Made by a program: the position numbers and the translations under genes
The notes under the pieces: generated by a model
Seen by the model: only the letters and a program-made list of their open reading frames with translations
The model's database searches: none
Told to the model about the DNA's origin: nothing
Assembly: GCA_020638635.1 (NCBI GenBank)
Contig: JACKIE010000001.1
Span: 305,906-369,905 of the forward strand
Direction of reading: 5' to 3'
DNA from: Planctomycetota bacterium
GTDB taxonomy: Bacteria > Planctomycetota > UBA8742 > UBA2392
DNA: 64,000 bases
Shown: one piece after another, positions 1 through 64,000 of the stretch
Layout: each line of letters opens with the position of its first letter
Position numbering within the stretch: the first letter of the stretch is position 1

Positions 1-1181
1 CCCACCCCAACGTGATCAACCCCCTGCGCGTGTTCGGCCAGCATGTCTCGCAGACCGGCATCGTGTTCGCCGGCCTGGGCTGCGCCAACGGCTGCGACTT
101 CTGCTGCACCTCGCACTTCTTCAAGCGCCGCCACATCCGCCTGCTGCCCACGGGCCGCGACATCTACAACGTGGTGCGCAAGTACCACGAGATCGACCCG
201 GACATGAACATCATGATCATGGACGAGGATTTTTTGCTCAACCGCGAGCGCGCCCTGGAGTTCCGCGACTGCGTGATCGAGGGCGGCAAGCCGATCTCGG
301 TGTTCTGTTTCGCCAGCGTGCGCGCGCTGAGCCGCTTTACAGTCACCGAGATCATGGAGATGGGCATCGACGGCATCTGGATCGGCTACGAAGGCACGCG
401 CTCCGGCTTCGCCAAGCAGTCCGGCCGCCCGGTGGACGAGGTCTTCAACGAATTCCGCGAGCATGGCATCACGGTGCTGGCCTCCATGATCGTCGGCTTC
501 CCCTACCAGACGCCGGAGATCATCCAGGAAGAACTCGACGGGCTATTGGCACTCAAGCCTGCCTTCTCCCAGTTCCTGATTTACGGGCCGGTGCCGGGCA
601 CGCCGTTCTTTGACCGCGTGAAGAAGGAAGGCCTGTTCCACAAGGAAATCGAGGAAGACCCCAAGACCCACTACTGGCACAAGGGCACCGGCTTCTACTC
701 ATTGGTGAAGCACGAGACCATGACGGCACGACAGATCGAGGATCTGCAGGCAAGCTGCTTCAAGCAGGACTTTGAGCGGCTGGGGCCATCCATTTACCGC
801 GCCGTCGAGGTGTGGCTGAACGGCTACCTCAAGTGGAAAGACTCGCCCATCCCCATCATGCGCAAAAAGGCCGAGCTGTTCGCGCAGTTCGTGCGCAGCT
901 CATACCCGGCGTTCATGCCCGGGCGTGTGTTCGGCCCCACCCGCGAAACACGCCGCGCCCTCGGCCGGCTTGAGAAGCGCATCCACGAGGTACTGGGCAA
1001 GCCGAACCTCAAGGAGCGCGCACTGGCACTGGGCGCCGTGCCGGCCGCGGCCTGGACCGCGCTGACCCTTAAGCTGAACCTGTTCCAGCACCCGAAGCTG
1101 ATCCGCCGCGAATTCCGCATGCCGCAGCCCCGCCCCACGCCACCGTTGCGCATTCACACGGAAAGCCTGCCGGCCTCCTAG
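1..1181 (+). CDS. radical SAM protein, 5' end outside the window
   Basis: The frame is open to the window start. Cluster motif C-x3-C-x2-C occurs in GLGCANGCDFCC. TAG stop at 1179-1181. Confidence 0.7.
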   Translation, partial: HPNVINPLRVFGQHVSQTGIVFAGLGCANGCDFCCTSHFFKRRHIRLLPTGRDIYNVVRKYHEIDPDMNIMIMDEDFLLNRERALEFRDCVIEGGKPISVFCFASVRALSRFTVTEIMEMGIDGIWIGYEGTRSGFAKQSGRPVDEVFNEFREHGITVLASMIVGFPYQTPEIIQEELDGLLALKPAFSQFLIYGPVPGTPFFDRVKKEGLFHKEIEEDPKTHYWHKGTGFYSLVKHETMTARQIEDLQASCFKQDFERLGPSIYRAVEVWLNGYLKWKDSPIPIMRKKAELFAQFVRSSYPAFMPGRVFGPTRETRRALGRLEKRIHEVLGKPNLKERALALGAVPAAAWTALTLKLNLFQHPKLIRREFRMPQPRPTPPLRIHTESLPAS

Positions 1182-1663
1182 GTCAGTGGAAAGTCAAGGC
1201 CGGGCGGGATCGGCCGGCCGAGCAGGCGGGCCATGGCGGCGACTTGGCCCTGGTGCTGAAAGATGTGGGTCTGCGTGCGCAGGATGACCTGGGCTGGAAC
1301 AACCGCTATTTCTCGAGGACCCCAGGCAATTACCTTGCGGCTGGTGTTCAGTTCGGCCTCGCTCGCGCCGCGCAGGTACTCGGCCGTGACGCCTGCCACG
1401 CGTTGACGAAACGCGCGCAGGGCGTCAATCGACGCGTAGTCTTCCTCCAGTTCGTCCACCAGCATCAGGCCGCGCAGCACGCCGACCCAGTACTGCTCGG
1501 CCCCCATCACATGGTGCAGCTGCAGGCGGATCGAGGGGTACCCGAAGCCTTCCAGCTCCTGCGCCAGCAGCTCGCTTGAGAACCCCGCGCTATGCTCAAG
1601 CAGCTTCACCAGGCTGCGGTGCGTGCGCTGGTGAACGTCGGTCAACGCCGCGGAACTGTACAT
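1178..1663 (-). CDS. DinB-family (four-helix bundle) protein
   Basis: Start chosen at MYSSAALTDVHQRTHRSLVKLLEH (ATG at 1663). His-rich DinB-like pattern (HHVMGAEQYW, THIFQHQGQ). Confidence 0.6.
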   Translation of the reverse strand: MYSSAALTDVHQRTHRSLVKLLEHSAGFSSELLAQELEGFGYPSIRLQLHHVMGAEQYWVGVLRGLMLVDELEEDYASIDALRAFRQRVAGVTAEYLRGASEAELNTSRKVIAWGPREIAVVPAQVILRTQTHIFQHQGQVAAMARLLGRPIPPGLDFPLT

Positions 1664-1769
1664 GTTCAGCCTTTCGTTGCAGGGCAAAGCTGTTTCAAAC
1701 CAGCCCCGGCACCCAGTGATTTGCCCCAAGCCCGATTGCTATACTCCCGCGACTTCCAGGGAGAGCCGT

Positions 1770-2927
1770 ATGCGTATCTGCGTGTGGTTGGTTGCATTGT
1801 CAATGTGCGCCTCAGTGGTTGCCGCACAGGCCGAGTGGAACCCGGCCAAGACCAGGGTGTTCGCCGTGGGCGTGCTCAGCTTCCAGGACAAGTCGCTGGG
1901 CACCTGGCCCGACGAAGGACGCGTCGATGCCGAGATGATCGAGCAGCTCAAGAAGCGCGGCGTGCCCGAGGCCAACATCGTGTTTCTCACCAACGCCGAG
2001 GCCACCCGCGAGGCCGTCGAGAAGAAGCTGAATGAAAGCCTCGCCGCCAGCGCCGCCGACGAAACCTTCATCTTCTATTACGCCGGCCACGGCTGCCGCA
2101 ACTTCGACGACGACAAGCGCCCCGTAAGCCTGGTCTGCTACGACAGCATGCCGAAACAGGACAACTACTGGCGCCTGGGCGAAATCGTCGGCGCCATCGA
2201 GAAGGGGTTTAAAGGCAACGACGTGCTGGTCACGGCCGACTGCTGCCACTCAGGCGCTTTCATGGAAGAAGTCAAGGCGCTCGAGACCGCCAAGCATTGG
2301 GGCGTGCTGGCATCGGTGCAGCCGGGCAGCCGCAGCACCGGCAACTGGACCTTCACCCAGTGCCTGGCCGAGATGTACGCCGGCGACGCCCTGCACGACG
2401 CCGATGGCGACGGCAAGGTCACCCTGAAGGAAACCGCCGCCTACGCCAAGGACGAAATGGCCTTCAGCGAAGAGCAGCTCACCTGCAGCTTCTTCCGAGG
2501 CATGGAAGAAGCAACGGCCATGGCCACGGCCGGTGAAAAGAAGCCCGAACGCGTCGGCGAGCGTTGCGAAGCTGAGGACGAAGGCGAGTGGTACAAGGTG
2601 AAGATCATCGACGCCAAGGACGGCAGATTCCTTGTGGACTGGGTCGGCTGGGGCAAGAAGTGGAACCGCTGGCTCGAGGCCGACAAGCTGCGCCCCCACA
2701 AGCCGGAGGTGATCGCGGGCGGCACGGTGGTCGAGGTCGAGTGGGATGGCAAGTGGTACAAGGCCACGGTGATGCACGCCGAGAAGGGCCTGCACCTGGT
2801 GCACTACGAAGGCTTCCCCGATAGCGACGACGAGTACGTGCCCCGCAAGCGCATCCGCCTGCCCGGCGAGGAAAAGAAGGAAGGCAAGAAGAAGGAAGGC
2901 AAGAAAAAGGGCGACAAGAAGGACTAG
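1770..2927 (+). CDS. secreted caspase-like (peptidase C14) protein with two C-terminal Tudor/Agenet-like domains and a Lys-rich tail
   Basis: GGAGAG RBS upstream of ATG 1770. Signal peptide MRICVWLVALSMCASVVAAQA. Catalytic dyad contexts YYAGHG and TADCCHSG. Two W/Y-rich ~45-aa modules (GEWYKVKIIDAKDGRFLVDWVGWG; VEVEWDGKWYKATVMHAEKGLHLVHYEG). KKEGKKKEGKKKGDKKD tail. Confidence 0.75.
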   Translation: MRICVWLVALSMCASVVAAQAEWNPAKTRVFAVGVLSFQDKSLGTWPDEGRVDAEMIEQLKKRGVPEANIVFLTNAEATREAVEKKLNESLAASAADETFIFYYAGHGCRNFDDDKRPVSLVCYDSMPKQDNYWRLGEIVGAIEKGFKGNDVLVTADCCHSGAFMEEVKALETAKHWGVLASVQPGSRSTGNWTFTQCLAEMYAGDALHDADGDGKVTLKETAAYAKDEMAFSEEQLTCSFFRGMEEATAMATAGEKKPERVGERCEAEDEGEWYKVKIIDAKDGRFLVDWVGWGKKWNRWLEADKLRPHKPEVIAGGTVVEVEWDGKWYKATVMHAEKGLHLVHYEGFPDSDDEYVPRKRIRLPGEEKKEGKKKEGKKKGDKKD

Positions 2928-2940
2928 CGTACAACAGGAA

Positions 2941-2973
2941 AGCGCCACGGCCGGGCCGTGGCGCTTGTGTTTT
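2941..2973. terminator. bidirectional rho-independent terminator between the convergent caspase-like gene and gyrA
   Basis: Hairpin AGCGCCACGGCC-GG-GCCGTGGCGCT followed by TGTGTTTT on the plus strand. TTTCC follows on the minus strand. Confidence 0.6.
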
Positions 2974-3002
2974 AAGACAGCAGCAGGGCGCTCTTGCCCT
3001 TC

Positions 3003-5681
3003 CTACTCTTCCTCGGCCTGCTTGCCCTTCTTTTTCCTGGGCTTGGTCTCGGGTTCTTCTTCCTCGGCCTTCTCCTTGCCCTTCTTGTCGCCAGGGTAGG
3101 TCTCGATGCCCTTCTCTATCACCTTGTCCACGTGGGCCTGGGCCTCGGCCTGGTCGGCTTTCTCGAAGGCCTCTTCCTCGTTCATGATCTTCACCACGCT
3201 GGTGATCTCGTCGCCGTCTTCCACCCGCATCATGCGCACGCCCTGGGTGGCGCGCCCGATTTCGCGCAGGCTGTCTTCGGTTACGGCCGTGCGCAGCACC
3301 ACGCCGCCCCTGGTCATCAGCATGATCTCGTCGCCTTCGAAGATGCTTTTGGCGCTGACCACGTGGCCGGTCTTGTCGTTGATCTTGTAGTTGATGATGC
3401 CCTTGCCGCCGCGGCTCTGGATGCGGTAGTCGTCGAAGCTGCTGCGCTTGCCATATCCTTTACTGCAGATGCTCAGGAAGCTGGCGTTGCGGTTCACCAC
3501 GGCGGCGCCCACCACGATGTCGCCCTTGCGCAGGTCGATGCCGCGCACGCCCGCGGCCACGCGGCCCATGGTACGCGCGTCGGTTTCATTGAACCGGATG
3601 CTGTAGCCGTTGCGCGTCACCAGCACGATCTCGTCGCTGCCGTTAGTCAGCAGCACGTCGATCAGGCGGTCGCCTTCGTTCAGCTTGATCGCCCGGATGC
3701 CCTTCTTGGTGACGTTGCTGTACTCCTCGAGCTCGGTCTTCTTGACCGTGCCCTCGGCCGTGACGAACAGCAGCTTCTGGCCGGTGTCGAAGTTTCGCAC
3801 CTTGATGCAGGCGCTGACTTTTTCGACCTGGCTGATGTTCAGCAGGTTCACCAGCGCGCGCCCCTTGGCGGTCTTGCTGAACTCGGGGATGTCGTACACC
3901 TTCAGCCACAGCAGCTTGCCCAGGCTGGTGAAGACCAGCAGGTAGTCGTGGGTGCTGGCGATGAAGAAGTGCTCGACGTAGTCGCCTTCCTTCGCCTTGC
4001 TGCCGGTGCTGCCCATGCCGCCCCGGCGCTGGCGGCGGTAGGCCTCAAGCGGTACGCGCTTGATGTAACCCTCGGCGCTGATGGTTACCACCATCTGCTC
4101 GTCGGGGATCAGGTCCGTGATGTCAAATTCCTCGGCGCCGGCTGCCTGGATTTCCGTGCGGCGCTCGTCGCCGTGGCGCTTCTTCACGTCAGCCAGGTCG
4201 TCCTTGATGATGCCCAACACGCGGGCCTCGCGGGCCAGGATGTCCATCAGGTCGGCGATCTCGGCCAGCAGCGCGGCGTACTCTTCCTCCAGCTTGTCGC
4301 GCTCGAGGCCGGTCAGCTTGCTGAGCGTCATGGCCAGGATTGCGTCGGCCTGCGCGCGCGTGAGCGTCTCGTTGCCCTCGATGGTGTGGCCGCCCTCGGT
4401 CTTCACCTTCTTGGGGAACTTCAAGGCCATCAGCTTTTCGCGCGCTTCGTTCACGTCTTTTGACGCGCGGATCAGCTTGATGATCTCGTCCATCTTCGTG
4501 AGGGCGAGCAGCAGGCCGATCACGATGTGCTGGCGCGCGCGGGCCTTGTTCAGCAGCCAGCGCGTGCGGCGCAGGATCACTTCCTTGCGGTGGTCGCGGT
4601 ACGCCTCGCACAGCTGCTTCAGGTTCAGGGTATGCGGGCGGCCCTCGACGATCGCGATGTTGATGATACTGAAGCTCTGCTGCAGCTGGGTGTGCTTGTA
4701 CAGCTGGTTCAGCACGATGTTCGGGTCGTCGCCGCGCTTGACCTCGACTACCAGCCGGATGTCCTTTTTGCTGTAGTCGTTGATGTCGTTGACGCCCGTG
4801 ATGCTGCCCGCGCGCACCAGGCCCGCGATGCGGTCAATCAGCGCCGCCTTGTTCACCTGGTACGGAATTTCCGTGATCACCAGGTTGGTCTTGCCGTGGT
4901 CGCCCTGCTCGATCTCAACGCGGCCGCGCACGGTGACGATGCTGCGCCCGGTCTTGTAGGCCTCGCGGATCGGCTTCACGCCGCAGATCACGCCGCCGGT
5001 GGGGAAATCAGGGCCTTTCACGATCTTGCACAGGTCGTCGATGCTGCATTCCGGGTTGTCCACCACGTGGGTGATGGCGTCGCAGATCTCGTTCACGTTG
5101 TGCGGCGCCATGGAGGTCGCCATGCCCACCGCGATGCCGGCCGTGCCGTTACACAGCAGGTTGGGAAACTTGCCTGGCAGCACCGTGGGTTCTTTGCGGG
5201 TGCCCTCGAAGTTGTCGATGAAATCGACGGTGTCCTTGTCGAGGTCTTCCAGCATGTCCGTGGCGGCGCGGGTCATGCGCGCCTCGGTGTATCGCATGGC
5301 GGCGGGCGGGTCGCCGTCGATGGTGCCGAAGTTGCCCTGCGGGTCCACCAGCATGTAACGGGTGTTGAAGTCCTGGCCCATGCGCACCAGCGTGGGGTAG
5401 ACCACTGATTCGCCGTGCGGGTGGTAGTTGCCGGATGTGTCGCCGCAGATCTTGGCGCACTTGCGGTGCTTGGCGGTGGCGCCCAGGTTCAGGTCATGCA
5501 TGGCCACCAGCACGCGGCGCTGGGACGGCTTCAAACCGTCGCGCACGTCCGGCAAGGCGCGGCTGACGATCACCGACATGGCGTAGGTCAGGTACGACTC
5601 GCGCATTTCGTCGGCGATGTTCAGCGGCTCGATACGGCCGTCAGAGGGCGGTGTGGTTGCGGCAGGTTCCTTCTTGGCCAT
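3003..5681 (-). CDS. gyrA: DNA gyrase subunit A
   Basis: 892 aa. N-terminal [34 protein letters not shown] and the active-site region [17 protein letters not shown] are typical GyrA. Charged C-terminal tail. Confidence 0.97.
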
Positions 5682-5824
5682 GTGGTCCTCTCAGAAGATG
5701 CCGCAATTTAGCGGGTTTGGCCGCGATAACAAGCGGCAAACGGACCGGGCAATCGCCCGCAAACCCGCTTGGTGAAGGGCATCACATCCCGTTGGCAAGT
5801 TGTGGAACGATTGCGGGCAACCAG

Positions 5825-7924
5825 CTACAGCTTGACGTCAATGCTCGCGAACAGCAGCTCTTCGGCCTGGGGCGCGGGCACCGGGCGGCCGAACAGGTAG
5901 CCCTGTGCCCAGCGACAGCCGTGGTCGTGCAGGAACTTGAGCTGGCCCGAATGCTCGATGCCCTCGGCAATCACCCGCAAGTTCATGGCCTCGGCCAGGG
6001 CGAGGATCGAGGTGCTGATCGCCACATGGTCCTTGTCGTGGGGCAGGCCGCTGATGAAGGAGCGGTCCAGCTTGATTGCCTCAACAGGCAGTTTGCCCAG
6101 GTAGCTGAACGAGCTGTAGCCGGTGCCGAAGTCGTCGATGGAAATGCCGATGCCCATGGCCTTGAGTTCGTCCAGGGCCTGCAGATCGCCCTTGGAGTAA
6201 TCGACGAACACGCTCTCGGTCAGTTCGAGTTTCAGCGCCGAAGTCGGCAGGCCGGTGTCGCGCAGCACGTCGCGCACCATGCTGACCACGTCTTCGCGCT
6301 GCAGCTGGTAGGCCGACAGGTTGACGCTGATGATGGTGGGCTCGCCGAACTGGTCCATCCACTGGCGGTTCTGGCGGCACGCCGCGTGCAGGACTTGGCG
6401 GCCCAGCGCGCAGATCAGCCCGGTTTCCTCGGCCACGGGGATGAAATCGGCCGGCGAGACCATGCCGCGGCCGGGCTGCATCCAGCGCACCAGGGCCTCG
6501 TAGCCCGCCACGACACGCTTATGCAGATCCACCACGGGCTGGTAGAACACGACGATCTCCTCCGTGCCGATGGCGCGCCGCAGGTCGGTCTCGATGCGCA
6601 TCATCATGACCGTCTGGCTGTGCATCTCGATGTCGAACACCTCGTAGCGCGCACGGCCCTTTTCCTTGGCGCGGTACATGGCGATATCGGCGTGGCGCAG
6701 CAGGTCTTCGGCGTCGCCTGAGCCTTCCTGGCTGAGCGCGATGCCGATGCTCGCGCTGGCCTTCACGTCCGTGCCACGCACGACGACTTCCGGCTCCAGC
6801 GCTGAATGGATGCGTTCCGCCAGGTGTACCGCGTTGCGCAGATCATGCACGTCTTCAATCACCACCGCGAACTCGTCGCCACCCAGGCGCGCAACGGTGT
6901 CGGCCGGTCGAACGGCGCTCATGAGACGCCGCGACACTTCCAGGATCAGCTGGTCGCCGGCCGTGTGGCCCATGCAGTCGTTGACCAGCTTGAAGCGGTC
7001 GAGGTCAACCAGCAGCACCGCGCAGCGGCATCCCGGCTGGTCGTCGCGGCGTTTGAGCAGGTGGTTGATGCGGTTCATGGCGAGCGCGCGGTTGGGCAGG
7101 CCGGTAAGCTTGTCGTGGAAGGCGTCGTGCAGAATCTGGCGCTCGATGCGCTTCTTTTCGCTGATGTCGCGAATCACCGCTATGTAGAGGCGTTTGCTGC
7201 CTCCTTCCACTTCGCTGATGGTGACCTCGGCGTCGATCAGGCGTCCGTCGCTGCGGCCGGCCACGAATTCGCGCGGGGTGCGCAACTGTTTGCGGACGTC
7301 GCCGGTGCCGGCCCTGCCGGGGAGTGGCAGAATGGGTATGCCGCCTTCGCCGGGGAACAGGCAGCCGATGTCGGCGCCGATCAGGTTCTCGGCGCTGAAG
7401 CCGTACATCTCGCAGATCGCGGCGTTGGCGGTGACGATGCGCCCGCCGTGGTCGAAAGTGACGATGCCGTCGGCGGCGGCCTCCAGGATTGCCTCGGTCT
7501 CGATGGTGAACTGCAGCAACGAGGCTTCGATTTCGGATAGCCGGCGCTTGGTGCGGATCATCTCCAGCGCCCGGGCCAGCGCACTCGGCAGCCGGTCCAG
7601 GAAATCGGTGTCCTTCACGATGTAGTCCACCGCGCCGCGTTTCATCAGCTCCACGGCCAATGACTCGTTGCCCTGGCCGGTGGTAATGATGAACGGGAAG
7701 CTCTTGCCGTTTTTCTCAAGCTGATCGAGCAGGTCCAGGGCCCGCATGTCGGGCAGGATGTTGTCGATCAACAGCAGGTCCGCGCTGTAATCAAGCAGCC
7801 ACTGCACGGCCTGGGTGCCCGTGTCCACCGTGACGGGCTCGCACTCGACCTTGGCCACGGCGTTGCTGACCAGCTTCGCCACGCCGGGGTCGTCCTCGAT
7901 GATCAGGACCTTGGGGGTAACCAT
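5825..7924 (-). CDS. response-regulator receiver / PAS / GGDEF / EAL protein (c-di-GMP turnover)
   Basis: AAGGAGG RBS. REC N-terminus (KVLIIEDDPG), PAS segment, GGDEFAV motif and EAL motif (YEALVRW). Confidence 0.9.
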   Translation of the reverse strand: MVTPKVLIIEDDPGVAKLVSNAVAKVECEPVTVDTGTQAVQWLLDYSADLLLIDNILPDMRALDLLDQLEKNGKSFPFIITTGQGNESLAVELMKRGAVDYIVKDTDFLDRLPSALARALEMIRTKRRLSEIEASLLQFTIETEAILEAAADGIVTFDHGGRIVTANAAICEMYGFSAENLIGADIGCLFPGEGGIPILPLPGRAGTGDVRKQLRTPREFVAGRSDGRLIDAEVTISEVEGGSKRLYIAVIRDISEKKRIERQILHDAFHDKLTGLPNRALAMNRINHLLKRRDDQPGCRCAVLLVDLDRFKLVNDCMGHTAGDQLILEVSRRLMSAVRPADTVARLGGDEFAVVIEDVHDLRNAVHLAERIHSALEPEVVVRGTDVKASASIGIALSQEGSGDAEDLLRHADIAMYRAKEKGRARYEVFDIEMHSQTVMMMRIETDLRRAIGTEEIVVFYQPVVDLHKRVVAGYEALVRWMQPGRGMVSPADFIPVAEETGLICALGRQVLHAACRQNRQWMDQFGEPTIISVNLSAYQLQREDVVSMVRDVLRDTGLPTSALKLELTESVFVDYSKGDLQALDELKAMGIGISIDDFGTGYSSFSYLGKLPVEAIKLDRSFISGLPHDKDHVAISTSILALAEAMNLRVIAEGIEHSGQLKFLHDHGCRWAQGYLFGRPVPAPQAEELLFASIDVKL

Positions 7925-7946
7925 CGCCTCCTCCTTTCGCGCCGCG

Positions 7947-8378
7947 CTATTCCTCGAGCGGCGGCACGCGCATGATGTGCAGGAACATTCCCAGCCGCTT
8001 GATCACGTCCACGAACTCGTCGTAATCCACGGGCTTGGTGATGTAGTCGTTGCAGCCGAGCTCGTGGCAGCGCCGGATCTCCTGGGGCTCGTCCGTGGTG
8101 GTCAGCATGATCACCGGCATCAGCCGCAACTTCGAGTTCGCCTTCACGTGCTTCAGCACCTCGTCACCGCTTACCTTGGGCATGCGGATGTCCAGCAGCA
8201 GCAGGTAGGCGTTCTCGAAGTCCACGTGCTCGCTGCCGTTTTGCTTGTCCGCCAGGAAGTCCAGCACCTGCTGCCCGTCCTCGAAGCGACGGATGGTGTT
8301 GCGGATCCCCACGGTGCGAAGGTTGTTCTTCACCAGCGTGGCGTGGCCGGGGTCGTCCTCGGCTAACAGAATTTCCAT
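7947..8378 (-). CDS. single-domain response regulator (REC only)
   Basis: Start moved to MEILLAEDDPG (ATG 8378) behind an AGGAGGA RBS. DIRMPKVSG phospho-acceptor context. Confidence 0.85.
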   Translation of the reverse strand: MEILLAEDDPGHATLVKNNLRTVGIRNTIRRFEDGQQVLDFLADKQNGSEHVDFENAYLLLLDIRMPKVSGDEVLKHVKANSKLRLMPVIMLTTTDEPQEIRRCHELGCNDYITKPVDYDEFVDVIKRLGMFLHIMRVPPLEE

Positions 8379-8400
8379 CTTGGCGTTCCTCCTCTTTGCG

Positions 8401-11400
8401 TCAGGTGCGGTTTGAGTCATGGCTGCTGTTCCCCGTGGTTGCCGCGCCGACACGCCTGACAGGCTGTGCCGGTACGGTTATGACAAATCGACTGCCCTTG
8501 CCCTGTTCCGAATCGACACGGATGTCGCCCCCGTTGCGCTCCAGGATGCGCCGCACGGCCGCCAGCCCCAGGCCGTCGCCGTCGATGCCATCCTTGGGGT
8601 TCAGGCGGTGGAACACTTCGAAAATCACTGCCAGGTGGTTCTTCGCGATGCCCAGGCCGTTGTCGGAAAACGTGTATTCGACCATCCCTTCCACTTCGCG
8701 GCCGCTGACCACGATCTCGGCCGGCCGGTCGGGCGAGCGGTACTTGATGGCGTTGTCCAGCAGGTTGGAGCAGACCTGGCTGAGCTGGTCCGGGTCCATG
8801 TAGCATGGCGGCAGCGGCTCTACTTTCACATCCACCTCGCGTTCGTTGATCACGAACTGCATGGCGCCTACCACCTCGCTCATCAGTGCATTCATGTCGA
8901 CGACGGAGGGGTGTAGGACTGAGCGCCCCAGGCGCGAAAGCCGCAGCAGGCCCTTGATCAGGCGGTCCATCTTGCGGGTGCTTGAGTCGATGTAGCCCAG
9001 CGCCTCAGGGATGTCCTCGCGCAGCAGCGGGGTAACTTCCTCGCGCAGCTCTTCCTTGAGCGCGCCGTTGGACAACAGCTCGTTGAGCCGCGACACGGAG
9101 TCCGCCATCTGGCGGCTGAAGCCCTGCAGGTTCACCAGGGGCGAACGCAGGTCGTGCGAAGCGACGTACACGATGCTCTCAAGCTCTTTGTTCACCTGGC
9201 GCAGGCGCTGCTCGCTCATGACGATGGCCTGCTGGGCCCGGCGGCGCTCCGTGATGTCGCGCACCGAGGCGACCACCATGGGGCGACCGTCGAAGCTGAG
9301 CGGGCTGAGACTGACTTCGACCGGTACGGAGTCGCCATCCTTGTTCACGCCGGCCAGTTCGCGTCCAGCGACCATGGACCGGATGTCGGGGGAAGCAGCG
9401 TAGGCCGTGCGCTGCCCGACGTGGGCTTCGCGCAGGTGCTCCGGCAAGAGGATTTCAACCTTCTGCCCGATCGCCTCATCGCGGGTCCAGCCGAACAAGC
9501 TCACCGCTCGGCGGTTGAACTCGACGATGGTTCCATTCTCGTTCACCAGGATGGTGGCGTCCGGGGCGGAGGCCACCAGGGCCTCGAAGCGCGCGGCGTT
9601 TTCCTCGGCGTGGGTCACCGCGCGCTGCAGCTCTACGTTGCTGCGCTCGACATCTTTCAGCAGCTTCTCGCGCTCTTCGGCCGCCTTCACCCGTTGGGTG
9701 ATGTCGCGGATCACCCAGGCGAACTTGCGCCCTTCCGCGGTCTTGAATGCCGAGATCGCCACGGTTGCGGGGAATTCGTTTCCATCCAGCATTCTGCCGC
9801 GACCCTCGGACTGGGAGCCCGCCAGGTCCTCCATGCGGCTGGTGCGAACCTTGCTGACCAGCAGGTCCGGCAGGCCGCCGCTCTGCACCACCAGGCTGTC
9901 CACGCCCTTGCCTACCAGTTGCTCGCGTGTGCCGCGGAACATGGAAGCGGCCGATTCGTTTACTTCCTCGATGCGGCCGTTGGCGTCCACGATCAGCACC
10001 GCGTCCAGCACGGAGGCGAACAGGTTGGCAAGCTTTTCCTCGCGCTCTTCCAGCTGGTTCATGCTGTCGGTCAACCGCTCGGCGTTGGCTCTGGCGGTGC
10101 GTCCAAGCTGGACGCTGAGCCCCAGCAGGTTGGCGAGGATCAGGCCGGCCAGCAGGATCGATTCCGCAATGCGCGAGCGTGCGTTGGCCACATAGGACAC
10201 GGTGGGAGAGATAGTGATGTCCCAGCTCTCTCCACCGACGCGAAAGTCGGACCTGGCGTCGAAAGCGGCCTCTTCGAGAGTCTGAGCCTTCTGCTGCTCA
10301 AGAATGGAACCGCCGGGGCTGCTCAACTCGAATTCGAACTCATTCCAGGCCTTCTCGGGGATAAACCGCCGCAGGTACCTGTCGGCGTCGATCAGCGCCA
10401 GGGCCAGTCCCTCGTTGGCTCCGCGCTGATCGATGGCGGCGACAATCAGAAATCCCTTGCGTCCTTCCGGCAGCAAAACGGGACCATGCAGGAACGAGAT
10501 GCGGTCCGTAAGCCTTACACCGGCCTGTGATGAGGCCGTCTTCACCACGCTTTCGACGTAAATCCGGTCGTCGTTGCGCCCTGCCTCAGAGACATACTCA
10601 AACTCCCCACCGCGCTTGACCCACACGGCCAGGACCATTCCGGGGATATCCTTCACGTACGCCCGGGCGTCGGCATGCCAGGACTCCGATGCGAATACCG
10701 GGTTCTGCTCGATACGCAGGGCCATGCGCTCCATCGCCTTGCGCGACTGGTTGGTCTCAAGCGCCACCTCGGAGGCCAGCTGCTCGACCTCGGCGCTTCC
10801 CTGGGCCCGGATTACCTCGGTCTCGCGGACCTCCAGGTACATCGCCAACGCGACCACTGCCGCCGACACCCCGAAGGAGACCACGACCGCCACCACGGAT
10901 ATCGGTGAGCGCAGCGTCTCGGACAATTCGCGCCAGGCATGCCGGATCACGCCAAGGGCAAGCAGCAGGGCGCAGACCGCCGTCATGACCGACATGCCGG
11001 TCAGGATGCCCCAGCCGAAACCGACGAGCAGATTGCCGAAATAGCCGGTGAAGGCGAACGTCGCGTAGCCCAGTGCCAGGGTCCCCAGCACACTCGCGCC
11101 CAGCCGTTGCCACAGGCTGGGACGCAGCAGCAGCATCGCCCCAGTCGCGATGAACAGAAAGGAAAACGCGGAGGCCGAGGACATGCGGCCGCGGGAAGAG
11201 ACGTGATCTTCCGTGAAGGGCGAAACCAGCAAGGTGTCCAGGAAGATGTGTTCAATGTCCGCGTAGTTGGCTATCAGGGTGAGGGTGCAGATCGCAACCA
11301 CGCAACCGCCACAGGCCAGCACCAGCCGCCTGCGCCGGCCGGCAACGCCCCACACCGCAACGGAACACAGCAGTACAGAGAGTGCCGTGGTGAGCTGCAT

Positions 11401-19228: not shown

Positions 19229-19636
19229 CTAGCGTCTGCCCAGGCAAACGCTGTGCACAACCTTGATGCAACTGTTCACGAACACCTCGATGCCGTGGTC
19301 GCGCAGCTTGTCTTCGACTTCGTAACCGCCGGCGTTGAGCTGGAACCAGACCGCCTTCGGTAGCGGGTTCATGGCCAGCACCTGCGCGCACACCTCGTGT
19401 TCGTGCTCTGATGCTCTGAACACGTCCACGATGTCCACGGGCTCGGGTATGGCTTCCAGCACTCGGTAGCAGGTGAGGCCTTCGATTTCGTCATGGCCCG
19501 GGTTGACCGGGATGATCTTGTAGCCAGCGCGCTGCATGTACATGGCAATGGCATGGCTGGTGCGCTGCGGCTTGGGCGACATGCCCAGCACGGCAATGCG
19601 GCGCGCGTCTTGAAGGATTTGGCAGGCGGCATCCAT
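19229..19636 (-). CDS. CoA-binding domain protein (YccU/YneT-like)
   Basis: RRIAVLGMSPKPQRTSHAIAMYMQRAGYKIIPVNP pattern. 135 aa. Confidence 0.75.
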   Translation of the reverse strand: MDAACQILQDARRIAVLGMSPKPQRTSHAIAMYMQRAGYKIIPVNPGHDEIEGLTCYRVLEAIPEPVDIVDVFRASEHEHEVCAQVLAMNPLPKAVWFQLNAGGYEVEDKLRDHGIEVFVNSCIKVVHSVCLGRR

Positions 19637-19729
19637 CGATTTTGGATTTTAGATTTTCGATTTTGGATTGGGCTGGATGGACGGGGCTGCTCCCCCCAAT
19701 CCGAAATCCAAAATCCTAAATCCAAAATC
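19637..19729. repeat. heptamer-array hairpin (GATTTTN)5
   Basis: Arm 19638-19672 is GATTTTG GATTTTA GATTTTC GATTTTG GATTGGG. Its inverted partner is 19695-19729. 31 of 35 positions are complementary. It fills the 95-bp spacer between two same-strand genes. Confidence 0.9.
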
Positions 19730-19731
19730 TC

Positions 19732-20211
19732 CTAGTATCGGTCCCCGCTCTTGCGCACGTGCACCCAGGGCTCGCCTTCCTTTAACATACGGCCGCCGAT
19801 CACTTCGCCGATCACCAGGTTGTGCTCGGTGCTGGGCTCAAGAGTGCGCAGCAGGCGGCACTCGAGGAAGCCCAGCGCGTCGGGCAGGTAGGGCGTACCG
19901 TTGTCGGTGCGCTGGATGTTGGCGCCCTCGAAGGGGTCTTCGCTGATGCCGAATCCCTTGGCGAACTGGCCCATCAGCTTCTTGTCTTCGGTGCCCAGGA
20001 TATTGAGCGCGAAGTGCGCGCCCCGCCCAAGTTGGCGCATGATCGGGCGGTCCTGCTTGATCGCCACGCTGACGGCCGGCGGGCTGAAACCCGCCTGGCA
20101 CACCCAGCTGGCAAGGAATGCCGCGCGCTGGCCGTTGTTCTCGGCCGTCACGATGTAAAGGCCGGTGGGCACGCGTCCCAGCGCCTGGATGTCCGGAGCA
20201 GCTTCGGGCAT
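19732..20211 (-). CDS. flavin reductase-like FMN-binding protein
   Basis: GLYIVTAENNGQRAAFLASWVCQAGFSPPAVSVAI, typical of the split-barrel flavin reductase domain. Confidence 0.75.
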   Translation of the reverse strand: MPEAAPDIQALGRVPTGLYIVTAENNGQRAAFLASWVCQAGFSPPAVSVAIKQDRPIMRQLGRGAHFALNILGTEDKKLMGQFAKGFGISEDPFEGANIQRTDNGTPYLPDALGFLECRLLRTLEPSTEHNLVIGEVIGGRMLKEGEPWVHVRKSGDRY

Positions 20212-20228
20212 GGGAACTCTCGGTCGTC

Positions 20229-20297
20229 GGTTGCCAGTTGTCGGTTGTCAGTCACTGCGGTTTTCAGGCGCCGGCCGACAACTGACAACCGGCAACT
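20229..20297. repeat. heptamer-array hairpin (GTTGNCN)3
   Basis: Arm 20229-20251 (GGTTGCCAGTTGTCGGTTGTCAG) against 20275-20297. 19 of 23 positions are complementary. All 4 mismatches are A/G at the variable heptamer position. Confidence 0.85.
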
Positions 20298-20302
20298 GAG
20301 AA

Positions 20303-21409
20303 CTAAATGTAAACACGCGCGACGCGGCGGCCTAATCCGCACAGGATTTCGTACGGGATGGAATCCGCCCAGCGGGCGACTTCCGCCAGCGTGATTTCTT
20401 CTTCGCCGTCGCGGCCGATCAGCGTTACTTCATCCCCCACGGCGGCGTCCGGCACCAGGCTTACGTCCACGGTTGTGTAGTCCATGCTCACGCGCCCCAC
20501 CACCGGGCAGCGCACTCCGCGCAGCAGCACCTCGGCGCGGTTGCTGAGGCTGGTGCGGTAGCCGTCGTTGTAGCCCACGGGCAGCGTCGCGATGCGCGCC
20601 GGCGCGGGCGTGTAGTAGGTGCGCGAGTAGCCGATCGGCGTTCCCTCGGGGACGTCTTTCAGGAACAGCACGCGGCTCTTGAGCTGCAATGCGGGCTTGA
20701 GCTGCTCCGCGTTGCCGTGCTCGTCGCCGGGCAGCAGCCCCCACAGCGCCACGCCCGTGCGCACCATGTTGAAGTAGGCGTCATCGCGGCCGAACACGGC
20801 CAGTGACGACGAGCTGTGCAGCGTCAGCCCCGTGTAGCCCAGGCGCTCTGCCACCTCCACGGCCAGGTTGAAATGCTCGATCTGGCGGGTGGTAAAGGCC
20901 GGGTTGCGCTCGTAGGGCAGGCTGAAGTGCGTGCACATGCCCACCAGCTCAAGGTTACGCAGCCTGCGCAGGTTGTGCAGGAACGGCACGGCCTCGAAGG
21001 GCTGCATGCCCAGGCGGCCCATGCCGGTGTCCACCTTCAGGTGGACGCGCACGCTGCGCTGCTGTTTGGCGGCCTCGGCGTTGAGTTCTTCGGCCATCTG
21101 CACGGTGTGCAGGTTGACCTCGATCTCGTTGGCCACCACGCGCGGCATTTCGCCGGGGATGATGCCGCCCACGATCAGGATCGGCGTGGTGATGCCCGCG
21201 TCGCGAAGCTCAAGCGCCTCGCCGCTGTCGCCCACGCCAATGGCGTCAACGCCCTCGGCCGCGAGCAGCTTGGCCATCTCGACGGCGCCGTGGCCGTAGG
21301 CGTTTGCCTTGAGCACGGCCATCACGCGGGTGTCGCCCACGCGCTGGCGGATGGCGGCCAGGTTGTGGCGCACGGCGGACTTGTCGATCTCGGCCCAGAC
21401 GCGATGCAT
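20303..21409 (-). CDS. alr: alanine racemase
   Basis: PLP-lysine context VMAVLKANAYGHG. 368 aa, with the C-terminal beta-domain region VGRVSMDYTTVD. Confidence 0.93.
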   Translation of the reverse strand: MHRVWAEIDKSAVRHNLAAIRQRVGDTRVMAVLKANAYGHGAVEMAKLLAAEGVDAIGVGDSGEALELRDAGITTPILIVGGIIPGEMPRVVANEIEVNLHTVQMAEELNAEAAKQQRSVRVHLKVDTGMGRLGMQPFEAVPFLHNLRRLRNLELVGMCTHFSLPYERNPAFTTRQIEHFNLAVEVAERLGYTGLTLHSSSSLAVFGRDDAYFNMVRTGVALWGLLPGDEHGNAEQLKPALQLKSRVLFLKDVPEGTPIGYSRTYYTPAPARIATLPVGYNDGYRTSLSNRAEVLLRGVRCPVVGRVSMDYTTVDVSLVPDAAVGDEVTLIGRDGEEEITLAEVARWADSIPYEILCGLGRRVARVYI

Positions 21410-21412
21410 GGG

Positions 21413-21496
21413 TTCAATTCAAAATTCAAAATGCAAAATTCAAAATCAGCCTGCCGGCGATGGCGGCATTTTGAATTTTGCATTTTTCATTTTGAA
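21413..21496. repeat. heptamer-array hairpin (CAAAATN)4
   Basis: Arm 21413-21446 (TTCAATTCAAAATTCAAAATGCAAAATTCAAAAT) against 21468-21496. 27 of 29 positions are complementary. Confidence 0.9.
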
Positions 21497-21597
21497 CTGG
21501 CCTTGGCCTTGCCTTCGATCTTCTTCCGTTCCTTGGCGTTGCGCAGCTTGCGGCGCTTGGACTTGAGACGGCTCTTCTTGCTGCTGTTGTAACCCAT
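21487..21597 (-). CDS. possible 36-aa highly basic peptide
   Basis: ATG 21597 preceded by AGGAA. MGYNSSKKSRLKSKRRKLRNAKERKKIEGKAKASSK. No family recognised. The last codons lie inside a hairpin arm. Confidence 0.3.
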   Translation of the reverse strand: MGYNSSKKSRLKSKRRKLRNAKERKKIEGKAKASSK

Positions 21598-21605
21598 GTT
21601 GGTTC

Positions 21606-22244
21606 CTATTCCGGTTTCACACTTTCCGCCCACTGGCGTATGGCCGTGCCCGCGGCCTCGGTGTCGGATGTAAGCACGACGCCGACCACGACGTAAGTAC
21701 CCAGCTTGTTCGAGATGGCAAAGACCGGGACCTCGCCGCCCTGCAGCTCGATCCAGCCCAGACTGTCGTTTCCTTCGCCGCTGCCTTCGCCGGCGGCGAC
21801 CTGCTTGCCCAGCTCGGCCGCGGCGGCCTTGGCCGGCTTCTGTTCCTTGCTCACGAAGTAAAGCAGGGCCCCGGCGGCCTGCTTCTCCCATTCGCCCCAG
21901 GCCTCGTCGGGCTCGGTGGGGCCGGGGGCCTTGCTGTTGACGACGCCGCTTACGAACTTCCAGTCCTTGGGGATCGGCTTCACGTGGCGCTCGAGTTCCT
22001 TCTGCACGGGGCTGTTGCCCTTCACCGCGTGCCAGCCGGCGGGCAGCGCCGACTTCACCTTCTTCCACAGGTCGGGGTCTTCCCTGGGGCCTTCCTCCGG
22101 CGTATTGGCAGGGGCCGGCTTGTTGCCGCCGCCGGATCCGCCGCCGGTGTTGCCGCCGGCCGGCGGCGCGACGTTGCCGCCGCCGCAGGCCGTGAGGGCC
22201 AGAGTCATTGCCAGGCAAAGTGCCGTAGCGAAATAGCGTGCCAT
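21606..22244 (-). CDS. lipoprotein, function unknown
   Basis: Lipobox LALTAC in MARYFATALCLAMTLALTACGGGN. Confidence 0.65.
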   Translation of the reverse strand: MARYFATALCLAMTLALTACGGGNVAPPAGGNTGGGSGGGNKPAPANTPEEGPREDPDLWKKVKSALPAGWHAVKGNSPVQKELERHVKPIPKDWKFVSGVVNSKAPGPTEPDEAWGEWEKQAAGALLYFVSKEQKPAKAAAAELGKQVAAGEGSGEGNDSLGWIELQGGEVPVFAISNKLGTYVVVGVVLTSDTEAAGTAIRQWAESVKPE

Positions 22245-22318
22245 GCCGAACCTCCAGTGCGGGGGCCGGCAATCCTAGCCACGAATCCAGAATTCAAAAC
22301 GGGAAAAATCGACGCGAG

Positions 22319-22786
22319 CTAGAACTCGTCTTCGTTCTCTGTCGGCGGTGTGTACTCGCGCGCCGGCTTTGCGGGCTCGGTTGCTGCTTCACGGGGCGCG
22401 CTGCATGGGGCAGCCGGCCCCGTGCATTCAACCGGCCGCTGCTCCAGCATCTCGTGCGTCCAAGGGTCGCGCTGTAGAAGGCGCAGCGCGTTCACGGAGA
22501 TCACGATTGCGATCACCAGGATGAACAGGCCGTTGCCGCGACAACGGACGTGTGTGCACTCGCGCGGGCGCGCTGCGCCGAAGCGCACGGGCACCCAGCG
22601 CCCGTCGCCAGCGGGGCGCGAGGGCAGCCGCGAGTTGTAAAGCCCCTGGCTGGATTCGCCCGGTACTTCCACCACGGACAGACAGTCCGGGCAGCGGATG
22701 CGCTTACCGGCGTAGAACTCGCTGAGTTCGCGCTGCCAGCCGCAGGTGCATTGGGCCCTGGTCCGCATGTCGCAAGTATACCACAT
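22319..22786 (-). CDS. zinc-ribbon membrane protein
   Basis: CTCGW...RCPDC four-Cys ribbon and one TM helix (LFILVIAIVISVNALRLL). The start may be M7 (22768). Confidence 0.5.
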   Translation of the reverse strand: MWYTCDMRTRAQCTCGWQRELSEFYAGKRIRCPDCLSVVEVPGESSQGLYNSRLPSRPAGDGRWVPVRFGAARPRECTHVRCRGNGLFILVIAIVISVNALRLLQRDPWTHEMLEQRPVECTGPAAPCSAPREAATEPAKPAREYTPPTENEDEF

Positions 22787-22809
22787 GCACGGTCGTCGTG
22801 CCCGGCCTC

Positions 22810-22837
22810 TTGTGCCTTGCTGCGGCGGCGCTACAAT
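22810..22837 (+). promoter_or_regulatory. candidate sigma70-type promoter of the MreB-like gene
   Basis: TTGTGC, 16-nt spacer, TACAAT. It lies ~80 nt upstream of ATG 22919. Confidence 0.3.
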
Positions 22838-22918
22838 TCCCGTCTACCCTCTGGAAACCGCTTTACCAAAGCTTTTACAGGCAACCCACGCACCGTGCCC
22901 GCCGACCCCGAAGACAAC

Positions 22919-25009
22919 ATGAACGAGCAGGTGTTCGAGGAAGAGGACGACGAACTCGACCTCTCGGACCTGCGCAATGCGCCGCCGCAACCGGAGACGA
23001 TCCGTGAGCGACTGCAGCGCGCCGCCCAGCGCCGCGCCACCGGCCAGCAGGAGAAGAACTGGCACGACACCCCGGTAAACGTCACGCCCAGCGGTCGCCA
23101 TGAAATCGTGGAAGAGGAGGGGGAGGTTGACGACTCCGACCTGGATGTGGACGAAGTAGTAATCACTCCGAGCGGGCGCCACCAGGTCGTCGATGAAGAC
23201 ATCGACGTCAACATGGACGACCTCGACGAATCGACGCTGGATGCCGCCGCGCACGACAGCTCGTTCCCGGGACCGGCCACGCGCATCGAGGAAGAGCTTG
23301 ACCTGGCGGGCCTGCGTGCGGCGCCGCCCATCACCGCGGGCCCCATGACCATGGCGGCCTTCGACATGGGCAACGCGGATGACGCGCCCGATGACACGGA
23401 CGGCCCCGTGCGCGGCGACACAGAGCGCATCGTGGCCGGCCCGGATCGAACGCCGGCGCGCGAGCAGGCATCCGGTCCGATGACCATGGCCGCCATGGAG
23501 ATGGAGGCTGGTGGCATCGACAACCCGCCGGACGAGGAATCCGTGCCGACAGTAGAGGTACCCGGCGCGTCGGCAGGCGATCTGGACGAGTTGGGTGGTT
23601 CCGGGCCGATGACGATGGCATCGATGGAGATGGAATCTGACATCGCGCAAGGTGATATGTCGCAAGGCGATAAAGTGAACGGCCGCGAGCAATTACCCTC
23701 TGGCGAAACCGTGGATACACTGTTAGATAACAATCCTCAGCAATCCGAGCAGTACGATGGAAACGCGGCGCACGGCGCGGTTTCGCCCGAGGAGGGTGAC
23801 GCGAACGAGCTGGAATTGAACGCGGCCGAAGCCGGCAGCGAGGAAGACCAGTCAGCAGCAGAATCGGAGAACCTCGACCTGGAGGCTGATGCAGGCGGGG
23901 ACGACGATCCAGGCGAAGAAGAACCCGGGGCGGTCTCGGGCGACTCGACACCTGCAGAACCATACGAAGAGTCTCAACAGCCGGAGGTATTCACCGTGGG
24001 TGATGATTCGGGTGCGCCGCTCGGGCGCGGCTTGGACGTGGGTACAGCGAACCTTGTCGCTGCCCGCATGGATGAAGAAGGCGGCATCGAGTTTTTCCCC
24101 GCACGCAACGCGTTCCTTGACGTGCCGGAAGACCCGTACACCTTGAAGATGCTGAAGGGGCAGGGCGTTCCGTACATCAAGCGCGAGAACAAACTCTTCA
24201 TCATCGGTGAGGACGCCTTCGAGCTTGCCAACATCTTCAACCGGGAAATGCGCCGTCCCATGAAGAACGGCCTGATCAGCCCGACCGACGTGGACGCCAT
24301 GCCCATGGAAGTCGAACTGTTCAAGAAGATTCTCGGCCCGCCACGCGCCGACGGCGAAGTGGTGTACTACTCGATCCCGGCCGACCCGGTGGATTCGACG
24401 ATGAACATCGTGTACCACACGAACATCGCCAACGGCCTGCTCGAGCGCCTGGGCTACCGCGGCCACCCCTTCAACGAAGGCCAGGCCATCGTGTTCAGCG
24501 AGCTCGGCGACGACGACTTCACCGGCATCGGCATCTCCTGCGGCGGCGGCATGGTGAACGTGTGCGTGTGCTTCCGCTCGATGCCCGTGGTCAGCTTCTC
24601 GACCGCCAAGGGCGGCGACTGGATCGACCAGCAGGCGGCGCAGGTGATGGGTTGCGCGGCCAGCAAGATCACCGCGGTGAAGGAACGCGGCGTGGACATC
24701 AACGCGCCGAAGACGCCTGAGGAAGAGGCGATCGTGATCTACTACCGCCACCTCATCAAGTACAGCCTCGACAACATCGTCAAGAAGTTCGAGACCACCA
24801 AGGACATCCCGAACTTCCCGAAGCCGGTTCCCATCGCGGTTTCCGGCGGCACCTCAAAGGTCGGCGGCTTCGTGGACGTCTTCAAGGACGAGTTCAGCAA
24901 GATGGCTTCCCGCTTCCCGATCAAGGTCAGCGACATCCGCAAGGCGGAAGACCAGCTGAACGCGACGGCCAAGGGTTGCCTGCTTGCGGCGCTGAGCCAC
25001 GAGGACTAG
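22919..25009 (+). CDS. divergent MreB-like actin-fold ATPase with ~365-aa acidic repeat-containing N-terminal extension
   Basis: The C-terminal ~325 aa carry LDVGTANLV (phosphate-1), RRPMKNGLI (MreB-like), GIGISCGGGMVNV (phosphate-2) and IAVSGGTSKVGGF (adenosine). The ORF upstream of ~22790 is antisense to the zinc-ribbon gene, so ATG 22919 was chosen (GTG 22895 is possible). Confidence 0.75.
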   Translation: MNEQVFEEEDDELDLSDLRNAPPQPETIRERLQRAAQRRATGQQEKNWHDTPVNVTPSGRHEIVEEEGEVDDSDLDVDEVVITPSGRHQVVDEDIDVNMDDLDESTLDAAAHDSSFPGPATRIEEELDLAGLRAAPPITAGPMTMAAFDMGNADDAPDDTDGPVRGDTERIVAGPDRTPAREQASGPMTMAAMEMEAGGIDNPPDEESVPTVEVPGASAGDLDELGGSGPMTMASMEMESDIAQGDMSQGDKVNGREQLPSGETVDTLLDNNPQQSEQYDGNAAHGAVSPEEGDANELELNAAEAGSEEDQSAAESENLDLEADAGGDDDPGEEEPGAVSGDSTPAEPYEESQQPEVFTVGDDSGAPLGRGLDVGTANLVAARMDEEGGIEFFPARNAFLDVPEDPYTLKMLKGQGVPYIKRENKLFIIGEDAFELANIFNREMRRPMKNGLISPTDVDAMPMEVELFKKILGPPRADGEVVYYSIPADPVDSTMNIVYHTNIANGLLERLGYRGHPFNEGQAIVFSELGDDDFTGIGISCGGGMVNVCVCFRSMPVVSFSTAKGGDWIDQQAAQVMGCAASKITAVKERGVDINAPKTPEEEAIVIYYRHLIKYSLDNIVKKFETTKDIPNFPKPVPIAVSGGTSKVGGFVDVFKDEFSKMASRFPIKVSDIRKAEDQLNATAKGCLLAALSHED

Positions 25010-25035
25010 AATTTCCTCAATTGGCAAACCGTGAC

Positions 25036-25069
25036 GCGCGCCCGGTTTCCACCGGGCGCGCTCTTTTTC
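25036..25069 (+). terminator. rho-independent terminator after the MreB-like gene
   Basis: GCGCGCCCGGT-TTCC-ACCGGGCGCGC followed by TCTTTTT. Confidence 0.7.
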
Positions 25070-25091
25070 GGACCACTAACGGTGATGTGGC

Positions 25092-25709
25092 ATGGCTGAC
25101 CTTGCGAAACTGGCAAACCTTTCCAAGCGCCTCAAATCTTCGACACCCAAGGTCAATGAGGATGCTTCGCCTCTCAGCGGCGGCTCTCCCTCCACGGCCG
25201 TGAGCGACGATGACGGAGGCTCCAGCTCCGTCGCGGAAGCGCCGCGCTCGGCGCCGGTCGCTTCTGCGGCGCCAGTGGTTGCGGGCGGCGGCGGGGCCGC
25301 ACCCAAGGTCACCCTCAATGTGGACCTCGGCCCGGTCACCGACATGCTCGGCCGGATCCGCGATGAAATGCGCAACCTGCGAGAGGAAGTCAAGAAGTCC
25401 CGCGAGAAGCCCATGAAGGTGGACTTCGGCGACGGCGCTAACGAACAGATGGACCAGATCCTGAAGCACCTCAGCTCCGTCAGCAAGGCAGGCCGCGAGC
25501 TGACCGAGAAGCTGGTCACCAGCATGCCTGAGTCGCGCTGGTACGGCGACCTGCTGAACCTTGGGCGCGAAGTGGGCGAAGGCATCGTGGCAGGCGGCGG
25601 CGGAGGCGGAGGCGGCGGCAGCGCCGAAGACATCAACTCGATCAAGGAGCAGCTCGAGATGCAGAAGACCCAGCTCACTGCGATCCTCAGCATCCTGCAG
25701 CGGCGCTAG
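25092..25709 (+). CDS. hypothetical protein (disordered N-terminus, helical core, Gly9 run, C-terminal coiled-coil-like helix)
   Basis: 205 aa with coding-like composition. GGGGGGGGGSAEDINSIKEQLEMQKTQLTAILSILQRR. No family recognised. Confidence 0.55.
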   Translation: MADLAKLANLSKRLKSSTPKVNEDASPLSGGSPSTAVSDDDGGSSSVAEAPRSAPVASAAPVVAGGGGAAPKVTLNVDLGPVTDMLGRIRDEMRNLREEVKKSREKPMKVDFGDGANEQMDQILKHLSSVSKAGRELTEKLVTSMPESRWYGDLLNLGREVGEGIVAGGGGGGGGGSAEDINSIKEQLEMQKTQLTAILSILQRR

Positions 25710-25732
25710 CAGTACGGCGTACTGGGTAGATG

Positions 25733-25762
25733 GAACAGAGCCGCGAACACGCGGCTCTGTTC
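25733..25762 (+). terminator. terminator-like perfect hairpin without a U-tract
   Basis: GAACAGAGCCGCG-AACA-CGCGGCTCTGTTC, a 13-bp perfect stem. Confidence 0.5.
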
Positions 25763-25828
25763 ACATCCGCTCAACACGCGCTCCGCAACTGCTGACTCTC
25801 CACCCCGCACTCTGTACCCTGTACCGCC

Positions 25829-26617
25829 ATGATCCACCCCACCGCCATTATCGATCCAGCAGCATCCATCAACGCGACGGCCGAGATCGGCCCCTTCTGC
25901 GTGGTCGGCGCCGGCGTAACGATTGGTCCAGGCAACCGCATCGGCCCACACACCGTGATCGAGGGTCCGACGACCATCGGCGAAGGCAACCGCGTCGGCA
26001 ACCATTGCAGCCTCGGCGCTCCGCCCCAGGATCTCGGCTACAAAGGCGACCCCACGAGGCTGGTGATCGGCAACCGCAACTTCCTGGGCGACTACGTGCA
26101 GGTCAGCCGCGGGACAACCAAGACCGAGCACCAGACCACCAGCATCGGCGACGACAACTTCCTGATGGCCTACTGCCACGTCGGCCACGATTGCGTCGTG
26201 GGCAACCGCGTAATCGCCGCCAACGCGCTGCAACTGGCGGGCCACGTCACGGTGGAGGACCGCGTGGTGTTCGGCGGACTGGTGGCGATCCACCAGTTTG
26301 CCCGGGTGGGCAAGATGGCCATGGTCAGCGGCGGCAGTGTCACCAGCCTGGACATCCCGCCCTTCTGCCGCGTGGGCGGCTACGGCTGTCCGGTTTACGG
26401 CCTGAACGCAGTAGGTCTGGAGCGCAGCGGGCTGGCCCGCGAGCAGATCAAGCGCTTGCGGGAAGCCTACAAGCTCTTGTTCCGCAGCGGCACCTCGCTC
26501 GAAGACGCGCTGACGCGGCTGGAAACCGAGTTCAGCGACAGCGAGCAGGCCCAGCATTGGGTCAAGTTCTTCCGCACAACCAAGCGCGGCGTCGTGAGAG
26601 ACCGCGAGCCGAAGTAA
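25829..26617 (+). CDS. lpxA: acyl-ACP--UDP-N-acetylglucosamine O-acyltransferase
   Basis: MIHPTAIIDPAASI... hexapeptide repeats, then the helical C-terminal domain. 262 aa. Confidence 0.92.
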   Translation: MIHPTAIIDPAASINATAEIGPFCVVGAGVTIGPGNRIGPHTVIEGPTTIGEGNRVGNHCSLGAPPQDLGYKGDPTRLVIGNRNFLGDYVQVSRGTTKTEHQTTSIGDDNFLMAYCHVGHDCVVGNRVIAANALQLAGHVTVEDRVVFGGLVAIHQFARVGKMAMVSGGSVTSLDIPPFCRVGGYGCPVYGLNAVGLERSGLAREQIKRLREAYKLLFRSGTSLEDALTRLETEFSDSEQAQHWVKFFRTTKRGVVRDREPK

Positions 26618-26798
26618 CTCGGCACCGGATGCCACTTGTAAAGGCGACTACTGGCTAACCACGACGGACCACCAAGAACCACGAAGGAGGGCTCTTGTCG
26701 GTCAATGGCTGTATTCTGTGCGGTTGAAATTCAGCCTGGAACCGTGTGGAGCGTCATGCCGCTGCGCCAGTCCAAAATCTAGAATCCCAAATCCCCAA

Positions 26799-27371
26799 TC
26801 ACCCCAATCCCCGCCGGTCCCGCTGCCCGCGTTCATCCGTCCCGATGCCCATCACGGCGTCGGCCTGTTCGCGCGTCATCGCAGGTCGGTATGGCTGCGG
26901 CGGCAACTCGCCCCGGGCCCGCAGCACGAAGTCGCGGGCCCATTGACGTGTAAAGACCCGGCTGTGCTGGTTGTGCTTCAACTCGATCTTCAGCCCCTGC
27001 TGCACGATCCGCGCGCCGCACTCGACCAGGCGCTCCTCGATCAGCTCGATCGCGCGCCCGAAGTTGCGGTAGGCGCGGTCGCAGCCCACGAACGCGGCCG
27101 CCGGGACGCCATCGAGTTTGCGCCGGGGAACCAGCAGTTCAAGCATGCCGCGGTCAAACGGCAGCCAATCGCCGTGGTGCTCGCCGTCGCCCCAGGTGGG
27201 CTCGCCCAGCAGGATCGCCTGCGCCTCCAGCAGGATTGACGCGTCAAGACCGTAGGCGTTGTAGCTGTCCACGCTCGCGCCGGCTGACTCGGCGCCCTCG
27301 GCGGCCAGCTCGGCCGTCTCACGGGTATTGCCGCCCGTGCTGGCGTATACGATCACCAGCTTCAGGCTCAT
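26799..27371 (-). CDS. flavodoxin-like protein with C-terminal extension
   Basis: KLVIVYASTGGNTRETAE FMN-phosphate loop and LLGEPTWGDGE. ATGA overlap with the upstream PAS gene. Confidence 0.75.
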   Translation of the reverse strand: MSLKLVIVYASTGGNTRETAELAAEGAESAGASVDSYNAYGLDASILLEAQAILLGEPTWGDGEHHGDWLPFDRGMLELLVPRRKLDGVPAAAFVGCDRAYRNFGRAIELIEERLVECGARIVQQGLKIELKHNQHSRVFTRQWARDFVLRARGELPPQPYRPAMTREQADAVMGIGTDERGQRDRRGLG

Positions 27372-27796
27372 GGAAGCTTCGTCAGGATGGCAGAGGGTCC
27401 CTGCAGGGCCGGGGTTTCGCGCAGGTCGATCAGCAGGCTGGTGAATCCCTGCAGCTCGCCTTGGGCGTCCACCCGCCGGCTCGAAACGTCCAGCACCGGC
27501 ACCTCGGCACCGTCCGACGCGATCAGCCGGTAGCGCAGGATCAGCCGATCCGAGCCCTGCCGGTGCAGCTCGTCGCCCTCTGCCAGTAGATCCAGGTCGT
27601 CCGGGTGCACCACGCTGGCGGCCGAGTACTTCTTGCCGTGCAGGAAGTCCTCCAGCTCGTAGCCCAGCAGGTTGGCGGCGTGCCGGTTGGCGAAGCGCAG
27701 GGTGTAGTCATCGTCGGCGTCGGTGCAGATCAAGGCCGCGGGCATGGCCTCAATCAGCTCGGCCGGGTCGGGAATGGGACCGATGGGTTTGCGCAT
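27368..27796 (-). CDS. stand-alone PAS-domain protein (one module)
   Basis: PAS-like core (ALICTDADDDYTLRFANRHAANLLGYELEDFLH...VHPDDLDLL) ending in DLRETPALQGPSAILTKL. Confidence 0.7.
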   Translation of the reverse strand: MRKPIGPIPDPAELIEAMPAALICTDADDDYTLRFANRHAANLLGYELEDFLHGKKYSAASVVHPDDLDLLAEGDELHRQGSDRLILRYRLIASDGAEVPVLDVSSRRVDAQGELQGFTSLLIDLRETPALQGPSAILTKLP

Positions 27797-27868
27797 GGCA
27801 GCCTCTCATTCGGCGATGATAGAGGGTTCCGCCCGGAATGCAAAAGGTCACGTTGGCAAGGCAACGAA

Positions 27869-28744
27869 TCAGCCGCCAAGGAGGCCGGACGCACCCCACA
27901 GGGCCGGCACATGGCTGATGTCCAGCACTGCGCCCGCCACGCCCACCTGCTCGTAACCCGGCGGCTGCGCCCCGCGCGCAAAGATCAGAACCGGCACCAG
28001 TTCGCCTTCAGCATCCAGCAGCCGCACGCGCGCCGCAGAGCGGGCATCGATCGCCGCGGCCGCCGTTTCGATGTACGCGTCAGCATGGTCCTGGTCTTCG
28101 GGAGAGACGGTGCTCGACGGCTTGTAAACCTTGGCGTCGAGAAACTCCTGGGCGGAGTAGCCAAGCAGTTCCTCCAGCGAGCCCGACATCGCCCGCACCG
28201 TGTACTGCTCGTCGTTCTCGGTGAAGAACGACACAACCGGCAACTGGCTGGCCGCCCAGGCGGCATCCACCTGCGCGGGCAGCCTTGCCGGAGGGCGGCG
28301 CCGTTTCGGGGCGCGCAACTCGGAAAGCAGCCCGGAGGGGCCCTGCAGCTGCGGGATGCCTCGCAGGTCAAAACTGACACCGGCAAGGGCCTGCACTTCG
28401 CCCCGTTCGCCGATCACGGCCTTGGTCGCAAGCAGCATGGGAATGGGTTCGCCGTTGGCTTGCACCAGCCTGTAGCGGGATACGACCGGAGCGCCGCCCG
28501 AAGCAGCCTGCTCGGCGTGGGCGTCGATGATGTCTTGATCTTCCGGATGTGTGGTGGAAGCCGCATAGTAGTGCTTGTTGCGGATAAAGTCGTCCAGCTT
28601 GTAGCCGAATGCCTTGCCACTGCCTGCCGCGATGAAGTGCATGGAGTAGAGAGCGTCGTTGTCGCATACGAACGAGACGAAGGGCACGTTGGCGAGCAGC
28701 CAACCCTCATCAAGTTGCCCTGCATTCCGCGCGAATTGGTTCAT
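27869..28744 (-). CDS. tandem PAS-domain protein (two modules)
   Basis: Two copies of the same ~140-aa module as the downstream gene. Each ends in a D-[LI]-[RS]-x-[IV]-P-x-L-[QW]-G-[PA]-S-G-L-L motif. Confidence 0.7.
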   Translation of the reverse strand: MNQFARNAGQLDEGWLLANVPFVSFVCDNDALYSMHFIAAGSGKAFGYKLDDFIRNKHYYAASTTHPEDQDIIDAHAEQAASGGAPVVSRYRLVQANGEPIPMLLATKAVIGERGEVQALAGVSFDLRGIPQLQGPSGLLSELRAPKRRRPPARLPAQVDAAWAASQLPVVSFFTENDEQYTVRAMSGSLEELLGYSAQEFLDAKVYKPSSTVSPEDQDHADAYIETAAAAIDARSAARVRLLDAEGELVPVLIFARGAQPPGYEQVGVAGAVLDISHVPALWGASGLLGG

Positions 28745-28825
28745 CGCCTTGATCGCCCAGCGTTAGGACGGACAAAGGTAATATAGTCACGGATTCAAGC
28801 GAAAGCATTTCGGAAGGACGCAGAA

Positions 28826-28923
28826 TAAAAAAAGGACTGACAACGTCCATTGTTGCCCCGGATGAATTTTCGACTGGACAACGTCGAAAATTCGAAGCCC
28901 TCGCGGGGCAATCACGAGGGCTT
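28826..28923 (-). terminator. compound hairpin cluster ending in a T7 run downstream of mnmG
   Basis: On the minus strand: GAAGCCCTCG..CGAGGGCTTC (10 bp), GAATTTTCGAC..GTCGAAAATTC (11 bp), then GGAC-GTTGTCA-GTCC followed by TTTTTTT. Confidence 0.5.
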
Positions 28924-29048
28924 CACTCAATCCCCTCCCGGGCTAAGAGGGGTTGGGGCATATGGTTTTCATGGCCCTTGGGCCGACGATCGAAGTCTAC
29001 CCGGCGACCCGGGCCGAATCAAGACTAATTAGGTCCACGTTACCCAGT

Positions 29049-30914
29049 TTAGCCGCGCGAGGATTTAAGCCACACGCGCAGCACCGTCAGATCCGCCGGG
29101 CCGATCCCCGGGATGCGCGCCGCCTGCCCCAGCGTGCGCGGCCCCACGCGCGCCAGCTTCTCGCGCGCCTCTTTGCGCAGCGGCTCAATGCCCGCGTAAC
29201 GCAGGCCCTGCGGCAACTTGAAATCCTCCAGCTCGCGCATGCGCGCGACCTCGGCGTCTTCACGGTCCATGTAGCCCGCGTAGCGCGCGTCGATTTCCAG
29301 CGTATCCACGGCCTCGGGGTCCAGCGCGTCGAGTTGCGGCAGGAGCGCGCGCACCCTGGACCACTCGAAGTTCGGCGTGCGCAGCCAGTCATAAAGGCTC
29401 TTGCCCTCGTGGCGCCTGGCGCGCAGCAGAGCCTCGCCGCGGTCGTAGGCCTCCTGCTTGTCGTCGAAGCGCTCGCGACGCGCGGCATCCACGCAGCCCA
29501 GCGTGATGCCCAGCGGCGTCAGGCGGCGGTCGGCGTTGTCCGTGCGCAGGCGCAGGCGGTACTCGGCCAGGCTGGTGAACATGCGGTAGGGCTCGTCGGT
29601 GCCGCGCGTGGTCAGGTCGTCGATCAGCACGCCGATGTAGGCCTGGTCGCGCCGCAGCACCACGGGTTCGCGCCCGGCCAGGCTCAGCGCCGCGTTCAGT
29701 CCTGCCATCAGGCCCTGGGCGCCGGCTTCCTCGTATCCGGTCGTCCCGTTGATCTGGCCGGCGAGGTACAGCCCGCGCACCAGCTTGGTCTCCAGCGTGC
29801 TGTGCACCTGGGTGGGCGGCACGAAGTCGTACTCGACCGCATAGCCGTACTTCAGGATGCGCGCGCGCTCAAGCCCCGGGATGGTGCGCACCAGGGCGTC
29901 CTGCACGTCGCGCGGCATGCTGGTGCTGATGCCGTTGGGGTAGACCTCGTCGGTGTCCAGCCCCTCTGGCTCAAGGAATACGTGGTGGCTGCCGCGGTCG
30001 GGGAAGCGCTTGATCTTGTCCTCGATGCTGGGGCAATAACGCGGCCCCACGCCCACGATCTGTCCGCTGTAGAGCGGGCTGCGCGCCAGGTTGTCCGCGA
30101 TCACCTGGTGAGTGGCCTCGGTCGTGCGCGTGATGTAACAGCTCACCTGTTGGCCGGTGATGGCCGAAGTCAGGAACGAGAACGGCCGTGGGGGCTCGTC
30201 CCCCTTCTGCTCTTCCACCCTTAACCAGTCAATACTTGACCCGTCAAGGCGCGGCGGCGTGCCTGTTTTCAGGCGCCCGGTACGGAAGCCCAGCGCCTTC
30301 AGCTGCTCGGAAAGGCCGTAGCTGGCTTTTTCGCCCGCGCGCCCGCCGGCGATCTTGTCTTCGCCGTAGTGCAGCAGCCCGCCCAGGAAGGTGCCGGTGG
30401 TAAGCACCACGCGCGGCGCGCGGAGTTCACGGCCGTCGGCGAGGGCGACGCCGGAGACCGCCAGTCCCGTGTCCCGCGTCCCGTGTCCCGTGTCGCAGTT
30501 ACTGACCCGGGACGCGGGACTCGGCACTCGGGACGTCGTCAGCCCGACTGCTTCTCCCTCAACGATCGTCAGCCCGCTCGCGCCCTCGCACATCGCCTGG
30601 GCCGCGCGCTGGTACGCGGCCTTGTCGGCTTGCGCGCGGGGCGAGATCACCGCCGCGCCCTTGCTGGTGTTCAGCATGCGGAACTGGATGCCGGCGTTGT
30701 CGATCAGCCGCCCCATGGCGCCGCCCAGGGCGTCGATCTCGCGCACGATCTGCCCCTTGGCCACGCCGCCAATGGCCGGGTTGCAAGACATGCGCCCAAT
30801 GCCGTCGCGGGTGAAGGTAAGCAGGCAAACCGAAGCCCCCAGCCGCGCCGCCGCCAAAGCGGCCTCAATCCCGGCATGCCCCCCACCCACCACGATGACG
30901 TCGAACTGTATCAT
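29049..30914 (-). CDS. mnmG: tRNA uridine 5-carboxymethylaminomethyl modification enzyme MnmG (GidA)
   Basis: [46 protein letters not shown] and [12 protein letters not shown] motifs. It contains a ~21-aa insert, see findings. Confidence 0.95.
30464..30535. repeat. heptamer-array hairpin (GTCCCGN)4 inside the mnmG coding sequence
   Basis: Arm 30464-30492 (GTCCCGT GTCCCGC GTCCCGT GTCCCGT G) against 30507-30535. 24 of 29 positions are complementary, with a ~14-nt loop. Confidence 0.8.
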
Positions 30915-30926
30915 CCCGGGACTCGA

Positions 30927-31235
30927 TCACGCGCCACCAAGCCTGCTCCTCAGCCACTCCTCAACATCTCGCGCACCATGGACTGTGCCGATGAAGATCA
31001 GACTGCTGTCACGCAATGCGTAGAAGAGCCTGAATCTGAATCGCCTGATGATGGCTTGTCGAACTTCACCTTGGACTACAGGGTACGCGCGCGGATTCGC
31101 GACGATGACGTTCAGCGCCGACGCAAGATCAGCGGTGAACTTGCCGCCGAGTCCGGGTGCGCGAGAATTGAACCACGTGACCGCTTCGCGGACATCTTCG
31201 TAAAACTCCGGAAGAAAGATGATCGGCAGGCTCAC
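30927..31235 (-). CDS. ParE/RelE-family toxin
   Basis: GTG start overlapping the antitoxin stop (GTGA). IFLPEFYEDVREAVTWF...RRFRFRLFYALRDSSLIFIGTVHGARD is a typical ParE-like fold pattern. Confidence 0.7.
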   Translation of the reverse strand: MSLPIIFLPEFYEDVREAVTWFNSRAPGLGGKFTADLASALNVIVANPRAYPVVQGEVRQAIIRRFRFRLFYALRDSSLIFIGTVHGARDVEEWLRSRLGGA

Positions 31236-31453
31236 CGCAATTCCCGAAGCCGTCTCATCATTTCGTCGTGCGAGATCCCCTTGGACGGGTCTGCGTCGAA
31301 CTTCGCCAACCGCCGTTCCATTTCGTCCAGCACTGCTTTCGAAACCGGAACCGCGTTTTCCTCGGCCAGCGTGTCCCAGATCTGCTCGATCAGGGCAATG
31401 CGCTGCGCCGGGGTCAGCTTGCGGATGGCGTCCATGTCGATCGTCTGGGCCAT
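31232..31453 (-). CDS. addiction-module antitoxin component
   Basis: MAQTIDMDAIRKLTPAQRIALIEQIWDTLAEE. 73 aa, translationally coupled to the toxin. Confidence 0.65.
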   Translation of the reverse strand: MAQTIDMDAIRKLTPAQRIALIEQIWDTLAEENAVPVSKAVLDEMERRLAKFDADPSKGISHDEMMRRLRELR

Positions 31454-31556
31454 GGCAACAGCATACCACACGGCCGCGACATGGCAGGGGGTTGTGCCGG
31501 TTTCGCGCGCCGTTGGGACTGGCAGAACCGGGCGCTGCGCCCTATGCTTCCGGCCC

Positions 31557-32573
31557 ATGAACCTTGAGTTGATCGCCTACCTGAAGAAGCAGTCCCAGTT
31601 CACGCCCCTGCCCGAGCTTGAAGATAAGCTCGAACTCGGGCGCGACCAGCTGTTCTCGGACGTCGAAGCCCTGATCGAAGAAGGCTACTCCATCGAGTTC
31701 CACCCCTACCTGGGCGTCAAGCTGCTCGACATCCCCGACCGCCTGCTCAAGCACGAAATCCGCGACGACCTCAACACCAAGCACGTCGGCCGCAAACTCC
31801 AGATCTTCGACCAGGTCTCCAGCACCAACGAAACCGCCTGGGAACTCATTGAGGCCGATCCCAAGCTCAAGGACGGCACCGTCGTGCTGGCCGAGTCGCA
31901 GACCCGCGGCAGAGGCCGCATGGGGCGCGAATGGCACTCGGCTAAGGGCGCCGGGCTGTGGCTTTCGGTGGTGCTGAAGACCTCCGTGCCGCCCGACAAG
32001 CTGGCGTTTCTGACCAGCGGCGCGGCGCTGGCGATCGCCAACATGCTGCAGCAGTTCATCCACCTGCCCGCCGAGATCAAGTGGCCCAACGACATCATGA
32101 TCCGCGGCCGCAAGGTGTGCGGCATCCTGGTCGAGGCGCGCAGCAACCAGCCGGATGTCTACGTGCTGGGCATCGGCATGAACGTGAACCAGGCGCGCAC
32201 GGACTTCCCCGAAAGCCTGCGCGAGACGGCCACCAGCCTGCGCCTCGAGCGCCCGGGCGCGCGCACCCTGAACCGCGTGCGGGTGCTGCGCCCGCTGCTG
32301 TTCTACCTCGAGCGCGTCTACCTGCAGATCAAGAAGAAGAAGTGGGAACGCCTGGCCGAGGCGTGGTCCGAGTTCGTGCACATGGGCGGCAAACAGATCA
32401 GCCTTGAGCAGGGCGGCCAGGAGTTCAAGGGCAGGGTTGTAAAGATTCACCCCAGCGACGGCATCACGCTGAAGCTGGCGGGCGACGAACAGCGCACCTT
32501 CGCCGCCGAGAGCGTGACCAACGTGCGCGAGCTGCCCGCGGAAGAGCCCGAGCCCGAACAGGTCGAGCCATGA
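31557..32573 (+). CDS. birA: bifunctional biotin--[acetyl-CoA-carboxylase] ligase / repressor
   Basis: Only the last 338 aa of the 734-aa ORF are used. N-terminal winged-helix, then catalytic motifs QTRGRGRMGREW and KWPNDI. Confidence 0.88.
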   Translation: MNLELIAYLKKQSQFTPLPELEDKLELGRDQLFSDVEALIEEGYSIEFHPYLGVKLLDIPDRLLKHEIRDDLNTKHVGRKLQIFDQVSSTNETAWELIEADPKLKDGTVVLAESQTRGRGRMGREWHSAKGAGLWLSVVLKTSVPPDKLAFLTSGAALAIANMLQQFIHLPAEIKWPNDIMIRGRKVCGILVEARSNQPDVYVLGIGMNVNQARTDFPESLRETATSLRLERPGARTLNRVRVLRPLLFYLERVYLQIKKKKWERLAEAWSEFVHMGGKQISLEQGGQEFKGRVVKIHPSDGITLKLAGDEQRTFAAESVTNVRELPAEEPEPEQVEP

Positions 32574-32926
32574 GCCTCAGCCGCGACAGCCTGCAGCGCT
32601 TCCTGGACGTGCACAACGCGGCCGTGGAAACGGGCGACTTCGCGGCGATCGTGCGGATGTTCGCCCCTGACGGCGAGCTGCGCTACGTGGGCATCGACTT
32701 CGGCCCGTTTGCGGGCCACGAGGCGATCGCCCGCTCGTTCCGCGAACGCCCGCCGCTTCACAAGCTGGTGCTCAGCTCCGTCACGGCCGACGGCGACAAG
32801 GCCACCGCCGTGTACGCCACGGCCGATCAACCGGAGCAGCGCGCGGGTACACTGGTGGTGACCACGGGCGGCAATCTGACCCAGCGCCTGACCATCAGCG
32901 TGATCAACAGGTCCACCGATGGCTGA
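32570..32926 (+). CDS. SnoaL/NTF2-like small protein
   Basis: ATGA overlap with birA. LQRFLDVHNAAVETGDFAAIVRMFAPDGEL pattern. Confidence 0.55.
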   Translation: MSLSRDSLQRFLDVHNAAVETGDFAAIVRMFAPDGELRYVGIDFGPFAGHEAIARSFRERPPLHKLVLSSVTADGDKATAVYATADQPEQRAGTLVVTTGGNLTQRLTISVINRSTDG

Positions 32927-33698
32927 CAACGACCTTTATACCGCGCCGGACCTCTACGACCTGCTCAGCGACGGGGTGCCCGGCGACGTGGCCTGGTTCA
33001 GCAGGCAGGCCAAGGCGGCGAAAAGCGTGTTGGAGCTAGCGGCCGGCACCGGCCGCGTGACGATTCCGATGGCGCGCGCGGGCGCGAAGGTGACGGCCAT
33101 CGAGCTGCGCGAGCGCATGCTGGACGCGGCGGCGGAGAAGCTGGCGCGCGAAAAGCCGGAGGTGCGCAAGCGCGTGGAGCTGCTGGTCGGCGACATGCGT
33201 GGCTTTGATCTGAGGCGGCAGTTCCCGCTGATCGTGATCCCCTTCCGTGCCTTCCAGCACCTTCACGCGGTGCGCGACCAGCGCGCCTGTCTGGAGTGCT
33301 GCCGCGAACACTTGACGCGTCAAGGTAGACTGGTGATCGACCTGTTTGACCCCAACCTGCGCATCCTGGGCGCCAACCTGGACGTCAACGGCAGCGCGGC
33401 CCGCTTGTTCGGCGAGAAGGCCCTGGGCAAAGACGGCCGCATCGTGGCGATGTCGTCCCGTGTAAGCTGTCCCGAAGAGCAGCGCTTCGAGGAAACCATC
33501 GTGTACGAGAAGTTCGACGCGCAGGGCAACTCGCAATGGCGGCGCGCCCACAAGATCCACCTGCGCTACTTCTTCAGGTACGAGATGGAGCACCTGTTCG
33601 AGCTGAGCGGCCTGGAAGTAGTGAAGCTAGAAGGCGGCTTCAAAGGCCAGCCCTTCCAGCACGGCGGCGAACAGCTCTGGACCGTCAAGCGGGCATAA
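32919..33698 (+). CDS. class I SAM-dependent methyltransferase
   Basis: Motif I VLELAAGTGRVTIPMARAG and post-I/II acidic residues. 259 aa. Confidence 0.8.
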   Translation: MADNDLYTAPDLYDLLSDGVPGDVAWFSRQAKAAKSVLELAAGTGRVTIPMARAGAKVTAIELRERMLDAAAEKLAREKPEVRKRVELLVGDMRGFDLRRQFPLIVIPFRAFQHLHAVRDQRACLECCREHLTRQGRLVIDLFDPNLRILGANLDVNGSAARLFGEKALGKDGRIVAMSSRVSCPEEQRFEETIVYEKFDAQGNSQWRRAHKIHLRYFFRYEMEHLFELSGLEVVKLEGGFKGQPFQHGGEQLWTVKRA

Positions 33699-33840
33699 CC
33701 CGGCCGGCAACGGCCGGGGATCACAATCCTGATGGTCGTACTCGCTGATCGTACAACAAGGCGAGAGTCGTTCGCTTCGGTGCGTGCTTCAATATCTTCG
33801 ACCGGCACACGCCTTATCCCCGGCCATGGCTGGCCGGGTT
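33697..33840. repeat. REPIN/MITE-like element, copy 2
   Basis: AACCCGGCCGGCAACGGCCGGGGAT (33697-33721) and ATCCCCGGCCATGGCTGGCCGGGTT (33816-33840). It shares ACACGCCTTATCCCCGG and the internal core with copy 1. Confidence 0.8.
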
Positions 33841-33893
33841 GATCCGCCAGCCTTGTTGGTTAGCCTTAAGGATACCCGAGACAGGAGACTGCC

Positions 33894-34466
33894 ATGGCCG
33901 TTACCCCATCCACCATGCTGCCCCTGGGCACGCCCGCGCCGGCCTTTGCGCTGCCGGACATCACGGGCGACACCGTTTCCAGTGAGACTTTCAAGGGCTT
34001 TCCGCTGCTCGTGATGTTCATCTGCAACCACTGCCCCTTCGTGAAACACGTCGCCACCGAGCTCGCGCAGATCGGCCGCGACTACCGCGATAAGCTGGCC
34101 ATCATCGCCATCAACAGCAACGACGTCGCCAGCCACCCCGACGACGCGCCCGACAAAATGAAGCTCGAGGCCGCGCACCGCGGCTACGCCTTCCCCTACC
34201 TGTACGACGAAAGCCAGGAAGTCGCCAAGGCGTACAAAGCGGCCTGCACGCCCGATTTCTTCCTGTTCGACCGCGAGCACAAGCTGGTCTACCGCGGGCA
34301 GCTCGATGACTCGCGGCCCAAGAGCGACATCCCGGTCACGGGCGCCGACCTGCGCGCGGCCATCGACGCCGTGCTGGCCGGCAAGCCGGTCAGCGCCAGG
34401 CAGCGCCCCAGCGCGGGCTGCAACATCAAGTGGAAGGCCGGCAACGCGCCCGCGTACTTCGGCTGA
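33894..34466 (+). CDS. thioredoxin-fold (AhpC/TSA-like) thiol-disulfide oxidoreductase
   Basis: FALPDITGDTVS...LLVMFICNHCPFVKH redox-motif context. 190 aa. Confidence 0.8.
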   Translation: MAVTPSTMLPLGTPAPAFALPDITGDTVSSETFKGFPLLVMFICNHCPFVKHVATELAQIGRDYRDKLAIIAINSNDVASHPDDAPDKMKLEAAHRGYAFPYLYDESQEVAKAYKAACTPDFFLFDREHKLVYRGQLDDSRPKSDIPVTGADLRAAIDAVLAGKPVSARQRPSAGCNIKWKAGNAPAYFG

Positions 34467-35012
34467 TCAGTCGGACTTGCGGTCAATCAGCCAGGCCACG
34501 TCACGCGCCACGCGCAGGTGCGCGACCTTGATGCGCCCCTCCAGCGAGAAGCGGTCCGTGCCGTCGGTGGTGCCCATGCTGTCCACCGAGCCGCGGAACA
34601 ACACCTTGCCGCTGGCGGCGTCGCTGATGGTCAGCACGCCCTTGATCCAGCCCGGGTGCTTGTAGAAGTAGGCGTAGGTACCCAGGTTCATGTCCGTCAC
34701 CTTGAAGCTCACCACCGCGCCTTCCTTGGCCTCGGCGCCGGGCCCCAGCGCATAGACCGCCTTCTCCGCTCGGCCGCACTCGCCGGCGAACTGGCTGGAC
34801 CACTCGTTGGTCTTGAGCTTCCAGTCGCTGTCGCTGATTTCCCACTTGGGGTCGATGGGCGTGGTGTTCTCCACCTGCGCGATGTGGAAGGCCGTCACGG
34901 CCTCGAGCGCCGCGGCGTCGTCGATTTCGGGCGTGGTAACTCGCAGGCCACCACCGCAGCCGACCAGAATCAGTGAGAACAGCGCCAGCGCGCCAAGCTT
35001 CACGAGCGACAT
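34467..35012 (-). CDS. lipoprotein, function unknown (paralogue of 35069-35599)
   Basis: Start at MSLVKLGALALFSLILVGCGGG (lipobox LVGC). Confidence 0.6.
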   Translation of the reverse strand: MSLVKLGALALFSLILVGCGGGLRVTTPEIDDAAALEAVTAFHIAQVENTTPIDPKWEISDSDWKLKTNEWSSQFAGECGRAEKAVYALGPGAEAKEGAVVSFKVTDMNLGTYAYFYKHPGWIKGVLTISDAASGKVLFRGSVDSMGTTDGTDRFSLEGRIKVAHLRVARDVAWLIDRKSD

Positions 35013-35068
35013 GATTACCCCCTTGGGAAGGCCACCAGTCTGACGCCGGGCTTGGGGCAAGTCAAAAC

Positions 35069-35599
35069 TTACCGGCTGCGTTCGCGCTGGATCAGGCTGA
35101 CCACGTCCACGGCGAAGGCGTCGTGGGCGGATTCGAGGCGACCGCCGTAGGTGTACCACTGGTAACCGGCGTCGCCGGGTGTGCGGAAATCGACGTCCCA
35201 GCTGATCAGCACTTCGCCGGCCGCGTCGAGGATCAGCAGCTCGCCCTTGCAGATGGCGGGTTTGCGGACGATGCCGGCGAAGAAGCCGACATCCACTTCG
35301 CGCACGATCAACTGGATGGTAGCGCCGCCGGGCGGCAGGTCGCCTTCGAGGCGGGATATCGGCGCGCGGCGGGTGACCTCCAGGCGGTGGACGAAGGCTT
35401 CACTGAAGTCGCCGGTCTTCTCGTCCCACTCGCCGGCCGGCAGCTCCCAGTCCGCAGGCTCTTCAAAGTCAAACACCACCGGCGCGGCATAGAAGCGCTC
35501 AATCGAGGCCAGAGGCGAAGGCGGCTCTTCGGGCTTGGGCGCAGAGGCGCAAGCGGCCAGCAGCAGGGCAACAAGGGCAAGCGGTGGCAGTGTTCGCAT
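35069..35599 (-). CDS. lipoprotein, function unknown
   Basis: Start at MRTLPPLALVALLLAACASAP (lipobox LAAC). The upstream part of the 358-aa ORF is out-of-frame overlap with hbd. Confidence 0.6.
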   Translation of the reverse strand: MRTLPPLALVALLLAACASAPKPEEPPSPLASIERFYAAPVVFDFEEPADWELPAGEWDEKTGDFSEAFVHRLEVTRRAPISRLEGDLPPGGATIQLIVREVDVGFFAGIVRKPAICKGELLILDAAGEVLISWDVDFRTPGDAGYQWYTYGGRLESAHDAFAVDVVSLIQRERSR

Positions 35600-35613
35600 G
35601 AGTTCGGATCCCG

Positions 35614-36468
<855 letters not shown>

Positions 36469-36493
36469 TGTTGCTCCGTTGGTTCCAGCTGCA

Positions 36494-36567
36494 GGCTGCT
36501 GGCTGTTGGCTGTTAGCCGTTGGCTGTTAGCTAACAGCCAATAACTAGTAGCTAATAGCTAGCAGCC
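36494..36567. repeat. heptamer-array hairpin (GGCTGTT-type), loopless palindrome centre at 36530/36531
   Basis: 37-nt arms. 29 of 37 positions are complementary, and all 8 mismatches are transitions. Confidence 0.9.
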
Positions 36568-36572
36568 AACCC

Positions 36573-37337
36573 CTACTTCTTGCGTTCCAGGAAATCGGTC
36601 ATGCGCTTCATCTTGTCTTCGCTTTCGAACAGCATGGCCTGCGCGACTGATTCAAATACCAGGCCGGTCTCCAGGCCGGTGCGGCTGCTCTGGTTCAGGG
36701 CCTGCTTGGCGACGCGGATCGCCAGCGGCCCCTTCTTGCAGATGGTCTCGGCGATCTTGAGCGCCTGGTTCATCACCTCGGCGTCTTCCACCACGTGATT
36801 CAGCAGGCCGATGCGATGGGCCTCCGCCGCCTCGATGATCCAGCCGGTCAGCACCAGCTCTTTGGCGCGGCCCAGCCCCACGATGCGCGGCAGGCGCTGG
36901 GTGCCGCCCGCGGCCGGGATGATGCCGAGGTTGACCTCGGGCTGGCCCATCTTGGCGGACTTGCCGCCGACGCGGATGTCGCAGGCGAGGCTGAGCTCGC
37001 AGCCGCCGCCGAGCGCGTAGCCCTTGATGGCGGCGATCACCGGCGCCGGGTTGAGCTCGATCTTGTTGAACAGGGCGTTGTTGATGGCGGCCAGGCTTTC
37101 CAGCGCCTTGCGCTCGCGCAGCTCAGCGATGTCGGCGCCGGCGGCGAAGTCGTCCCCTTGACCGGTCAAGATCACGCAGCCGGCCTCGGTGTCTTCGCGC
37201 AGCGCGTCGAAAGCCGCGTGCAGCTCGGCGACCATGGCCTTGTTGATGGCGTTCTTCACCTCGGGGCGCTTCAGCGTAATGATCACGATGCGCGGGTTGC
37301 CGGCGTGACGCTCGACGGATATCAGCTTGTAGGCCAT
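36573..37337 (-). CDS. enoyl-CoA hydratase (crotonase family)
   Basis: Start at MAYKLISVERH. FAAGADIAE oxyanion region and GYALGGGCELSLACD. Confidence 0.9.
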   Translation of the reverse strand: MAYKLISVERHAGNPRIVIITLKRPEVKNAINKAMVAELHAAFDALREDTEAGCVILTGQGDDFAAGADIAELRERKALESLAAINNALFNKIELNPAPVIAAIKGYALGGGCELSLACDIRVGGKSAKMGQPEVNLGIIPAAGGTQRLPRIVGLGRAKELVLTGWIIEAAEAHRIGLLNHVVEDAEVMNQALKIAETICKKGPLAIRVAKQALNQSSRTGLETGLVFESVAQAMLFESEDKMKRMTDFLERKK

Positions 37338-37375
37338 GGCGATTCCTTCCGTGTTGAAGGGATTGTGTGTTTCCA

Positions 37376-37523
37376 AAGCCCGGCCAGCAATGGCCGGGGA
37401 TCCGGCTGGTGCGCGAACCGCTACGGCAAAGCCCCCTCCGAAGGGAAGCACGTTCGCCTTGATGCCCGCGGGGCACAGGCTGGATGCGCGACGACGTAAT
37501 CCCCGGCCATGGCTGGCCGGGTT
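37376..37523. repeat. REPIN/MITE-like element, copy 3 (internal core inverted relative to copies 1-2)
   Basis: AAGCCCGGCCAGCAATGGCCGGGGAT (37376-37401) and ATCCCCGGCCATGGCTGGCCGGGTT (37499-37523). The reverse complement of the interior contains GCATCAAGGCGAACGTGCTTCCCTTCGG. Confidence 0.8.
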
Positions 37524-37535
37524 TTACCCGCGCCG

Positions 37536-37883
37536 CTACTCGTAGAGGTTCTCGACGTCCACGTTGTCGTTCTCGGTGAAGCTGCCGAGCATGTAGTCGT
37601 GAGGGCTGGGCAGCAGGCTCATGTCGCCGCCGTGGTAGAGCTCGACGTGCTTCAGCATGTCGCGGGGGCTGCGGAACGCCAGGTAGATGAAGAAGGTGCG
37701 CTCGCGGTCCTTGATGCTGAACCCGCCGGGGCTTTCGCCGCCCGGGTGCGGCTCGGGTACGATGTAGCTGCCGTGCACGAAGCCCGGGTTCAGCTTCGCG
37801 GCCTTGATGTAGCGGTCGAGCGCGAGGCGCGTGTCGGCCTCTTCACCCTGCTGGCAGGTCACCTTGATCAGCTGGCAGTACAT
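37536..37883 (-). CDS. hypothetical protein
   Basis: 115 aa. It starts 3 nt after the upstream dehydrogenase stop, with coding-like composition. No family recognised. Confidence 0.5.
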   Translation of the reverse strand: MYCQLIKVTCQQGEEADTRLALDRYIKAAKLNPGFVHGSYIVPEPHPGGESPGGFSIKDRERTFFIYLAFRSPRDMLKHVELYHGGDMSLLPSPHDYMLGSFTENDNVDVENLYE

Positions 37884-37886
37884 GCA

Positions 37887-38936
37887 TTACCCCCACTTCG
37901 CCAGGTCCAATACGACCTTGCCGAACGCCTGGCGCGACTCTACGTACTCGTGCGCCTTTGCCACTTCCGCCACGGGGAACACCCGGTCCACCACCGGCTT
38001 CAGCTTCTTCTGGCACAGCAGCTTCCACACCGTGAGTTGGTCCGCCTTCGGGCCCATCGTGCTTCCAATGATGCTCACGCGCTTGAAGAACACCGCCCGC
38101 AGGTTCAGCGGCACCTCGCCGCCCGTGGTGCTGCCGCACATCACGATGCGCCCGCCCCACTTGATCGCCTTCATGTTGCCGGCGAACGTCTCCGGTCCGA
38201 TGTGGTCGAAGATCACGTCCACTCCGCCGCGCCCCACGATCTTCTTGGTCTCTTCTACGAAGTCATGGGTGCGGTAGTTAACAGTGTAGTCGGCCCCGAG
38301 CGCCTTTGCTTTCACCAACTTTTCGTCACTTCCCGCGGTGGTAATGACCGTCGCACCCAGCAGCTTGGCGATCTGGATGCCCGCGCTGGTCACGCCGCTG
38401 CCGGCCGCGTGCATCAGCACCGTCTCGCCGGGCTGCAGCTCGGCCTTGCGCAGCATGGTGTAGGCGGTCAGGAACACCAGCGGGCAGGCCGCGGCGTCCG
38501 TGAAGCTCATCCAGTCCGGCATGGGCATCAGGTTTACGGCCGGCGCGTCCATGAACTCGGCGCAGCCGCCGTTGCGAGTTTCGCCGAAGATGCCGTAGTC
38601 GCGCGCGAGGTGGATCTTGCCGGACATGGCTTCTTCAGAGGTCGGTCTGGCGAAGCCGGGCATGACGGCCACGCGCTGGCCGAGCTCGACGTTGTCCACC
38701 AGCTCGCCTTTCTCGACCACCACGCCGGCGATGTCGGTGCCGAGGATCATGGGCAGGGGGAACTTGTGGCCGGGCACACCCTTGCGCACCCAGAGGTCGA
38801 GGTGGTTGATGCCGGAGGCGCGCACGCCGACCAGTACTTCATCGGCGCGGATTTTCGGGCGCGGGGCGGGCTCGATCAGCAGCTTGTCAATGCCGCCATG
38901 CTCGCGGACCAGCACGGCTTTCATGGTTTCAGTCAT
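37887..38936 (-). CDS. zinc-type alcohol dehydrogenase / quinone oxidoreductase (MDR family)
   Basis: MKAVLVREHGG..., nucleotide-binding AAGSGVTSAGIQIAKLLGA, and C-terminal GKVVL. Confidence 0.88.
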   Translation of the reverse strand: MTETMKAVLVREHGGIDKLLIEPAPRPKIRADEVLVGVRASGINHLDLWVRKGVPGHKFPLPMILGTDIAGVVVEKGELVDNVELGQRVAVMPGFARPTSEEAMSGKIHLARDYGIFGETRNGGCAEFMDAPAVNLMPMPDWMSFTDAAACPLVFLTAYTMLRKAELQPGETVLMHAAGSGVTSAGIQIAKLLGATVITTAGSDEKLVKAKALGADYTVNYRTHDFVEETKKIVGRGGVDVIFDHIGPETFAGNMKAIKWGGRIVMCGSTTGGEVPLNLRAVFFKRVSIIGSTMGPKADQLTVWKLLCQKKLKPVVDRVFPVAEVAKAHEYVESRQAFGKVVLDLAKWG

Positions 38937-38950
38937 GGCCGCGCATGTTG

Positions 38951-39038
38951 GTGAACAAGAGCCCGGAGCGCAAGCGACGGGTTGACGCGCATTTGGTTAA
39001 CGGGCTCCCGGTCGCTTGCGCTCCCGGCTCCTGTTCAC
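38951..39038. repeat. long imperfect intergenic hairpin
   Basis: Arm 38951-38981 (GTGAACAAGAGCCCGGAGCGCAAGCGACGGG) against 39007-39038. 28 of 31 positions are complementary. The right arm overlaps the dxr stop codon. Confidence 0.85.
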
Positions 39039-40192
39039 AGCTTCGCGGCCTGCTCTCGGGCCCAGCGGTCGGCCTCGAGCACCTGCTCGAGGCTGGGCTG
39101 GGTGATGTTGCTGTGCTTGTCCACCACGCTGCGCACGGTTTTGTAGATGTCGAGGTAGGCGATCTGCTCATTCAGGAAACGCTCCACGGCCACCTCGTTG
39201 GCGGCGTTGAACACGGCGCCGAGCGTGCCGCCGGCCTCGGCCACGGCAAAGCCAAGCTCGAGGGCCGGGAACTTCTCGTAATCCACGGGCTCGAAGTTCA
39301 GTGTGCTCATGCGCTCCCAGGGCCAGGTGGGCACCGGCTGCGCGATGCGCTGCGGGTAGCTGAGCGCGAACTGGATGGGGATCTTCATGTCGGTCGGGCC
39401 AAGGTGCGCGATGATGCTGGCGTCCACGAACTCGACCATGCTGTGCACGACGCTCTGCGGGTGAATCACGGCGTCCAGCTTGCTGCGCGGCACGTCGAAC
39501 AGCCAGCGCGCCTCGATCACTTCCAGCGCCTTGTTGAACAGGGTGCTGGAGTCAATCGTGATCTTGGGCCCCATCTCCCAGGTCGGGTGTTTTAAAGCCT
39601 GCTTGAGGGTGACCTTCTTCAGCTCGCTGAGCGGCGTGGTGCGGAAAGGGCCGCCTGAAGCCGTCAGTATGATGCGCTTGATCTCGTCGTGGTTCTCGCC
39701 GCGCAGGCACTGGAAGATCGCCGAGTGCTCGGAATCCACGGGCAGCAGCTCCGCGCCGGTCTGCTTGCAGATCGCGGTCAGTAGCGGCCCGGTCATCACC
39801 AACGATTCCTTGTTGGCGAGCGCGATGCGCTTGCCGCGCCTGGCGGCCTCAAGCACCGCGGGCAGGCCGGCGGCGCCGGTCACGCTGGCGAGCAGCACGT
39901 CGTAGTCCAGCTCGCGGGCGAGGTCCACCATGTGCTGGTCGCCGTCGAGCAGCCACTCGGTCTTGGTGTCTAGCGCGTTGATCGCCGCGTGAGCGGCCTT
40001 CACGGCCTCGGCGTTGGTGAGCGCCGCGACCTGCGGTTGGAACTCGCGCACGGCCTCGATCAGCGCCTCGTGGCGACGGCCGGCGGCGACGCCGACCAGT
40101 TCAAAGCGCGCGGCGTGCTTGCGCAGGACATCAAGGGTGCTGGCGCCGATGCTGCCGGAAGCGCCCAGAAGAAGGACTTTGGTTCGTGCCAT
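39035..40192 (-). CDS. dxr: 1-deoxy-D-xylulose 5-phosphate reductoisomerase
   Basis: KVLLLGASGSIGASTLDV NADPH motif, LANKESLV and DSEHSAIFQCL motifs. Confidence 0.95.
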   Translation of the reverse strand: MARTKVLLLGASGSIGASTLDVLRKHAARFELVGVAAGRRHEALIEAVREFQPQVAALTNAEAVKAAHAAINALDTKTEWLLDGDQHMVDLARELDYDVLLASVTGAAGLPAVLEAARRGKRIALANKESLVMTGPLLTAICKQTGAELLPVDSEHSAIFQCLRGENHDEIKRIILTASGGPFRTTPLSELKKVTLKQALKHPTWEMGPKITIDSSTLFNKALEVIEARWLFDVPRSKLDAVIHPQSVVHSMVEFVDASIIAHLGPTDMKIPIQFALSYPQRIAQPVPTWPWERMSTLNFEPVDYEKFPALELGFAVAEAGGTLGAVFNAANEVAVERFLNEQIAYLDIYKTVRSVVDKHSNITQPSLEQVLEADRWAREQAAKL

Positions 40193-40261
40193 AAGGACAA
40201 CCCTGACTCGACAGAGCCCGCCCTGTCAAGGGTGGGCTTTGTATGCCGGAATGCACAGGTG

Positions 40262-40296
40262 GCGGGAAAACAGAAACCCCCGCGTTAACGCGGGGG
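40262..40296 (-). terminator. rho-independent terminator of the citrate synthase gene
   Basis: On the minus strand, CCCCCGCG-TTAA-CGCGGGGG is followed by TTTCTGTTTTCC. Confidence 0.7.
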
Positions 40297-40314
40297 CTCT
40301 GGGTGGTGGTGCTG

Positions 40315-41457
40315 CTAGCGTTCGGACATGGCCGGGAACTTGCGGTCGATTTCCCCGATGTAATGGGCACCCGGGCGGATCAGCTTGTTGTGGTTCTGCT
40401 GCTCGATCACGTGCGCGGCCCAGCCTGCCACGCGGCTGACGGCGAAGATGGGCGTGAAGATCTCGGGCGGCAGGCCCATCATGAAGTAGGTGCTGGCGCT
40501 ATAGAAGTCCACGTTCGGGTAGAGCGGCTTCTCGCGCTTCTTCATGAGCTCTTCGATCTGTGTGCTCATCTCGTACCACTTGGTGGTGCCGCGCTCTTCG
40601 CCCGTCTTCTTGCTGTACTTCTTGAGCACGATCGCCCGCGGGTCCAGCACCTTGTAGACGCGGTGGCCGAAGCCCATCAGGCGGAACGACTTGTCCTGCA
40701 GCTTGTCGTTCAGCCAGCTTTCCACGCGCGCGGGCTCACCGATATCAAGCAGGGTCTTGATCACGCCCTCGTTGGCGCCGCCGTGCAGCGGGCCCTTCAG
40801 CGCGCCCACGGCGCCGGTCACGGCGCTGTACATGTCGGACAGCGTCGCGGCGATCACGCGGGCCGTGAAGGTGCTGGCGTTGAAGCCGTGCTCGGCGTGC
40901 AGCACGAGCGCGCAGTCCATGGTGCGGGCGGCGTCGGCGCCGGGGCGCTCGCCGTGCAGCATGTACAGGAAGTTCGAGGCGTGGTCGAGCTCCGGGTCCG
41001 GCGCGATCGGCTCGTGGCCGCGGCGCAGGCGGTAGTCGGCCGCCACGATTTCCGGGAACTGGGCGACCAGGCGGATGGCCTTCTGGTAGCGCCCTTCGTC
41101 GGTGTTGTCGTTGGGGCTGGGGTCGGTGAGCGCCAGGGTGCTGGCGGCGGTGCGCAGGATATCCATGGGGATGGAGGTCTTGGGCGCGCTCTTTATCACG
41201 TCGCGCACGCCATAGGGCAGGCCCCGGGCCGCGACCAGGTCTTTCTTGATCTGCTTGAGCTCCGCTTCGTTGGGCAGCTTGCCCTTCAGCAGCAGGTAGA
41301 CGACCTCTTCGTAGCTGCAATGCTCCGCCAGGTCCTCGATGCTGTAGCCGTAGTAGTAAAGCTTGCCGATGCCGCCGTCGATCTTGCAGATGCGCGTGTC
41401 GTCAATGACCACGCCCTGCAGGCCGTAAGCAATCTGCGGAGTCGCTTGTTCTGCCAT
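40315..41457 (-). CDS. gltA: citrate synthase (small, ~380-aa type)
   Basis: GLQGVVIDDTRICKIDG, LVLHAEHGFNASTF and MGFGHRVYK catalytic-His contexts. Confidence 0.92.
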   Translation of the reverse strand: MAEQATPQIAYGLQGVVIDDTRICKIDGGIGKLYYYGYSIEDLAEHCSYEEVVYLLLKGKLPNEAELKQIKKDLVAARGLPYGVRDVIKSAPKTSIPMDILRTAASTLALTDPSPNDNTDEGRYQKAIRLVAQFPEIVAADYRLRRGHEPIAPDPELDHASNFLYMLHGERPGADAARTMDCALVLHAEHGFNASTFTARVIAATLSDMYSAVTGAVGALKGPLHGGANEGVIKTLLDIGEPARVESWLNDKLQDKSFRLMGFGHRVYKVLDPRAIVLKKYSKKTGEERGTTKWYEMSTQIEELMKKREKPLYPNVDFYSASTYFMMGLPPEIFTPIFAVSRVAGWAAHVIEQQNHNKLIRPGAHYIGEIDRKFPAMSER

Positions 41458-41617
41458 GTCACAATCCCTTGAAATAGCCGCTTTGGCTCTCTTCCGGTCG
41501 CTGGTGCGGCGATTCTAACCGCGCCCCCCCCGGGCGCAAGCCGCGTCAAACCCGCCATCTGCGCGGCTTCTGCCCGGGTGCTTGTTACGGCCGCCGCAGC
41601 CCTGTACAACTCCTGCC

Positions 41618-42334
41618 ATGGGTGAGACCGGGTACAAGAGGCCGCTGCTGAAGCTTTCCGGCGAAGCATTCAGCCCCAAGGGCGGCATGGGCATCGACGG
41701 CGAGCAGATGTTGTCAATCGCCCGAACCATCAAGCATGTCGTGGAGCTTCCAGTCCAGCTGGCCGTCGTGGTCGGCGGCGGCAACTTCGTGCGCGGCGCG
41801 CAGCTGAACATACCGAGCATCGGCAAGGCCACGGCCGATTACATGGGCATGCTGGCCACGGTGATGAACGCCATCGCGCTGCAGGACACCTGCGAAAGCA
41901 TCGGCCTGCAGACCCGCGTGCTGAGCAGCCTTGACGTGCCGCGCGTAGCCGAGAAGTGGGTGCGCCGCCGCGCCATCCGGCACATGGAAAAGGGCCGGGT
42001 GGTGATCATCGCCGCCGGCACCGGCAACCCGCACTTCACCACGGACACGGCGGCCGCCCAGCGCGCGATCGAGATCGGCTGCGACGTGATCATCAAGGCC
42101 ACCAAGGTGGACGGCGTGTACGACAGCGACCCCAAGAAGAACGCCGGCGCCAAGCGCTTCACGCGCCTGACCTACCAGGAGGCGCTGGAGAAGAACCTGC
42201 GCTTCATGGACCAGACCGCCATCGCCCTGTGCCGCGAGCACAAGATGCCCGTGATGGTCACCGACATGAACGTGCCCGGAAACATCGAGCGCGCCATCCG
42301 CGGCGAAGACGTCGGCACGGTGATCGAGGCCTAG
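41618..42334 (+). CDS. pyrH: UMP kinase
   Basis: Start at MGETGYKRPLLKLSGEAF. VVGGGNFVRG and GTGNPHFTTDTAAAQRA motifs. Confidence 0.95.
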   Translation: MGETGYKRPLLKLSGEAFSPKGGMGIDGEQMLSIARTIKHVVELPVQLAVVVGGGNFVRGAQLNIPSIGKATADYMGMLATVMNAIALQDTCESIGLQTRVLSSLDVPRVAEKWVRRRAIRHMEKGRVVIIAAGTGNPHFTTDTAAAQRAIEIGCDVIIKATKVDGVYDSDPKKNAGAKRFTRLTYQEALEKNLRFMDQTAIALCREHKMPVMVTDMNVPGNIERAIRGEDVGTVIEA

Positions 42335-42422
42335 AGCGCCGGTTTTCGCGCCCGGCGGTCCGATGCCGGTTTACCCCCCGGGTTGAAAACCTATAACAGG
42401 GACCGGGTTACAGGAGCCGACC

Positions 42423-42989
42423 ATGACGCGCGATTACGAAACGATCATGCTGGAAACCGAAGAGGCCATGGAGAAGGTGTTTGAGCACCTGCGCCACGAG
42501 TTCCTGGGCATCAGCGCCGGCAAGGCCAGCCCGGCCATGGTCGAGAACATCAAGTTCGACTACTACGGATCGCCCACGCCGCTGAAACAGGCCGCCACCA
42601 TCAACACGCCGGACGCCACCACCATCACGCTGAAGCCCTTCGACCAGAGCCAGACCAAGAACATCAGCAAGGCGATCATGGAGGCGAACATCGGACTGAC
42701 GCCCAGCGACGACGGCAAGGTGATCATCTGCCGCATTCCGCCCATGACACAGGAGAACCGCGAGCGCCTCGCCAAGCAGCTCAAGGACATGGCGGAGAAA
42801 ACGAAGGTCGGTATTCGCAACGCGCGCCACGAGGCCATCAAGCACGGCGATGCCAGCTTGAAAGACAGCATCCTCACTGAGGACGACCACCGCGGCCTGA
42901 AGGATGAAGTCCAGAAACTCACGGACAAGTTCAACAAGTCGATCGAGGAACTGCTCGACAAGAAGACCGCCGACGTAATGAAGGTGTAG
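42423..42989 (+). CDS. frr: ribosome recycling factor
   Basis: 188 aa. ...ENIKFDYYGSPTPLKQAATINTPDATTITLKPFD... and IRNARHEA are typical Frr. Confidence 0.95.
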   Translation: MTRDYETIMLETEEAMEKVFEHLRHEFLGISAGKASPAMVENIKFDYYGSPTPLKQAATINTPDATTITLKPFDQSQTKNISKAIMEANIGLTPSDDGKVIICRIPPMTQENRERLAKQLKDMAEKTKVGIRNARHEAIKHGDASLKDSILTEDDHRGLKDEVQKLTDKFNKSIEELLDKKTADVMKV

Positions 42990-43013
42990 CGCGTCCAGAA
43001 AGAACCCAACCAT

Positions 43014-43633
43014 CAGAGCCCATCGTGTAAACGATGGGCTTCTGCGTACGGCCTACAGCCCGCCAGCATGCCCTCAATGCCACGTCGGATACCATTCGCC
43101 TACTTCATCACCTTCACGTCCTATGGCACCTGGTTGCATGGCGACATCCGCACCTGGGTTGACCGGGAACACAACGAGTTCGGCACGGAACGAATGACTC
43201 ACAACCCGCTGCTCCATGCGATCCGGAGGCGCGGCCTTAAGCACCCCGCGGTGACGCTGTCCGCACCTATGATTCATGCAGTGCTGCAAGCCATCCGCGA
43301 GGTGTGCGACCATCGCGGCTGGACGCTGGTGCGAGTGAACGTACGGACCAACCATGTACACACACTGGTACAAGCCAACGCAGAGGCCGAAAAGCTGCTC
43401 GGTGATTTCAAGCGCTACACCACTCGCCGACTGCGAGTCGAAGAACTGATCGAACCCGACAGGCCAGTCTGGACCGATGGTGGCAGCACCATCTACGTAT
43501 GGGATCGCGAGTCATTCAACCGCATCGACCGCTACATCCGCTACGGACAAGGTGAGAACCTGGGCGGACTTGCCGGCCATGACGCCTGAAGATTGCGGTG
43601 CGCGGTGGCCCATCGTTTACACGATGGGCTCTG
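43014..43633 (+). mobile_element. RAYT/IS200-like single-gene unit bounded by perfect 26-nt inverted hairpin repeats
   Basis: CAGAGCCCATCGTGTAAACGATGGGC at 43014-43039. Its exact reverse complement is at 43608-43633. Each copy contains an 8-bp-stem hairpin, GCCCATCG-(6 nt)-CGATGGGC. Confidence 0.7.
43068..43589 (+). CDS. REP-associated tyrosine transposase (Y1 HUH, IS200-like)
   Basis: 173 aa. FITFTSYGTWLHGD N-terminal strand, HUH motif NHVHTLV, and C-terminal RIDRYIRYGQGEN with the candidate catalytic Tyr. Confidence 0.65.
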   Translation: MPSMPRRIPFAYFITFTSYGTWLHGDIRTWVDREHNEFGTERMTHNPLLHAIRRRGLKHPAVTLSAPMIHAVLQAIREVCDHRGWTLVRVNVRTNHVHTLVQANAEAEKLLGDFKRYTTRRLRVEELIEPDRPVWTDGGSTIYVWDRESFNRIDRYIRYGQGENLGGLAGHDA

Positions 43634-43663
43634 GGGAGACTCGGTTTTCAAAGAGCGGCCCTG

Positions 43664-44053
43664 CTACCCGGTCTGGGCCACTGGGGCTGCTTCCTCCTGT
43701 TCCGGCTGCTGGAACTTGCGCAGCAGTTCGTCGATGCGCTCGAGCTCTTCTCCCACCAAGTCGTCCAGCAGCCCCTCGACCTGCCCTTCGGGCGCAGCCT
43801 CCTGTTCCGATTCTTCCTCCGCGTAGCGCACCAGCAGCTCGCCGGCGCGCAGGGCCTGGCCGTAGCTGACCCGCGGCTTTTCGGCGCCGCTCGCCAGGTC
43901 TTCGTTGGCGGCGTCCACCATGGCCTCCAGCAGCTTCATCACCTTGGCCTTGGCGTTTGAGCGCCGGCCCGGCTCGGGCCGGCTCGCCGGAACTCGTGTC
44001 GGGCCGGGCCTCAGCATCCGCCGCATGCGTTTCTGTCGCGATTTCTTTCCCAT
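43664..44053 (-). CDS. hypothetical protein (basic N-terminus, acidic helical C-terminus)
   Basis: 129 aa. MGKKSRQKRMRRM... No family recognised. Confidence 0.45.
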   Translation of the reverse strand: MGKKSRQKRMRRMLRPGPTRVPASRPEPGRRSNAKAKVMKLLEAMVDAANEDLASGAEKPRVSYGQALRAGELLVRYAEEESEQEAAPEGQVEGLLDDLVGEELERIDELLRKFQQPEQEEAAPVAQTG

Positions 44054-44238
44054 CTTTCACCTCGTTGGTTGGCACTTCCCCAAGCCTAACCAGCCGTGCG
44101 ACACGATTTGCCTTTCACGCATGCGCCGTCGCCCCCGAAAGCCCTTGGCGAAGCCATTCACGGGCCGACAAAAAAATTTTCAGACCGGTGCGGCGCTACC
44201 CCGCAGTTACTACAATCACGCCCCGGAAAGGAGTTCTC

Positions 44239-45714
44239 ATGCGTTGTCTGCTGCTCGCCGCCGCCTTGCTGCTGGCGCCCGCCTTGCTTGCCGATGATTC
44301 AGGCCTGGTCGCTCCGGCCGCCACGGAGTCCGACCTCGGCTCCTCGGGCCTGCGCTTCACCACCTCGGACGAAAGCTTCGAGTTCACCATGATCACGGCC
44401 GTGCAGTTCCGGTACACCTGGCACGACACGCGCGGAGAAGGCGCCAACGGCGACAACGGGCGCGACTTCCACAACTTCCGCTTCTATGGCGCGCGCAGCT
44501 TCTTCCACGGGCATGTCTTCAACCGCAGCTTCCAGTACCGGCTGTGGCTGGTCTGGAGCTGGCCCGGCACCGTGCGCATCGAGGACGCGTATTTCCGCTG
44601 GGCGCCCGAGGAGTACTTCAACGTCACCGTCGGCCAGATGCGCGTGCCCGCCACCTGGGAGTACCTGGTTGACCACGAGCGTACCGCCCTGCCCGACCGC
44701 GCCATCGCCGACGCCGCCTTCAGCCAGGGCTGGGGCAAGGGCATCGAGATCTCCGGCCGCCTGGGCCTGTACGACACGGAGTTCGACCAGGGCCTGCTGA
44801 CCTGGGCCGTGGGCCTGTTCAACGGCGCGCTGGCCAGCGTTGACGGCGCCCAGGGCCGCGGCACCATCGCCGCCGACGGTGTGCACGTGACGGACCAGCA
44901 AGCCACCGAGCAGCTCGAGGGCGGCTTCCGCAACAGCGACTGGAAAGTGAACCCCGAGGTGTTCGGCCAGATCGTGGACGCGCAGATGATGGTGGCCGCG
45001 CGCCTCGAGTTCCACCCCATGGGCGAGGTGTTCAAGCACATGGTGGACATCGGTGCGCTGGACGACACGGCCGCGTGGTTCTTCATGGTGGGCCTTGCGG
45101 TGAACTGGATGAGCGCGCGGGTGGACGGCTACACCACGTTCCTGGACGCGATCTACCACAACAGCAACGCGGCGGCCTCGCTGGCGCCACCGGCCAGCGG
45201 GCGCAAGCGTGTTGACGCGTCAATCTTCCACGCGACCGTGGACGGGCACTACCGCTGGATCGGCCTGAGCGTGAACTGGGCGTTGCACTATCGCACGGTC
45301 AGCTTCAACGCGACTGGGCGGCTGAACGACTTCGACCTCGAGGACGACCCCTACGTGGTGAAGGGCACCCACGACTTCGGCGCGACGATTGACGTCGGCT
45401 ACTTCGTGCTGCCGGACCAGCTGGTGCTCAGCACCCGCTTCAGCTACGTGGATTTCGACGAGTTCAAGTCGCGCGAGATCGGCACCAGCAATCCCATCGA
45501 CGGCGACGCCTTCGGGGCGGACAGCTACGAGTACGGCGGCGGGCTGTGCTGGTTCATCCACGGCGACAACCTGAAGCTGCAGGCCGACTACAGGTACGTC
45601 GCCCAGCAACTGCCCCACGGCAATTCACGCAGCGGCGCCACAGCCGGCACAGTAAGGGTAAGCGACTGGCGAGTGTTCCACGAAATCCGCCTGCAATTGC
45701 AGTGGATGTTCTGA
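44239..45714 (+). CDS. outer-membrane beta-barrel porin (OprO/P-like)
   Basis: GGAAAGGAG RBS. Signal peptide MRCLLLAAALLLAPALLADD. Alternating beta-strand pattern and terminal aromatic residue (LQLQWMF). Confidence 0.65.
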   Translation: MRCLLLAAALLLAPALLADDSGLVAPAATESDLGSSGLRFTTSDESFEFTMITAVQFRYTWHDTRGEGANGDNGRDFHNFRFYGARSFFHGHVFNRSFQYRLWLVWSWPGTVRIEDAYFRWAPEEYFNVTVGQMRVPATWEYLVDHERTALPDRAIADAAFSQGWGKGIEISGRLGLYDTEFDQGLLTWAVGLFNGALASVDGAQGRGTIAADGVHVTDQQATEQLEGGFRNSDWKVNPEVFGQIVDAQMMVAARLEFHPMGEVFKHMVDIGALDDTAAWFFMVGLAVNWMSARVDGYTTFLDAIYHNSNAAASLAPPASGRKRVDASIFHATVDGHYRWIGLSVNWALHYRTVSFNATGRLNDFDLEDDPYVVKGTHDFGATIDVGYFVLPDQLVLSTRFSYVDFDEFKSREIGTSNPIDGDAFGADSYEYGGGLCWFIHGDNLKLQADYRYVAQQLPHGNSRSGATAGTVRVSDWRVFHEIRLQLQWMF

Positions 45715-45760
45715 GCAACCCGCCAGGCCCGCCGGCATGGGTTCGTGCGCATGGTGTGCG

Positions 45761-47368
45761 TCAGTCACCGGTCCAGTCCGGTGGCTTGATGCCAGCGGCG
45801 TCGGCGGCGTCCTCAATTTCCTGCCTGATCTGGCGCATCACCGATTGATCGCCCGACGGGCGCAGCAACGCCATGCCGGCCTCGTACTCGGATTGCGCAG
45901 CTTCCAGGTTGGCCAAGGTGATGTGCATCGCCGCCAGCGAGCAGCGGGCAGCGCCTTCCTGCACAGTGTCTTTCACTTCCCGCAGCAAGTGGATCGCCTG
46001 CTTGAACGCCTCAAGTGCCGCCTCGGTTCGGCCGCGGCGGGCATGAAGGCGCGCCAGGTCTGCCAGTGCAATGCCCTCCGAAGTTGGGTTTGACATGGCC
46101 CGATGCAGCTCAATGACCCGACGAAACAGCGGCTCGGCGACATCGTCGTTACCTGCCGTGGCCTCAAGGCGCGCCAGGTTTCCGAGGGTTACGGCTTCGC
46201 CGCGACGATCCCCGCAGGCTTGGCTGAGGCATAGGGACTGCTCAAGACATGCACGGCTTCGATCCTGGTCTCCCTGTTGCATGTACAGATTGCCGAGGTT
46301 GCAGAGCACAGCCGACTCGCCGGTGCGATCACCCATTTCACGGCTGAGCTCAAGACTCTCCTGCATCGCCCGCTCCGCTTCGAGCTCTCGACCGAAAGCA
46401 CGCTCGAAGCTGCCCAGGATCGTGAGAGTCTCCGAGGAACGCAGCCGCTGCCCAACCTTGCGGTGCATGTCTAGCGCCTTCAGCAACGACTCGTGGGCTT
46501 CCTGTTTGCGTCCCAGGCGCCACAGGATCATCGCTCGCAGCTGGTACAGGTGCGCCTCGGACTCGACGTTTCCGCACTCTCGCTGGCACTGCAGCGCCTC
46601 GGCACTGTCAGAGAGCGCTTGCACCGTGCGGCCGGCGCGATAGTGCAGCAGGGCCATGTTTGATTTCACGCGTGCCGCCTCGCGCTGATTACCCATTTGC
46701 GTGTACAGCAGGAACGCCTCGTCAAGCAGCTCGCCTGCCTGCTGTGTTTGACCCGTGCGAAGCAAGGTAAGCGCCATTTCCGCGGAAGCCGCGGCGAGCA
46801 CCGCCGGATCATCCGACTGGCGGGCGCACTCAACGGCTTGCCGGGCGAAGCGCTCGCCCTCATGCGTCTTTCCAATCACATGGAGGCACGAGGAGAGCTG
46901 CCGAAAGAAGTTTGCCTGCGACCCACGGTTGTCTGACTGCTCCGCCTCCGCAAGGGCCTGCTGCATTGCATCGATACCCTGTGACGCTTTCCCGACCACG
47001 ATGGCGTTGCGCCCCACGCGCGACAGGGCGTGCAGGCGCGCGACGCCGACTTCGAGACCGGCAACCTGCGACCATAACGCGAGCGCTTGCTCCGGGTGAA
47101 ACCGCTGCTCGGAGTGCGACGCGGCAATGCGCGCGTAGTGCGCTTCCTTCGCGCGCAGCTCCGGCGTATCCCCTGCTGAGCGCGCCACCCGGGCATGCGC
47201 CGCAAGTTCCTCCGCCAGCGATTCCGCTTCGGCGCCGAATGCCGTCTCGATCAGCTCGATTGTAAGCCCGTGCAGCGCGGCCCTGCTGCCGGGCGGCTGC
47301 AGTTCATAGGCCGCATCGCGCAGCAGCGCATGCCGGAACAGGTAGGCCGACTCGGCGGGAATGGGCAT
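45761..47368 (-). CDS. TPR-repeat protein that begins with the tail motif of a STAND/AAA_16-type NTPase
   Basis: About 10 TPR-like units (e.g. LGNLYMQQGDQDRSRACLEQSL). The N-terminus is YLFRHALLRDAAYE. Confidence 0.7.
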   Translation of the reverse strand: MPIPAESAYLFRHALLRDAAYELQPPGSRAALHGLTIELIETAFGAEAESLAEELAAHARVARSAGDTPELRAKEAHYARIAASHSEQRFHPEQALALWSQVAGLEVGVARLHALSRVGRNAIVVGKASQGIDAMQQALAEAEQSDNRGSQANFFRQLSSCLHVIGKTHEGERFARQAVECARQSDDPAVLAAASAEMALTLLRTGQTQQAGELLDEAFLLYTQMGNQREAARVKSNMALLHYRAGRTVQALSDSAEALQCQRECGNVESEAHLYQLRAMILWRLGRKQEAHESLLKALDMHRKVGQRLRSSETLTILGSFERAFGRELEAERAMQESLELSREMGDRTGESAVLCNLGNLYMQQGDQDRSRACLEQSLCLSQACGDRRGEAVTLGNLARLEATAGNDDVAEPLFRRVIELHRAMSNPTSEGIALADLARLHARRGRTEAALEAFKQAIHLLREVKDTVQEGAARCSLAAMHITLANLEAAQSEYEAGMALLRPSGDQSVMRQIRQEIEDAADAAGIKPPDWTGD

Positions 47369-47399
47369 CGCGCGATTGTAGCGGGTCGACCCGGCGGGG

Positions 47400-49328
47400 C
47401 TATTCGTCGGCGGGTTTCTCCGCCGGGGCCGTTTCGGTCGATGCGGGCGAGGTTTCTGCCGGGTCTGCTTCGGGTGGCGTTTCGTGGGTCATGCTGGCTT
47501 CGGGCTCGGGGAGCTTGCGGTGCTCGCGGGTGTCCTTGATGGCGAGCGCGTCCTTTTCCTCGGCCAACGTCATGCCGAACTTCAACTTGAGTTGCTGGAA
47601 GCCGTCGCGGATTTCCTTCACCTTGCGGATCGACTCCTCGACACTTCCGGTCGTGCGGTTCACGTAGTCGAAGAACGGGCCGAAGCTCTCGCGGATCTTT
47701 TCCACGGCTTCACGCGCTTCCTTCTTGATCTGCTCTTCCAGCACGTTGGCCAGCGCGGCCTTCAGCTCGGTGATCTTGTTACTGAACTCGGCCTTGATCT
47801 TGCGGCGCTGCATCGGCAGCACCAGCATCGAGCCGCCCAGCAGCGTCAGGCCGGCCAGGATGCCCGTCACGTCAATCCACGTGAAGCCCGCGGCCGTGGT
47901 CAATGCCACCACAGCGGCGCCGGCGCCCACGCCGATCAGGCTGCCGCCGATGGCCGTGTTGATGCCGGTGGCCGCGCGCCCCATGAAGCGGCGCATCTGG
48001 TCTTCGTAGTCAAAGCCCTTGATCTTGTCCTTGGCGTCGGCGCGCACCAGGTCATATATCTTTTCGCGGTTGTACTCGAACTTGGTGCCGACCTTGCCCA
48101 CCATGCCCTCGTGCGGGCGCAGCGCGGCCTGGTCGCTGAAGTACTGCGTCGTGTCCTGCCAGACCTTCAGGTACTTCTTCATGAACCAGTCGACGGCCTT
48201 GTTCAGCGTGTCGTCTATCTTGGTCTCGTAGTCCTTGATCACTTCCTCTTTGAAGCGGCCCCGGAAGCGCTCGGCCGACTTCAGCATCCCCATGTTGGTC
48301 AGCTTGACGTTGTCATCGACCCAGTTGCGGCCGCGCTTTTCCATCTCGAGGATGATGTTGTCGATTTCCAGGATGAAGCGGCCGAAGTTCTCGGACATGT
48401 CCGACTCGGACTGCTCGAGCTGGCCCCTGATGTTCTCGAGCACGCGCTTGTCGTCCTTGAGGTGCGCCATGCGGGCCGTGAAGGCCTCGCCGGCGCGGTC
48501 GCAGATCGACATGGCGCTGTTGATGGGGCTTTCCAGCTTGAGCTGCAGCTTTTCGCCGACGGACAGCTTCTCGAACAGGAACTGTTCCAGCGCCTTGAAG
48601 CCGGATTCCTCGTACAGCGCGTCGTCGCGGGTTTCCTTGGCCTTGCGCGCCTGCTTGGCGCTGACCATGAAGATTTGCGGCTCGAAGTCGAAGAACTTCT
48701 TCACGCTGTCGGTGACGAAATCGTTGATCTCGACGAGCTCGTGGGGCTCCTTGATGTCCTTCTTGGTGATCACGAAGATGATCTTCTTCGCCCAGCCCTC
48801 CACGATGTAGCCCAGGAACTCGCGCTCCGTCTGGCTGAAGGGGCGGTCCACGCTGGTGGTGAACAGGATCAGGTCGCAGCGCGGGATGAAGCTCTCGGTG
48901 ATCTCGCCGTGGCGCTTGACGATGCTGTTGGTGCCCGGCGTGTCCACGATGTTGATGTTGCGCAGGGGCTCGAAGGGCAGCTGCTTCTCGACCAGGAACT
49001 CCTCGATGATGCGCTCTTTCTCGGTGTCGCCGTACTTCAGCACGTGGATTTTGTCGGTCGTGGGAATCGCGCCGACCTTGCACACATCGGCGTTCAGCAG
49101 GCTGTTGATGAAGGTGCTCTTGCCCGCCTTTACCTCGCCCACCACCACCAGCAGGAACAGCTCTTCCAGGTGGCCGGTCAGGCCGGCAACCTGGTCGATC
49201 ACCTGGTCTTCGAAGTCCTGCTTGATCAGCAGGTCGCGCAGGGCCTTCAGCAGCTCGCGCTCTTCAGACATGCCCTGGGCGATTTTTTCGTCCAGGCGCT
49301 GCGTAAGGGTATTCGGGGCTTCGGTCAT
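47400..49328 (-). CDS. bacterial dynamin-like GTPase
   Basis: Start at MTEAPNT (ATG 49328, AGGAA RBS). G1 GEVKAGKST, G3 DTPGTNS, G4 TKKD. Hydrophobic paddle IGVGAGAAVVALTTAAGFTWIDVTGILAGLTLLGGSMLVL. Confidence 0.85.
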   Translation of the reverse strand: MTEAPNTLTQRLDEKIAQGMSEERELLKALRDLLIKQDFEDQVIDQVAGLTGHLEELFLLVVVGEVKAGKSTFINSLLNADVCKVGAIPTTDKIHVLKYGDTEKERIIEEFLVEKQLPFEPLRNINIVDTPGTNSIVKRHGEITESFIPRCDLILFTTSVDRPFSQTEREFLGYIVEGWAKKIIFVITKKDIKEPHELVEINDFVTDSVKKFFDFEPQIFMVSAKQARKAKETRDDALYEESGFKALEQFLFEKLSVGEKLQLKLESPINSAMSICDRAGEAFTARMAHLKDDKRVLENIRGQLEQSESDMSENFGRFILEIDNIILEMEKRGRNWVDDNVKLTNMGMLKSAERFRGRFKEEVIKDYETKIDDTLNKAVDWFMKKYLKVWQDTTQYFSDQAALRPHEGMVGKVGTKFEYNREKIYDLVRADAKDKIKGFDYEDQMRRFMGRAATGINTAIGGSLIGVGAGAAVVALTTAAGFTWIDVTGILAGLTLLGGSMLVLPMQRRKIKAEFSNKITELKAALANVLEEQIKKEAREAVEKIRESFGPFFDYVNRTTGSVEESIRKVKEIRDGFQQLKLKFGMTLAEEKDALAIKDTREHRKLPEPEASMTHETPPEADPAETSPASTETAPAEKPADE

Positions 49329-49353
49329 CCGTTCCTGTTTCGTACTGCAGCCT

Positions 49354-49425
49354 CGCGCAGAGACCGCAGAGGGCGCAGAGAGTGGCAAAACCGCAGTTCT
49401 CTGCGCCCTCTGCGTACTCTGCGCG
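49354..49425. repeat. nonamer-array hairpin (GCGCAGAGN)3 in a divergent promoter region
   Basis: Arm 49354-49382 (CGCGCAGAGACCGCAGAGGGCGCAGAGAG) against 49399-49425. 25 of 27 positions are complementary. Confidence 0.9.
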
Positions 49426-49507
49426 GGACTGCTTTTGTAGCTTCCCTAAAACCTACAACGCGGAACCTAAAACCTGTATCCTGCATCACTTGTTGGCTGT
49501 CAAGCTT

Positions 49508-52342
49508 ATGACGCGAAAGCACCTCCTGGCCACCCTTCCCGTTCTCGCCCTGCTGTTGTTAGCGGGCGCCTGGGCAGTCTTGCGGCCGGAGGGTTCTTCC
49601 CTGCTCCCCATTATCGGGACCAGCGACCAGAAGTCATCGGGCAAGCAGAAAGAAACTCCGCTGACCGAGGTTCCGCCGCAACTGGACGACAGCGGCAACC
49701 CCGTAGCCGAGACCCCCCCCGCCAACACCGAAGGCCTGCTGCCGGGCATCGATGAGTCCGAGCAGGAGCGAATCAAGCAGGCCCGCGAAGAAGCGCGCAT
49801 CCGCGCCGAGCAGGAGGCCGCCCAGGCGGACACGGAATCAAAGCCCAGCCCGCAAGGGCTGGGTAATCCGAAAGCGACCGACCAGGCCGGCAACGAAACC
49901 CAGCCAGACACCCGAACACCCGAACAGAAGGCCAAAGACGCCGAGCGCCAGCGCCGCATTGACGAACTGAAGGCGATCAAGCGCCCGCCCAACCAGAGCC
50001 TGGGCAACGTGCGGCCGCGCACGCGCAAGCTGGAAAAAGAGGCGGGCAAGAAGGAGCTGTCCGAGATCAGCCCCAAGCTGATGCAGGACAGGCGCGGCCT
50101 GTACGCGAAGTACTACGCTTTCAGCCAGTTGCCGCTCAACGCGCTGCTGGACCCGGACCAGCCCGAACTGGCCCAGCGCACGCCCGAAATCACGCGCATT
50201 GACCCGCAGGTGTACTTCCCCAGCAAGGACGCCTGGGCCGACCTGCCCTTCGACAAGCGCAACTTCATGGGCGTGTGGGAGGGCTTCCTGGTGATCAAGG
50301 AGGCCGGCGATTACTGGCTGTATTTAGGCGCCGACTACACCGGCGTGGTGACGCTGGACGGCGAAAGCGTGCTGTACAACGACATGCGCGACTACACCGA
50401 GGTCAGCACCGTGCTGACCTTGACGGCCGGTTTGCACCCGATCCGCATCGATTACATGGAGGGCGAAAACGGCAGCCCGGTTGATCCGCTGGCAGCCTGC
50501 AACTTCATGTACGTACCGGAGGGGCAGAGCAAGCCGATCCCGGTGCCGCCGGAAATGCTGATGTTGCCGGAGGCGCTCTGGAGCGACAACGCGCCGATCA
50601 TTACCAAGCTCAGCAGGTATGAGGGTGAGATCGGCGACGAGATCACGATTTTCGGCCAGAACCTCGACGGCGACACAAGCCCCGCAATGTCGGTGAAGCT
50701 GGAGGACTTGCCAAAGCTGCCGCCTCTGATCCGGGTTCAGATCGCCGGACAGGCCGCGGCGATTCTTGAGCACAGCGACACTTCGCTGAAGGTTCGCATC
50801 TCGGTCGGTGCAACAACCGGCAAAGTGATCGTGTTCAAGGCGACCGCAGCGGGCGGTGGCGGAAGTTTCGGGAGCATTCAACCGGAGTACGCGAACGCCG
50901 TTCCGTCAAACTCAGTGGACTTCACTGTCACCACGCAGTACGGCCTGTTCGCTTCATGGCACAACCTGGCTGGCTGGTCGAACTACGACTTCATTGACGA
51001 CACGCTGCACAAGCCTGACGTGGTGCGGCTTGAGCGCGACTTCATGTTCGAGACTCGCGCGGACATCGACCTTGGCTTCCGCAACAACCCGCTGGCCTGC
51101 CACTGGGAAGGCAAGCTCGGCATCCCGGCCGGCTGGGTGCCCGAGGGCCAGATGGCGCTGGTGCGCTTCCAGACCTACGGCCGCCTGCGCGTGAGGCTGG
51201 GCGAGCAAATGCGCGAGACGGCCGCGCAAACCGGCGGCACGTTCAACCTGACCACGCTCGACTTCGAAGTCAGCAACCGAGAGGAGCACTACCTGCCCCT
51301 CAGCATCGACTGGACCAGCGAGACCGGCCCGGCCGGGCTCAAGATCGTGAAGATGGTCAGCGTGCCCGCGGAGAAGAACCCCGAAGGCGGCTCCGGCATC
51401 GCCTGGGCGGAAGACAGCGTGCTGCCCTTCCAACTGTTCTTCCCGCCCGTTGTGCCGCCCAAGCCGCCGCGCATTGTGAGCGCGAAGCCGCTCTTCGCCG
51501 AGGGCGAGCAGCCGCCGATCCTGCCCTACGACATCACCACCACGCGGCCGTCGATCCGCGAAGGCCAGTTGTTCGAGTTCAACCTGGAGGTGTTCGGCAA
51601 CGCCGAGGTGCTGGCGGCGCCGGTTAACCTCACCGTGGACGGCGTGCCGCTGGAGTACACGGTCACGCAGACCGAAACCGGCAACGGCGGCGGCATGATC
51701 CGCACTTGCCAGGCCGTGCTGCCGAGCGGCCTGGGCGAGGGGGCCATCGTCGCGCGCCTGACCGTGGTGACCAGCGAGCCCTTCTACATTGATGTCCAGA
51801 ACAAAGGTCTGATCGCCTACTACTACGACCTGCCCAACCCGGGCGGCTACACGCAGATGCCCGACCCGGAACCCCTGGCCTGCTTCCAGGTGCGCAAAGA
51901 CGCCTGGGTGAACTTCGAAAACGCCAACCAGTTCGACCTGCCCTTCCCGGCCGAGACCTTTGCCGTGGAGTGGTTCGGCGCGCTGATCATCGAGACCGAG
52001 GGCGACTACCGCTTCACCTGTCGCAGCGACGACGGGATCCTGGTGTGGCTCGATGACAACCTGGTGCTGGCCGACGACAACCTGCACTACCAGCGCGAGA
52101 AGACCGGCGACTGGGTGCACCTGGTGCCCGGGACATACAACTTCCGGATGCAATTCTTCGAGAACAACGTGCACGAGGTGTGCGTGCTGCAGTGGGACGC
52201 GCGCACGGACAAAGAGCAGGCCGAGAGCGAGTTCATCCAGCGCGGCATCATTCCCAAGCGCCACTTCACCTGGGACCAGCACCCGGCCCTGCCCCAGAAG
52301 ACCAGCACCGGCAAACGCGCCGACGGCTCGGACCCCGAGTAG
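49508..52342 (+). CDS. large secreted/anchored protein with two PA14-like domains and an IPT/TIG-like domain
   Basis: Start at MTRKHLLATLPVLALLLLAGAWAVL. PA14-like GVWEGFLVIKEAGDYWLYLGADY... and FAVEWFGALIIETEGDYRFTCRSDDGILVWLDD. IPT-like PIITKLSRYEGEIGDEITIFGQNL. Confidence 0.75.
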   Translation: MTRKHLLATLPVLALLLLAGAWAVLRPEGSSLLPIIGTSDQKSSGKQKETPLTEVPPQLDDSGNPVAETPPANTEGLLPGIDESEQERIKQAREEARIRAEQEAAQADTESKPSPQGLGNPKATDQAGNETQPDTRTPEQKAKDAERQRRIDELKAIKRPPNQSLGNVRPRTRKLEKEAGKKELSEISPKLMQDRRGLYAKYYAFSQLPLNALLDPDQPELAQRTPEITRIDPQVYFPSKDAWADLPFDKRNFMGVWEGFLVIKEAGDYWLYLGADYTGVVTLDGESVLYNDMRDYTEVSTVLTLTAGLHPIRIDYMEGENGSPVDPLAACNFMYVPEGQSKPIPVPPEMLMLPEALWSDNAPIITKLSRYEGEIGDEITIFGQNLDGDTSPAMSVKLEDLPKLPPLIRVQIAGQAAAILEHSDTSLKVRISVGATTGKVIVFKATAAGGGGSFGSIQPEYANAVPSNSVDFTVTTQYGLFASWHNLAGWSNYDFIDDTLHKPDVVRLERDFMFETRADIDLGFRNNPLACHWEGKLGIPAGWVPEGQMALVRFQTYGRLRVRLGEQMRETAAQTGGTFNLTTLDFEVSNREEHYLPLSIDWTSETGPAGLKIVKMVSVPAEKNPEGGSGIAWAEDSVLPFQLFFPPVVPPKPPRIVSAKPLFAEGEQPPILPYDITTTRPSIREGQLFEFNLEVFGNAEVLAAPVNLTVDGVPLEYTVTQTETGNGGGMIRTCQAVLPSGLGEGAIVARLTVVTSEPFYIDVQNKGLIAYYYDLPNPGGYTQMPDPEPLACFQVRKDAWVNFENANQFDLPFPAETFAVEWFGALIIETEGDYRFTCRSDDGILVWLDDNLVLADDNLHYQREKTGDWVHLVPGTYNFRMQFFENNVHEVCVLQWDARTDKEQAESEFIQRGIIPKRHFTWDQHPALPQKTSTGKRADGSDPE

Positions 52343-52397
52343 GGGCGGCCCCATGTGGCCGCCCTGGTCCGCCCGGGCCGCCACATGGGGCGGCCCC
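52342..52397. terminator. bidirectional GC-rich hairpin between convergent genes
   Basis: GGGGCGGCCCCATGTGGCC ... GGCCGCCACATGGGGCGGCCCC occupies the entire 54-nt spacer. Confidence 0.6.
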
Positions 52398-54061
52398 TAC
52401 CGCGGCAATCGCAGCTCGGCCGGGTGGTCGGCGTCGTGGAACAGAGTTACCTCGACATCCAGCGCCTTGGCCTTGTCGTAGTGGTCCGCGCCGGTGTGGC
52501 TGTTGAGCTCGTACCGTGGGCTGTTGCCGCCGGTGACGATCAGCTTCAGCTTGTGGTCTTGTCGCCAGGAGTAGGCGTGGGGCGCGAGCTTCAGCGTGAG
52601 GCTGTAGGTCTCGCCGGGCTTGAGTTCCTGCACCGTCTTGCCGTCGCGCAGCTTGGCGCGCTGGATGGTCTCCCCCACCAGGTACAGTTTGCCGTCCGGG
52701 GCCTCGTCGCACAGACGCAGGTGGATGTCCGTGTCCACACGGTTGCAACTGAAGTACACGGTCAGCTCTACTTCGCCGCGGATCGCCAGCGGCTCGGCCA
52801 GCTTGTCGGTGGCATAAACCAGCACGTCCTTGCGGCCGGCGATCTTGGAAATCTCCTTGGGCCCGTGGGTCAGGGGTGGCAGGTTTCGGCCGCCGATGGC
52901 GGGAGAGGGATCTTTCGGGTCAAACTTGTATTGACGTGTCAGTGGTTGTTCTTCGCTTGCGGTACAGGGCTTGTTGGTGCTGAGGACGCCGTCCGCATTG
53001 AGGTAGTAACTGGTGTGCTTACCCGCCAGCTTCTGCCAGCTTTCCGCGCCGTGCCACTTGTTCTCGCCGCACTGGAAGGCGCTTACCACGGGCACGTCTT
53101 CCCACCCGCTGTCCTCAAGGCCGCGCAGGTAGTGGTCGAAGAACTTCAGAGTGATCTTCGTGGAGTAGTCTTCTGCCTCGGGGTACTTCAGGTCGCCTTG
53201 CTCACTGACATCAATGGCCGTGTGCGACCAGGGGCCCATCACCAGCTTGCTCTCCTTGGCCTTACCCGTGCCCTGGCTTAGCAGGTCCGCGTGCTGCTGG
53301 ATCACTTCGCGCGGGTAGTTGTCCCACCAGCCGCTGATCAGCAGGCAGGGCACGTTGATCTTCTCCGGGTGATAGCTCTGGCTCAACGCGAAGGTCCAGA
53401 GCCGCGTACCGGGCAGGGGGTTATCGGTCACGAACTTGCTCACGCCGAATCCCAGCCGGTCAAGGCTCTTGGTGTGGGCTTCCAGCTGCACGCCGCCTTC
53501 ATAGTAGCTTTCGTAGCGGTTTCCCTGGTAGGCGATCAGCGGCGCGCAGCACACCAGGTGCGGCGGCTGCTCGGCGGCCGTGTCGAACTGCTGCTTGCCC
53601 AGCGCCGAGCCGCCCCAGGTGCCGACCTTGCCATCGCACCAGGGCTGGGTGGCGCACCACTCGACGCAGTCGTAGCCGTCCTGGCCGCGCTTCCACTTCA
53701 GGCGGTTTACGCCCTCCATGGCGGCCTTGCTGCCGTAGAAGCCGCGCCAGTCCACGAACACGTAGGCGTAGTGCTCGCGGTCGAACTGCGACCAGGCCTT
53801 GTCGCTGCCGCGGCCGACCTCGCTGGTCTTGTCGCCGTACTCGCGGCCCATGCGGTCCTTGTCGTAGGGCGTCTGTACCAGGATGCAGGGGTACTTGCCG
53901 CGCTTTTCGGGCAGCAGCACGTTGGCGGCCAGTGTCTTGCCGTCGCGCATGGGAATGGCGACGTCGGTCAAGGTGGTCCGCCAGGGGTCTTCGGCGTCGT
54001 CGTCTGCGATCACGAACGGCGCCAAGGCAAGCAGCAGCAGACAGGCGGCAATCAGGCGCAT
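52397..54061 (-). CDS. CocE/NonD-family (S15 X-Pro dipeptidyl-peptidase-like) hydrolase
   Basis: Start at MRLIAACLLLLALAPFVIADD behind an AGGAG RBS. Family-typical PYDKD and VDWRGFYGS segments. C-terminal beta-sandwich domain. Confidence 0.8.
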   Translation of the reverse strand: MRLIAACLLLLALAPFVIADDDAEDPWRTTLTDVAIPMRDGKTLAANVLLPEKRGKYPCILVQTPYDKDRMGREYGDKTSEVGRGSDKAWSQFDREHYAYVFVDWRGFYGSKAAMEGVNRLKWKRGQDGYDCVEWCATQPWCDGKVGTWGGSALGKQQFDTAAEQPPHLVCCAPLIAYQGNRYESYYEGGVQLEAHTKSLDRLGFGVSKFVTDNPLPGTRLWTFALSQSYHPEKINVPCLLISGWWDNYPREVIQQHADLLSQGTGKAKESKLVMGPWSHTAIDVSEQGDLKYPEAEDYSTKITLKFFDHYLRGLEDSGWEDVPVVSAFQCGENKWHGAESWQKLAGKHTSYYLNADGVLSTNKPCTASEEQPLTRQYKFDPKDPSPAIGGRNLPPLTHGPKEISKIAGRKDVLVYATDKLAEPLAIRGEVELTVYFSCNRVDTDIHLRLCDEAPDGKLYLVGETIQRAKLRDGKTVQELKPGETYSLTLKLAPHAYSWRQDHKLKLIVTGGNSPRYELNSHTGADHYDKAKALDVEVTLFHDADHPAELRLPR

Positions 54062-54233
54062 GGGAGTCTCCTGTGCATGGAACACGGACGGCTATAACTG
54101 GTTGCGATTGTTCTGCCCGGTGCTTTAACGCAGCCGCATTACTGCTTCACGCGAACGACGTGCCTCCGCACGTGGCCTCCATCGGCTTGAAGCCGATGGA
54201 ACTACTCATCGCCTGGAAGGCGATGCCACTGGG

Positions 54234-55709
54234 CTACTCCAGGTCCATCCACCAGCTCAGGCGGTAGCTTGCGGCCTTGGGCCAGGGGGACTTGCCTTCG
54301 TCTTCGTTGGCGCGCGCGGCCAGTTCTTCATACTTCTTCTTGGCCTCGGCGCGCTTGCCTTCCGCTGATTCCAGCGCCAGTGCGTCGCGCAGCATTTGCT
54401 CGCGTTCGTGTTCGCGCTTGACCGGCGGGTAGTCGTCGCCCAGCGCGGCCAGCCGCGCGTCGTAGCCCTTGCCCTTGATCCAGCTTTCGTCGGCCCAGGT
54501 CTCGCTGATCGCGCGCAGGCGCTTCACCTGCCAGGCCGGCGGCAGCTTCTCGGCCTTGATGGCTTCGGCCACCAGCTCATCCACACGCTTCACTTCTTTC
54601 TTGGCGATCTTCTCGATCTCCTTGTCGAACTTCTTCACCTCGCGCTTTGCCTTGCTGGGGATCGACTTGTCCTTTTCGATCGCTTGAATGCGGTCCAGCG
54701 CGCCGCGCCAGTTGTCGGCGTTGCACAGCCCGATCACTTCCTTCACGTAGGGGTCATCGCCGGCTTCGAACGCCAGCGGCTCGGGCGTCTCCGTGCTGTC
54801 GGCCGTGGCGTAGGCCTGCATGCCCGGCCCGCCCAGCTCGTTGATCACGTCGCGTGTGACCTGGTGGCAGCGGCCGTTGACGGCGTGGCCCATCTTAGGG
54901 ATTTCGTGGTACTGCACGGGCACGCCCCAGGCGGCCAGCACGTTGCTGAAGTGGCGCACGCTCTCGACCACGTTGATGCTGCCGAGCACGGCGGTTTCGT
55001 CAGCGCCGACGGTGCAGATCCAAGGGCAGGGCGGGCAGGTTTCCTTTTTGACGGCGCCGCCGCTGCTGTAGAGGAAGATGGCGCGGAAGGGGAAGTGCTC
55101 GGGGTCGTCGCGCCATTCCTTGCCGGCCCAGCCGCTGGCCCAGCTGGTACCCCACGAGAAGCCGCTGACGAACACGCGCTCGGGGTCAACGGGCTGGTCC
55201 TTCATCACCTTGTCGAGCAACCAGCGCGAGCCCTCGATGATCTTCTCCGGCGTGGCGAGCGTGGGCTGGCCCATCTTGCCCTTGCCGTCCTCCAGCAGCT
55301 GCTGGTACTGCACGCCGATGGTGATCACCGGGTCGCGCGAGGTGGTGATGCGCGCGACGTTCTTGACGCGGCCGGAACCCACGTCGCCGTTGCCGTGGAA
55401 GGTGAACATCAAGGCGTACTTCCTTGACGTGTCAAGCTCTTCGGGCAAGGCGACGTAGCCCTCCATTTTCTCGCAGCCCTCGACCTCGATTTTCACGGTC
55501 TCGAACTTGGTCTTGTCGGGCTCGACCTTGGCGCTGTCGTCGCCGCCCAGGCCGCGCTGGGGCAGCAGTTTCGAAGCATCGGCCTTCGCGCGCTCGATGA
55601 TGCGCTGGCCGGGTTTGGTGGCCGCCTCGGGCGCTTCCTGGCCGATCGCGATGGAGGTGAAATACAGAAGAACGGCGGCGCTCAGCCACCAGCGAATTCG
55701 CCCAGTCAT
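54234..55709 (-). CDS. secreted alpha/beta-hydrolase (esterase-like) with helical C-terminal domain
   Basis: Start at MTGRIRWWLSAAVLLYF. FHGNG oxyanion region, nucleophile elbow GFSWG, and KMGHAV histidine context. Confidence 0.65.
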   Translation of the reverse strand: MTGRIRWWLSAAVLLYFTSIAIGQEAPEAATKPGQRIIERAKADASKLLPQRGLGGDDSAKVEPDKTKFETVKIEVEGCEKMEGYVALPEELDTSRKYALMFTFHGNGDVGSGRVKNVARITTSRDPVITIGVQYQQLLEDGKGKMGQPTLATPEKIIEGSRWLLDKVMKDQPVDPERVFVSGFSWGTSWASGWAGKEWRDDPEHFPFRAIFLYSSGGAVKKETCPPCPWICTVGADETAVLGSINVVESVRHFSNVLAAWGVPVQYHEIPKMGHAVNGRCHQVTRDVINELGGPGMQAYATADSTETPEPLAFEAGDDPYVKEVIGLCNADNWRGALDRIQAIEKDKSIPSKAKREVKKFDKEIEKIAKKEVKRVDELVAEAIKAEKLPPAWQVKRLRAISETWADESWIKGKGYDARLAALGDDYPPVKREHEREQMLRDALALESAEGKRAEAKKKYEELAARANEDEGKSPWPKAASYRLSWWMDLE

Positions 55710-55805
55710 GCCAGCTCCCGAAACTGCCGCCGCACGCGGTAAACCATCATGCAGCGCGGGGCGCAGCGGGCAAGCATTCTGCGGGATTTGACAAACGGAT
55801 GATCT

Positions 55806-55839
55806 GGCGGTGGCGCGGGCGCAAACCCGCGCCACCGCC
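55806..55839 (-). terminator. terminator hairpin (14-bp perfect stem)
   Basis: GGCGGTGGCGCGGG-CGCAAA-CCCGCGCCACCGCC, immediately downstream of the 55846 stop. Confidence 0.6.
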
Positions 55840-55845
55840 GGCCCC

Positions 55846-57315
55846 CTACTCAACGGACATCCACCAGCTCAGGCGATACTCTGCGGCGTAGGGCCAGGTG
55901 CTGACGCCGCCGTCATCCTTCTTCTGCCCGGCGATTTCCTGGTAGATCTTCTTGGCCTCATCGCGCTTGCCCTCAAGCTCAAGCTTCACGGCCTCGAACA
56001 GCTTCTCTTTGCGGGCCTGGTCGCGTTTGGCGGGACCGTAGGTCTTGAGGGTTTCCAGCGTCTGGGCGTAGTTCTTCTTCTTGTACCAGTCCAGCTCGCC
56101 GAAGGCTTCCTGCATCGCCTTCAATCGCTGCCAGTGCCAGGTGTTGGGCCAGAAGTCGGCTTTGATGCTCTTCTGGATCGAGGCGTCGAGGCGCTCGAGT
56201 TCGGACTTCACGTACTTCTCGAACTCTTTCATGAAATCCTTCAGCTCGCGCTTCTCCTTGGTCTTGATGTTCTTGTCGTTGAGCACGTTGTTGCCGCGCT
56301 CCCATGCCAGTTTCCAGTCTTCGCTTTTTGCGTAGGCGATCACCTCGTTCGCCCAGGGGTCCTTGTGCTCGCTCCAGGGCAAATCGTCGGCCGCGGTCTT
56401 GGTGCCCAGGTAGCGGCTTTCGTCGGGCGGGTATTCCTCAGCGCCCGGGCCGCCCAGGCGGTTGATCGCCGCGCGGTGGATCTGGATCAAGCGCTCGGGC
56501 TCGGCCGTCATGAAGTCGGCCTTGAAGATGTGGTACTCGGCGGGCACGCCGCGGGCCATCAGCTTGTTGGCGAAGGCCGCGGGTGAACGCTTCTTTTCCT
56601 TTTCGTCGATGCCCTCGACGTCCCAGTCCATTACCGAGAACACCGTGGGAACGGGCGGCGCGGCCTCGGCGTCGAAGCCCCACATTGGGCCATCGTAGAG
56701 GCAGGCGCGGAAGGGAAAAGCGTCCGGGTCGTCCTCCCACAGTTGTCTTGCCCACGCCACGGCCTCGTCGTTGGCGCCCCGCCCGCCGAACAGGAAGACG
56801 CGCTGCGGGTCCACGGGCTGGTCGGTCATCACTTTCTTGAGCAGCCAGCCGAAGGCCTCCTGCAGCTTCTCGGGCTCGACCAGCGGCTCGATCACGCTGA
56901 TGTCCTCGTTGATGGCGCGCTCGGCCGAGTACTGCAGCGAAGCCAGAAGCAGCGGGTCGCGCCCGGAGGAAAGGCGGGCGGCGCTCTTGAGATCGTCGGC
57001 GGTCTCGTAGCCGCTGCCGTTGAGGGCGATCACCAGGGCATACTTGCGCGACTTGTCGAGGCCGATGGGCGTGGACAGGAAGGCCTTGAGTTTATCGCAG
57101 CCTTCGACCTCGACCTTGAACTCGGTCTGCTTCTGCTCAGAGACGTTGAGGCGCGACTTGTCCGAGCCGCCGCTGCCGGCCTGGGGCAGCAGCAGCGCCG
57201 AGTCGGCCCTGGTGCGCTCGAGGATTTTCGCCCCCGGCTGGGCCTCTTCGTCCTGGGCGGCGATCGCGCCCGTCAGCAGGGCGAACAGCGCCGCCCCCAT
57301 CAAAGTCTTGCGCAT
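55846..57315 (-). CDS. paralogue of the 54234-55709 hydrolase lacking catalytic signatures
   Basis: Same architecture and C-terminal YRLSWWM ending. GFSWG is replaced by GGRGA, FHGNG by LNGSG and MGHAV by ADFMT. Confidence 0.65.
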   Translation of the reverse strand: MRKTLMGAALFALLTGAIAAQDEEAQPGAKILERTRADSALLLPQAGSGGSDKSRLNVSEQKQTEFKVEVEGCDKLKAFLSTPIGLDKSRKYALVIALNGSGYETADDLKSAARLSSGRDPLLLASLQYSAERAINEDISVIEPLVEPEKLQEAFGWLLKKVMTDQPVDPQRVFLFGGRGANDEAVAWARQLWEDDPDAFPFRACLYDGPMWGFDAEAAPPVPTVFSVMDWDVEGIDEKEKKRSPAAFANKLMARGVPAEYHIFKADFMTAEPERLIQIHRAAINRLGGPGAEEYPPDESRYLGTKTAADDLPWSEHKDPWANEVIAYAKSEDWKLAWERGNNVLNDKNIKTKEKRELKDFMKEFEKYVKSELERLDASIQKSIKADFWPNTWHWQRLKAMQEAFGELDWYKKKNYAQTLETLKTYGPAKRDQARKEKLFEAVKLELEGKRDEAKKIYQEIAGQKKDDGGVSTWPYAAEYRLSWWMSVE

Positions 57316-57441
57316 GGAAATCTCCTGCCTCGATGCAACCCGGGGATTCGAACTCGGGGCTCAGCTATGAGCCTGATTATCTATCAACGAACACGCACGG
57401 CCAGTGTTGTGACGAAATTCTTGAGGCTGGGTTCCGGATTA

Positions 57442-58398
57442 CTACGGGATACGCGAGGCCAGTTTCGGACTGGGGTAGTCGGCCAGCCAGGCGGTAAGTT
57501 CCGCGTCGCTGGGCCGATTGGAGGGCTTGATTAGTTGGACCGCGGCCAGCAGCAGCACCGGCGCCACCACGAAGCAGCTGGAGATGAACAGCTTGCGCAC
57601 CTCGGGCGCGTCGAACTCGACGCCCGGCTCCGGCTGGTAGGACCAGCCCAGCCACGCCATCACGCCCAGGTTGAACAGCAGGATGCCCCCCCAGAACAGC
57701 GGCGCGAACAGGCCCTTGGCCGGCACATAGGGCAGTGTCACGGCTTTGCCGCTTGCCAGCTCGCGCGCGGCCATCAGGGCATCCACGCGTTGGTTGATGA
57801 AGATGATGACCCAGCCCACCACGAACCAGCCCGCGTAATTGGCCATCGTCACGCTGAAGTGATAGCCCGGAGAAGGGTAGTGGTAGATGTCGCCCAGGAA
57901 CCAGTGACGGCCGAGATGCGCCACGGGATCAACCACCACGTCGATGAGGGTCATCAGCGCGGCACCCAAGAACAGCGTGGCGGGCGAATTGCGTATGCCG
58001 CGCGAGGTGACGCGCTGGTAATCAAAGCCGCGCCGCCACAGTGGCGACATGAAGAACTGGGCGAAAGAGAAGCTGACGTAACTCAGGAAGGCGAACGACA
58101 AACTGTCAAAGAACGGCACGCCGAAAATGGTCAGGTCGTTGGCCAGCACGTCGTGGTGATAGACGTAGTAGCCGAAGGGCACGCGGATGTCCGGGTTCAC
58201 GCTGGCCCACTCGGCCGCCAGGGCCACCAGGTAGCCGCTGACCAGCCAGATCAGTGTGCGCAGCTTGCCCTGCTCCATCCAGCTGAAGGCCAGGAAGGCC
58301 AGCAGGAAGATGAACACATAGGGCCGGTGTGTGATGCTGTAGAAGAGTGCAGACACTGTGGGTCCTGTGGGACTAGTGGGACACATGATAGGTCCCAC
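57442..58398 (-). CDS. polytopic membrane protein (possibly DUF422/carotenoid-biosynthesis-protein-like)
   Basis: About 7 hydrophobic helices. The start is uncertain: ATG 58398 lies inside a hairpin, and GTG 58356 (VSALFYSITH) is more plausible. Confidence 0.5.
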   Translation of the reverse strand: MGPIMCPTSPTGPTVSALFYSITHRPYVFIFLLAFLAFSWMEQGKLRTLIWLVSGYLVALAAEWASVNPDIRVPFGYYVYHHDVLANDLTIFGVPFFDSLSFAFLSYVSFSFAQFFMSPLWRRGFDYQRVTSRGIRNSPATLFLGAALMTLIDVVVDPVAHLGRHWFLGDIYHYPSPGYHFSVTMANYAGWFVVGWVIIFINQRVDALMAARELASGKAVTLPYVPAKGLFAPLFWGGILLFNLGVMAWLGWSYQPEPGVEFDAPEVRKLFISSCFVVAPVLLLAAVQLIKPSNRPSDAELTAWLADYPSPKLASRIP

Positions 58399-58416
58399 CT
58401 GTCATACCTGTCCCAC
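58358..58416. repeat. nonamer-array hairpin (GTGGGACNN)3
   Basis: Arm 58358-58383 (GTGGGTCCTGTGGGACTAGTGGGACA) against 58391-58416. 18 of 26 positions are complementary, with a 7-nt loop. Confidence 0.65.
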
Positions 58417-58421
58417 TTGTC

Positions 58422-60305
58422 CTACTCCTTTTTCATCTCGACGCCCAGTTCCTTCAACAGCAGCGGCTCGACCTCGTTGGGGGTGTCGATCATCAGGTCG
58501 CGGCCGGTGGCGGACTTGGGGAACGCGATCACGTCGGCGATGTTGTCGAGGCCGAGCAACAGCATCAGGAAGCGGTCCACGCCGGATGCGATGCCGCCGT
58601 GGGGCGGCGCGCCGTGGGCGAGCGCGGACATCAGGAAGCCGAACTTCTTCTCGGCCTCTTCCTTGGTGATGCCGATCAGCTCGAACACGTCGGCCTGCCA
58701 GTCGGTGCGGTGCATGCGGATGCTGCCGCCGGCGATCTCGATGCCGTTGATCACCAGGTCGTACTGGTTGTTACGCAGGGCCAGTACGTCCTCGAGCTTC
58801 ACGCCGCCGCGCAGCATGCGCGCGACCGGGTGCGGCTCGTGGCCCTTGCGGCTGATCTCGGCCATCTCGGCCACGCGCCTGGCGTCTTGCGGCAGGGTAA
58901 ACGGGTGATGGCTGGCGAACAGCTTCTCGTCTTCTTCGCGGTATTCGAATAGCGGGAAGTCCACCACCCAGCTGATCGCGAACTTGCTGTTGTCGCTAAG
59001 GCCAAGCTTGTCGGCGATCAGCAGCCGCATGTTGTGCATCACCGCGTGCACCACCTTGTGCTTCTCGTGGGCGCAGATCAGCAGCAGGTCGCCGGGTTGC
59101 GCGCCGAAGGCGGCGATCATCGCCTGCTGCTCGGCCTCGGGGATGAACTTGGCGATGCCGCCCTCCAACCCGGCCGCGGTCACCTTCAGGTTCGCCAGTC
59201 CGGCAGCGCCCATGCCCTTGGCGTCGCGCTCGAGGTTCTTGAGCTGGCCGGTACTAAACTGCTCGGCCATGCCGGGGCAGCGCAGGCCCTTCACCAGCCC
59301 CTGCTTTTCGGCCACGCCCTTGAAGGCGTTGAAGCTGCAACCCGCAGCCCACTGCGTCAGGTCGGTGAGTTTAAGGTCGCGCGATCTTAAGTCCGGCCGG
59401 TCGATGCTGTAGTCGCGCATGGCCTGCTCGTAGCTCATGCGCTCAAAGGGCGGGGTGACGCTGCTTTCGCTCAGCACCGGCCAGGACTGGTCTTTAAAAC
59501 GCTTGTCCTCGCGCAGGGCCTTGAACACGGCCGCGACGACTTTCTCGAACAGCGCCATCACCTCGTCGCGGTTGACGAAGCTCATCTCGATGTCGATCTG
59601 GGTGAACTCGGGCTGGCGGTCGGCGCGCTTGTCCTCGTCGCGGAAGCAGCGGGCGACCTGGAAGTAACGGTCCAGGCCGCTGATCATGCAGAGTTGCTTG
59701 AACAGCTGCGGCGACTGCGGCAGCGCGTAAAACTGGCCGCGGTGGGCGCGGCTGGGCACGATGAAGTCGCGCGCGCCTTCGGGCGTGCGCTTGTACAGGA
59801 TGGGCGTCTCGACGTCGAGGAAGCCCTCGGCCTCGAGCGTGGCGCGGGCGGCGGAAATCAGCTTGGCGCGGGCCTGCAGCATGGCCTGCATGGGGCGACG
59901 GCGCAGGTCAATGAAGCGATGCTTTAAGCGCAACTCGGGGTCGCATTTCAAATCGTCGCGCACTTCGATGGCGGGCGTCACCGCCGTGTTGAGAATCTCG
60001 AAGCTCTCGACGGCGATCTCGATCTCGCCGGTGGCGATGGTGGTAGTCTTGTTTTCCTTGTCGCGCTCGCGCACCTTGCCGGTGGCCGACAGCACGAACT
60101 CACCGCGCGCTTCACGAGTGGCCTGCAGCAACTCCGGGTTGATTTCCTCGGCGAAGGTCAGCTGCACCTTGCCTGCCACGTCGCGCAGCAGGATGAACGC
60201 CACGCCGCCGCGGTCGCGCTTGGTGTCCACCCAGCCGCAGACCGTGACGGTCTGGCCGACGTGTTCCTTGCCAAGGTCTCCACAGCGGTGGGTTCGGGTT
60301 TTCAT
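58422..60305 (-). CDS. aspS: aspartate--tRNA ligase
   Basis: Start at MKTRTHRCGDLGKEHVGQTVTVCGWV. FILLRD, FRDEDKRADRQPEFTQID and GGSIRMH motifs. Confidence 0.95.
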   Translation of the reverse strand: MKTRTHRCGDLGKEHVGQTVTVCGWVDTKRDRGGVAFILLRDVAGKVQLTFAEEINPELLQATREARGEFVLSATGKVRERDKENKTTTIATGEIEIAVESFEILNTAVTPAIEVRDDLKCDPELRLKHRFIDLRRRPMQAMLQARAKLISAARATLEAEGFLDVETPILYKRTPEGARDFIVPSRAHRGQFYALPQSPQLFKQLCMISGLDRYFQVARCFRDEDKRADRQPEFTQIDIEMSFVNRDEVMALFEKVVAAVFKALREDKRFKDQSWPVLSESSVTPPFERMSYEQAMRDYSIDRPDLRSRDLKLTDLTQWAAGCSFNAFKGVAEKQGLVKGLRCPGMAEQFSTGQLKNLERDAKGMGAAGLANLKVTAAGLEGGIAKFIPEAEQQAMIAAFGAQPGDLLLICAHEKHKVVHAVMHNMRLLIADKLGLSDNSKFAISWVVDFPLFEYREEDEKLFASHHPFTLPQDARRVAEMAEISRKGHEPHPVARMLRGGVKLEDVLALRNNQYDLVINGIEIAGGSIRMHRTDWQADVFELIGITKEEAEKKFGFLMSALAHGAPPHGGIASGVDRFLMLLLGLDNIADVIAFPKSATGRDLMIDTPNEVEPLLLKELGVEMKKE

Positions 60306-60347
60306 CACGGCTCCTGTCATGGCAGGGTGGCCAGCGGCCAGTGTTCC

Positions 60348-60397
60348 GTGGTCAGTCATAATTCCCTGATCGCACCGGACCACTTGCCACTGACCAC
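60348..60397. repeat. intergenic hairpin with GTGGNCAG-type repeats
   Basis: GTGGTCAGT (60348-60356) pairs perfectly with ACTGACCAC (60389-60397). The related words GTGGCCAGC and GGCCAGTG lie just upstream. Confidence 0.5.
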
Positions 60398-60400
60398 TTC

Positions 60401-62689
60401 TCAGTCAACCAACGTTTCGGGGTCGTCCTTTGATGCGGCCTTCTTGTCGCCGGGCAGCTTTTCCGATTCGCCCAGGAAATCATTGGCGTTGATGACGTCG
60501 CTTTCATTGCCGGCGCGTGCCGCTGCTTCGCGCGCTTTGCGGGTGGGCGGCGGCGGAGTGAAGAAGGCGTAGTCTTCATCCAGCACGAAATCTTCTTCCT
60601 CGTCGTCATCGCCCGCGAGCTTGACCGTGGGGTTGTCGCCGATGGTCGGTGGCTCTTCCTTCTTTTCCCGCAGTTCGGACTGCAGTTGCTTCATCATCGC
60701 GGGCGGCATGGCGACCGTGTCACCGCCCGGGCCCTCGGCCATGTCCTCGAGCGATTTGCGCTCGCGGTTTTCGGCCAGCAGCTTGGGCTTGCCGGTGGCC
60801 TTTTCGCTTTCGGGCTGTGGCGCCCGGCCGGTTTCGTCATCCTCGGGCGCCGGGCGCGAGAGCTTGGCGTCGTCGGGCTTGGGGATGAACATGGTTTTAG
60901 CGCCGGGCACGATGGGTTGGTCCATGTCGGGCGGCGGCACGTGCACGGTCTGTGCGCCCTGGGGCAGGGGCGTCAGGTTCTTCTTGTCGGTGATCTTGCC
61001 GGTTTCGCGGCGGCGCTTCATCAGCTTGCGCGTCTTGCGCGGCTTGAATGCGCGGTCCGCCGTGGCGCCTTCGCGGGACGGCGGCGGCGGCGTCGCATGC
61101 TCGTACTCCGGCACGTCTTCAACGGTCGCGCCCTGTTGCTCGGCGTCCGTACCGGTTTCCTCGGCAGCTTCCCCGGTTTGTCCGTCTGCCTCTTCGACTG
61201 CTTCCTCGACTTCTTCTGGTTCAACTGCTTCTTCGACCGCTTCCTCGGAAATCGCGGTGGTGCCGCCCAACATCGAGGTGTTCACTCCGGCCGGCTCGTC
61301 CTCTGCTTCTTCGGCACCGGACCCGTCCTCCCGGTTCACCTCGACGGGCGGGGCAGGTTCCTCATCGATCAGGTCGATTTCTGAATCGTCGGAGAGTCCA
61401 ACTTTGGCGGCCGCGCCACCAAAGCTGACTTCTTCACCCGCCTCTTCTTCCGCGCCGTCGGCCGAAGGGTCACCGAAGTCGATGTCTCCAAATCGCCCCG
61501 AGACGCTGCCACCCAGGTATTCGGTGATCTGGTCGTCCGTGAGCTCTTCCTCGTCGGACGCGACCGGCGTGTCGGAACGGGGCGCAACCACGCCGATCTG
61601 CGGTTCGGTTTCGATTTCTTCCTGTGCCGGCGTGGCATCGGGCTTCACGGACGCGGTGGGGATCTTCAACAGGGCGGCTTCTTCGGCCTCTTCCTGTTCG
61701 ATCTGCTTCTGGCGATCCTGCAGCGCCGGGCGTTCCAGCCTGACAGTGGGCATGCCCAGGCGCGGCGGAGGCGCTTCTTCCGCCGCATCGCCGGGCGGCA
61801 TGTCGCCCGCTATCGGCGGAGGGGGCTGGAAGGCCGCCGGCTCGGGAATCACGGGCTCGCGCGAGGTGCGTCCGGTTTCGTCCAGCCCGTCTTCGGGCTG
61901 CGCTGCCCGGCGAGGCGGCAACGGACGAACCGGAGCAGGACGCTGCGGTGCCGGGCTCGCGCCGGGCGCGGAGAAGTTACCCAACTCATCGATGTCCGCG
62001 GATGGCATCGGCGGCGGAGGCGCTTTGCCGGGCTGCGCCCCGCCGCGGGTCGGCGGCGGGATGGTAACGCGTTTCTCCTTCGCCGGCTCAGCACCTGACG
62101 GCTTCTCCCACGGCGCTTCCACGATACCTGTCGTGCGCTTCTTGCCCGGCACGCGAGCCTGCGGCTGCGCTGGGGCCGGAGCCTTTTGTTCCAGGTCCTT
62201 GGGGCTGTCGGCAAAATCCGAGGGCTTGATTTCGGGTGGAGGCTCCGCCGGGCCGCTCTGGGTTTCCGGATCAACCTTGTCCATGGCCAGCACGGTGGCC
62301 TCGGCTTCAAAGAAGCGTTCACGTGCATTGGTGCGAATCAGCCCGCGCGGCATGCTGTGGCCCGGCGGCTCGATTGCGTTGACCGGCGGCTCCGCGTCGT
62401 AGAAGGTCAGGCGCGATTCCCCGATGCGGAACTTGGCGCCGTCGGTCAGGGGCGCAATCACGCCGCGACGCAAGCGCTGGTTGTTGATCCAGGTACCGCC
62501 CGAACTGCCCAGGTCGCGCATGAAGGCGTTGCCGCGGCTGTCGATGAAAACCTGGGTGTGCAGGCGCGATACCTTCATGTCGCGCAACTGCACGTCGGCT
62601 TTGGGAAGACGTCCGAATACGTAGTCGATGCGCCCCACGAAACGCAGGAGCATGGTGTCCGGCCCTAGTTTGATTTCGAGGTATGGCAT
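60401..62689 (-). CDS. FHA-domain protein with ~650-aa Pro/Glu/Ala-rich disordered region
   Basis: Start at MPYLEIKL. FHA signature GR....D..L.D..VSRLH, then NGTWINNQRL-like segment (SSGGTWINNQRL). Confidence 0.75.
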   Translation of the reverse strand: MPYLEIKLGPDTMLLRFVGRIDYVFGRLPKADVQLRDMKVSRLHTQVFIDSRGNAFMRDLGSSGGTWINNQRLRRGVIAPLTDGAKFRIGESRLTFYDAEPPVNAIEPPGHSMPRGLIRTNARERFFEAEATVLAMDKVDPETQSGPAEPPPEIKPSDFADSPKDLEQKAPAPAQPQARVPGKKRTTGIVEAPWEKPSGAEPAKEKRVTIPPPTRGGAQPGKAPPPPMPSADIDELGNFSAPGASPAPQRPAPVRPLPPRRAAQPEDGLDETGRTSREPVIPEPAAFQPPPPIAGDMPPGDAAEEAPPPRLGMPTVRLERPALQDRQKQIEQEEAEEAALLKIPTASVKPDATPAQEEIETEPQIGVVAPRSDTPVASDEEELTDDQITEYLGGSVSGRFGDIDFGDPSADGAEEEAGEEVSFGGAAAKVGLSDDSEIDLIDEEPAPPVEVNREDGSGAEEAEDEPAGVNTSMLGGTTAISEEAVEEAVEPEEVEEAVEEADGQTGEAAEETGTDAEQQGATVEDVPEYEHATPPPPSREGATADRAFKPRKTRKLMKRRRETGKITDKKNLTPLPQGAQTVHVPPPDMDQPIVPGAKTMFIPKPDDAKLSRPAPEDDETGRAPQPESEKATGKPKLLAENRERKSLEDMAEGPGGDTVAMPPAMMKQLQSELREKKEEPPTIGDNPTVKLAGDDDEEEDFVLDEDYAFFTPPPPTRKAREAAARAGNESDVINANDFLGESEKLPGDKKAASKDDPETLVD

Positions 62690-62788
62690 GGCGTTACCGC
62701 GTTTCGTCACGAAACACGGATGTTCCCCACAGGCTTCGAACCAAAACAGACTTACCGTTTAGCCAAGATGCACCCAAATACAAGGCGG

Positions 62789-64000
62789 CTACTGTGCCTG
62801 GACACTGAAGGTGACCGGCGCTGAACTCGCCTGTGACGCGGGCAGATGCTGCACTCGGACGATGTAAGTGCCCGCACCAAGGCTGACCGTCACTGTCTTG
62901 TCTGCCGTGTCACCAACGTGTTGCGCAATGATGTTACGCGACAGGTCGTGCAGGGAAAGGTCCAGTCGGTGCGCCGCCGGATCGTAAGCGCCGGTGGTGT
63001 TTGTCACATCAATGGTCACGGTTTGAGGCGCCGCCAGCTCCAGCCGCCACACACCGTTCGCCTGCGGGCCCAGCACCGGGTTAGGGTCTGCGCCCGACCA
63101 GGCATCCAGCGCGCCGTTGGTCGCCGCCGCTCCTACAATCAGCACAGCCGGGAAGCCATCGCCGCCCGTGGGAGGAAACGCGGCGCCCTGCGCGGTCATG
63201 ATGGTGTTGGCATCCCCCACGGTCAGGTGCGCGTCGTCAACCAGTTCCTGCAGCAGGCTCGCCATCCAGGCGACTTCGTAGGGTGCGGCGCGGGTCTTCA
63301 GGTCGGTGAAGCTGCCCAGGAAGTCAGCCAGCGCTACATTGGCTGGGTCGGCGTCATTGTCGGTCGGGCCGCCTGTGCCGCCATCAAGCAGGTCCCAGGT
63401 CGCCCGGGTGACCCGGAACTCGTTGCCATAGCCCGCGCCGCTGCCCGGCACGATGCCGGACTCGCAATCGAATTCGAACTGCATGCTGCTGCCGCCGCCA
63501 ACGTAGCCACGGGTATCGCGGTACACGCGCTGGCCAAGGAGCGCGCAGCCGATGGCGGTCACCACGCCCTCGCTGTAGCTGGCGCTGAAAAGCAGCTCTT
63601 CGCCGAAGTGCACGCCGCCGAAGTTGTTGTCGCGGCTTTGGGTGAGTTGCAGGAAGCTGGCCCATTCGTGGGCGATCACCGTCTCGTCGAACTCGTCATG
63701 GTCGCTGTTCAGCAGATCCGCGGCCGTGCCGCCCAGCAGGTAGATGGAAGGATTGCCGCCAGGGCCATCGAGATCCGTGCCGGTGGCGAGCGTGATGGTC
63801 TGCCCGCCGCCGTCCTTGAGCCAGCGGGTGCCGGCGTTGCCCATGCCCCAGAATAAATCGAGCGGACCCAAGGCCGGAATCGTACAGGCGGCGCGCAGGC
63901 GCCGTGCGGTGTCCAGAACGGCGAAGGCGCCCGCTCGGTTGGATGCATCCGCAGCCGCGTGCAGGTTGACGACCTGGCTGCCGGCCGCGCGGTTCAGGAC
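62789..64000 (-). CDS. secreted protein with PPC-like C-terminal beta-sandwich, possible peptidase. 5' end outside the window.
   Basis: The frame stays open from 63871 to 64000 (I translated it and found no stop). C-terminal VTIDVTNTTG...GTYIVRVQHL resembles pre-peptidase C-terminal domains. AHEWASF is only a partial HExxH-like site. Confidence 0.5.
   Translation of the reverse strand, partial: VLNRAAGSQVVNLHAAADASNRAGAFAVLDTARRLRAACTIPALGPLDLFWGMGNAGTRWLKDGGGQTITLATGTDLDGPGGNPSIYLLGGTAADLLNSDHDEFDETVIAHEWASFLQLTQSRDNNFGGVHFGEELLFSASYSEGVVTAIGCALLGQRVYRDTRGYVGGGSSMQFEFDCESGIVPGSGAGYGNEFRVTRATWDLLDGGTGGPTDNDADPANVALADFLGSFTDLKTRAAPYEVAWMASLLQELVDDAHLTVGDANTIMTAQGAAFPPTGGDGFPAVLIVGAAATNGALDAWSGADPNPVLGPQANGVWRLELAAPQTVTIDVTNTTGAYDPAAHRLDLSLHDLSRNIIAQHVGDTADKTVTVSLGAGTYIVRVQHLPASQASSAPVTFSVQAQ

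Follow-up and report, generated by a model that had tools for sequence, protein, structure and literature searches.

The window analysed here, a stretch of 64,000 nt from a Planctomycetota bacterium (GCA_020638635.1 JACKIE010000001.1:305906-369905), is designated WIN, and the sequences of relatives compared with it carry L-numbers. At 19229-21597 it contains a co-directional gene chain on the minus strand, comprising a small basic ORF of 36 aa (21487-21597), alr (20303-21409; Ala_racemase_N/C), a flavin reductase gene (19732-20211; Flavin_Reduct) and a gene for a CoA-binding protein (19229-19636; CoA_binding_2). The domains were assigned with Pfam, in which the 36-aa ORF matches no family, and by these identities the genes joined by the spacers are functionally unrelated. 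The synteny of the chain is kept in L001-L016, L020 and L021. The spacer between the flavin reductase and CoA-binding genes (19637-19731, 95 nt) is a single hairpin with arms at 19638-19672 and 19695-19729, in which 31 of 35 positions pair around a loop of 22 nt; written as mRNA, the arms are (GGAUUUU)n and (AAAAUCC)n. The alr-flavin reductase spacer (20212-20302, 91 nt) contains arms of (AGUUGYC)n and (GACAACY)n at 20218-20244 and 20275-20301, with 23 of 27 positions paired. In the spacer between the small ORF and alr (21410-21486, 77 nt), the word is TTCAAAA/CAAAATN and 29 of 32 positions pair (arms 21415-21446 and 21468-21499); the 5' arm is A-rich, which is the minority polarity, and extends into the 36-aa ORF, where it covers the stop codon and the final codons before it. 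Pairing was counted by an ungapped scan, and TRF finds period-7 arrays in every arm.

All three spacers are predicted to form very stable RNA structures, with folds of -45.9 kcal/mol (z -5.75) for flavin reductase-CoA-binding, -45.0 kcal/mol (z -5.67) for alr-flavin reductase and -44.5 kcal/mol (z -7.35) for small ORF-alr, and none of 200 shuffles was as stable. Their GC contents, in the same order, are 0.44, 0.59 and 0.38 vs ~0.64 for the window. Thus TRF, the scan and the folds agree with the first-pass annotation, which had described each spacer as one long hairpin with heptameric arms. The alr-flavin reductase and flavin reductase-CoA-binding spacers are base-identical in contigs of three separate assemblies (ERZ27248703, ERZ28655403 and SRR14234062) and are therefore not artefacts. 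The window belongs to an uncultured clade of Planctomycetota, of which more than 20 genomes from different studies were sampled; analogous hairpins are present in the majority of them. The probability that the structures arose in assembly or are synthetic is practically nil, this explanation being already refuted by the independent assemblies for two of the three spacers.

Within the window, 11 hairpins have at least 16 pairs, and five of them have period-7 arms; 1-6 hairpins were obtained per dinucleotide shuffle (n = 30), none of them with period 7, so that the structures exceed shuffled expectation. The same design had been proposed for at least eight further sites, which holds for some of them. 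Period 7 is found at 30453-30538 (minus; previously delimited as 30464-30535), with arms of (GUCCCGN)n and (GACRCGG)n, and in a (GGCTGTT)n palindrome detected by TRF and the scan at 36494-36570 (minus; weaker fold, z -2.85), which sits in a 104-nt spacer between genes for a 3-hydroxyacyl-CoA dehydrogenase and an enoyl-CoA hydratase. The first of these had been counted as a spacer and lies in fact inside the coding sequence of mnmG/gidA. By TRF, 26783-26812 is an (AATCCCC)n array that stands alone, without an inverted partner. The other sites depart from the design. A composite nested palindrome (14794-14991) has outer arms of (CGCGAAGNT)x3 with period 9 and an inner hairpin (14830-14915) with period-8 arms. 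A period-9 (CGCAGAGNN)n hairpin (49347-49432; -71.3 kcal/mol, z -11.4) occupies a divergent spacer between gene starts at 49328 (minus) and 49508 (plus), and a weak period-9 (GTGGGACNN)n hairpin (58358-58422, minus; z -1.79) lies at a gene junction. The hairpin at 38951-39038 is strong (z -8.15) and aperiodic, and the evidence for a hairpin array at 60348-60397 is unconvincing. The interior of the 14794-14991 palindrome is inverted relative to L001, whose positions 17842-18021 align to 14812-14990 in the orientation opposite to that of the flanks, which speaks for recombination at the DNA level. The window contains no Rfam family at the gathering threshold and no tRNA detectable by a tRNA scan.

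Period 7 is enriched in this uncultured clade only, as compared with the more distant Planctomycetota sampled. Heptameric arms occur in 30 of 99 long hairpins in 469 kb of clade sequence vs 1 of 249 in 853 kb from the distant group, and TRF arrays number 20.2 vs 4.8 per 100 kb. Within the 469 kb, TRF detects 95 arrays of period 7 vs 1-9 for each of periods 4, 5, 8, 10 and 11. The clade sample, ~0.5 Mb with 21-64 kb per genome, is centred on one locus and many of its sites are orthologous, so that these statistics overstate independence. A metagenome scan with the flavin reductase added 14 loci, of which one (L084) is close. Two-armed structures make up 46 of 65 period-7 sites (71%), and solitary arrays reach 12 units. 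The sites are mostly intergenic; the exceptions checked, in mnmG and a class II aminoacyl-tRNA synthetase (aaRS) gene, are in-frame insertions, and some apparent placements in coding sequence reflect over-called start codons. About 26 intergenic period-7 hairpins all separate co-directional genes, vs a background of 72%, the sites again not being independent. G/T-rich 5' arms are found in 22 hairpins, C/A-rich ones in five. Plain slippage does not predict this polarity, a point against the reading favoured below.

Comparison of orthologous spacers reveals that the position of the hairpins is conserved across sub-clades while their sequence turns over. In L004, L010, L011, L012, L014, L015 and L016, chain spacers are only 9-35 nt long and hairpin-free. 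L010 keeps a one-armed remnant, and L006 and L020 retain the ancestral 'CGAAGCCC' beside the ATG, downstream of the hairpin. The flavin reductase-CoA-binding hairpin is exchanged for (GGTTTCA)n in L001, (GGGCTTA)n in L020 and (AGTTGTC)n in L084, the last being the word of the neighbouring spacer, with a 17-mer common to both; the small ORF-alr site carries (GGATTTT)n in L001, L003 and L005. These replacements are wholesale, with sharp borders between flanks that are 90-99.8% identical. The flanks of WIN and L001 are 90-95% identical and their alignment breaks exactly at three hairpins; L001 and L084 have different hairpins beside an upstream flank of 99.8% identity. The level of sequence divergence changes stepwise at one hairpin.

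Where the same hairpin is retained, its stem diverges half as fast as its loop. In the alr-flavin reductase hairpin, none of 61 arm positions differs between WIN and L001, vs 11 of 30 in the loop and tail and 13% of third codon positions. Over 11 orthologue pairs, divergence is 15.1% at paired and 29.1% at unpaired positions (p = 8e-7). Strains with identical flavin reductase genes have identical hairpins, and the hairpins are therefore not hypermutable in the manner of contingency loci. Mismatches are unbiased with respect to the transcribed strand (28 G.U vs 32 A.C, p = 0.70) and give no RNA-strand signal. They accumulate at the degenerate position of the unit (41 of 113 vs 16 expected, p = 5e-9), and in three hairpins (the GTTGNCN locus excluded) displacing the arms by 7 or 14 nt in either direction leaves 76-89% of positions paired, register 0 being best. 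Such degeneracy of register is what slippage predicts.

The two coding sites follow the same pattern of empty and filled alleles. The mnmG/gidA ORF (29049-30914, minus) matches 3cp2_A (E 2.6e-178), with the hairpin insert aligned to gaps, and, compared with E. coli GidA, the insert lengthens a loop by ~21 residues. In seven orthologues the segment measures 21, 57, 69, 81, 84, 90 and 90 nt, all multiples of three; the 21-nt allele is empty, and four different words are found at the site. The array of L009 and L021 grows straight from flanking sequence, as TCGGGTA is present in the empty allele of L010. At the aaRS site, empty alleles have 30-33 nt and filled ones 99 and 111 nt. The WIN mnmG insert and the L014 aaRS insert have a common word, a 14-nt super-unit and the peptide motif SRVPSP...GTRDTG; other inserts at the two sites encode unrelated peptides. 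Such repeats can thus add 20-30 residues to essential proteins.

Counted as exact canonical words, ~45 heptamers occur at 69 sites. Single-linkage clustering at distance <=1 chained nearly all words into one group and was set aside. Word pairs at that distance number 149 vs 56 +/- 7 in a shuffled-word null, a count inflated by orthologous sites. The first-pass annotation took each word to be unique to its locus, which does not hold, since GATTTTN, AGTTGYC, GGGAATC, GGTTTCA and GGGCTTA all return at unrelated sites. GATTTTN is present at at least four independent sites, AGTTGYC in adjacent spacers, ACCACTG at two sites in L002, and GGGAATC at three different sites in four genomes (small ORF-alr and mnmG in L009 and L021; small ORF-alr in L015; the aaRS gene in L011). 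Non-orthologous GATTTT hairpins also have in part a common apex, 'GATTG-GCGC-N4-GCGC' (17 of 19 positions between L003 and L094). Recurring words and this partial apex suggest that arrays are copied between loci and do not arise by local birth alone, and so weigh against the reading that we favour. The related claim, that no single conserved mobile repeat was copied to these sites, stands, given the number of words and a core that is common only in part. The loops of non-orthologous copies differ, and inspection by eye revealed no near-identical long copies within one genome (L002 5361/9915 and WIN 19638/26766 share only 9-11-mers) and no evident shared termini or target-site duplications, including where empty and filled sites were compared.

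The same annotation recognised no described class for these elements. Such a class is nevertheless known, and its occurrence in a group of Planctomycetota is reported here for the first time. Intergenic heptamer arrays in convergent inverted pairs (PMC4692102) and replaced stems of 7-nt repeats (PMC4476775) have both been published. In Xanthomonas (GGGAATC)n and Nostoc (GGGGAYT)n, degenerate 7-nt units are repeated in tandem ~4 times per array; 89-93% of them are intergenic, mostly between co-oriented ORFs, 70-75 convergent array pairs are able to form a stem-loop, and both length and sequence differ between close relatives at one site (Rehm et al., 2015; PMC4692102). As with the paired repeats of Xanthomonas, convergent arrays of one word able to form a stem-loop are found at the two-armed clade sites. 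The Xanthomonas word GGGAATC itself occurs in L009, L011, L015 and L021, and the solitary WIN array at 26783 consists of the published Nostoc word GGGGATT (PMC4692102). However, Xanthomonas uses essentially one word, of the G-rich type GGGANTN with G-quadruplex potential, whereas many of the clade's words have no G runs, and a G-quadruplex reading is inapplicable to words such as AGTTGTC and CAAAATT. Unlike the Xanthomonas arrays, the clade hairpins span the stop-to-start gap and are also found in frame in essential genes.

A stem-loop of 7-nt repeat motifs in P6b of the Nostoc tRNA-Leu(UAA) intron was reportedly described by Costa and co-workers in 2002. In this group I intron, both sides of the P6b stem consist of 7-nt repeats of class I (TDNGATT) or class II (NNTGAGT); indels affect one side or both, in units of 7 or 14 nt, the stem has repeatedly switched wholesale from one class to the other at its fixed site, and variation falls mostly on unpaired positions (Kaasalainen et al., 2015; PMC4476775). 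The clade stems likewise carry a 7-nt motif on both sides that is replaced at a fixed site, and class I resembles the clade's GATTTTN and class II its GAGTSCC. P6b is a peripheral part of a self-splicing intron, whereas the clade hairpins lie in mRNA spacers and coding sequences. Long heptanucleotide repeats of the STRR type are known from cyanobacteria (Mazel 1990 and Mrazek 2007, as relayed in PMC4679880 and PMC4692102), TAACTGA repeats from Beggiatoaceae (PMC4679880) and (TTCAAAA)3 from upstream of recF in Nostoc (bioRxiv 10.1101/2022.06.06.494920); TTCAAAA is also the word of the hairpin at 21413-21496. Those repeats resemble the clade arrays in favouring a unit length of 7, in being intergenic and often abutting start codons, and in their sporadic phylogenetic distribution. 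The clade arrays in turn have the STRR traits of at least three head-to-tail copies, an excess of period 7, mostly non-coding location and variation between relatives. Published STRR are for the most part direct arrays by description, in contrast to the 71% of palindromic pairs in the clade.

Other palindromic families are more remote. Rickettsia palindromic elements form families of ~150 bp with a conserved consensus and peptide (PMC10969869). They too are inserted in frame in unrelated housekeeping genes and are compatible with protein function, whereas the clade elements are heptamer arrays of 60-140 nt without an evident conserved consensus. REP/REPIN sequences have a conserved consensus of 20-40 bp, a GTAG or CGTC tag and an associated RAYT gene (PMC3116915, PMC3733652). 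Like them, the clade hairpins are short, abundant extragenic palindromes between co-directional genes, but no consensus is common to the clade hairpins and no consistent tag is visible by eye at the three chain hairpins. Assignment to MITEs was rejected, as copies share a word or a partial apex only and no target-site duplication is seen by eye. Integron attC sites are imperfect palindromes bounded by RYYYAAC/GTTRRRY core sites, located between mobile cassettes and beside an integrase. The three chain hairpins were inspected for such cores, and GTTGCC and GTTGTC misfit GTTRRRY; the flanking genes, moreover, are syntenic housekeeping genes across the clade.

We consider it somewhat more likely than not that the elements are heptanucleotide simple-sequence-repeat palindromes, generated primarily at the DNA level and persisting where a compact hairpin is tolerated. 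Replication slippage in steps of 7 or 14 nt would amplify a 7-nt word into a short array, the seed being either local sequence or another array reached through microhomology. Intramolecular (fold-back) template switching could then mirror the array into an inverted second arm. The product would survive only where a compact hairpin does little harm, that is, in the stop-to-start gap of co-directional genes, where the folded stem would keep both codons adjacent, or in frame in the surface loops of proteins. Selection would keep an existing stem paired, and whole hairpins would be lost or replaced in single events. Any effect on expression would probably reflect tolerance or coupling, not purpose. 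Slippage plus inverted duplication, as suggested by the initial reading of the sequence, is still the most economical origin, considering the mnmG array of L009 and L021 that extends its flank and the long solitary arrays. The slower divergence of stems and the strict stop-to-start placement between co-directional genes would also fit a selected RNA function.

Such a function would make the hairpins selected intercistronic mRNA structures, and their periodicity would merely reflect the way in which mutation most readily produces a long stem. Conceivable roles are protection against 3' exonucleases, provision of processing sites for RNase III or RNase E, and masking of the downstream start; under masking, the stem might open only when a ribosome terminates at its base, thereby enforcing translational coupling. 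The geometry suits these roles, since the stem's first position falls from 10 nt before to 9 nt after the stop codon and its last lies 1-24 nt ahead of the start, the 3' arm beside the start codon is usually C/A-rich and G-poor, and intergenic placement is exclusively co-directional; the stability of the folds, the conservation of position despite changed sequence and the halved divergence of stems also agree with it. Selection for RNA structure is nevertheless fairly unlikely as the explanation, as several relatives manage with hairpin-free spacers of 9-35 nt, elements also lie within coding sequences and in one divergent spacer, one-armed solitary arrays occur, the linked genes are functionally unrelated, and G.U pairs are not in excess over A.C mismatches on the transcribed strand. 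Intrinsic, possibly bidirectional, terminators lengthened by repeat growth are very improbable. The hairpin at 21413-21496 does have at its apex (21452-21468) a GC-rich mini-stem between A-rich and T-rich arms that is terminator-like on both strands, but the other two spacers have no terminator-like match, and most hairpins have a C/A-rich 3' arm and no U tract. Moreover, the start codon follows the stem by 1-24 nt, leaving no room for a promoter, a promoter scan found no promoter-like sites across 19000-22400, and elements occur inside coding sequences. The REP-like or terminator architecture initially ascribed to the hairpins is not supported, a terminator-like core being limited to that one apex, and the hairpins run from stop to start within co-directional chains.

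Alternatively, the hairpins could be non-autonomous mobile elements, word families moved or copied between hairpin-prone sites by a hairpin-recognising enzyme (RAYT or IS200/IS605-like) or by ectopic gene conversion. This would account for identical words at non-orthologous sites in different genomes, the super-unit and peptide motif common to the WIN mnmG and L014 aaRS inserts, the GC-clamped apex of the GATTTT family, the cassette-like replacement with sharp borders, and the L084 hairpin that combines the word of the neighbouring spacer with a shared 17-mer. Mobility is quite unlikely all the same, given the many words and differing loops of non-orthologous copies, the lack of near-identical long copies in one genome, the arrays that grow from flanking sequence, and the failure to see by eye either target-site duplications or, at the bases of the three chain hairpins, conserved termini or a GTAG/CGTC tag. 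More speculative, and decidedly unlikely, is a dedicated, lineage-restricted process, as opposed to generic polymerase slippage, that makes and replaces heptamer palindromes and is the same in Nostocales, Xanthomonas and the clade. A polymerase, primase, nuclease or recombinase specific for hairpins or heptamers could be its agent. If true, it would explain the vocabulary in common (GGGAATC, GGGGATT, TTCAAAA and GATTTDN), the G/T-rich bias of the 5' arm and the cassette-like replacement, including that at in-frame sites in essential genes.

Where heptanucleotide repeats come from and what they do has been asked since STRR were described in cyanobacteria, and the clade provides a comparative series in which orthologous sites are empty, one-armed, two-armed or filled with different words. 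Since flanking identity varies from complete, through 99.8%, to as little as 70%, the rates and modes of birth, growth and replacement become measurable. Gene callers over-extend ORFs through such hairpins. Given that alignments between genomes break exactly at hairpins and that one of these coincides with a divergence step, the hairpins may also mark recombination or assembly breakpoints in MAGs. They are, in addition, good candidate strain markers, a use already made of the trnL P6b region in Nostoc.

The minus-strand chain comprises a 36-aa basic ORF and, as assigned by Pfam, genes for an alanine racemase (alr), a flavin reductase-like protein (flavred) and a CoA-binding protein (CoA). As the first-pass annotation had proposed, each of its three spacers (19637-19731, 20212-20302 and 21410-21486) is almost filled by a single long, imperfectly paired hairpin, each arm of which is a tandem array of 7-nt units, an architecture borne out by the arm scan, TRF period-7 arrays and folds. 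On the transcribed strand, the predicted RNA folds reach -45.9, -45.0 and -44.5 kcal/mol (z-scores -5.75, -5.67 and -7.35, in the same order). Period-7 hairpins exceed chance, with 5 in the window versus 0 in 30 dinucleotide shuffles. A 1x1 mismatch breaks their stems roughly once per 7 nt; in a set of 30 hairpins, the most degenerate unit position takes 41 of 113 mismatches (16 expected, p = 5e-9), and pairing is still 76-89% after a register shift of +/-7 or +/-14 nt. The alr-flavred and flavred-CoA spacers, the two compared, are base-for-base identical in contigs from three independent assemblies with an identical flavin reductase; neither of these hairpins is therefore an artefact or hypervariable among strains, and an artefactual origin is essentially excluded. 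The 36-aa ORF (21487-21597, minus strand) is very basic (MGYNSSKKSRLKSKRRKLRNAKERKKIEGKAKASSK) and is conserved ahead of alr in most members of the clade; Pfam gives no match for it, and its stop codon falls inside the opening repeat units of the hairpin.

The hairpin at 30464-30535, listed in the first-pass annotation as a further case of the same design, lies within the mnmG/gidA coding sequence (ORF 29049-30914; E = 2.6e-178 to E. coli GidA), where it faces gaps in the alignment with E. coli GidA. In seven orthologues, the segment between the conserved flanks measures 21 (empty), 57, 69, 81, 84, 90 and 90 nt, always a multiple of 3 and free of stop codons, with four different words (7-nt repeat units). 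Similarly, a site in a class II aminoacyl-tRNA synthetase (aaRS) gene is empty (30-33 nt) in eight genomes; it measures 99 nt in both L012 and L014 and, with other words, 111 nt in L011 (L numbers denote orthologous loci or contigs from other Planctomycetota genomes). The same codon position holds different words among relatives, the allele being empty in some, and the inserts in the two genes lengthen the proteins by 12-30 residues. Besides mnmG of the window, insert-bearing genes lie at L001 536-2407, L002 712-2619 and L014 14968-16725.

At orthologous sites the position of the spacer is kept while its hairpin content changes. The flavred-CoA spacer carries GGATTTT in the window and L007, GGTTTCA in L001 and L015, GGGCTTA in L006, L020 and L021, AGTTGTC in L003 and L084, and GGTGTTT in L002, and is reduced to 9-24 nt without a hairpin in L004, L010, L011, L012 and L016. 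In BLAST alignment of the window with L001, flanks are 90-95% identical and the alignment is interrupted exactly at three hairpins. The flavred-CoA hairpins of L084 (2981-3042) and L001 (11679-11783) are completely different, with 99.8% identity over 2980 nt upstream and 97.7% downstream; this step in divergence suggests that the hairpin may also be a recombination boundary. A 196-nt composite palindrome (14794-14991) has (CGCGAAGNT)3 arms, and its interior is inverted between the window (14812-14990) and L001 (17842-18021) while the flanks are collinear. By sequence comparison, recombination between the arms seems to have inverted the interior, and the arrangement is direct evidence for such recombination in DNA. 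Where a hairpin is retained, its arms are conserved. Between the window and L001, the alr-flavred spacer shows 0/61 changes in the arms and 11/30 in loop and tail, with third codon positions 13% divergent. Across 11 orthologue pairs, divergence is lower at paired than at unpaired positions (15.1% versus 29.1%, p = 8e-7), a figure possibly biased because repeats align easily and the pairs are non-independent.

The alr protein recovers relatives exclusively from MAGs of uncultured Planctomycetota, most of them of wastewater or freshwater origin, with identities to the window protein of 98% (L001), 88-91% (L002-L006), 69-81% (L007-L021 and L030) and ~50% (the rest). TRF period-7 arrays number 20.2 per 100 kb in the close clade (469 kb) versus 4.8 in distant Planctomycetota loci (853 kb). 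Among hairpins with at least 16 pairs, period-7 arms occur in 30 of 99 in the close clade versus 1 of 249 in the distant set, and 2 further close-clade hairpins have period-10 arms. The close clade has roughly one site every 7 kb; two arms are present at 46 of 65 sites, and solitary arrays have up to 12 units.

We lean towards reading these elements as STRR-like heptanucleotide SSR palindromes. Slippage would make the heptamer arrays, seeded locally or from other arrays, and fold-back template switching would mirror an array into a second arm. Hairpins would persist where a compact structure is harmless, in stop-to-start gaps and protein surface loops; selection would then keep the stems paired, and now and then a hairpin would be deleted or replaced in one step. 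A selected role as RNA, in coupling, stability or processing, is unlikely. Intergenic period-7 hairpins all lie between co-directional genes, versus a 72% background (~26 sites, many orthologous), and a divergent spacer holds one period-9 hairpin. G and T predominate in the 5' arm of 22 hairpins, C and A in that of 5, so that a G-poor, C/A-rich arm adjoins the downstream start codon. Mismatches on the transcribed strand comprise 28 G.U versus 32 A.C, and with no G.U excess nothing singles out the RNA strand as the molecule under selection. Terminators as a general identity can essentially be dismissed, the sole terminator-like apex in the gene chain being that of the 21413-21496 hairpin; a scan of the chain found no promoter-like sites.

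Enzyme-driven mobility of the hairpins is more doubtful still. Some 45 canonical words occupy 69 sites, and identical words reappear at unrelated ones, so that the earlier view of words unique to each locus does not hold. GATTTTN occurs in the flavred-CoA spacer of the window, in L001 mnmG, between small ORF and alr in L001, L003 and L005, and in L007, L018 and L094; AGTTGYC fills two neighbouring spacers in both L003 and L084; ACCACTG occurs twice in L002; and GGGAATC is found between small ORF and alr in L009, L015 and L021, in mnmG of L009 and L021 and in the aaRS gene of L011. GATTTT hairpins at non-orthologous sites have a GC-clamped apex in common, and the mnmG insert of the window shares GAGTCCCGAGTGCC and a peptide motif with the aaRS insert of L014. 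In L009 and L021 the start of the mnmG array lies in the flank, which reads TCGGGTA in the empty allele; this points to local seeding.

Among the closest published cases to such SSR palindromes are the paired inverted (GGGAATC)n repeats of Xanthomonas (PMC4692102), whose word is also present in this clade, the Nostoc trnL intron P6b stem, with 7-nt motifs and repeated class replacement (PMC4476775), and cyanobacterial STRR and long SSRs, as relayed in PMC4679880. The published Nostoc words GGGGATT and TTCAAAA are among those found here, as is the class I motif of Nostoc trnL, TDNGATT, which resembles GATTTTN. Rickettsia palindromic elements are alike in their in-frame insertion (PMC10969869), and in Isosphaera one survey reports over-represented G-patterns (PMC4060949). 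A full-text literature search found no published description of heptamer hairpins of this kind in Planctomycetes. Given the Xanthomonas, Nostoc and STRR cases, the class, which the initial reading did not recognise as a described one, is of a kind already known, and what is new is useful comparative detail, not a new class.

Other repeats occur in the window. A ~142-nt unit, absent from every relative locus compared and possibly a REP-doublet or MITE-like element, is present in three copies (15053-15194, 33699-33838 and 37379-37521). A small GC hairpin, CCCGGCCAGCAATGGCCGGGGAT, bounds each copy in inverted orientation at its two ends, and the interiors resemble one another only loosely (mean column identity 74%). 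Located between dxr and the alcohol dehydrogenase gene, 38951-39038 is a strong non-periodic hairpin (-64.1 kcal/mol, z -8.15) whose arm, GAGCCCGGAGCGCAAGCGACGGG, reappears one-armed in the alr-flavred spacer of L005 and L006, and is a separate dispersed repeat family on the same kind of site. Two further long hairpins are non-periodic: 16026-16120 (29/34 paired) and 52339-52400 (26/29 paired), the latter lying between convergent genes and a plausible candidate for a bidirectional terminator. In this 64% GC genome, ORFs run through hairpins and spacers (e.g. 29049-30914, 47400-49388 and 49382-52342), so mechanical ORF calls place start codons too far out; with the true starts, at 49328 and 49508, the divergent spacer is 179 nt long.

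What the first reader, a model, noticed from the sequence alone, without database searches (positions are those of the whole stretch)
22919..25709. Divergent MreB-like ATPase with a long acidic, internally repetitive N-terminal extension and small partner genes
The C-terminal ~325 aa have actin-fold ATPase motifs closest to MreB: LDVGTANLV, RRPMKNGLI, GISCGGGMVNV and VSGGTSKVGG. They are clearly divergent, with Ser-Cys in place of Asp-Ile before the GGG.

The preceding ~365 aa are D/E-rich, apparently disordered, and contain three families of short repeated motifs:
- 2x ELDL[SA][DG]LR[NA]APP
- 2x TPSGRH[EQ][IV]V[ED]E
- 3x GPMTMA[AS][FM][DE]M at 23338, 23474 and 23604, roughly 43-45 aa apart

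This layout resembles linear docking motifs fused to a filament-forming core.

Gene neighbours:
- A divergently transcribed zinc-ribbon TM protein at 22319-22786.
- Downstream, after a terminator hairpin, a 205-aa protein with a Gly9 run and a coiled-coil-like tail.

Together these could form an uncharacterised cytoskeletal or segregation module.
Basis: partly seen in the sequence, partly recalled or inferred. Interest (0 to 1): 0.7.

Follow-up and report, generated by a model that had tools for sequence, protein, structure and literature searches.

The report
Planctomycete actin homologue with acidic tail
This gene from an uncultured planctomycete encodes a bacterial relative of the archaeal cytoskeletal protein volactin, with a long, very acidic, floppy N-terminal arm carrying conserved short motifs, and it may show how a bacterial actin is linked to its partners.

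Summary
One ORF (most likely GTG 22895 to 25009, 704 aa) encodes about 370 acidic, disordered residues followed by an actin-fold core. All three repeat families are at the stated positions.

The family assignment needs correcting. The core is not MreB. It belongs to Pfam PF25216 Volactin (265 bits, cutoff 35). The nearest solved structure is MamK. The "Ser-Cys instead of Asp-Ile" feature is a hallmark of the whole family.

The extension is translated and under constraint:
- dN/dS is 0.23-0.44.
- It stays in frame in 31 orthologues.
- Net charge is -62 to -105 in all of them.

The extension is restricted to one clade, and one close relative lacks it. The core is unusually conserved: 93% identity in a genome where Alr is 76% identical.

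Three features support the partner genes:
- A 205-aa orphan protein lies downstream in all 21 assessable relatives.
- It sits behind a hairpin that is conserved through compensatory changes.
- The divergent zinc-ribbon membrane protein is linked by a fusion: a distant relative has the same ribbon, an acidic linker and a volactin core in one protein.

Other relatives carry ParB-HTH, HU or coiled-coil modules. The best reading is a filament core with an interchangeable N-terminal adaptor arm. The cargo is unknown. I rate it a new variant of a known kind.

The parts
22895..25009 (+). Gene for a volactin-family actin-fold protein.
   Evidence: ORF and translation. The NCBI model P0001 starts MPADPEDN. 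The close relative L008 starts at the equivalent GTG. Pfam PF25216 E=1.1e-78.
22895..24022 (+). N-terminal extension of about 370 aa: acidic, low-complexity, predicted disordered, and carrying short conserved motifs.
   Evidence: 26% D+E, net charge -79. GC3 exceeds GC2 throughout in this frame. dN/dS is 0.23-0.44 against 11 relatives. Conserved islands in 31 orthologues. Net charge is -62 to -105 in all 31.
22952..22987 (+). Motif ELDLSDLRNAPP. The second copy, ELDLAGLRAAPP, is at 23294-23329.
   Evidence: The DLDLSDL part is nearly invariant in 31 orthologues.
23066..23116 (+). Block NWHDTPVNVTPSGRHEIVEE, the best conserved part of the extension. A second copy of TPSGRHQVVDE is at 23165-23197.
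   Evidence: T, P, V, T, S, G, R, H and E are invariant in 31 orthologues. There are 1-3 SGRHE-like copies per orthologue.
23339..23368 (+). Motif GPMTMAAFDM. Further copies are at 23474-23503 and 23603-23632.
   Evidence: 24 of 31 orthologues carry 1-3 copies, and one subclade has none.
24023..25006 (+). Actin-fold ATPase core (volactin domain) with phosphate-1 LDVGTAN, connect-1 NEGQA, phosphate-2 GISCGGGM and adenosine SGGTSKVGGF motifs.
   Evidence: Pfam covers aa 370-691 and profile positions 3-321 of 321. AF2 model pLDDT 93.8, pTM 0.91. Foldseek best hit is MamK filament 5ljv, TM 0.72-0.75. Motif equivalences come from the profile alignment to MamK.
25036..25071 (+). Intrinsic-terminator-like hairpin (11-bp, G+C-rich stem) plus a T-run, lying between the actin gene and the 205-aa gene.
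   Evidence: A hairpin at the same place in 20 of 20 relatives, with changes on both sides of the stem.
25092..25709 (+). 205-aa clade-restricted orphan partner. It has a conserved N-terminal helix MADLAKLANLSKRLK, a variable linker, a helical middle, a Gly9 run and a conserved C-terminal helix IKEQLEMQKTQLTAILSILQRR.
   Evidence: Found 8-172 bp downstream of the actin gene in all 21 distinct relatives whose contig reaches that far. 89 homologues, all at least 50% identical, all from this lineage, several with locus tags adjacent to the actin gene's. No Pfam, NCBIfam or PADLOC family.
22319..22786 (-). Divergently transcribed 155-aa protein. It has an N-terminal zinc ribbon (CxCGW..LSEFYAGKRIRCPDC), one hydrophobic helix and a Pro-rich acidic tail ending in EDEF.
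   Evidence: Family alignment. Present at this position in 14 of 21 distinct relatives. The ribbon is homologous to the N-terminus of the fused protein P0305 (37% identity over 54 aa, E=1e-9). The ribbon HMM hits only this family and two ORFs of L088.
21606..22244 (-). 212-aa lipoprotein-like gene with an LTAC lipobox. It is a conserved neighbour, but whether it belongs to the module is uncertain.
   Evidence: Found in 13 distinct relatives (17 loci counting duplicate fetches of the same contigs and the window's own contig). It diverges very fast: 36% aa identity to L008, where Alr is 98%.

Best explanation
What it is. This is a chromosomal gene of an uncultured, deep-branching Planctomycetota lineage. 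It encodes a member of the volactin family of actin-fold ATPases (Pfam PF25216).

The core (inferred). The C-terminal ~325 aa most likely bind ATP and polymerise into MamK-like filaments.

The N-terminal arm (its position on the filament and its function are inferred). Each subunit carries about 370 residues that are strongly polyanionic and disordered. This region would project from the filament surface. I read it as both a charged brush and a docking platform. Its conserved short motifs (DLDLSDL, NWHDTPVNVTPSGRHE, DLDESTL, FPGPATRIEEELDLAG, GPMTMAA x3, DTER) would recruit partners.

The partners (association shown, binding inferred):
- The 205-aa orphan encoded downstream. A conserved terminator hairpin between the genes probably keeps it less abundant than the filament subunit.
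- The divergently encoded zinc-ribbon membrane protein. It would tie filaments to the cytoplasmic membrane, in the way RodZ ties MreB.

Family context. Across the family, the same hyper-conserved core is combined with interchangeable N-terminal or neighbouring adaptor modules: a coiled-coil protein, ParB-HTH, HU, a zinc ribbon, or an acidic disordered region. The extension here is one lineage's version of a cargo adaptor.

Shown here: family membership, the fold, that the extension is coding and under constraint, motif conservation, the gene associations and the fusions.

Inferred: polymerisation, projection of the arm, docking, membrane anchoring and attenuation.
For: Family and fold:
- PF25216 at 265 bits against a cutoff of 35, covering the full profile.
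- AF2 model of the core: pLDDT 93.8.
- Foldseek top hit is the MamK filament, TM 0.72-0.75, followed by MreB and BeeR.
- The family profile hits MamK at E=1e-7 and MreB at 0.01.

Polymerisation precedent:
- H. volcanii volactin forms dynamic filaments in vivo that are anchored to the membrane by their tips (PMC10869688).
- BeeR, a MamK-like actin of Verrucomicrobiota, has a 30-50 aa N-terminal extension as its hallmark. The extension is unresolved in the filament map, which the authors take to support disorder (PMC11929497).

Extension is real and constrained:
- In frame in 31 orthologues, with conserved islands.
- dN/dS 0.23-0.44, against 0.02-0.14 for the core.
- Coding GC3 pattern.
- Net charge -62 to -105 in every orthologue.

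Core hyper-conservation:
- 93% identity to L021, where Alr is 76%, LpxA 75% and TilS 69%.
- No amino-acid change against L008 at dS 0.13.

Partners:
- The 205-aa gene is downstream in 21 of 21 assessable relatives and is restricted to the clade.
- The hairpin is conserved in 20 of 20 relatives through compensatory changes.
- The zinc-ribbon neighbour is present in 14 of 21 relatives.
- In P0305 the same ribbon is fused to an acidic linker and a volactin core.

Modularity:
- HTH_ParB in 7, zinc ribbons in 3 and HU in 1 of 61 extended family members.
- A coiled-coil gene lies immediately upstream, on the same strand, in 52 of 58 core-only loci.
Against: - No experiment exists on any bacterial member of the family. 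Polymerisation, motif docking and membrane anchoring are all inferred.
- The phosphate-2 aspartate of MamK/MreB is a serine throughout the family. Nucleotide chemistry may therefore differ.
- One close relative (L023, core 91% identical) has no extension yet keeps the 205-aa partner. The extension is not required for that partnership.
- The clade shares broad synteny (tilS to lpxA). Neighbour conservation within it is therefore weak evidence on its own.
- The zinc-ribbon gene is missing in 7 of 21 relatives.
- The full-length AF2 model was uninformative, with pLDDT 39.9. No docking of a motif on the core could be seen.
Confidence: 0.6

Rival explanations
1. DNA-segregation machine. The filament would push or pull chromosomal or plasmid DNA, as ParM/ParR does. 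The extension and/or the 205-aa protein would be the adaptor to a nucleoprotein complex.
For: - Seven extended family members carry an N-terminal ParB-HTH domain, two of them above the Pfam threshold. One carries an HU domain.
- An actin gene followed by a small gene is the parM-parR layout.
- The haloarchaeal actin salactin aids DNA partitioning (cited in PMC10869688).
Against: - No DNA-binding domain was detected in the extension, the 205-aa protein or the zinc-ribbon protein.
- A polyanionic arm with net charge -79 would repel DNA.
- I saw no centromere-like repeat array on reading the 108-bp upstream intergenic region.
- The locus is chromosomal, lies between alr and lpxA, and is stably syntenic.
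Confidence: 0.2
2. The extension is only a regulatory or physical 'entropic bristle'. Its charge would keep the protein soluble, space filaments apart or inhibit polymerisation. The motifs would not dock on specific partners.
For: - The one property conserved in all 31 orthologues is the large negative charge.
- Motif repertoire and copy number vary between subclades.
- A close relative lacks the extension.
- The extension evolves far faster than its flanks: 71-87% nt identity against 92-97% in the alr region to its left.
Against: - Several blocks are invariant or nearly so over 31 orthologues while the sequence around them diverges: TPVNVT.SGRHE, DLDES.L and R39/L40/A43/R46. Charge alone does not explain that.
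- Repeat copies are kept at the peptide level with synonymous differences.
Confidence: 0.15
3. Mis-annotated start. Translation would begin near the core (GTG 23996), and the acidic region would be untranslated leader.
For: An in-frame GTG lies at 23996. Core-only proteins of 337 aa occur in databases, and one true core-only relative exists (L023).
Against: - The frame stays open in all 31 orthologues, with every indel in frame.
- dN/dS is well below 1.
- GC3 is 0.62-0.87 against GC2 0.34-0.53 across the region.
- In L023 a stop codon and a different gene lie upstream, unlike here.
- The 337-aa database entries come from contigs of 1.2-5.8 kb, most under 2 kb.
Confidence: 0.03
4. It is a divergent MreB that guides peptidoglycan synthesis.
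For: Actin fold; MreB structures are among the top Foldseek hits; alr lies nearby.
Against: - No Pfam MreB_Mbl or NCBIfam MreB hit.
- 14-18% identity to MreB structures.
- No mreC, mreD or rodZ next to it in the ±3 kb read gene by gene; only selected ORFs elsewhere in the window were scanned.
- A separate Pfam family fits at 265 bits.
Confidence: 0.01

Closest known systems
Volactin (VolA, HVO_2015) of Haloferax volcanii; Pfam PF25216
   Same: Same Pfam family over the whole domain. Actin fold. The archaeal protein forms dynamic filaments that span the cytoplasm and touch the membrane at their tips.
   Different: This protein is bacterial (Planctomycetota). It carries a ~370-aa acidic, motif-rich N-terminal arm, and has its own orphan partner and a zinc-ribbon membrane neighbour. 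The disk-shape role shown in a haloarchaeon cannot be transferred. No bacterial member has been studied: the 14 of 17 'volactin' papers that the search listed are about haloarchaea or cite volactin in passing, by title and abstract.
MamK (magnetosome actin), PDB 5ljv/5ljw/5jyg
   Same: Nearest solved structure by profile (E=1e-7) and by fold (TM 0.72-0.75). The connect-1 Glu and the adenosine motif are kept.
   Different: 17% identity. NCBIfam MamK scores 23 bits against a cutoff of 400. None of the window ORFs scanned against Pfam is a magnetosome gene. The phosphate-2 Asp is replaced by Ser.
BeeR (Verrucomicrobiota tubular actin), PDB 8r2n
   Same: A MamK-like actin of the PVC superphylum whose hallmark is an N-terminal extension that is unresolved in the filament map and described as intrinsically disordered. 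Fold match TM 0.70.
   Different: The BeeR extension is 30-50 aa, about a tenth of this one, and no motifs or partners are described for it. Sequence relation is marginal (profile E=0.02).
MreB with RodZ
   Same: An actin-fold filament together with a bitopic membrane protein whose small cytoplasmic N-terminal domain could bind it. This is a working analogy for the zinc-ribbon protein.
   Different: Not a family member. The zinc ribbon is unrelated to the RodZ HTH. No elongasome genes adjacent to it.
ParM/ParR-type segregation actins
   Same: An actin gene followed by a small partner gene. Relatives are fused to ParB-HTH or HU.
   Different: No DNA-binding domain and no centromere repeats here. 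Chromosomal housekeeping context.
Saltatorellin (MamK-like actin of Saltatorellus, bioRxiv 10.1101/817700)
   Same: A second, MamK-like actin in the Planctomycetota/Saltatorellus group that forms filaments when expressed in heterologous hosts.
   Different: Identity with this family could not be tested. The published primers encode MTDITTD... and ...YWEQLK*, which do not match the termini here.

Membership tests
Volactin family (Pfam PF25216) | Full-length match to the family HMM above the gathering score | tested here: met
   265.4 bits against cutoff 35, E=1.1e-78, aa 370-691 on profile positions 3-321 of 321.
Volactin family (Pfam PF25216) | Actin fold with four subdomains and nucleotide-binding motifs | tested here: met
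   AF2 pLDDT 93.8, pTM 0.91. 663 PDB matches at E<=0.001; the 50 listed are almost all actin-superfamily structures, mainly MamK, MreB, BeeR and eukaryotic actins/Arps. Phosphate-1 D, connect-1 E and the adenosine GG are kept. Phosphate-2 has Ser in place of Asp, as in the rest of the family.
Volactin family (Pfam PF25216) | Dynamic filament formation in vivo | not testable with these tools
   Shown only for H. volcanii VolA-msfGFP.
Volactin family (Pfam PF25216) | Role in the rod-to-disk shape transition | not testable with these tools
   This is a haloarchaeal phenotype. The organism here is an uncultured bacterium.
MreB | Match to PF06723 MreB_Mbl or an NCBIfam MreB model | tested here: not met
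   No hit at E<=1 in Pfam or NCBIfam.
MreB | Genomic association with mreC, mreD, rodA, pbp2 or rodZ | tested here: not met
   The neighbours are alr, a lipoprotein, the zinc-ribbon protein, the 205-aa orphan and lpxA. Only selected ORFs of the 64-kb window were scanned.
MamK | NCBIfam NF040964 above its cutoff | tested here: not met
   22.9 bits against cutoff 400.
MamK | Located in a magnetosome gene cluster | tested here: not met
   None of the 14 window proteins scanned against Pfam is a magnetosome protein. The remaining ORFs were not scanned.
BeeR | Close sequence relation to BeeR (8r2n) and a short N-terminal disordered domain | tested here: not met
   Profile E=0.022, 15% identity. The extension here is about 370 aa, against 30-50 aa.
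ParM/Alp segregation systems | A DNA-binding adaptor (ParR-like) and centromere repeats next to the actin gene | tested here: not met
   No DNA-binding domain in any of the three partner proteins. No repeat array seen on reading the upstream intergenic sequence; no repeat search was run there. Relatives with ParB-HTH/HU fusions keep the idea alive for the family as a whole.

The most novel reading that the evidence does not exclude
Planctomycetota lack FtsZ, and at least one species can lose MreB without a phenotype. In this reading the phylum uses a hyper-conserved volactin-type actin as a general cytomotive filament. Cargo specificity would come from interchangeable adaptor modules attached to or encoded next to its N-terminus: a coiled-coil protein, ParB-HTH, HU, a zinc ribbon, or, in this lineage, a 370-aa acidic arm of short linear motifs. 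That arm would play the part that separate actin-binding proteins play in eukaryotes. The locus would then be the core of this lineage's membrane-linked division or morphogenesis cytoskeleton.
Probability: 0.2. Interest if true: 0.85.

Novelty: new variant of a known kind. Interest (0 to 1): 0.6.

Why it matters
How Planctomycetota divide and shape themselves is unknown. The phylum lacks FtsZ, and Planctopirus limnophila loses ftsI, ftsW and mreB without a growth or budding phenotype.

A second actin family is widespread in the phylum. It occurs in 527 species-representative genomes and forms 545 clusters at E<=1e-30. It is conserved far more strongly than housekeeping enzymes. It is therefore an obvious but unstudied candidate cytoskeleton.

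This locus is the most elaborate version seen here. It combines a long motif-bearing disordered arm on each subunit, a dedicated orphan partner behind a conserved attenuator-like hairpin, and a zinc-ribbon membrane protein whose link is backed by a gene fusion.

It gives concrete peptides and protein pairs to test. It would also be a rare bacterial case of a cytoskeletal polymer carrying its own array of linear docking motifs.

Tried and rejected
1. Upstream partner versus this locus. I tested whether the upstream coiled-coil partner of core-only relatives is homologous to the extension or to the 205-aa protein. hhalign probabilities were at most 1.4%. An HMM of the partner's conserved C-terminal motif (ESN...VEVK...LAKLKKL) found nothing in extension-clade ORFs. 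The resemblance to MADLAKLANLSKRLK is not supported.

2. Full-length AF2 with 31 orthologues, to look for a motif docking on the core. Mean pLDDT was 39.9 and even the core was poor, probably because the core sequences are nearly identical. The result is uninformative.

3. Direct sequence search of the PDB with the single protein: no hit at E<=10. Only the profile reached MamK.

4. Defence-system reading: no PADLOC hit for any of the four proteins.

5. NCBIfam has no volactin model. Proteins that NCBI names volactin also hit only MamK weakly.

6. Saltatorellin link. This remains untested.

7. Whether this genome also has mreBCD/rodA or ftsZ/ftsA could not be checked. Only this 64-kb window and ±10-kb loci are readable.

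8. Taxonomy below phylum. One clade member (H3_PLA7) was assigned only to Planctomycetota by GTDB-Tk.

9. Rfam and tRNA scans of the window found nothing.

10. Cu(I)-binding 'Mets motif' reading of GPMTMAAMEM. I considered it from memory only and set it aside, because the protein is cytoplasmic and has no signal peptide.


Full report
**1. What is in the sequence**

A single ORF on the + strand ends at 25009. NCBI's model of the identical protein (P0001, MAG 'Planctomycetes bacterium', locus tag H6841_05765) starts 8 codons earlier, at GTG 22895. The orthologue N-termini (MPHNPNDD, MQVDPTDD, VHVDPSDN) align from that point. I therefore take 22895 as the likely start.

The ORF is formally open back to 22550. 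That stretch overlaps the divergent gene and lacks a coding GC3 pattern: 0.73/0.64/0.62 at codon positions 1/2/3. The extension shows GC3 of 0.62-0.87 against GC2 of 0.34-0.53.

All three repeat families lie at the stated places, give or take 1 nt. Six pairs of 10-mers match with at most 2 mismatches, against none in 200 shuffles. The GPMTMA copies are only 68-83% identical as DNA, with synonymous differences. The N-terminal 368 aa are 26% D+E and 0.5% K, with net charge -79.

**2. What the core is**

Pfam places aa 370-691 in PF25216 'Volactin' (E=1.1e-78, 265 bits, cutoff 35, whole profile). There is no MreB_Mbl hit. NCBIfam gives only a sub-threshold MamK match of 23 bits against a cutoff of 400.

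- A profile of 31 diverse cores finds MamK (5ljw, 5jyg, 5ljv) at about 1e-7 and MreB at about 0.01 in the PDB.
- An AF2 model of the core is confident, with pLDDT 93.8 and pTM 0.91.
- Its best structural match is the MamK filament (TM 0.72-0.75), followed by MreB and BeeR at 14-18% identity.

In the profile alignment to MamK, the phosphate-1 Asp, the connect-1 Glu and the adenosine motif are kept. The Asp-Ile of 'VDIGxGT' is Ser-Cys here. That Ser is invariant in the 31 planctomycete sequences. It is also kept in remote members, which read SFGAGM, SHGAGM, SWGGGM or SAGCGM.

Volactin itself is known only from Haloferax volcanii. There it forms dynamic filaments anchored to the membrane by their tips. 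It promotes the rod-to-disk transition, and a full deletion could not be obtained (PMC10869688).

**3. How big the family is, and where it occurs**

- 1416 clusters at 90% identity match the core at E<=1e-5.
- 545, 1105 and 1479 clusters at 50% identity match the profile at 1e-30, 1e-10 and 1e-3.
- 527 species-representative genomes encode a relative. Of the 80 listed, most are labelled Planctomycetota, including Brocadiaceae/Kuenenia, and the rest are 'uncultured bacterium', Omnitrophota or Proteobacteria MAGs.
- Most members are 330-400 aa, that is, the core alone.

The long acidic extension is confined to a tight clade of about 22 species-level genomes whose cores are at least 87% identical to this one. 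One clade member was classified by GTDB-Tk only as 'Planctomycetota'.

**4. Is the extension translated and functional?**

Thirty-one orthologues keep the frame open, with all indels in frame. dN/dS against eleven relatives is 0.23-0.44 for the extension and 0.02-0.14 for the core.

Invariant or nearly invariant islands stand out from diverged surroundings:
- DLDLSDL
- E..RERL..A..R
- W.DTPVNVT.SGRHE
- DLDES.L
- the first GPMTMAA copy
- DTER
- SGET...LLDN

Net charge is -62 to -105 in all 31 orthologues. The motif repertoire shifts between subclades. GPMT is present in 1-3 copies in 24 of 31 and absent in one subclade, which instead has three SGRHE-like copies and two or three DTER copies. L008 has duplicated GDTERI.

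The extension is evolutionarily plastic. Its length ranges from about 86 to about 600 aa, and one subclade inserts an E/R/K-rich coiled-coil segment. One close relative (L023, core 91% identical) has none. There a stop codon and a different gene lie upstream.

Against a very close relative (L008, Alr 98% identical), the extension is 71-87% identical at the nucleotide level. The alr region to the left runs at 92-97%, while the genes to the right are more uneven (72-92% across the 205-aa gene to the flavodoxin gene). The core runs at 96-98%.

**5. Core hyper-conservation**

Against L021 the identities are:

| Protein | Identity |
|---|---|
| Volactin core | 93% |
| Alr | 76% |
| LpxA | 75% |
| Flavin reductase | 74% |
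| TilS | 69% |
| 205-aa protein | 59% |
| Extension | 31% |

Against L008 the core has no amino-acid change. It also has the lowest dS in the region: 0.13, against 0.2-0.5 for most other genes of the region and more for the fast-evolving ones. The core's GC3 is 0.89. This degree of constraint recalls eukaryotic actin. It fits an abundant polymer with many contacts, but that is an inference.

**6. Neighbours**

(a) The 205-aa gene lies 8-172 bp downstream in every one of the 21 distinct relatives whose contig reaches that far. That includes the extension-less L023. The family has 89 members, all at least 50% identical and all from this lineage. Several have locus tags adjacent to the actin gene's. 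None has a Pfam family.

(b) The hairpin and T-run lie between the two genes. They recur in 20 of 20 relatives with changes on both sides of the stem. This looks like a conserved terminator or attenuator. It would set a high subunit-to-partner ratio, which is an inference.

(c) The divergent 155-aa protein has three parts: a four-Cys ribbon (CxCGW..LSEFYAGKRIRCPDC), 1-3 hydrophobic helices, and a Pro-rich acidic tail ending in (D/E)(D/E)EF. It is present in 14 of 21 relatives. An odd number of helices and a cytoplasmic ribbon would put the tail in the periplasm, which is also an inference.

Synteny inside this clade is broad, running from tilS to lpxA. By itself it therefore proves little.

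The decisive addition is a fusion. P0305 (517 aa, locus L088) has the same ribbon at its N-terminus: 37% identity over 54 aa to the window protein, E=1e-9. The ribbon is followed by about 160 acidic residues and then a volactin core. An HMM of the ribbon hits only this family and two L088 ORFs among all ORFs of 88 loci.

**7. The wider pattern**

In 52 of 58 core-only loci, a coiled-coil protein of roughly 230-590 aa as mechanical ORFs (284 aa as the called gene in L005) lies immediately upstream on the same strand. It often overlaps the start codon. It has no Pfam family and a conserved C-terminal ESN..VEVK..LAKLKKL motif.

Among 61 extended family members:
- 7 carry an N-terminal ParB-HTH. 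Two are above the Pfam threshold. The five ParB-HTH-type members read in full also have long Pro/Glu-rich C-terminal tails, four of them ending in IPLIS or LPLIS.
- 3 carry MJ0042-type zinc ribbons.
- 1 carries HU.
- 1 carries a receiver domain.
- 1 carries a Wzz/ParA-like kinase module.

Short, variable, low-complexity N-terminal tails are general in the family. The simplest synthesis is a conserved filament core whose N-terminus is the attachment point for lineage-specific adaptors.

**8. Mechanism proposed**

See the best explanation. The steps shown and the steps inferred are marked there. The cargo is open. The ParB-HTH and HU fusions argue for DNA in some lineages. The zinc-ribbon membrane protein and the archaeal precedent argue for membrane and shape here. 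I put the membrane-linked cytoskeleton reading ahead of segregation for this locus, because no DNA-binding part is present and the arm is polyanionic.

**9. Comparison and novelty**

- It is a member of the volactin family (tested, met).
- It is not MreB, MamK or BeeR (tested, not met).
- It resembles BeeR in being a MamK-like PVC actin with a disordered N-terminal extension. That extension is about ten times shorter in BeeR and has no described motifs.
- The listed 'volactin' papers concern haloarchaea or cite volactin in passing.
- 'Saltatorellin' may or may not be related.

I rate it a new variant of a known kind.

**10. Limits**

- Everything about function is inferred.
- The full-length model failed.
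- Whether canonical mreB and fts genes are present in this genome could not be checked.
- The organism is uncultured.

Noticed in passing
L030-L087 and L005 (e.g. L005 5147-6001): In 52 of 58 core-only volactin loci, a coiled-coil protein with no Pfam family lies immediately upstream on the same strand, often overlapping the actin start codon. It has a conserved C-terminal motif, ESN..VEVK..K.GG...LAKLKKL. It appears to be an undescribed conserved partner of planctomycete volactins.
   Followed up: partly
P0076, P0077, P0062, P0071, P0081 (family members from other lineages): A volactin core fused to an N-terminal ParB-type HTH domain. The members read in full also have a long Pro/Glu-rich C-terminal tail, in most ending in IPLIS or LPLIS. 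Another member carries an HU domain. These are actin filaments with built-in DNA-binding modules.
   Followed up: partly
L088 561-7554 (GCA_964580675.1): The locus holds, in order: a zinc-ribbon multi-TM protein with very large charged disordered regions, the coiled-coil partner, and two tandem volactin paralogues. The second paralogue (P0305) is zinc ribbon + acidic linker + core.
   Followed up: partly
P0048, P0321, P0340 and other ~700-aa family members: Inteins are inserted in or next to the phosphate-2 loop of volactin homologues. In P0048 the insertion is exactly between the Ser and Cys of GIS|CGGGM.
   Followed up: partly
P0287, P0045, P0052: Proteins of 730-750 aa with two actin-fold (volactin) domains in tandem in one polypeptide. 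The first domain is more degenerate.
   Followed up: no
window 21606-22244 (-): The lipoprotein-like gene is only 36% identical to its counterpart in L008, a genome whose Alr is 98% identical (dN 0.63, dS 0.86, dN/dS 0.73). This points to very fast evolution or allele replacement.
   Followed up: partly
window 21600-29000 compared with L008: Synonymous divergence is mosaic. dS is 0.13 in the actin core, about 0.2 in alr and the flavin reductase gene, about 0.5 in the extension, the 205-aa gene and lpxA, and 0.6-1.2 in the two PAS genes (27368-28744). This suggests recombination between lineages or strong codon constraint on the core. It is unexplained.
   Followed up: partly
L023 6001-7014: A close relative (core 91% identical) has a 337-aa core-only protein with no extension and a different upstream gene. 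It keeps the 205-aa partner downstream.
   Followed up: yes
window 47400-49388 (-) and 45761-47368 (-): A bacterial dynamin-like GTPase (Dynamin_N, E=6e-24) lies next to a TPR-repeat protein.
   Followed up: no
window 60401-62710 (-): A 769-aa protein with an N-terminal FHA domain. Next to it, at 62789-63871, is a protein with a PPC (pre-peptidase C-terminal) domain.
   Followed up: no
window 5825-11538 (-): A signalling cluster: a receiver-PAS-GGDEF-EAL protein, a small ORF whose N-terminal sequence looks like a response-regulator receiver (not scanned), and a 1045-aa multi-PAS histidine kinase, all beside gyrA (3003-5681).
   Followed up: no
window 1-64000: No tRNA genes and no Rfam family at gathering score anywhere in the 64 kb.
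   Followed up: yes

Follow-up and report, generated by a model that had tools for sequence, protein, structure and literature searches.

What is a hairpin of tandem heptamers doing inside the reading frame of mnmG (gidA)? This question was raised by a 64,000-nucleotide stretch of Planctomycetota DNA, hereafter the window, to which all coordinates refer. The original prediction held that an intergenic-type structured element seems able to land, or arise, in an essential coding region while preserving the frame. The word 'essential' overstates the case: mnmG is highly conserved, yet it is dispensable in E. coli. The locus is probably best explained if the hairpin belongs to a lineage-restricted class of heptamer hairpins and this copy is translated in frame, its alleles being shuffled by recombination and conserved at the nucleotide level.

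The hairpin and its host protein

The hairpin comprises 71 bases (Table 1) and has two arms of 31 nt each, of which 26 positions pair (84% complementary), separated by 9 nt. At the coordinates of the arms, Tandem Repeats Finder reports (GTCCCGT) in 4.4 copies and its inverse in 4.6 copies, both with a period of 7, and the stem is composed of 6-bp blocks with one mismatch per 7 nt between blocks. Folded as mRNA-strand RNA, the element reaches -58 kcal/mol, compared with a shuffle mean of -38.8 (z = -5.72; 0 of 200 shuffles as low); folded as DNA, it gives z = -3.6. The heptamer-array hairpin that had been described in frame within mnmG is therefore real, and its translation (27 protein letters, not shown here) is as first given; the figures first given (24 of 29 paired, with a loop of about 14 nt) differ slightly and refer to the same structure in another register. 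Because the coding-strand 3' arm carries four GGG tracts at 4-nt spacing (complement unit NCGGGAC), it is, judging by sequence only, G-quadruplex-capable.

The same hairpin recurs at 93% protein identity in independently assembled sequences (L001, P0002, and P0003) and is seen across independent short-read, long-read, and Logan assemblies; it is not an assembly artefact. An intrinsic terminator was considered and rejected, as the hairpin has no T-tail and a consensus scan gives no call. An Rfam scan of the window returned nothing at the gathering score and only sub-threshold, miRNA-like generic hairpin matches. The oriC region frequently adjoins mnmG; a link to the replication origin was rejected, as the window has no GC-skew switch.

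Table 1. Features of the window that are discussed in the text
Feature	Position	Strand	Basis or remark
mnmG (gidA), 621 aa, host of the hairpin	29049..30914	-	ORF, phmmer, and AlphaFold model
Variable segment, codons 127-152 (26 protein letters, not shown)	30459..30536	-	alignments and pLDDT
Heptamer-repeat hairpin, whole	30464..30534	-	inside mnmG
5' arm (mRNA strand)	30504..30534	-	GTCCCGA GTGCCGA GTCCCGC GTCCCGG GTC
Loop, 9 nt	30495..30503	-	a few extra internal pairs by RNAfold
3' arm (mRNA strand)	30464..30494	-	GAC ACGGGAC ACGGGAC GCGGGAC ACGGGAC
(GATTTTG)n-loop-(CAAAATC)n hairpin	19638..19729		fills the Flavin_Reduct / CoA_binding_2 spacer
GTTGCCR/GTTGTCR-type hairpin	20218..20301		between the Ala racemase and Flavin_Reduct genes
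(TTCAAAA)n..(TTTTGAA)n hairpin	21418..21496		upstream of Ala racemase
GGCTGTT-type hairpin	36494..36569		between two co-directional minus-strand genes

The host ORF belongs to MnmG/GidA by both sequence and fold over its full length: phmmer matches it to the E. coli, Aquifex, and Chlorobium MnmG structures at E about 1e-178, and its AlphaFold model superposes on solved MnmG structures with a TM of 0.88-0.90. Alignment to E. coli MnmG places exactly 21 extra residues precisely at the hairpin, in agreement with the predicted excess of about 21. Relatives without the insert have a beta-turn of 5 residues where the variable segment stands, so the net gain is 21 aa (63 nt = 9 x 7). Moreover, RAQxD and GTF lie 84 aa apart here, compared with a spacing of 63 aa in 36 of the 37 MnmG loci from outside the planctomycetes; distant phyla offer no homologous segment of equal length, which would have marked the insert as an ordinary variable loop. 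In the AlphaFold model, residues 133-146 have a pLDDT below 50 and lie between strands 122-129 and 151-158, so that the added residues are modelled as the disordered tip of a surface beta-hairpin in the FAD-binding domain of MnmG. The hairpin preserves the reading frame and is hence predicted to be translated as 21 disordered residues.

The class of heptamer hairpins

The mnmG element is built like the spacer hairpins of the window, which bears out the intergenic-type architecture ascribed to it. In each member of the class, two arrays of about four tandem 7-nt units converge on a short, unconstrained loop. In 310 kb of DNA from related Planctomycetota, 30 of 62 long hairpins have a period of 7, vs 1 of 53 in 709 kb from other bacteria (Fisher p = 2e-9); the class is restricted to this Planctomycetota clade. 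There, and in a phage of similar G+C content, the hairpins normally occupy stop-to-start spacers: intergenic copies begin 0-9 nt past a stop codon, and most of them reach to within approx. 20 nt of the next ATG.

The heptamers seen here fall into at least 13 types, many of them without G-tracts (e.g., GATTTTG, GTTGTCA), and the type switches at orthologous intergenic sites as it does at mnmG. In particular, the (TTCAAAA)n hairpin upstream of the Ala racemase gene is a polarity-inverted relative of a GATTTTG hairpin that L054 and L097 carry at the orthologous position. The 5' arm of the hairpin between the Ala racemase and Flavin_Reduct genes is identical across four lineages, and the GATTTTG type of the Flavin_Reduct / CoA_binding_2 spacer also occurs within mnmG of three relatives (L002, L004, and L054).

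No second copy of the GTCCCGN type was found in the window, in protein representatives, or in viral contigs; phmmer with the 32-aa insert against 1.84 billion representatives returned two unrelated repeat proteins and no GTCCCGN-type insert elsewhere. A word-indexed protein search with three concatenated insert peptides, aimed at in-frame hairpins in other proteins, gave nothing usable, the index probably being insensitive to short queries. Scans of viral contigs for GTCCCGN and GGGAATC hairpins yielded none, and a metagenome scan yielded just two further loci of the clade. The idea that loops remain homologous despite a change of arms was dropped because shared 7-9-mers are no commoner than multiple testing predicts.

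GATTTTG recurs at four to five unrelated sites, and one phage contig carries AGGAGTT hairpins in at least seven spacers, two of them with nearly identical loops. For the same heptamer to occur at unrelated sites, one site must have been copied to another or a template must be shared; growth in situ is insufficient on its own. Such recurrence might stem from mobile elements that are not autonomous, similar to REPs, MITEs, or Rickettsia RPEs and inserted by a transposase that recognises hairpins; the different types at the mnmG site would then represent repeated independent insertions or hairpin-targeted replacements. Identical types in different genomes, the sharing of one type by mnmG and a nearby spacer in four lineages (L054, L052/L053, L095, and L096), and the replacement of a whole spacer between genomes at 91% DNA identity all speak for this reading. 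However, it is unlikely: the elements have no conserved termini, no terminal inverted repeats outside the arrays, and no clear target-site duplications; copies of the same type mostly differ in loop and unit count; and the numerous heptamer types would demand numerous cognate enzymes. Moreover, no transposase stood out among the Pfam annotations listed for syntenic loci or in the 10 ORFs of the window that were scanned, and comparable arrays in Xanthomonas lack an association with insertion sequences (PMC4692102).

Allelic series at the mnmG site

Counting GTCCCGN, ten or more heptamer types are known at the mnmG site; an allele there may be a near-perfect array, a decayed remnant, or the empty turn of the ancestral state. 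Of 15 alleles that were folded, 11 gave z from -3.5 to -9.3, and the remaining four, which are decayed, gave z near 0; the peptides encoded by different alleles are unrelated. The insert is lineage-specific, as had been expected, being missing from other phyla and from six close relatives that retain the empty turn. Occupancy of the site is nevertheless not confined to the nearest lineages: planctomycetes at approx. 56% identity have an element there too (e.g., L099, with (GGGCTGA)n). This distribution suggests that the site has been occupied since early Planctomycetota and was not recently invaded in the present lineage. Across the phylum, the occupied site has gone through repeated type change, decay, and loss. 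Two side observations concern single units: the empty allele of L097 contains GGATTGC, which is the unit of L096, and a GGGCTGA occurs upstream of the L099 array. Both are suggestive of a target-site duplication or a native 'seed' at the junction, and both are statistically insecure.

Comparison of closely related strains points to the way in which alleles spread. L050 and L051 share 99% identity across 21.8 kb, but the insert and approx. 25 nt of flank have been replaced; between L052 and L053, differences cluster in approx. 1.2 kb around the insert. Presence and absence among near-identical strains have spread by homologous recombination tracts rather than by fresh insertion, and L100 has lost the insert by deletion. 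L098 and L100 are poor in hairpins, and their sisters L095 and L053 are rich in them. In the filled-versus-empty pairs (L052/L053 and L095/L100), there is no clear target-site duplication, the junctions within periodic arrays being ambiguous.

The reading frame leaves its own mark on the series. Of the heptamer types at the mnmG site, six have no stop codon in either arm, and three more are interrupted exactly at the would-be TGA; among types found only in intergenic regions, 6 of 9 contain stops. The absence of stops indicates that the hairpin is translated, and the coding context filters the possible heptamers because the frame must survive.

The nucleic-acid hairpin, not the peptide, appears to be the conserved entity. 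Between L002 and L004, the arms are identical at 60 of 62 positions (variant units included), compared with 53% at 4-fold sites, 70-77% in the flanks, and 68% in the loop; to judge from these alignments, arms are kept beyond saturated synonymous sites while loops drift. Conservation beyond neutrality implies either selection or an active maintenance process, and the mnmG copy could be functional. It might, for instance, be a selected cis-acting RNA or DNA structure serving mnmG (a pause in translation between folding units, a target for an RNase, or a switch between G-quadruplex and hairpin) with a tolerated peptide. The conserved arms would fit such a role, as would the phylum-wide occupancy of the site, the near-perfect hairpins in many lineages, and the four GGG tracts of the coding-strand 3' arm. 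It is, however, improbable, given that six close relatives are empty and four more alleles have decayed, that there is no sequence conservation between types, and that identical elements stand in ordinary spacers. Compensatory covariation is nearly nil (1 of 25 pairs among four GTCCCG-type alleles), a count that is uninformative either way. Finally, an ordinary variable protein loop with coincidentally palindromic DNA, to which the range of 12 to 48 residues at this site across Planctomycetota would lend itself, or an assembly artefact can be set aside almost entirely: 11 of 15 folded alleles are significant period-7 hairpins despite unrelated peptides, no shuffle folds as well, the arms lack synonymous change where protein-level selection would permit it, and the hairpin recurs in independent assemblies.

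Possible origin and comparison with known systems

If the mnmG hairpin is, as preferred here, a translated copy of the class, the ribosome would read through it and the peptide would be a by-product; the survivors at the site would be heptamers without stop codons in either arm, and short homologous-recombination tracts would shuffle the alleles among lineages. Arrays may grow or be refreshed via 7-nt replication slippage and fold-back (template-switch) copying onto the opposite arm, and may occasionally take on the sequence of another copy within that genome. Intergenic copies would presumably work at the RNA level, by 3'-end protection or translational coupling, while the mnmG copy would have no role in MnmG chemistry.

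A bolder proposal, put forward only tentatively, is that heptamer hairpins at fixed positions are written, maintained, and overwritten by an active process guided by structure, in Planctomycetota and in one or more phages of similar G+C content, and that the mnmG copy is functional or actively maintained. Such a process might involve templated heptamer synthesis or hairpin-to-hairpin gene conversion, with arms held by nucleotide-level selection or active correction. If so, the phylum-wide allelic series would record each step: the birth of arrays, the inversion of their polarity, switches of type, decay, and deletion.

The idea of a natural experiment on the origin of these elements is sound, and the case is stronger than was evident when it was proposed. 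The mnmG site is a single fixed position, constrained by the reading frame, in a gene that can be aligned universally; across dozens of lineages it holds the element in empty, fresh, decayed, heptamer-switched, and polarity-inverted states. Its coding filter reveals which heptamers are permissible and shows that selection acts on nucleotides rather than on the peptide. The origin of the arrays, the reason for 7 nt and approx. four units, and the cause of arm conservation are testable via comparative genomics and via genetics in cultured Planctomycetota.

No description of such hairpins in Planctomycetota was found in the full-text literature. The closest counterpart is found in Xanthomonas campestris and X. 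axonopodis, which carry inverted (GGGAATC)n / (GGGANTN)n heptamer arrays, mostly of four units, with 70-75 convergent, stem-loop-capable pairs per genome (Rehm et al. 2015, PLoS One, PMC4692102). Approx. 90% of these arrays are intergenic, near the end of the upstream ORF, and 7-11% are intragenic; their positions are kept between species, while length and sequence vary (PMC4692102). Tandem 7-nt units and convergent arrays forming a stem-loop are common to both systems, and GGGAATC itself is one mnmG allele of relatives (L051, L052, and L095). In the window, however, the mnmG unit is GTCCCGN and not GGGANTN, although its complement gives the four GGG tracts on the coding strand; this copy is intragenic, whereas the other copies of the window follow the typical Xanthomonas arrangement. 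Xanthomonas, a member of a different phylum, has one G-rich family, read as G-quadruplex-forming, in contrast to the many types, often devoid of G-tracts, described here, and the Xanthomonas paper (PMC4692102) contains no in-frame allelic series, polarity inversion, or comparison of arm and loop conservation.

Rickettsia palindromic elements (Ogata et al. 2000, 2002, reviewed in PMC10969869) form families of approx. 100-150 bp with conserved sequence and peptide and occur in many genes. They share with the mnmG hairpin a translated, in-frame palindrome in a conserved housekeeping gene at a surface site tolerated by the fold. Unlike them, the mnmG element has heptamer arms, an unconserved peptide, one site in one gene, and repeated sequence replacement; it has no family consensus, and GTCCCGN lacks a second copy in the window and the protein and viral collections searched.

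Other systems share single traits. Cyanobacterial STRR and Beggiatoaceae TAACTGA are direct heptamer repeats (with one inverted case), with a single dominant heptamer per genome (PMC4679880). They resemble the elements described here in that intergenic 7-nt tandem units end a few nucleotides before start codons, and the 3' arm of the GTTGTCA-type hairpin in the window, (CAACTGA)n, is one base off TAACTGA; the present elements, unlike those direct arrays, are hairpins. REP, BIME, and REPIN elements are non-tandem stems of 20-40 bp with a GTAG or CGTC tag, a conserved family sequence, and a cognate RAYT transposase (PMC3733652). They are likewise multicopy intergenic hairpins between co-directional genes, but the mnmG hairpin ends without a GTAG/CGTC tag, its stem is a tandem array, and no RAYT (Y1 transposase) gene was noticed in the Pfam annotations and window ORFs mentioned above. 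Nematomorpha mitochondrial genes contain long coding palindromes in conserved genes, with both arms translated (PMC6649704); unlike the mnmG hairpin, their arms are mitochondrial, encode conserved protein regions, and are not heptamer arrays. Both ingredients of the mnmG element are thus precedented, inverted heptamer pairs in Xanthomonas and translated palindromes in housekeeping genes in Rickettsia; the mnmG site combines the two.

The heptamer hairpin within mnmG

The open reading frame that carries the hairpin encodes MnmG (phmmer E ~1e-178 against the solved E. coli, Aquifex, and Chlorobium structures), and its AlphaFold model superposes on solved MnmG structures with TM 0.88-0.90. The original prediction described a palindrome in this gene, which is confirmed by the arm coordinates, by the period of 7 found by Tandem Repeats Finder (TRF), and by RNA folding. 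In particular, the 31-nt arms are 84% complementary and lie 9 nt apart, and the mRNA strand folds at -58 kcal/mol versus a dinucleotide-shuffle mean of -38.8 (z = -5.7; 0/200 shuffles equal); for DNA, the z value is -3.6. The stem consists of 6-bp blocks with a single mismatch at each seventh position between them. The peptide proposed for this region is identical to the translation of the ORF. An exact 11-nt direct repeat, TCGTCAGCCCG (on the coding strand CGGGCTGACGA, encoding GLT twice), has one copy abutting the 5' side of the hairpin and the other 30 nt upstream in mnmG; it may be coincidental or a relic of a small duplication.

The proposal that a structured, lineage-specific element lies in frame in mnmG is likewise supported: the spacing between RAQxD and GTF is 63 residues in 36 of 37 MnmG loci of other phyla and 84 in the window protein. 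The phmmer alignment with E. coli MnmG places 21 surplus residues precisely at the hairpin, and six close relatives (proteins P0013-16, P0019, and P0032; 77-79% identity) have a short ancestral turn of 5 residues versus 26. The net gain is 63 nt, i.e., nine heptamers. The hairpin occupies a surface turn as an in-frame insert confined to this lineage. Because AlphaFold positions it between strands 122-129 and 151-158, with pLDDT <50 at residues 133-146, the insert is read as the predicted disordered tip of a beta-hairpin in the FAD-binding domain. The sole non-planctomycete locus that departs from the 63-residue rule, L069 (Ga0247727_10024384), has 75 inserted low-complexity residues in the corresponding region. 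Next to mnmG, the window also holds a putative addiction-module antitoxin gene (PF09720) and an adjoining small ORF that has no Pfam match; the pair is missing in most syntenic relatives, while one relative, L053, has a PF09720 gene.

Intergenic hairpins of the clade

The mnmG hairpin, which comes from an uncultured member of the Planctomycetota, belongs to a clade-specific, normally intergenic class. Period-7 arms characterize 30 of 62 long hairpins in 310 kb of clade DNA versus 1 of 53 in 709 kb from other bacteria (Fisher p = 2e-9), and mnmG is the only one of ~300 genes of clade DNA with an internal copy. Each of the four window heptamer hairpins outside mnmG fills its spacer, and their arm sequences differ. 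Intergenic copies start 0-9 nt past the upstream stop codon, and the majority terminate no more than ~20 nt from the following ATG. Mismatches are located at the variable phase of the heptamer, with a modal distance of 7 between them. The heptamer hairpins matched no Rfam family. None of them resembles an intrinsic terminator.

Features of the window (64,000 nt) discussed in the text
Feature	Position	Units	Setting
mnmG	29049-30914, minus strand		621 aa
mnmG hairpin arms	30464-30494 and 30504-30534	(GTCCCGT) x4.4 and inverse x4.6 (TRF)	in frame in mnmG
11-nt direct repeat	30536-30546 and 30566-30576		
Putative antitoxin and small ORF	30927-31558, minus strand (PF09720: 31232-31558)		between BirA-like gene and mnmG
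Heptamer hairpin	19638-19729	GATTTTG	spacer between two co-directional genes
Heptamer hairpin	20218-20301	GTTGYCR	spacer between two co-directional genes
Heptamer hairpin	21418-21496	TTCAAAA	spacer between two co-directional genes
Heptamer hairpin	36494-36569	GGCTGTT	spacer between two co-directional genes
Nested double hairpin	14774-15010	outer 9-mers (CGCGAAGRT)3 vs (TCGCGWCCT)3; inner 8-mers (CACGAAAA)n vs (TTTTCGTG)n	one spacer
9-mer hairpin	49347-49432	CGCAGAGNN	directly upstream of minus-strand gene start
Non-periodic hairpins	16026-16120, 38951-39038, 52339-52400		short spacers
Lone heptamer array	26783-26812	AATCCCN, no inverted partner	3' end of flavodoxin gene

The nested hairpin (-117 kcal/mol, z = -8.6) has the same architecture as the heptamer hairpins, with other unit lengths. 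The long non-periodic hairpins have arms of 26-34 nt that are 85-93% paired; the last of them, flanked by convergent genes, resembles a terminator but lacks a T-run. The complement of the lone array reads GGGGATT, the Nostoc repeat described in PMC4692102, and also occurs in L101 (positions 11761-11790). Nearly all spacers of this 14.2-kb phage contig (IMGVR_UViG_3300037843_000663; 65% G+C) contain hairpins with heptamer- or octamer-array arms; (AGGAGTT)n hairpins occupy at least 7, and two copies have a common loop. L101 is a head-morphogenesis module (TerL, portal, protease, capsid, adaptors), and its dominant unit, AGGAGTT, includes the Shine-Dalgarno core, with a partner, AACTCCT, resembling anti-SD. 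Hairpins of this type are also present in another viral contig, L102.

Alleles, conservation, and turnover

Among relatives, the mnmG site is occupied by the heptamer types GATTTTG (loci L002, L004, L054), GGGAATC (L051, L052, L095), GATTGYG (L096), GATTCAA (L094), GGCGGCA (L093), GGCGTGA (L006), and GGGCTGA (L099, a planctomycete with just 56% identity), and by decayed or half-deleted remnants in L005, L050, and L098. When 15 alleles were folded, 11 gave z values of -3.5 to -9.3 (0/200 shuffles equal) and four were no better than shuffles. Loop length in 75 MnmG proteins of more distant planctomycetes runs from 12 (ancestral) to 48 residues, and many of the loops are 7-residue periodic, with palindrome-type peptides as heptamer arrays would encode.

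The reading frame is kept in all clade loci recovered by tblastn. A perfect heptamer array encodes one cyclic 7-residue peptide whichever of the three frames is used; therefore, a stop codon in the unit is unavoidable. Six mnmG types contain no stop in either arm, and the arrays of GATTCAA, GGCGTGA, and GGGCTGA, which would yield TGA at codon 6-7, are broken exactly there. Stops occur in 6 of 9 intergenic-only types, and those six are never found in mnmG. Judged from these sequences, the mnmG hairpin is translated.

Between L002 and L004, 4-fold degenerate sites have reached saturation (53% identity), and the flanks and loop are 70-77% and 68% identical, whereas the 5' arm is identical at 31/31 and the 3' arm at 29/31 positions, and this identity extends to the variant units GATTCTG and GATTTTC (probability <=4e-6 at 75% background identity). 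Similarly, four lineages whose synonymous sites are saturated and whose loops cannot be aligned share an identical 5' arm in the hairpin between the Ala racemase and Flavin_Reduct genes. By these alignments, the conserved entity is the nucleotides of the arms. Compensatory covariation is nearly nil (1/25 pairs among GTCCCG-type mnmG alleles). Selection on the protein cannot account for the missing synonymous change in the arms.

This stasis is interrupted by replacement. The window and L054 (~91% DNA identity) differ in heptamer type at 3 of 4 orthologous hairpin sites. Two orthologous sites carry polarity-inverted relatives one mismatch apart, namely in mnmG (window GTCCCGA..TCGGGAC vs L052 TCGGGAA..TTCCCGA) and upstream of Ala racemase (window TTCAAAA..TTTTGAA vs L054 and L097 GATTTTG..CAAAATC). 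In a tree from which the insert was excluded, heptamer types have a patchy distribution because alleles recombine or are deleted. Identity between L050 and L051 is 99% across 21.8 kb, yet the insert and ~25 nt of its 5' flank, synonymous changes included, differ wholly; filled L052 and empty L053 differ mainly in ~1.2 kb around the insert and are 99.6% identical downstream. In L100, the sister of L095, the mnmG site is empty, adjacent spacer hairpins are missing, and a 47-nt deletion in one spacer has left the 5' arm alone. At the sequence level, these comparisons show the spread of mnmG alleles through homologous recombination and their loss through deletion.

The only other dense cluster of L050/L051 differences is a ~290-nt hypervariable segment within a PA14/TIG-domain gene (L050 17277-17568). 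Moreover, L098 and L100 lack heptamer hairpins at several orthologous spacers at once (9-33 nt vs 80-135 nt in sisters) alongside an empty or half-deleted mnmG site, which suggests a genome-wide factor controlling hairpin load.

Origin and precedents

Heptamer types recur at unrelated sites, and four lineages have one type in both mnmG and a nearby spacer. Together with arm conservation, this recurrence would suit a non-autonomous mobile element (REP-, MITE-, or Rickettsia RPE-like), which we regard as unlikely; the same observations would suit a selected cis-acting RNA or DNA structure for mnmG, which is more improbable still. The analysis shows the mnmG hairpin to be an in-frame, translated, surface-tolerated copy of the clade-specific class with arms conserved at the nucleotide level, and a hairpin life cycle of renewal, decay, deletion, and recombinational exchange. 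Arrays would arise and be refreshed through 7-nt slippage, fold-back copying would then build the opposite arm, and other copies would now and then overwrite an array; the target of the intergenic hairpins is probably the mRNA. Polymerase slippage has been proposed as the cause of the bacterial excess of heptamer repeats (discussed in PMC4692102 and PMC4679880).

Full-text literature searches turned up no description of such hairpins in Planctomycetota. The nearest precedent is the (GGGAATC)n arrays of Xanthomonas (Rehm et al. 2015, PMC4692102), whose heptamer is also one of the planctomycete mnmG alleles. Those arrays mostly have four units and form 70-75 convergent pairs per genome; ~90% lie in intergenic DNA close to the upstream ORF and 7-11% within genes, positions are kept between species while sequences vary, and association with insertion sequences is absent. 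Palindromes in frame within genes are known from Rickettsia (PMC10969869) and Nematomorpha mitochondria (PMC6649704). The apparently new features are the many different heptamer types of Planctomycetota, their stop-to-start placement, the conservation of arms versus loops, the polarity inversions, and, above all, a whole allelic series at a single in-frame site.
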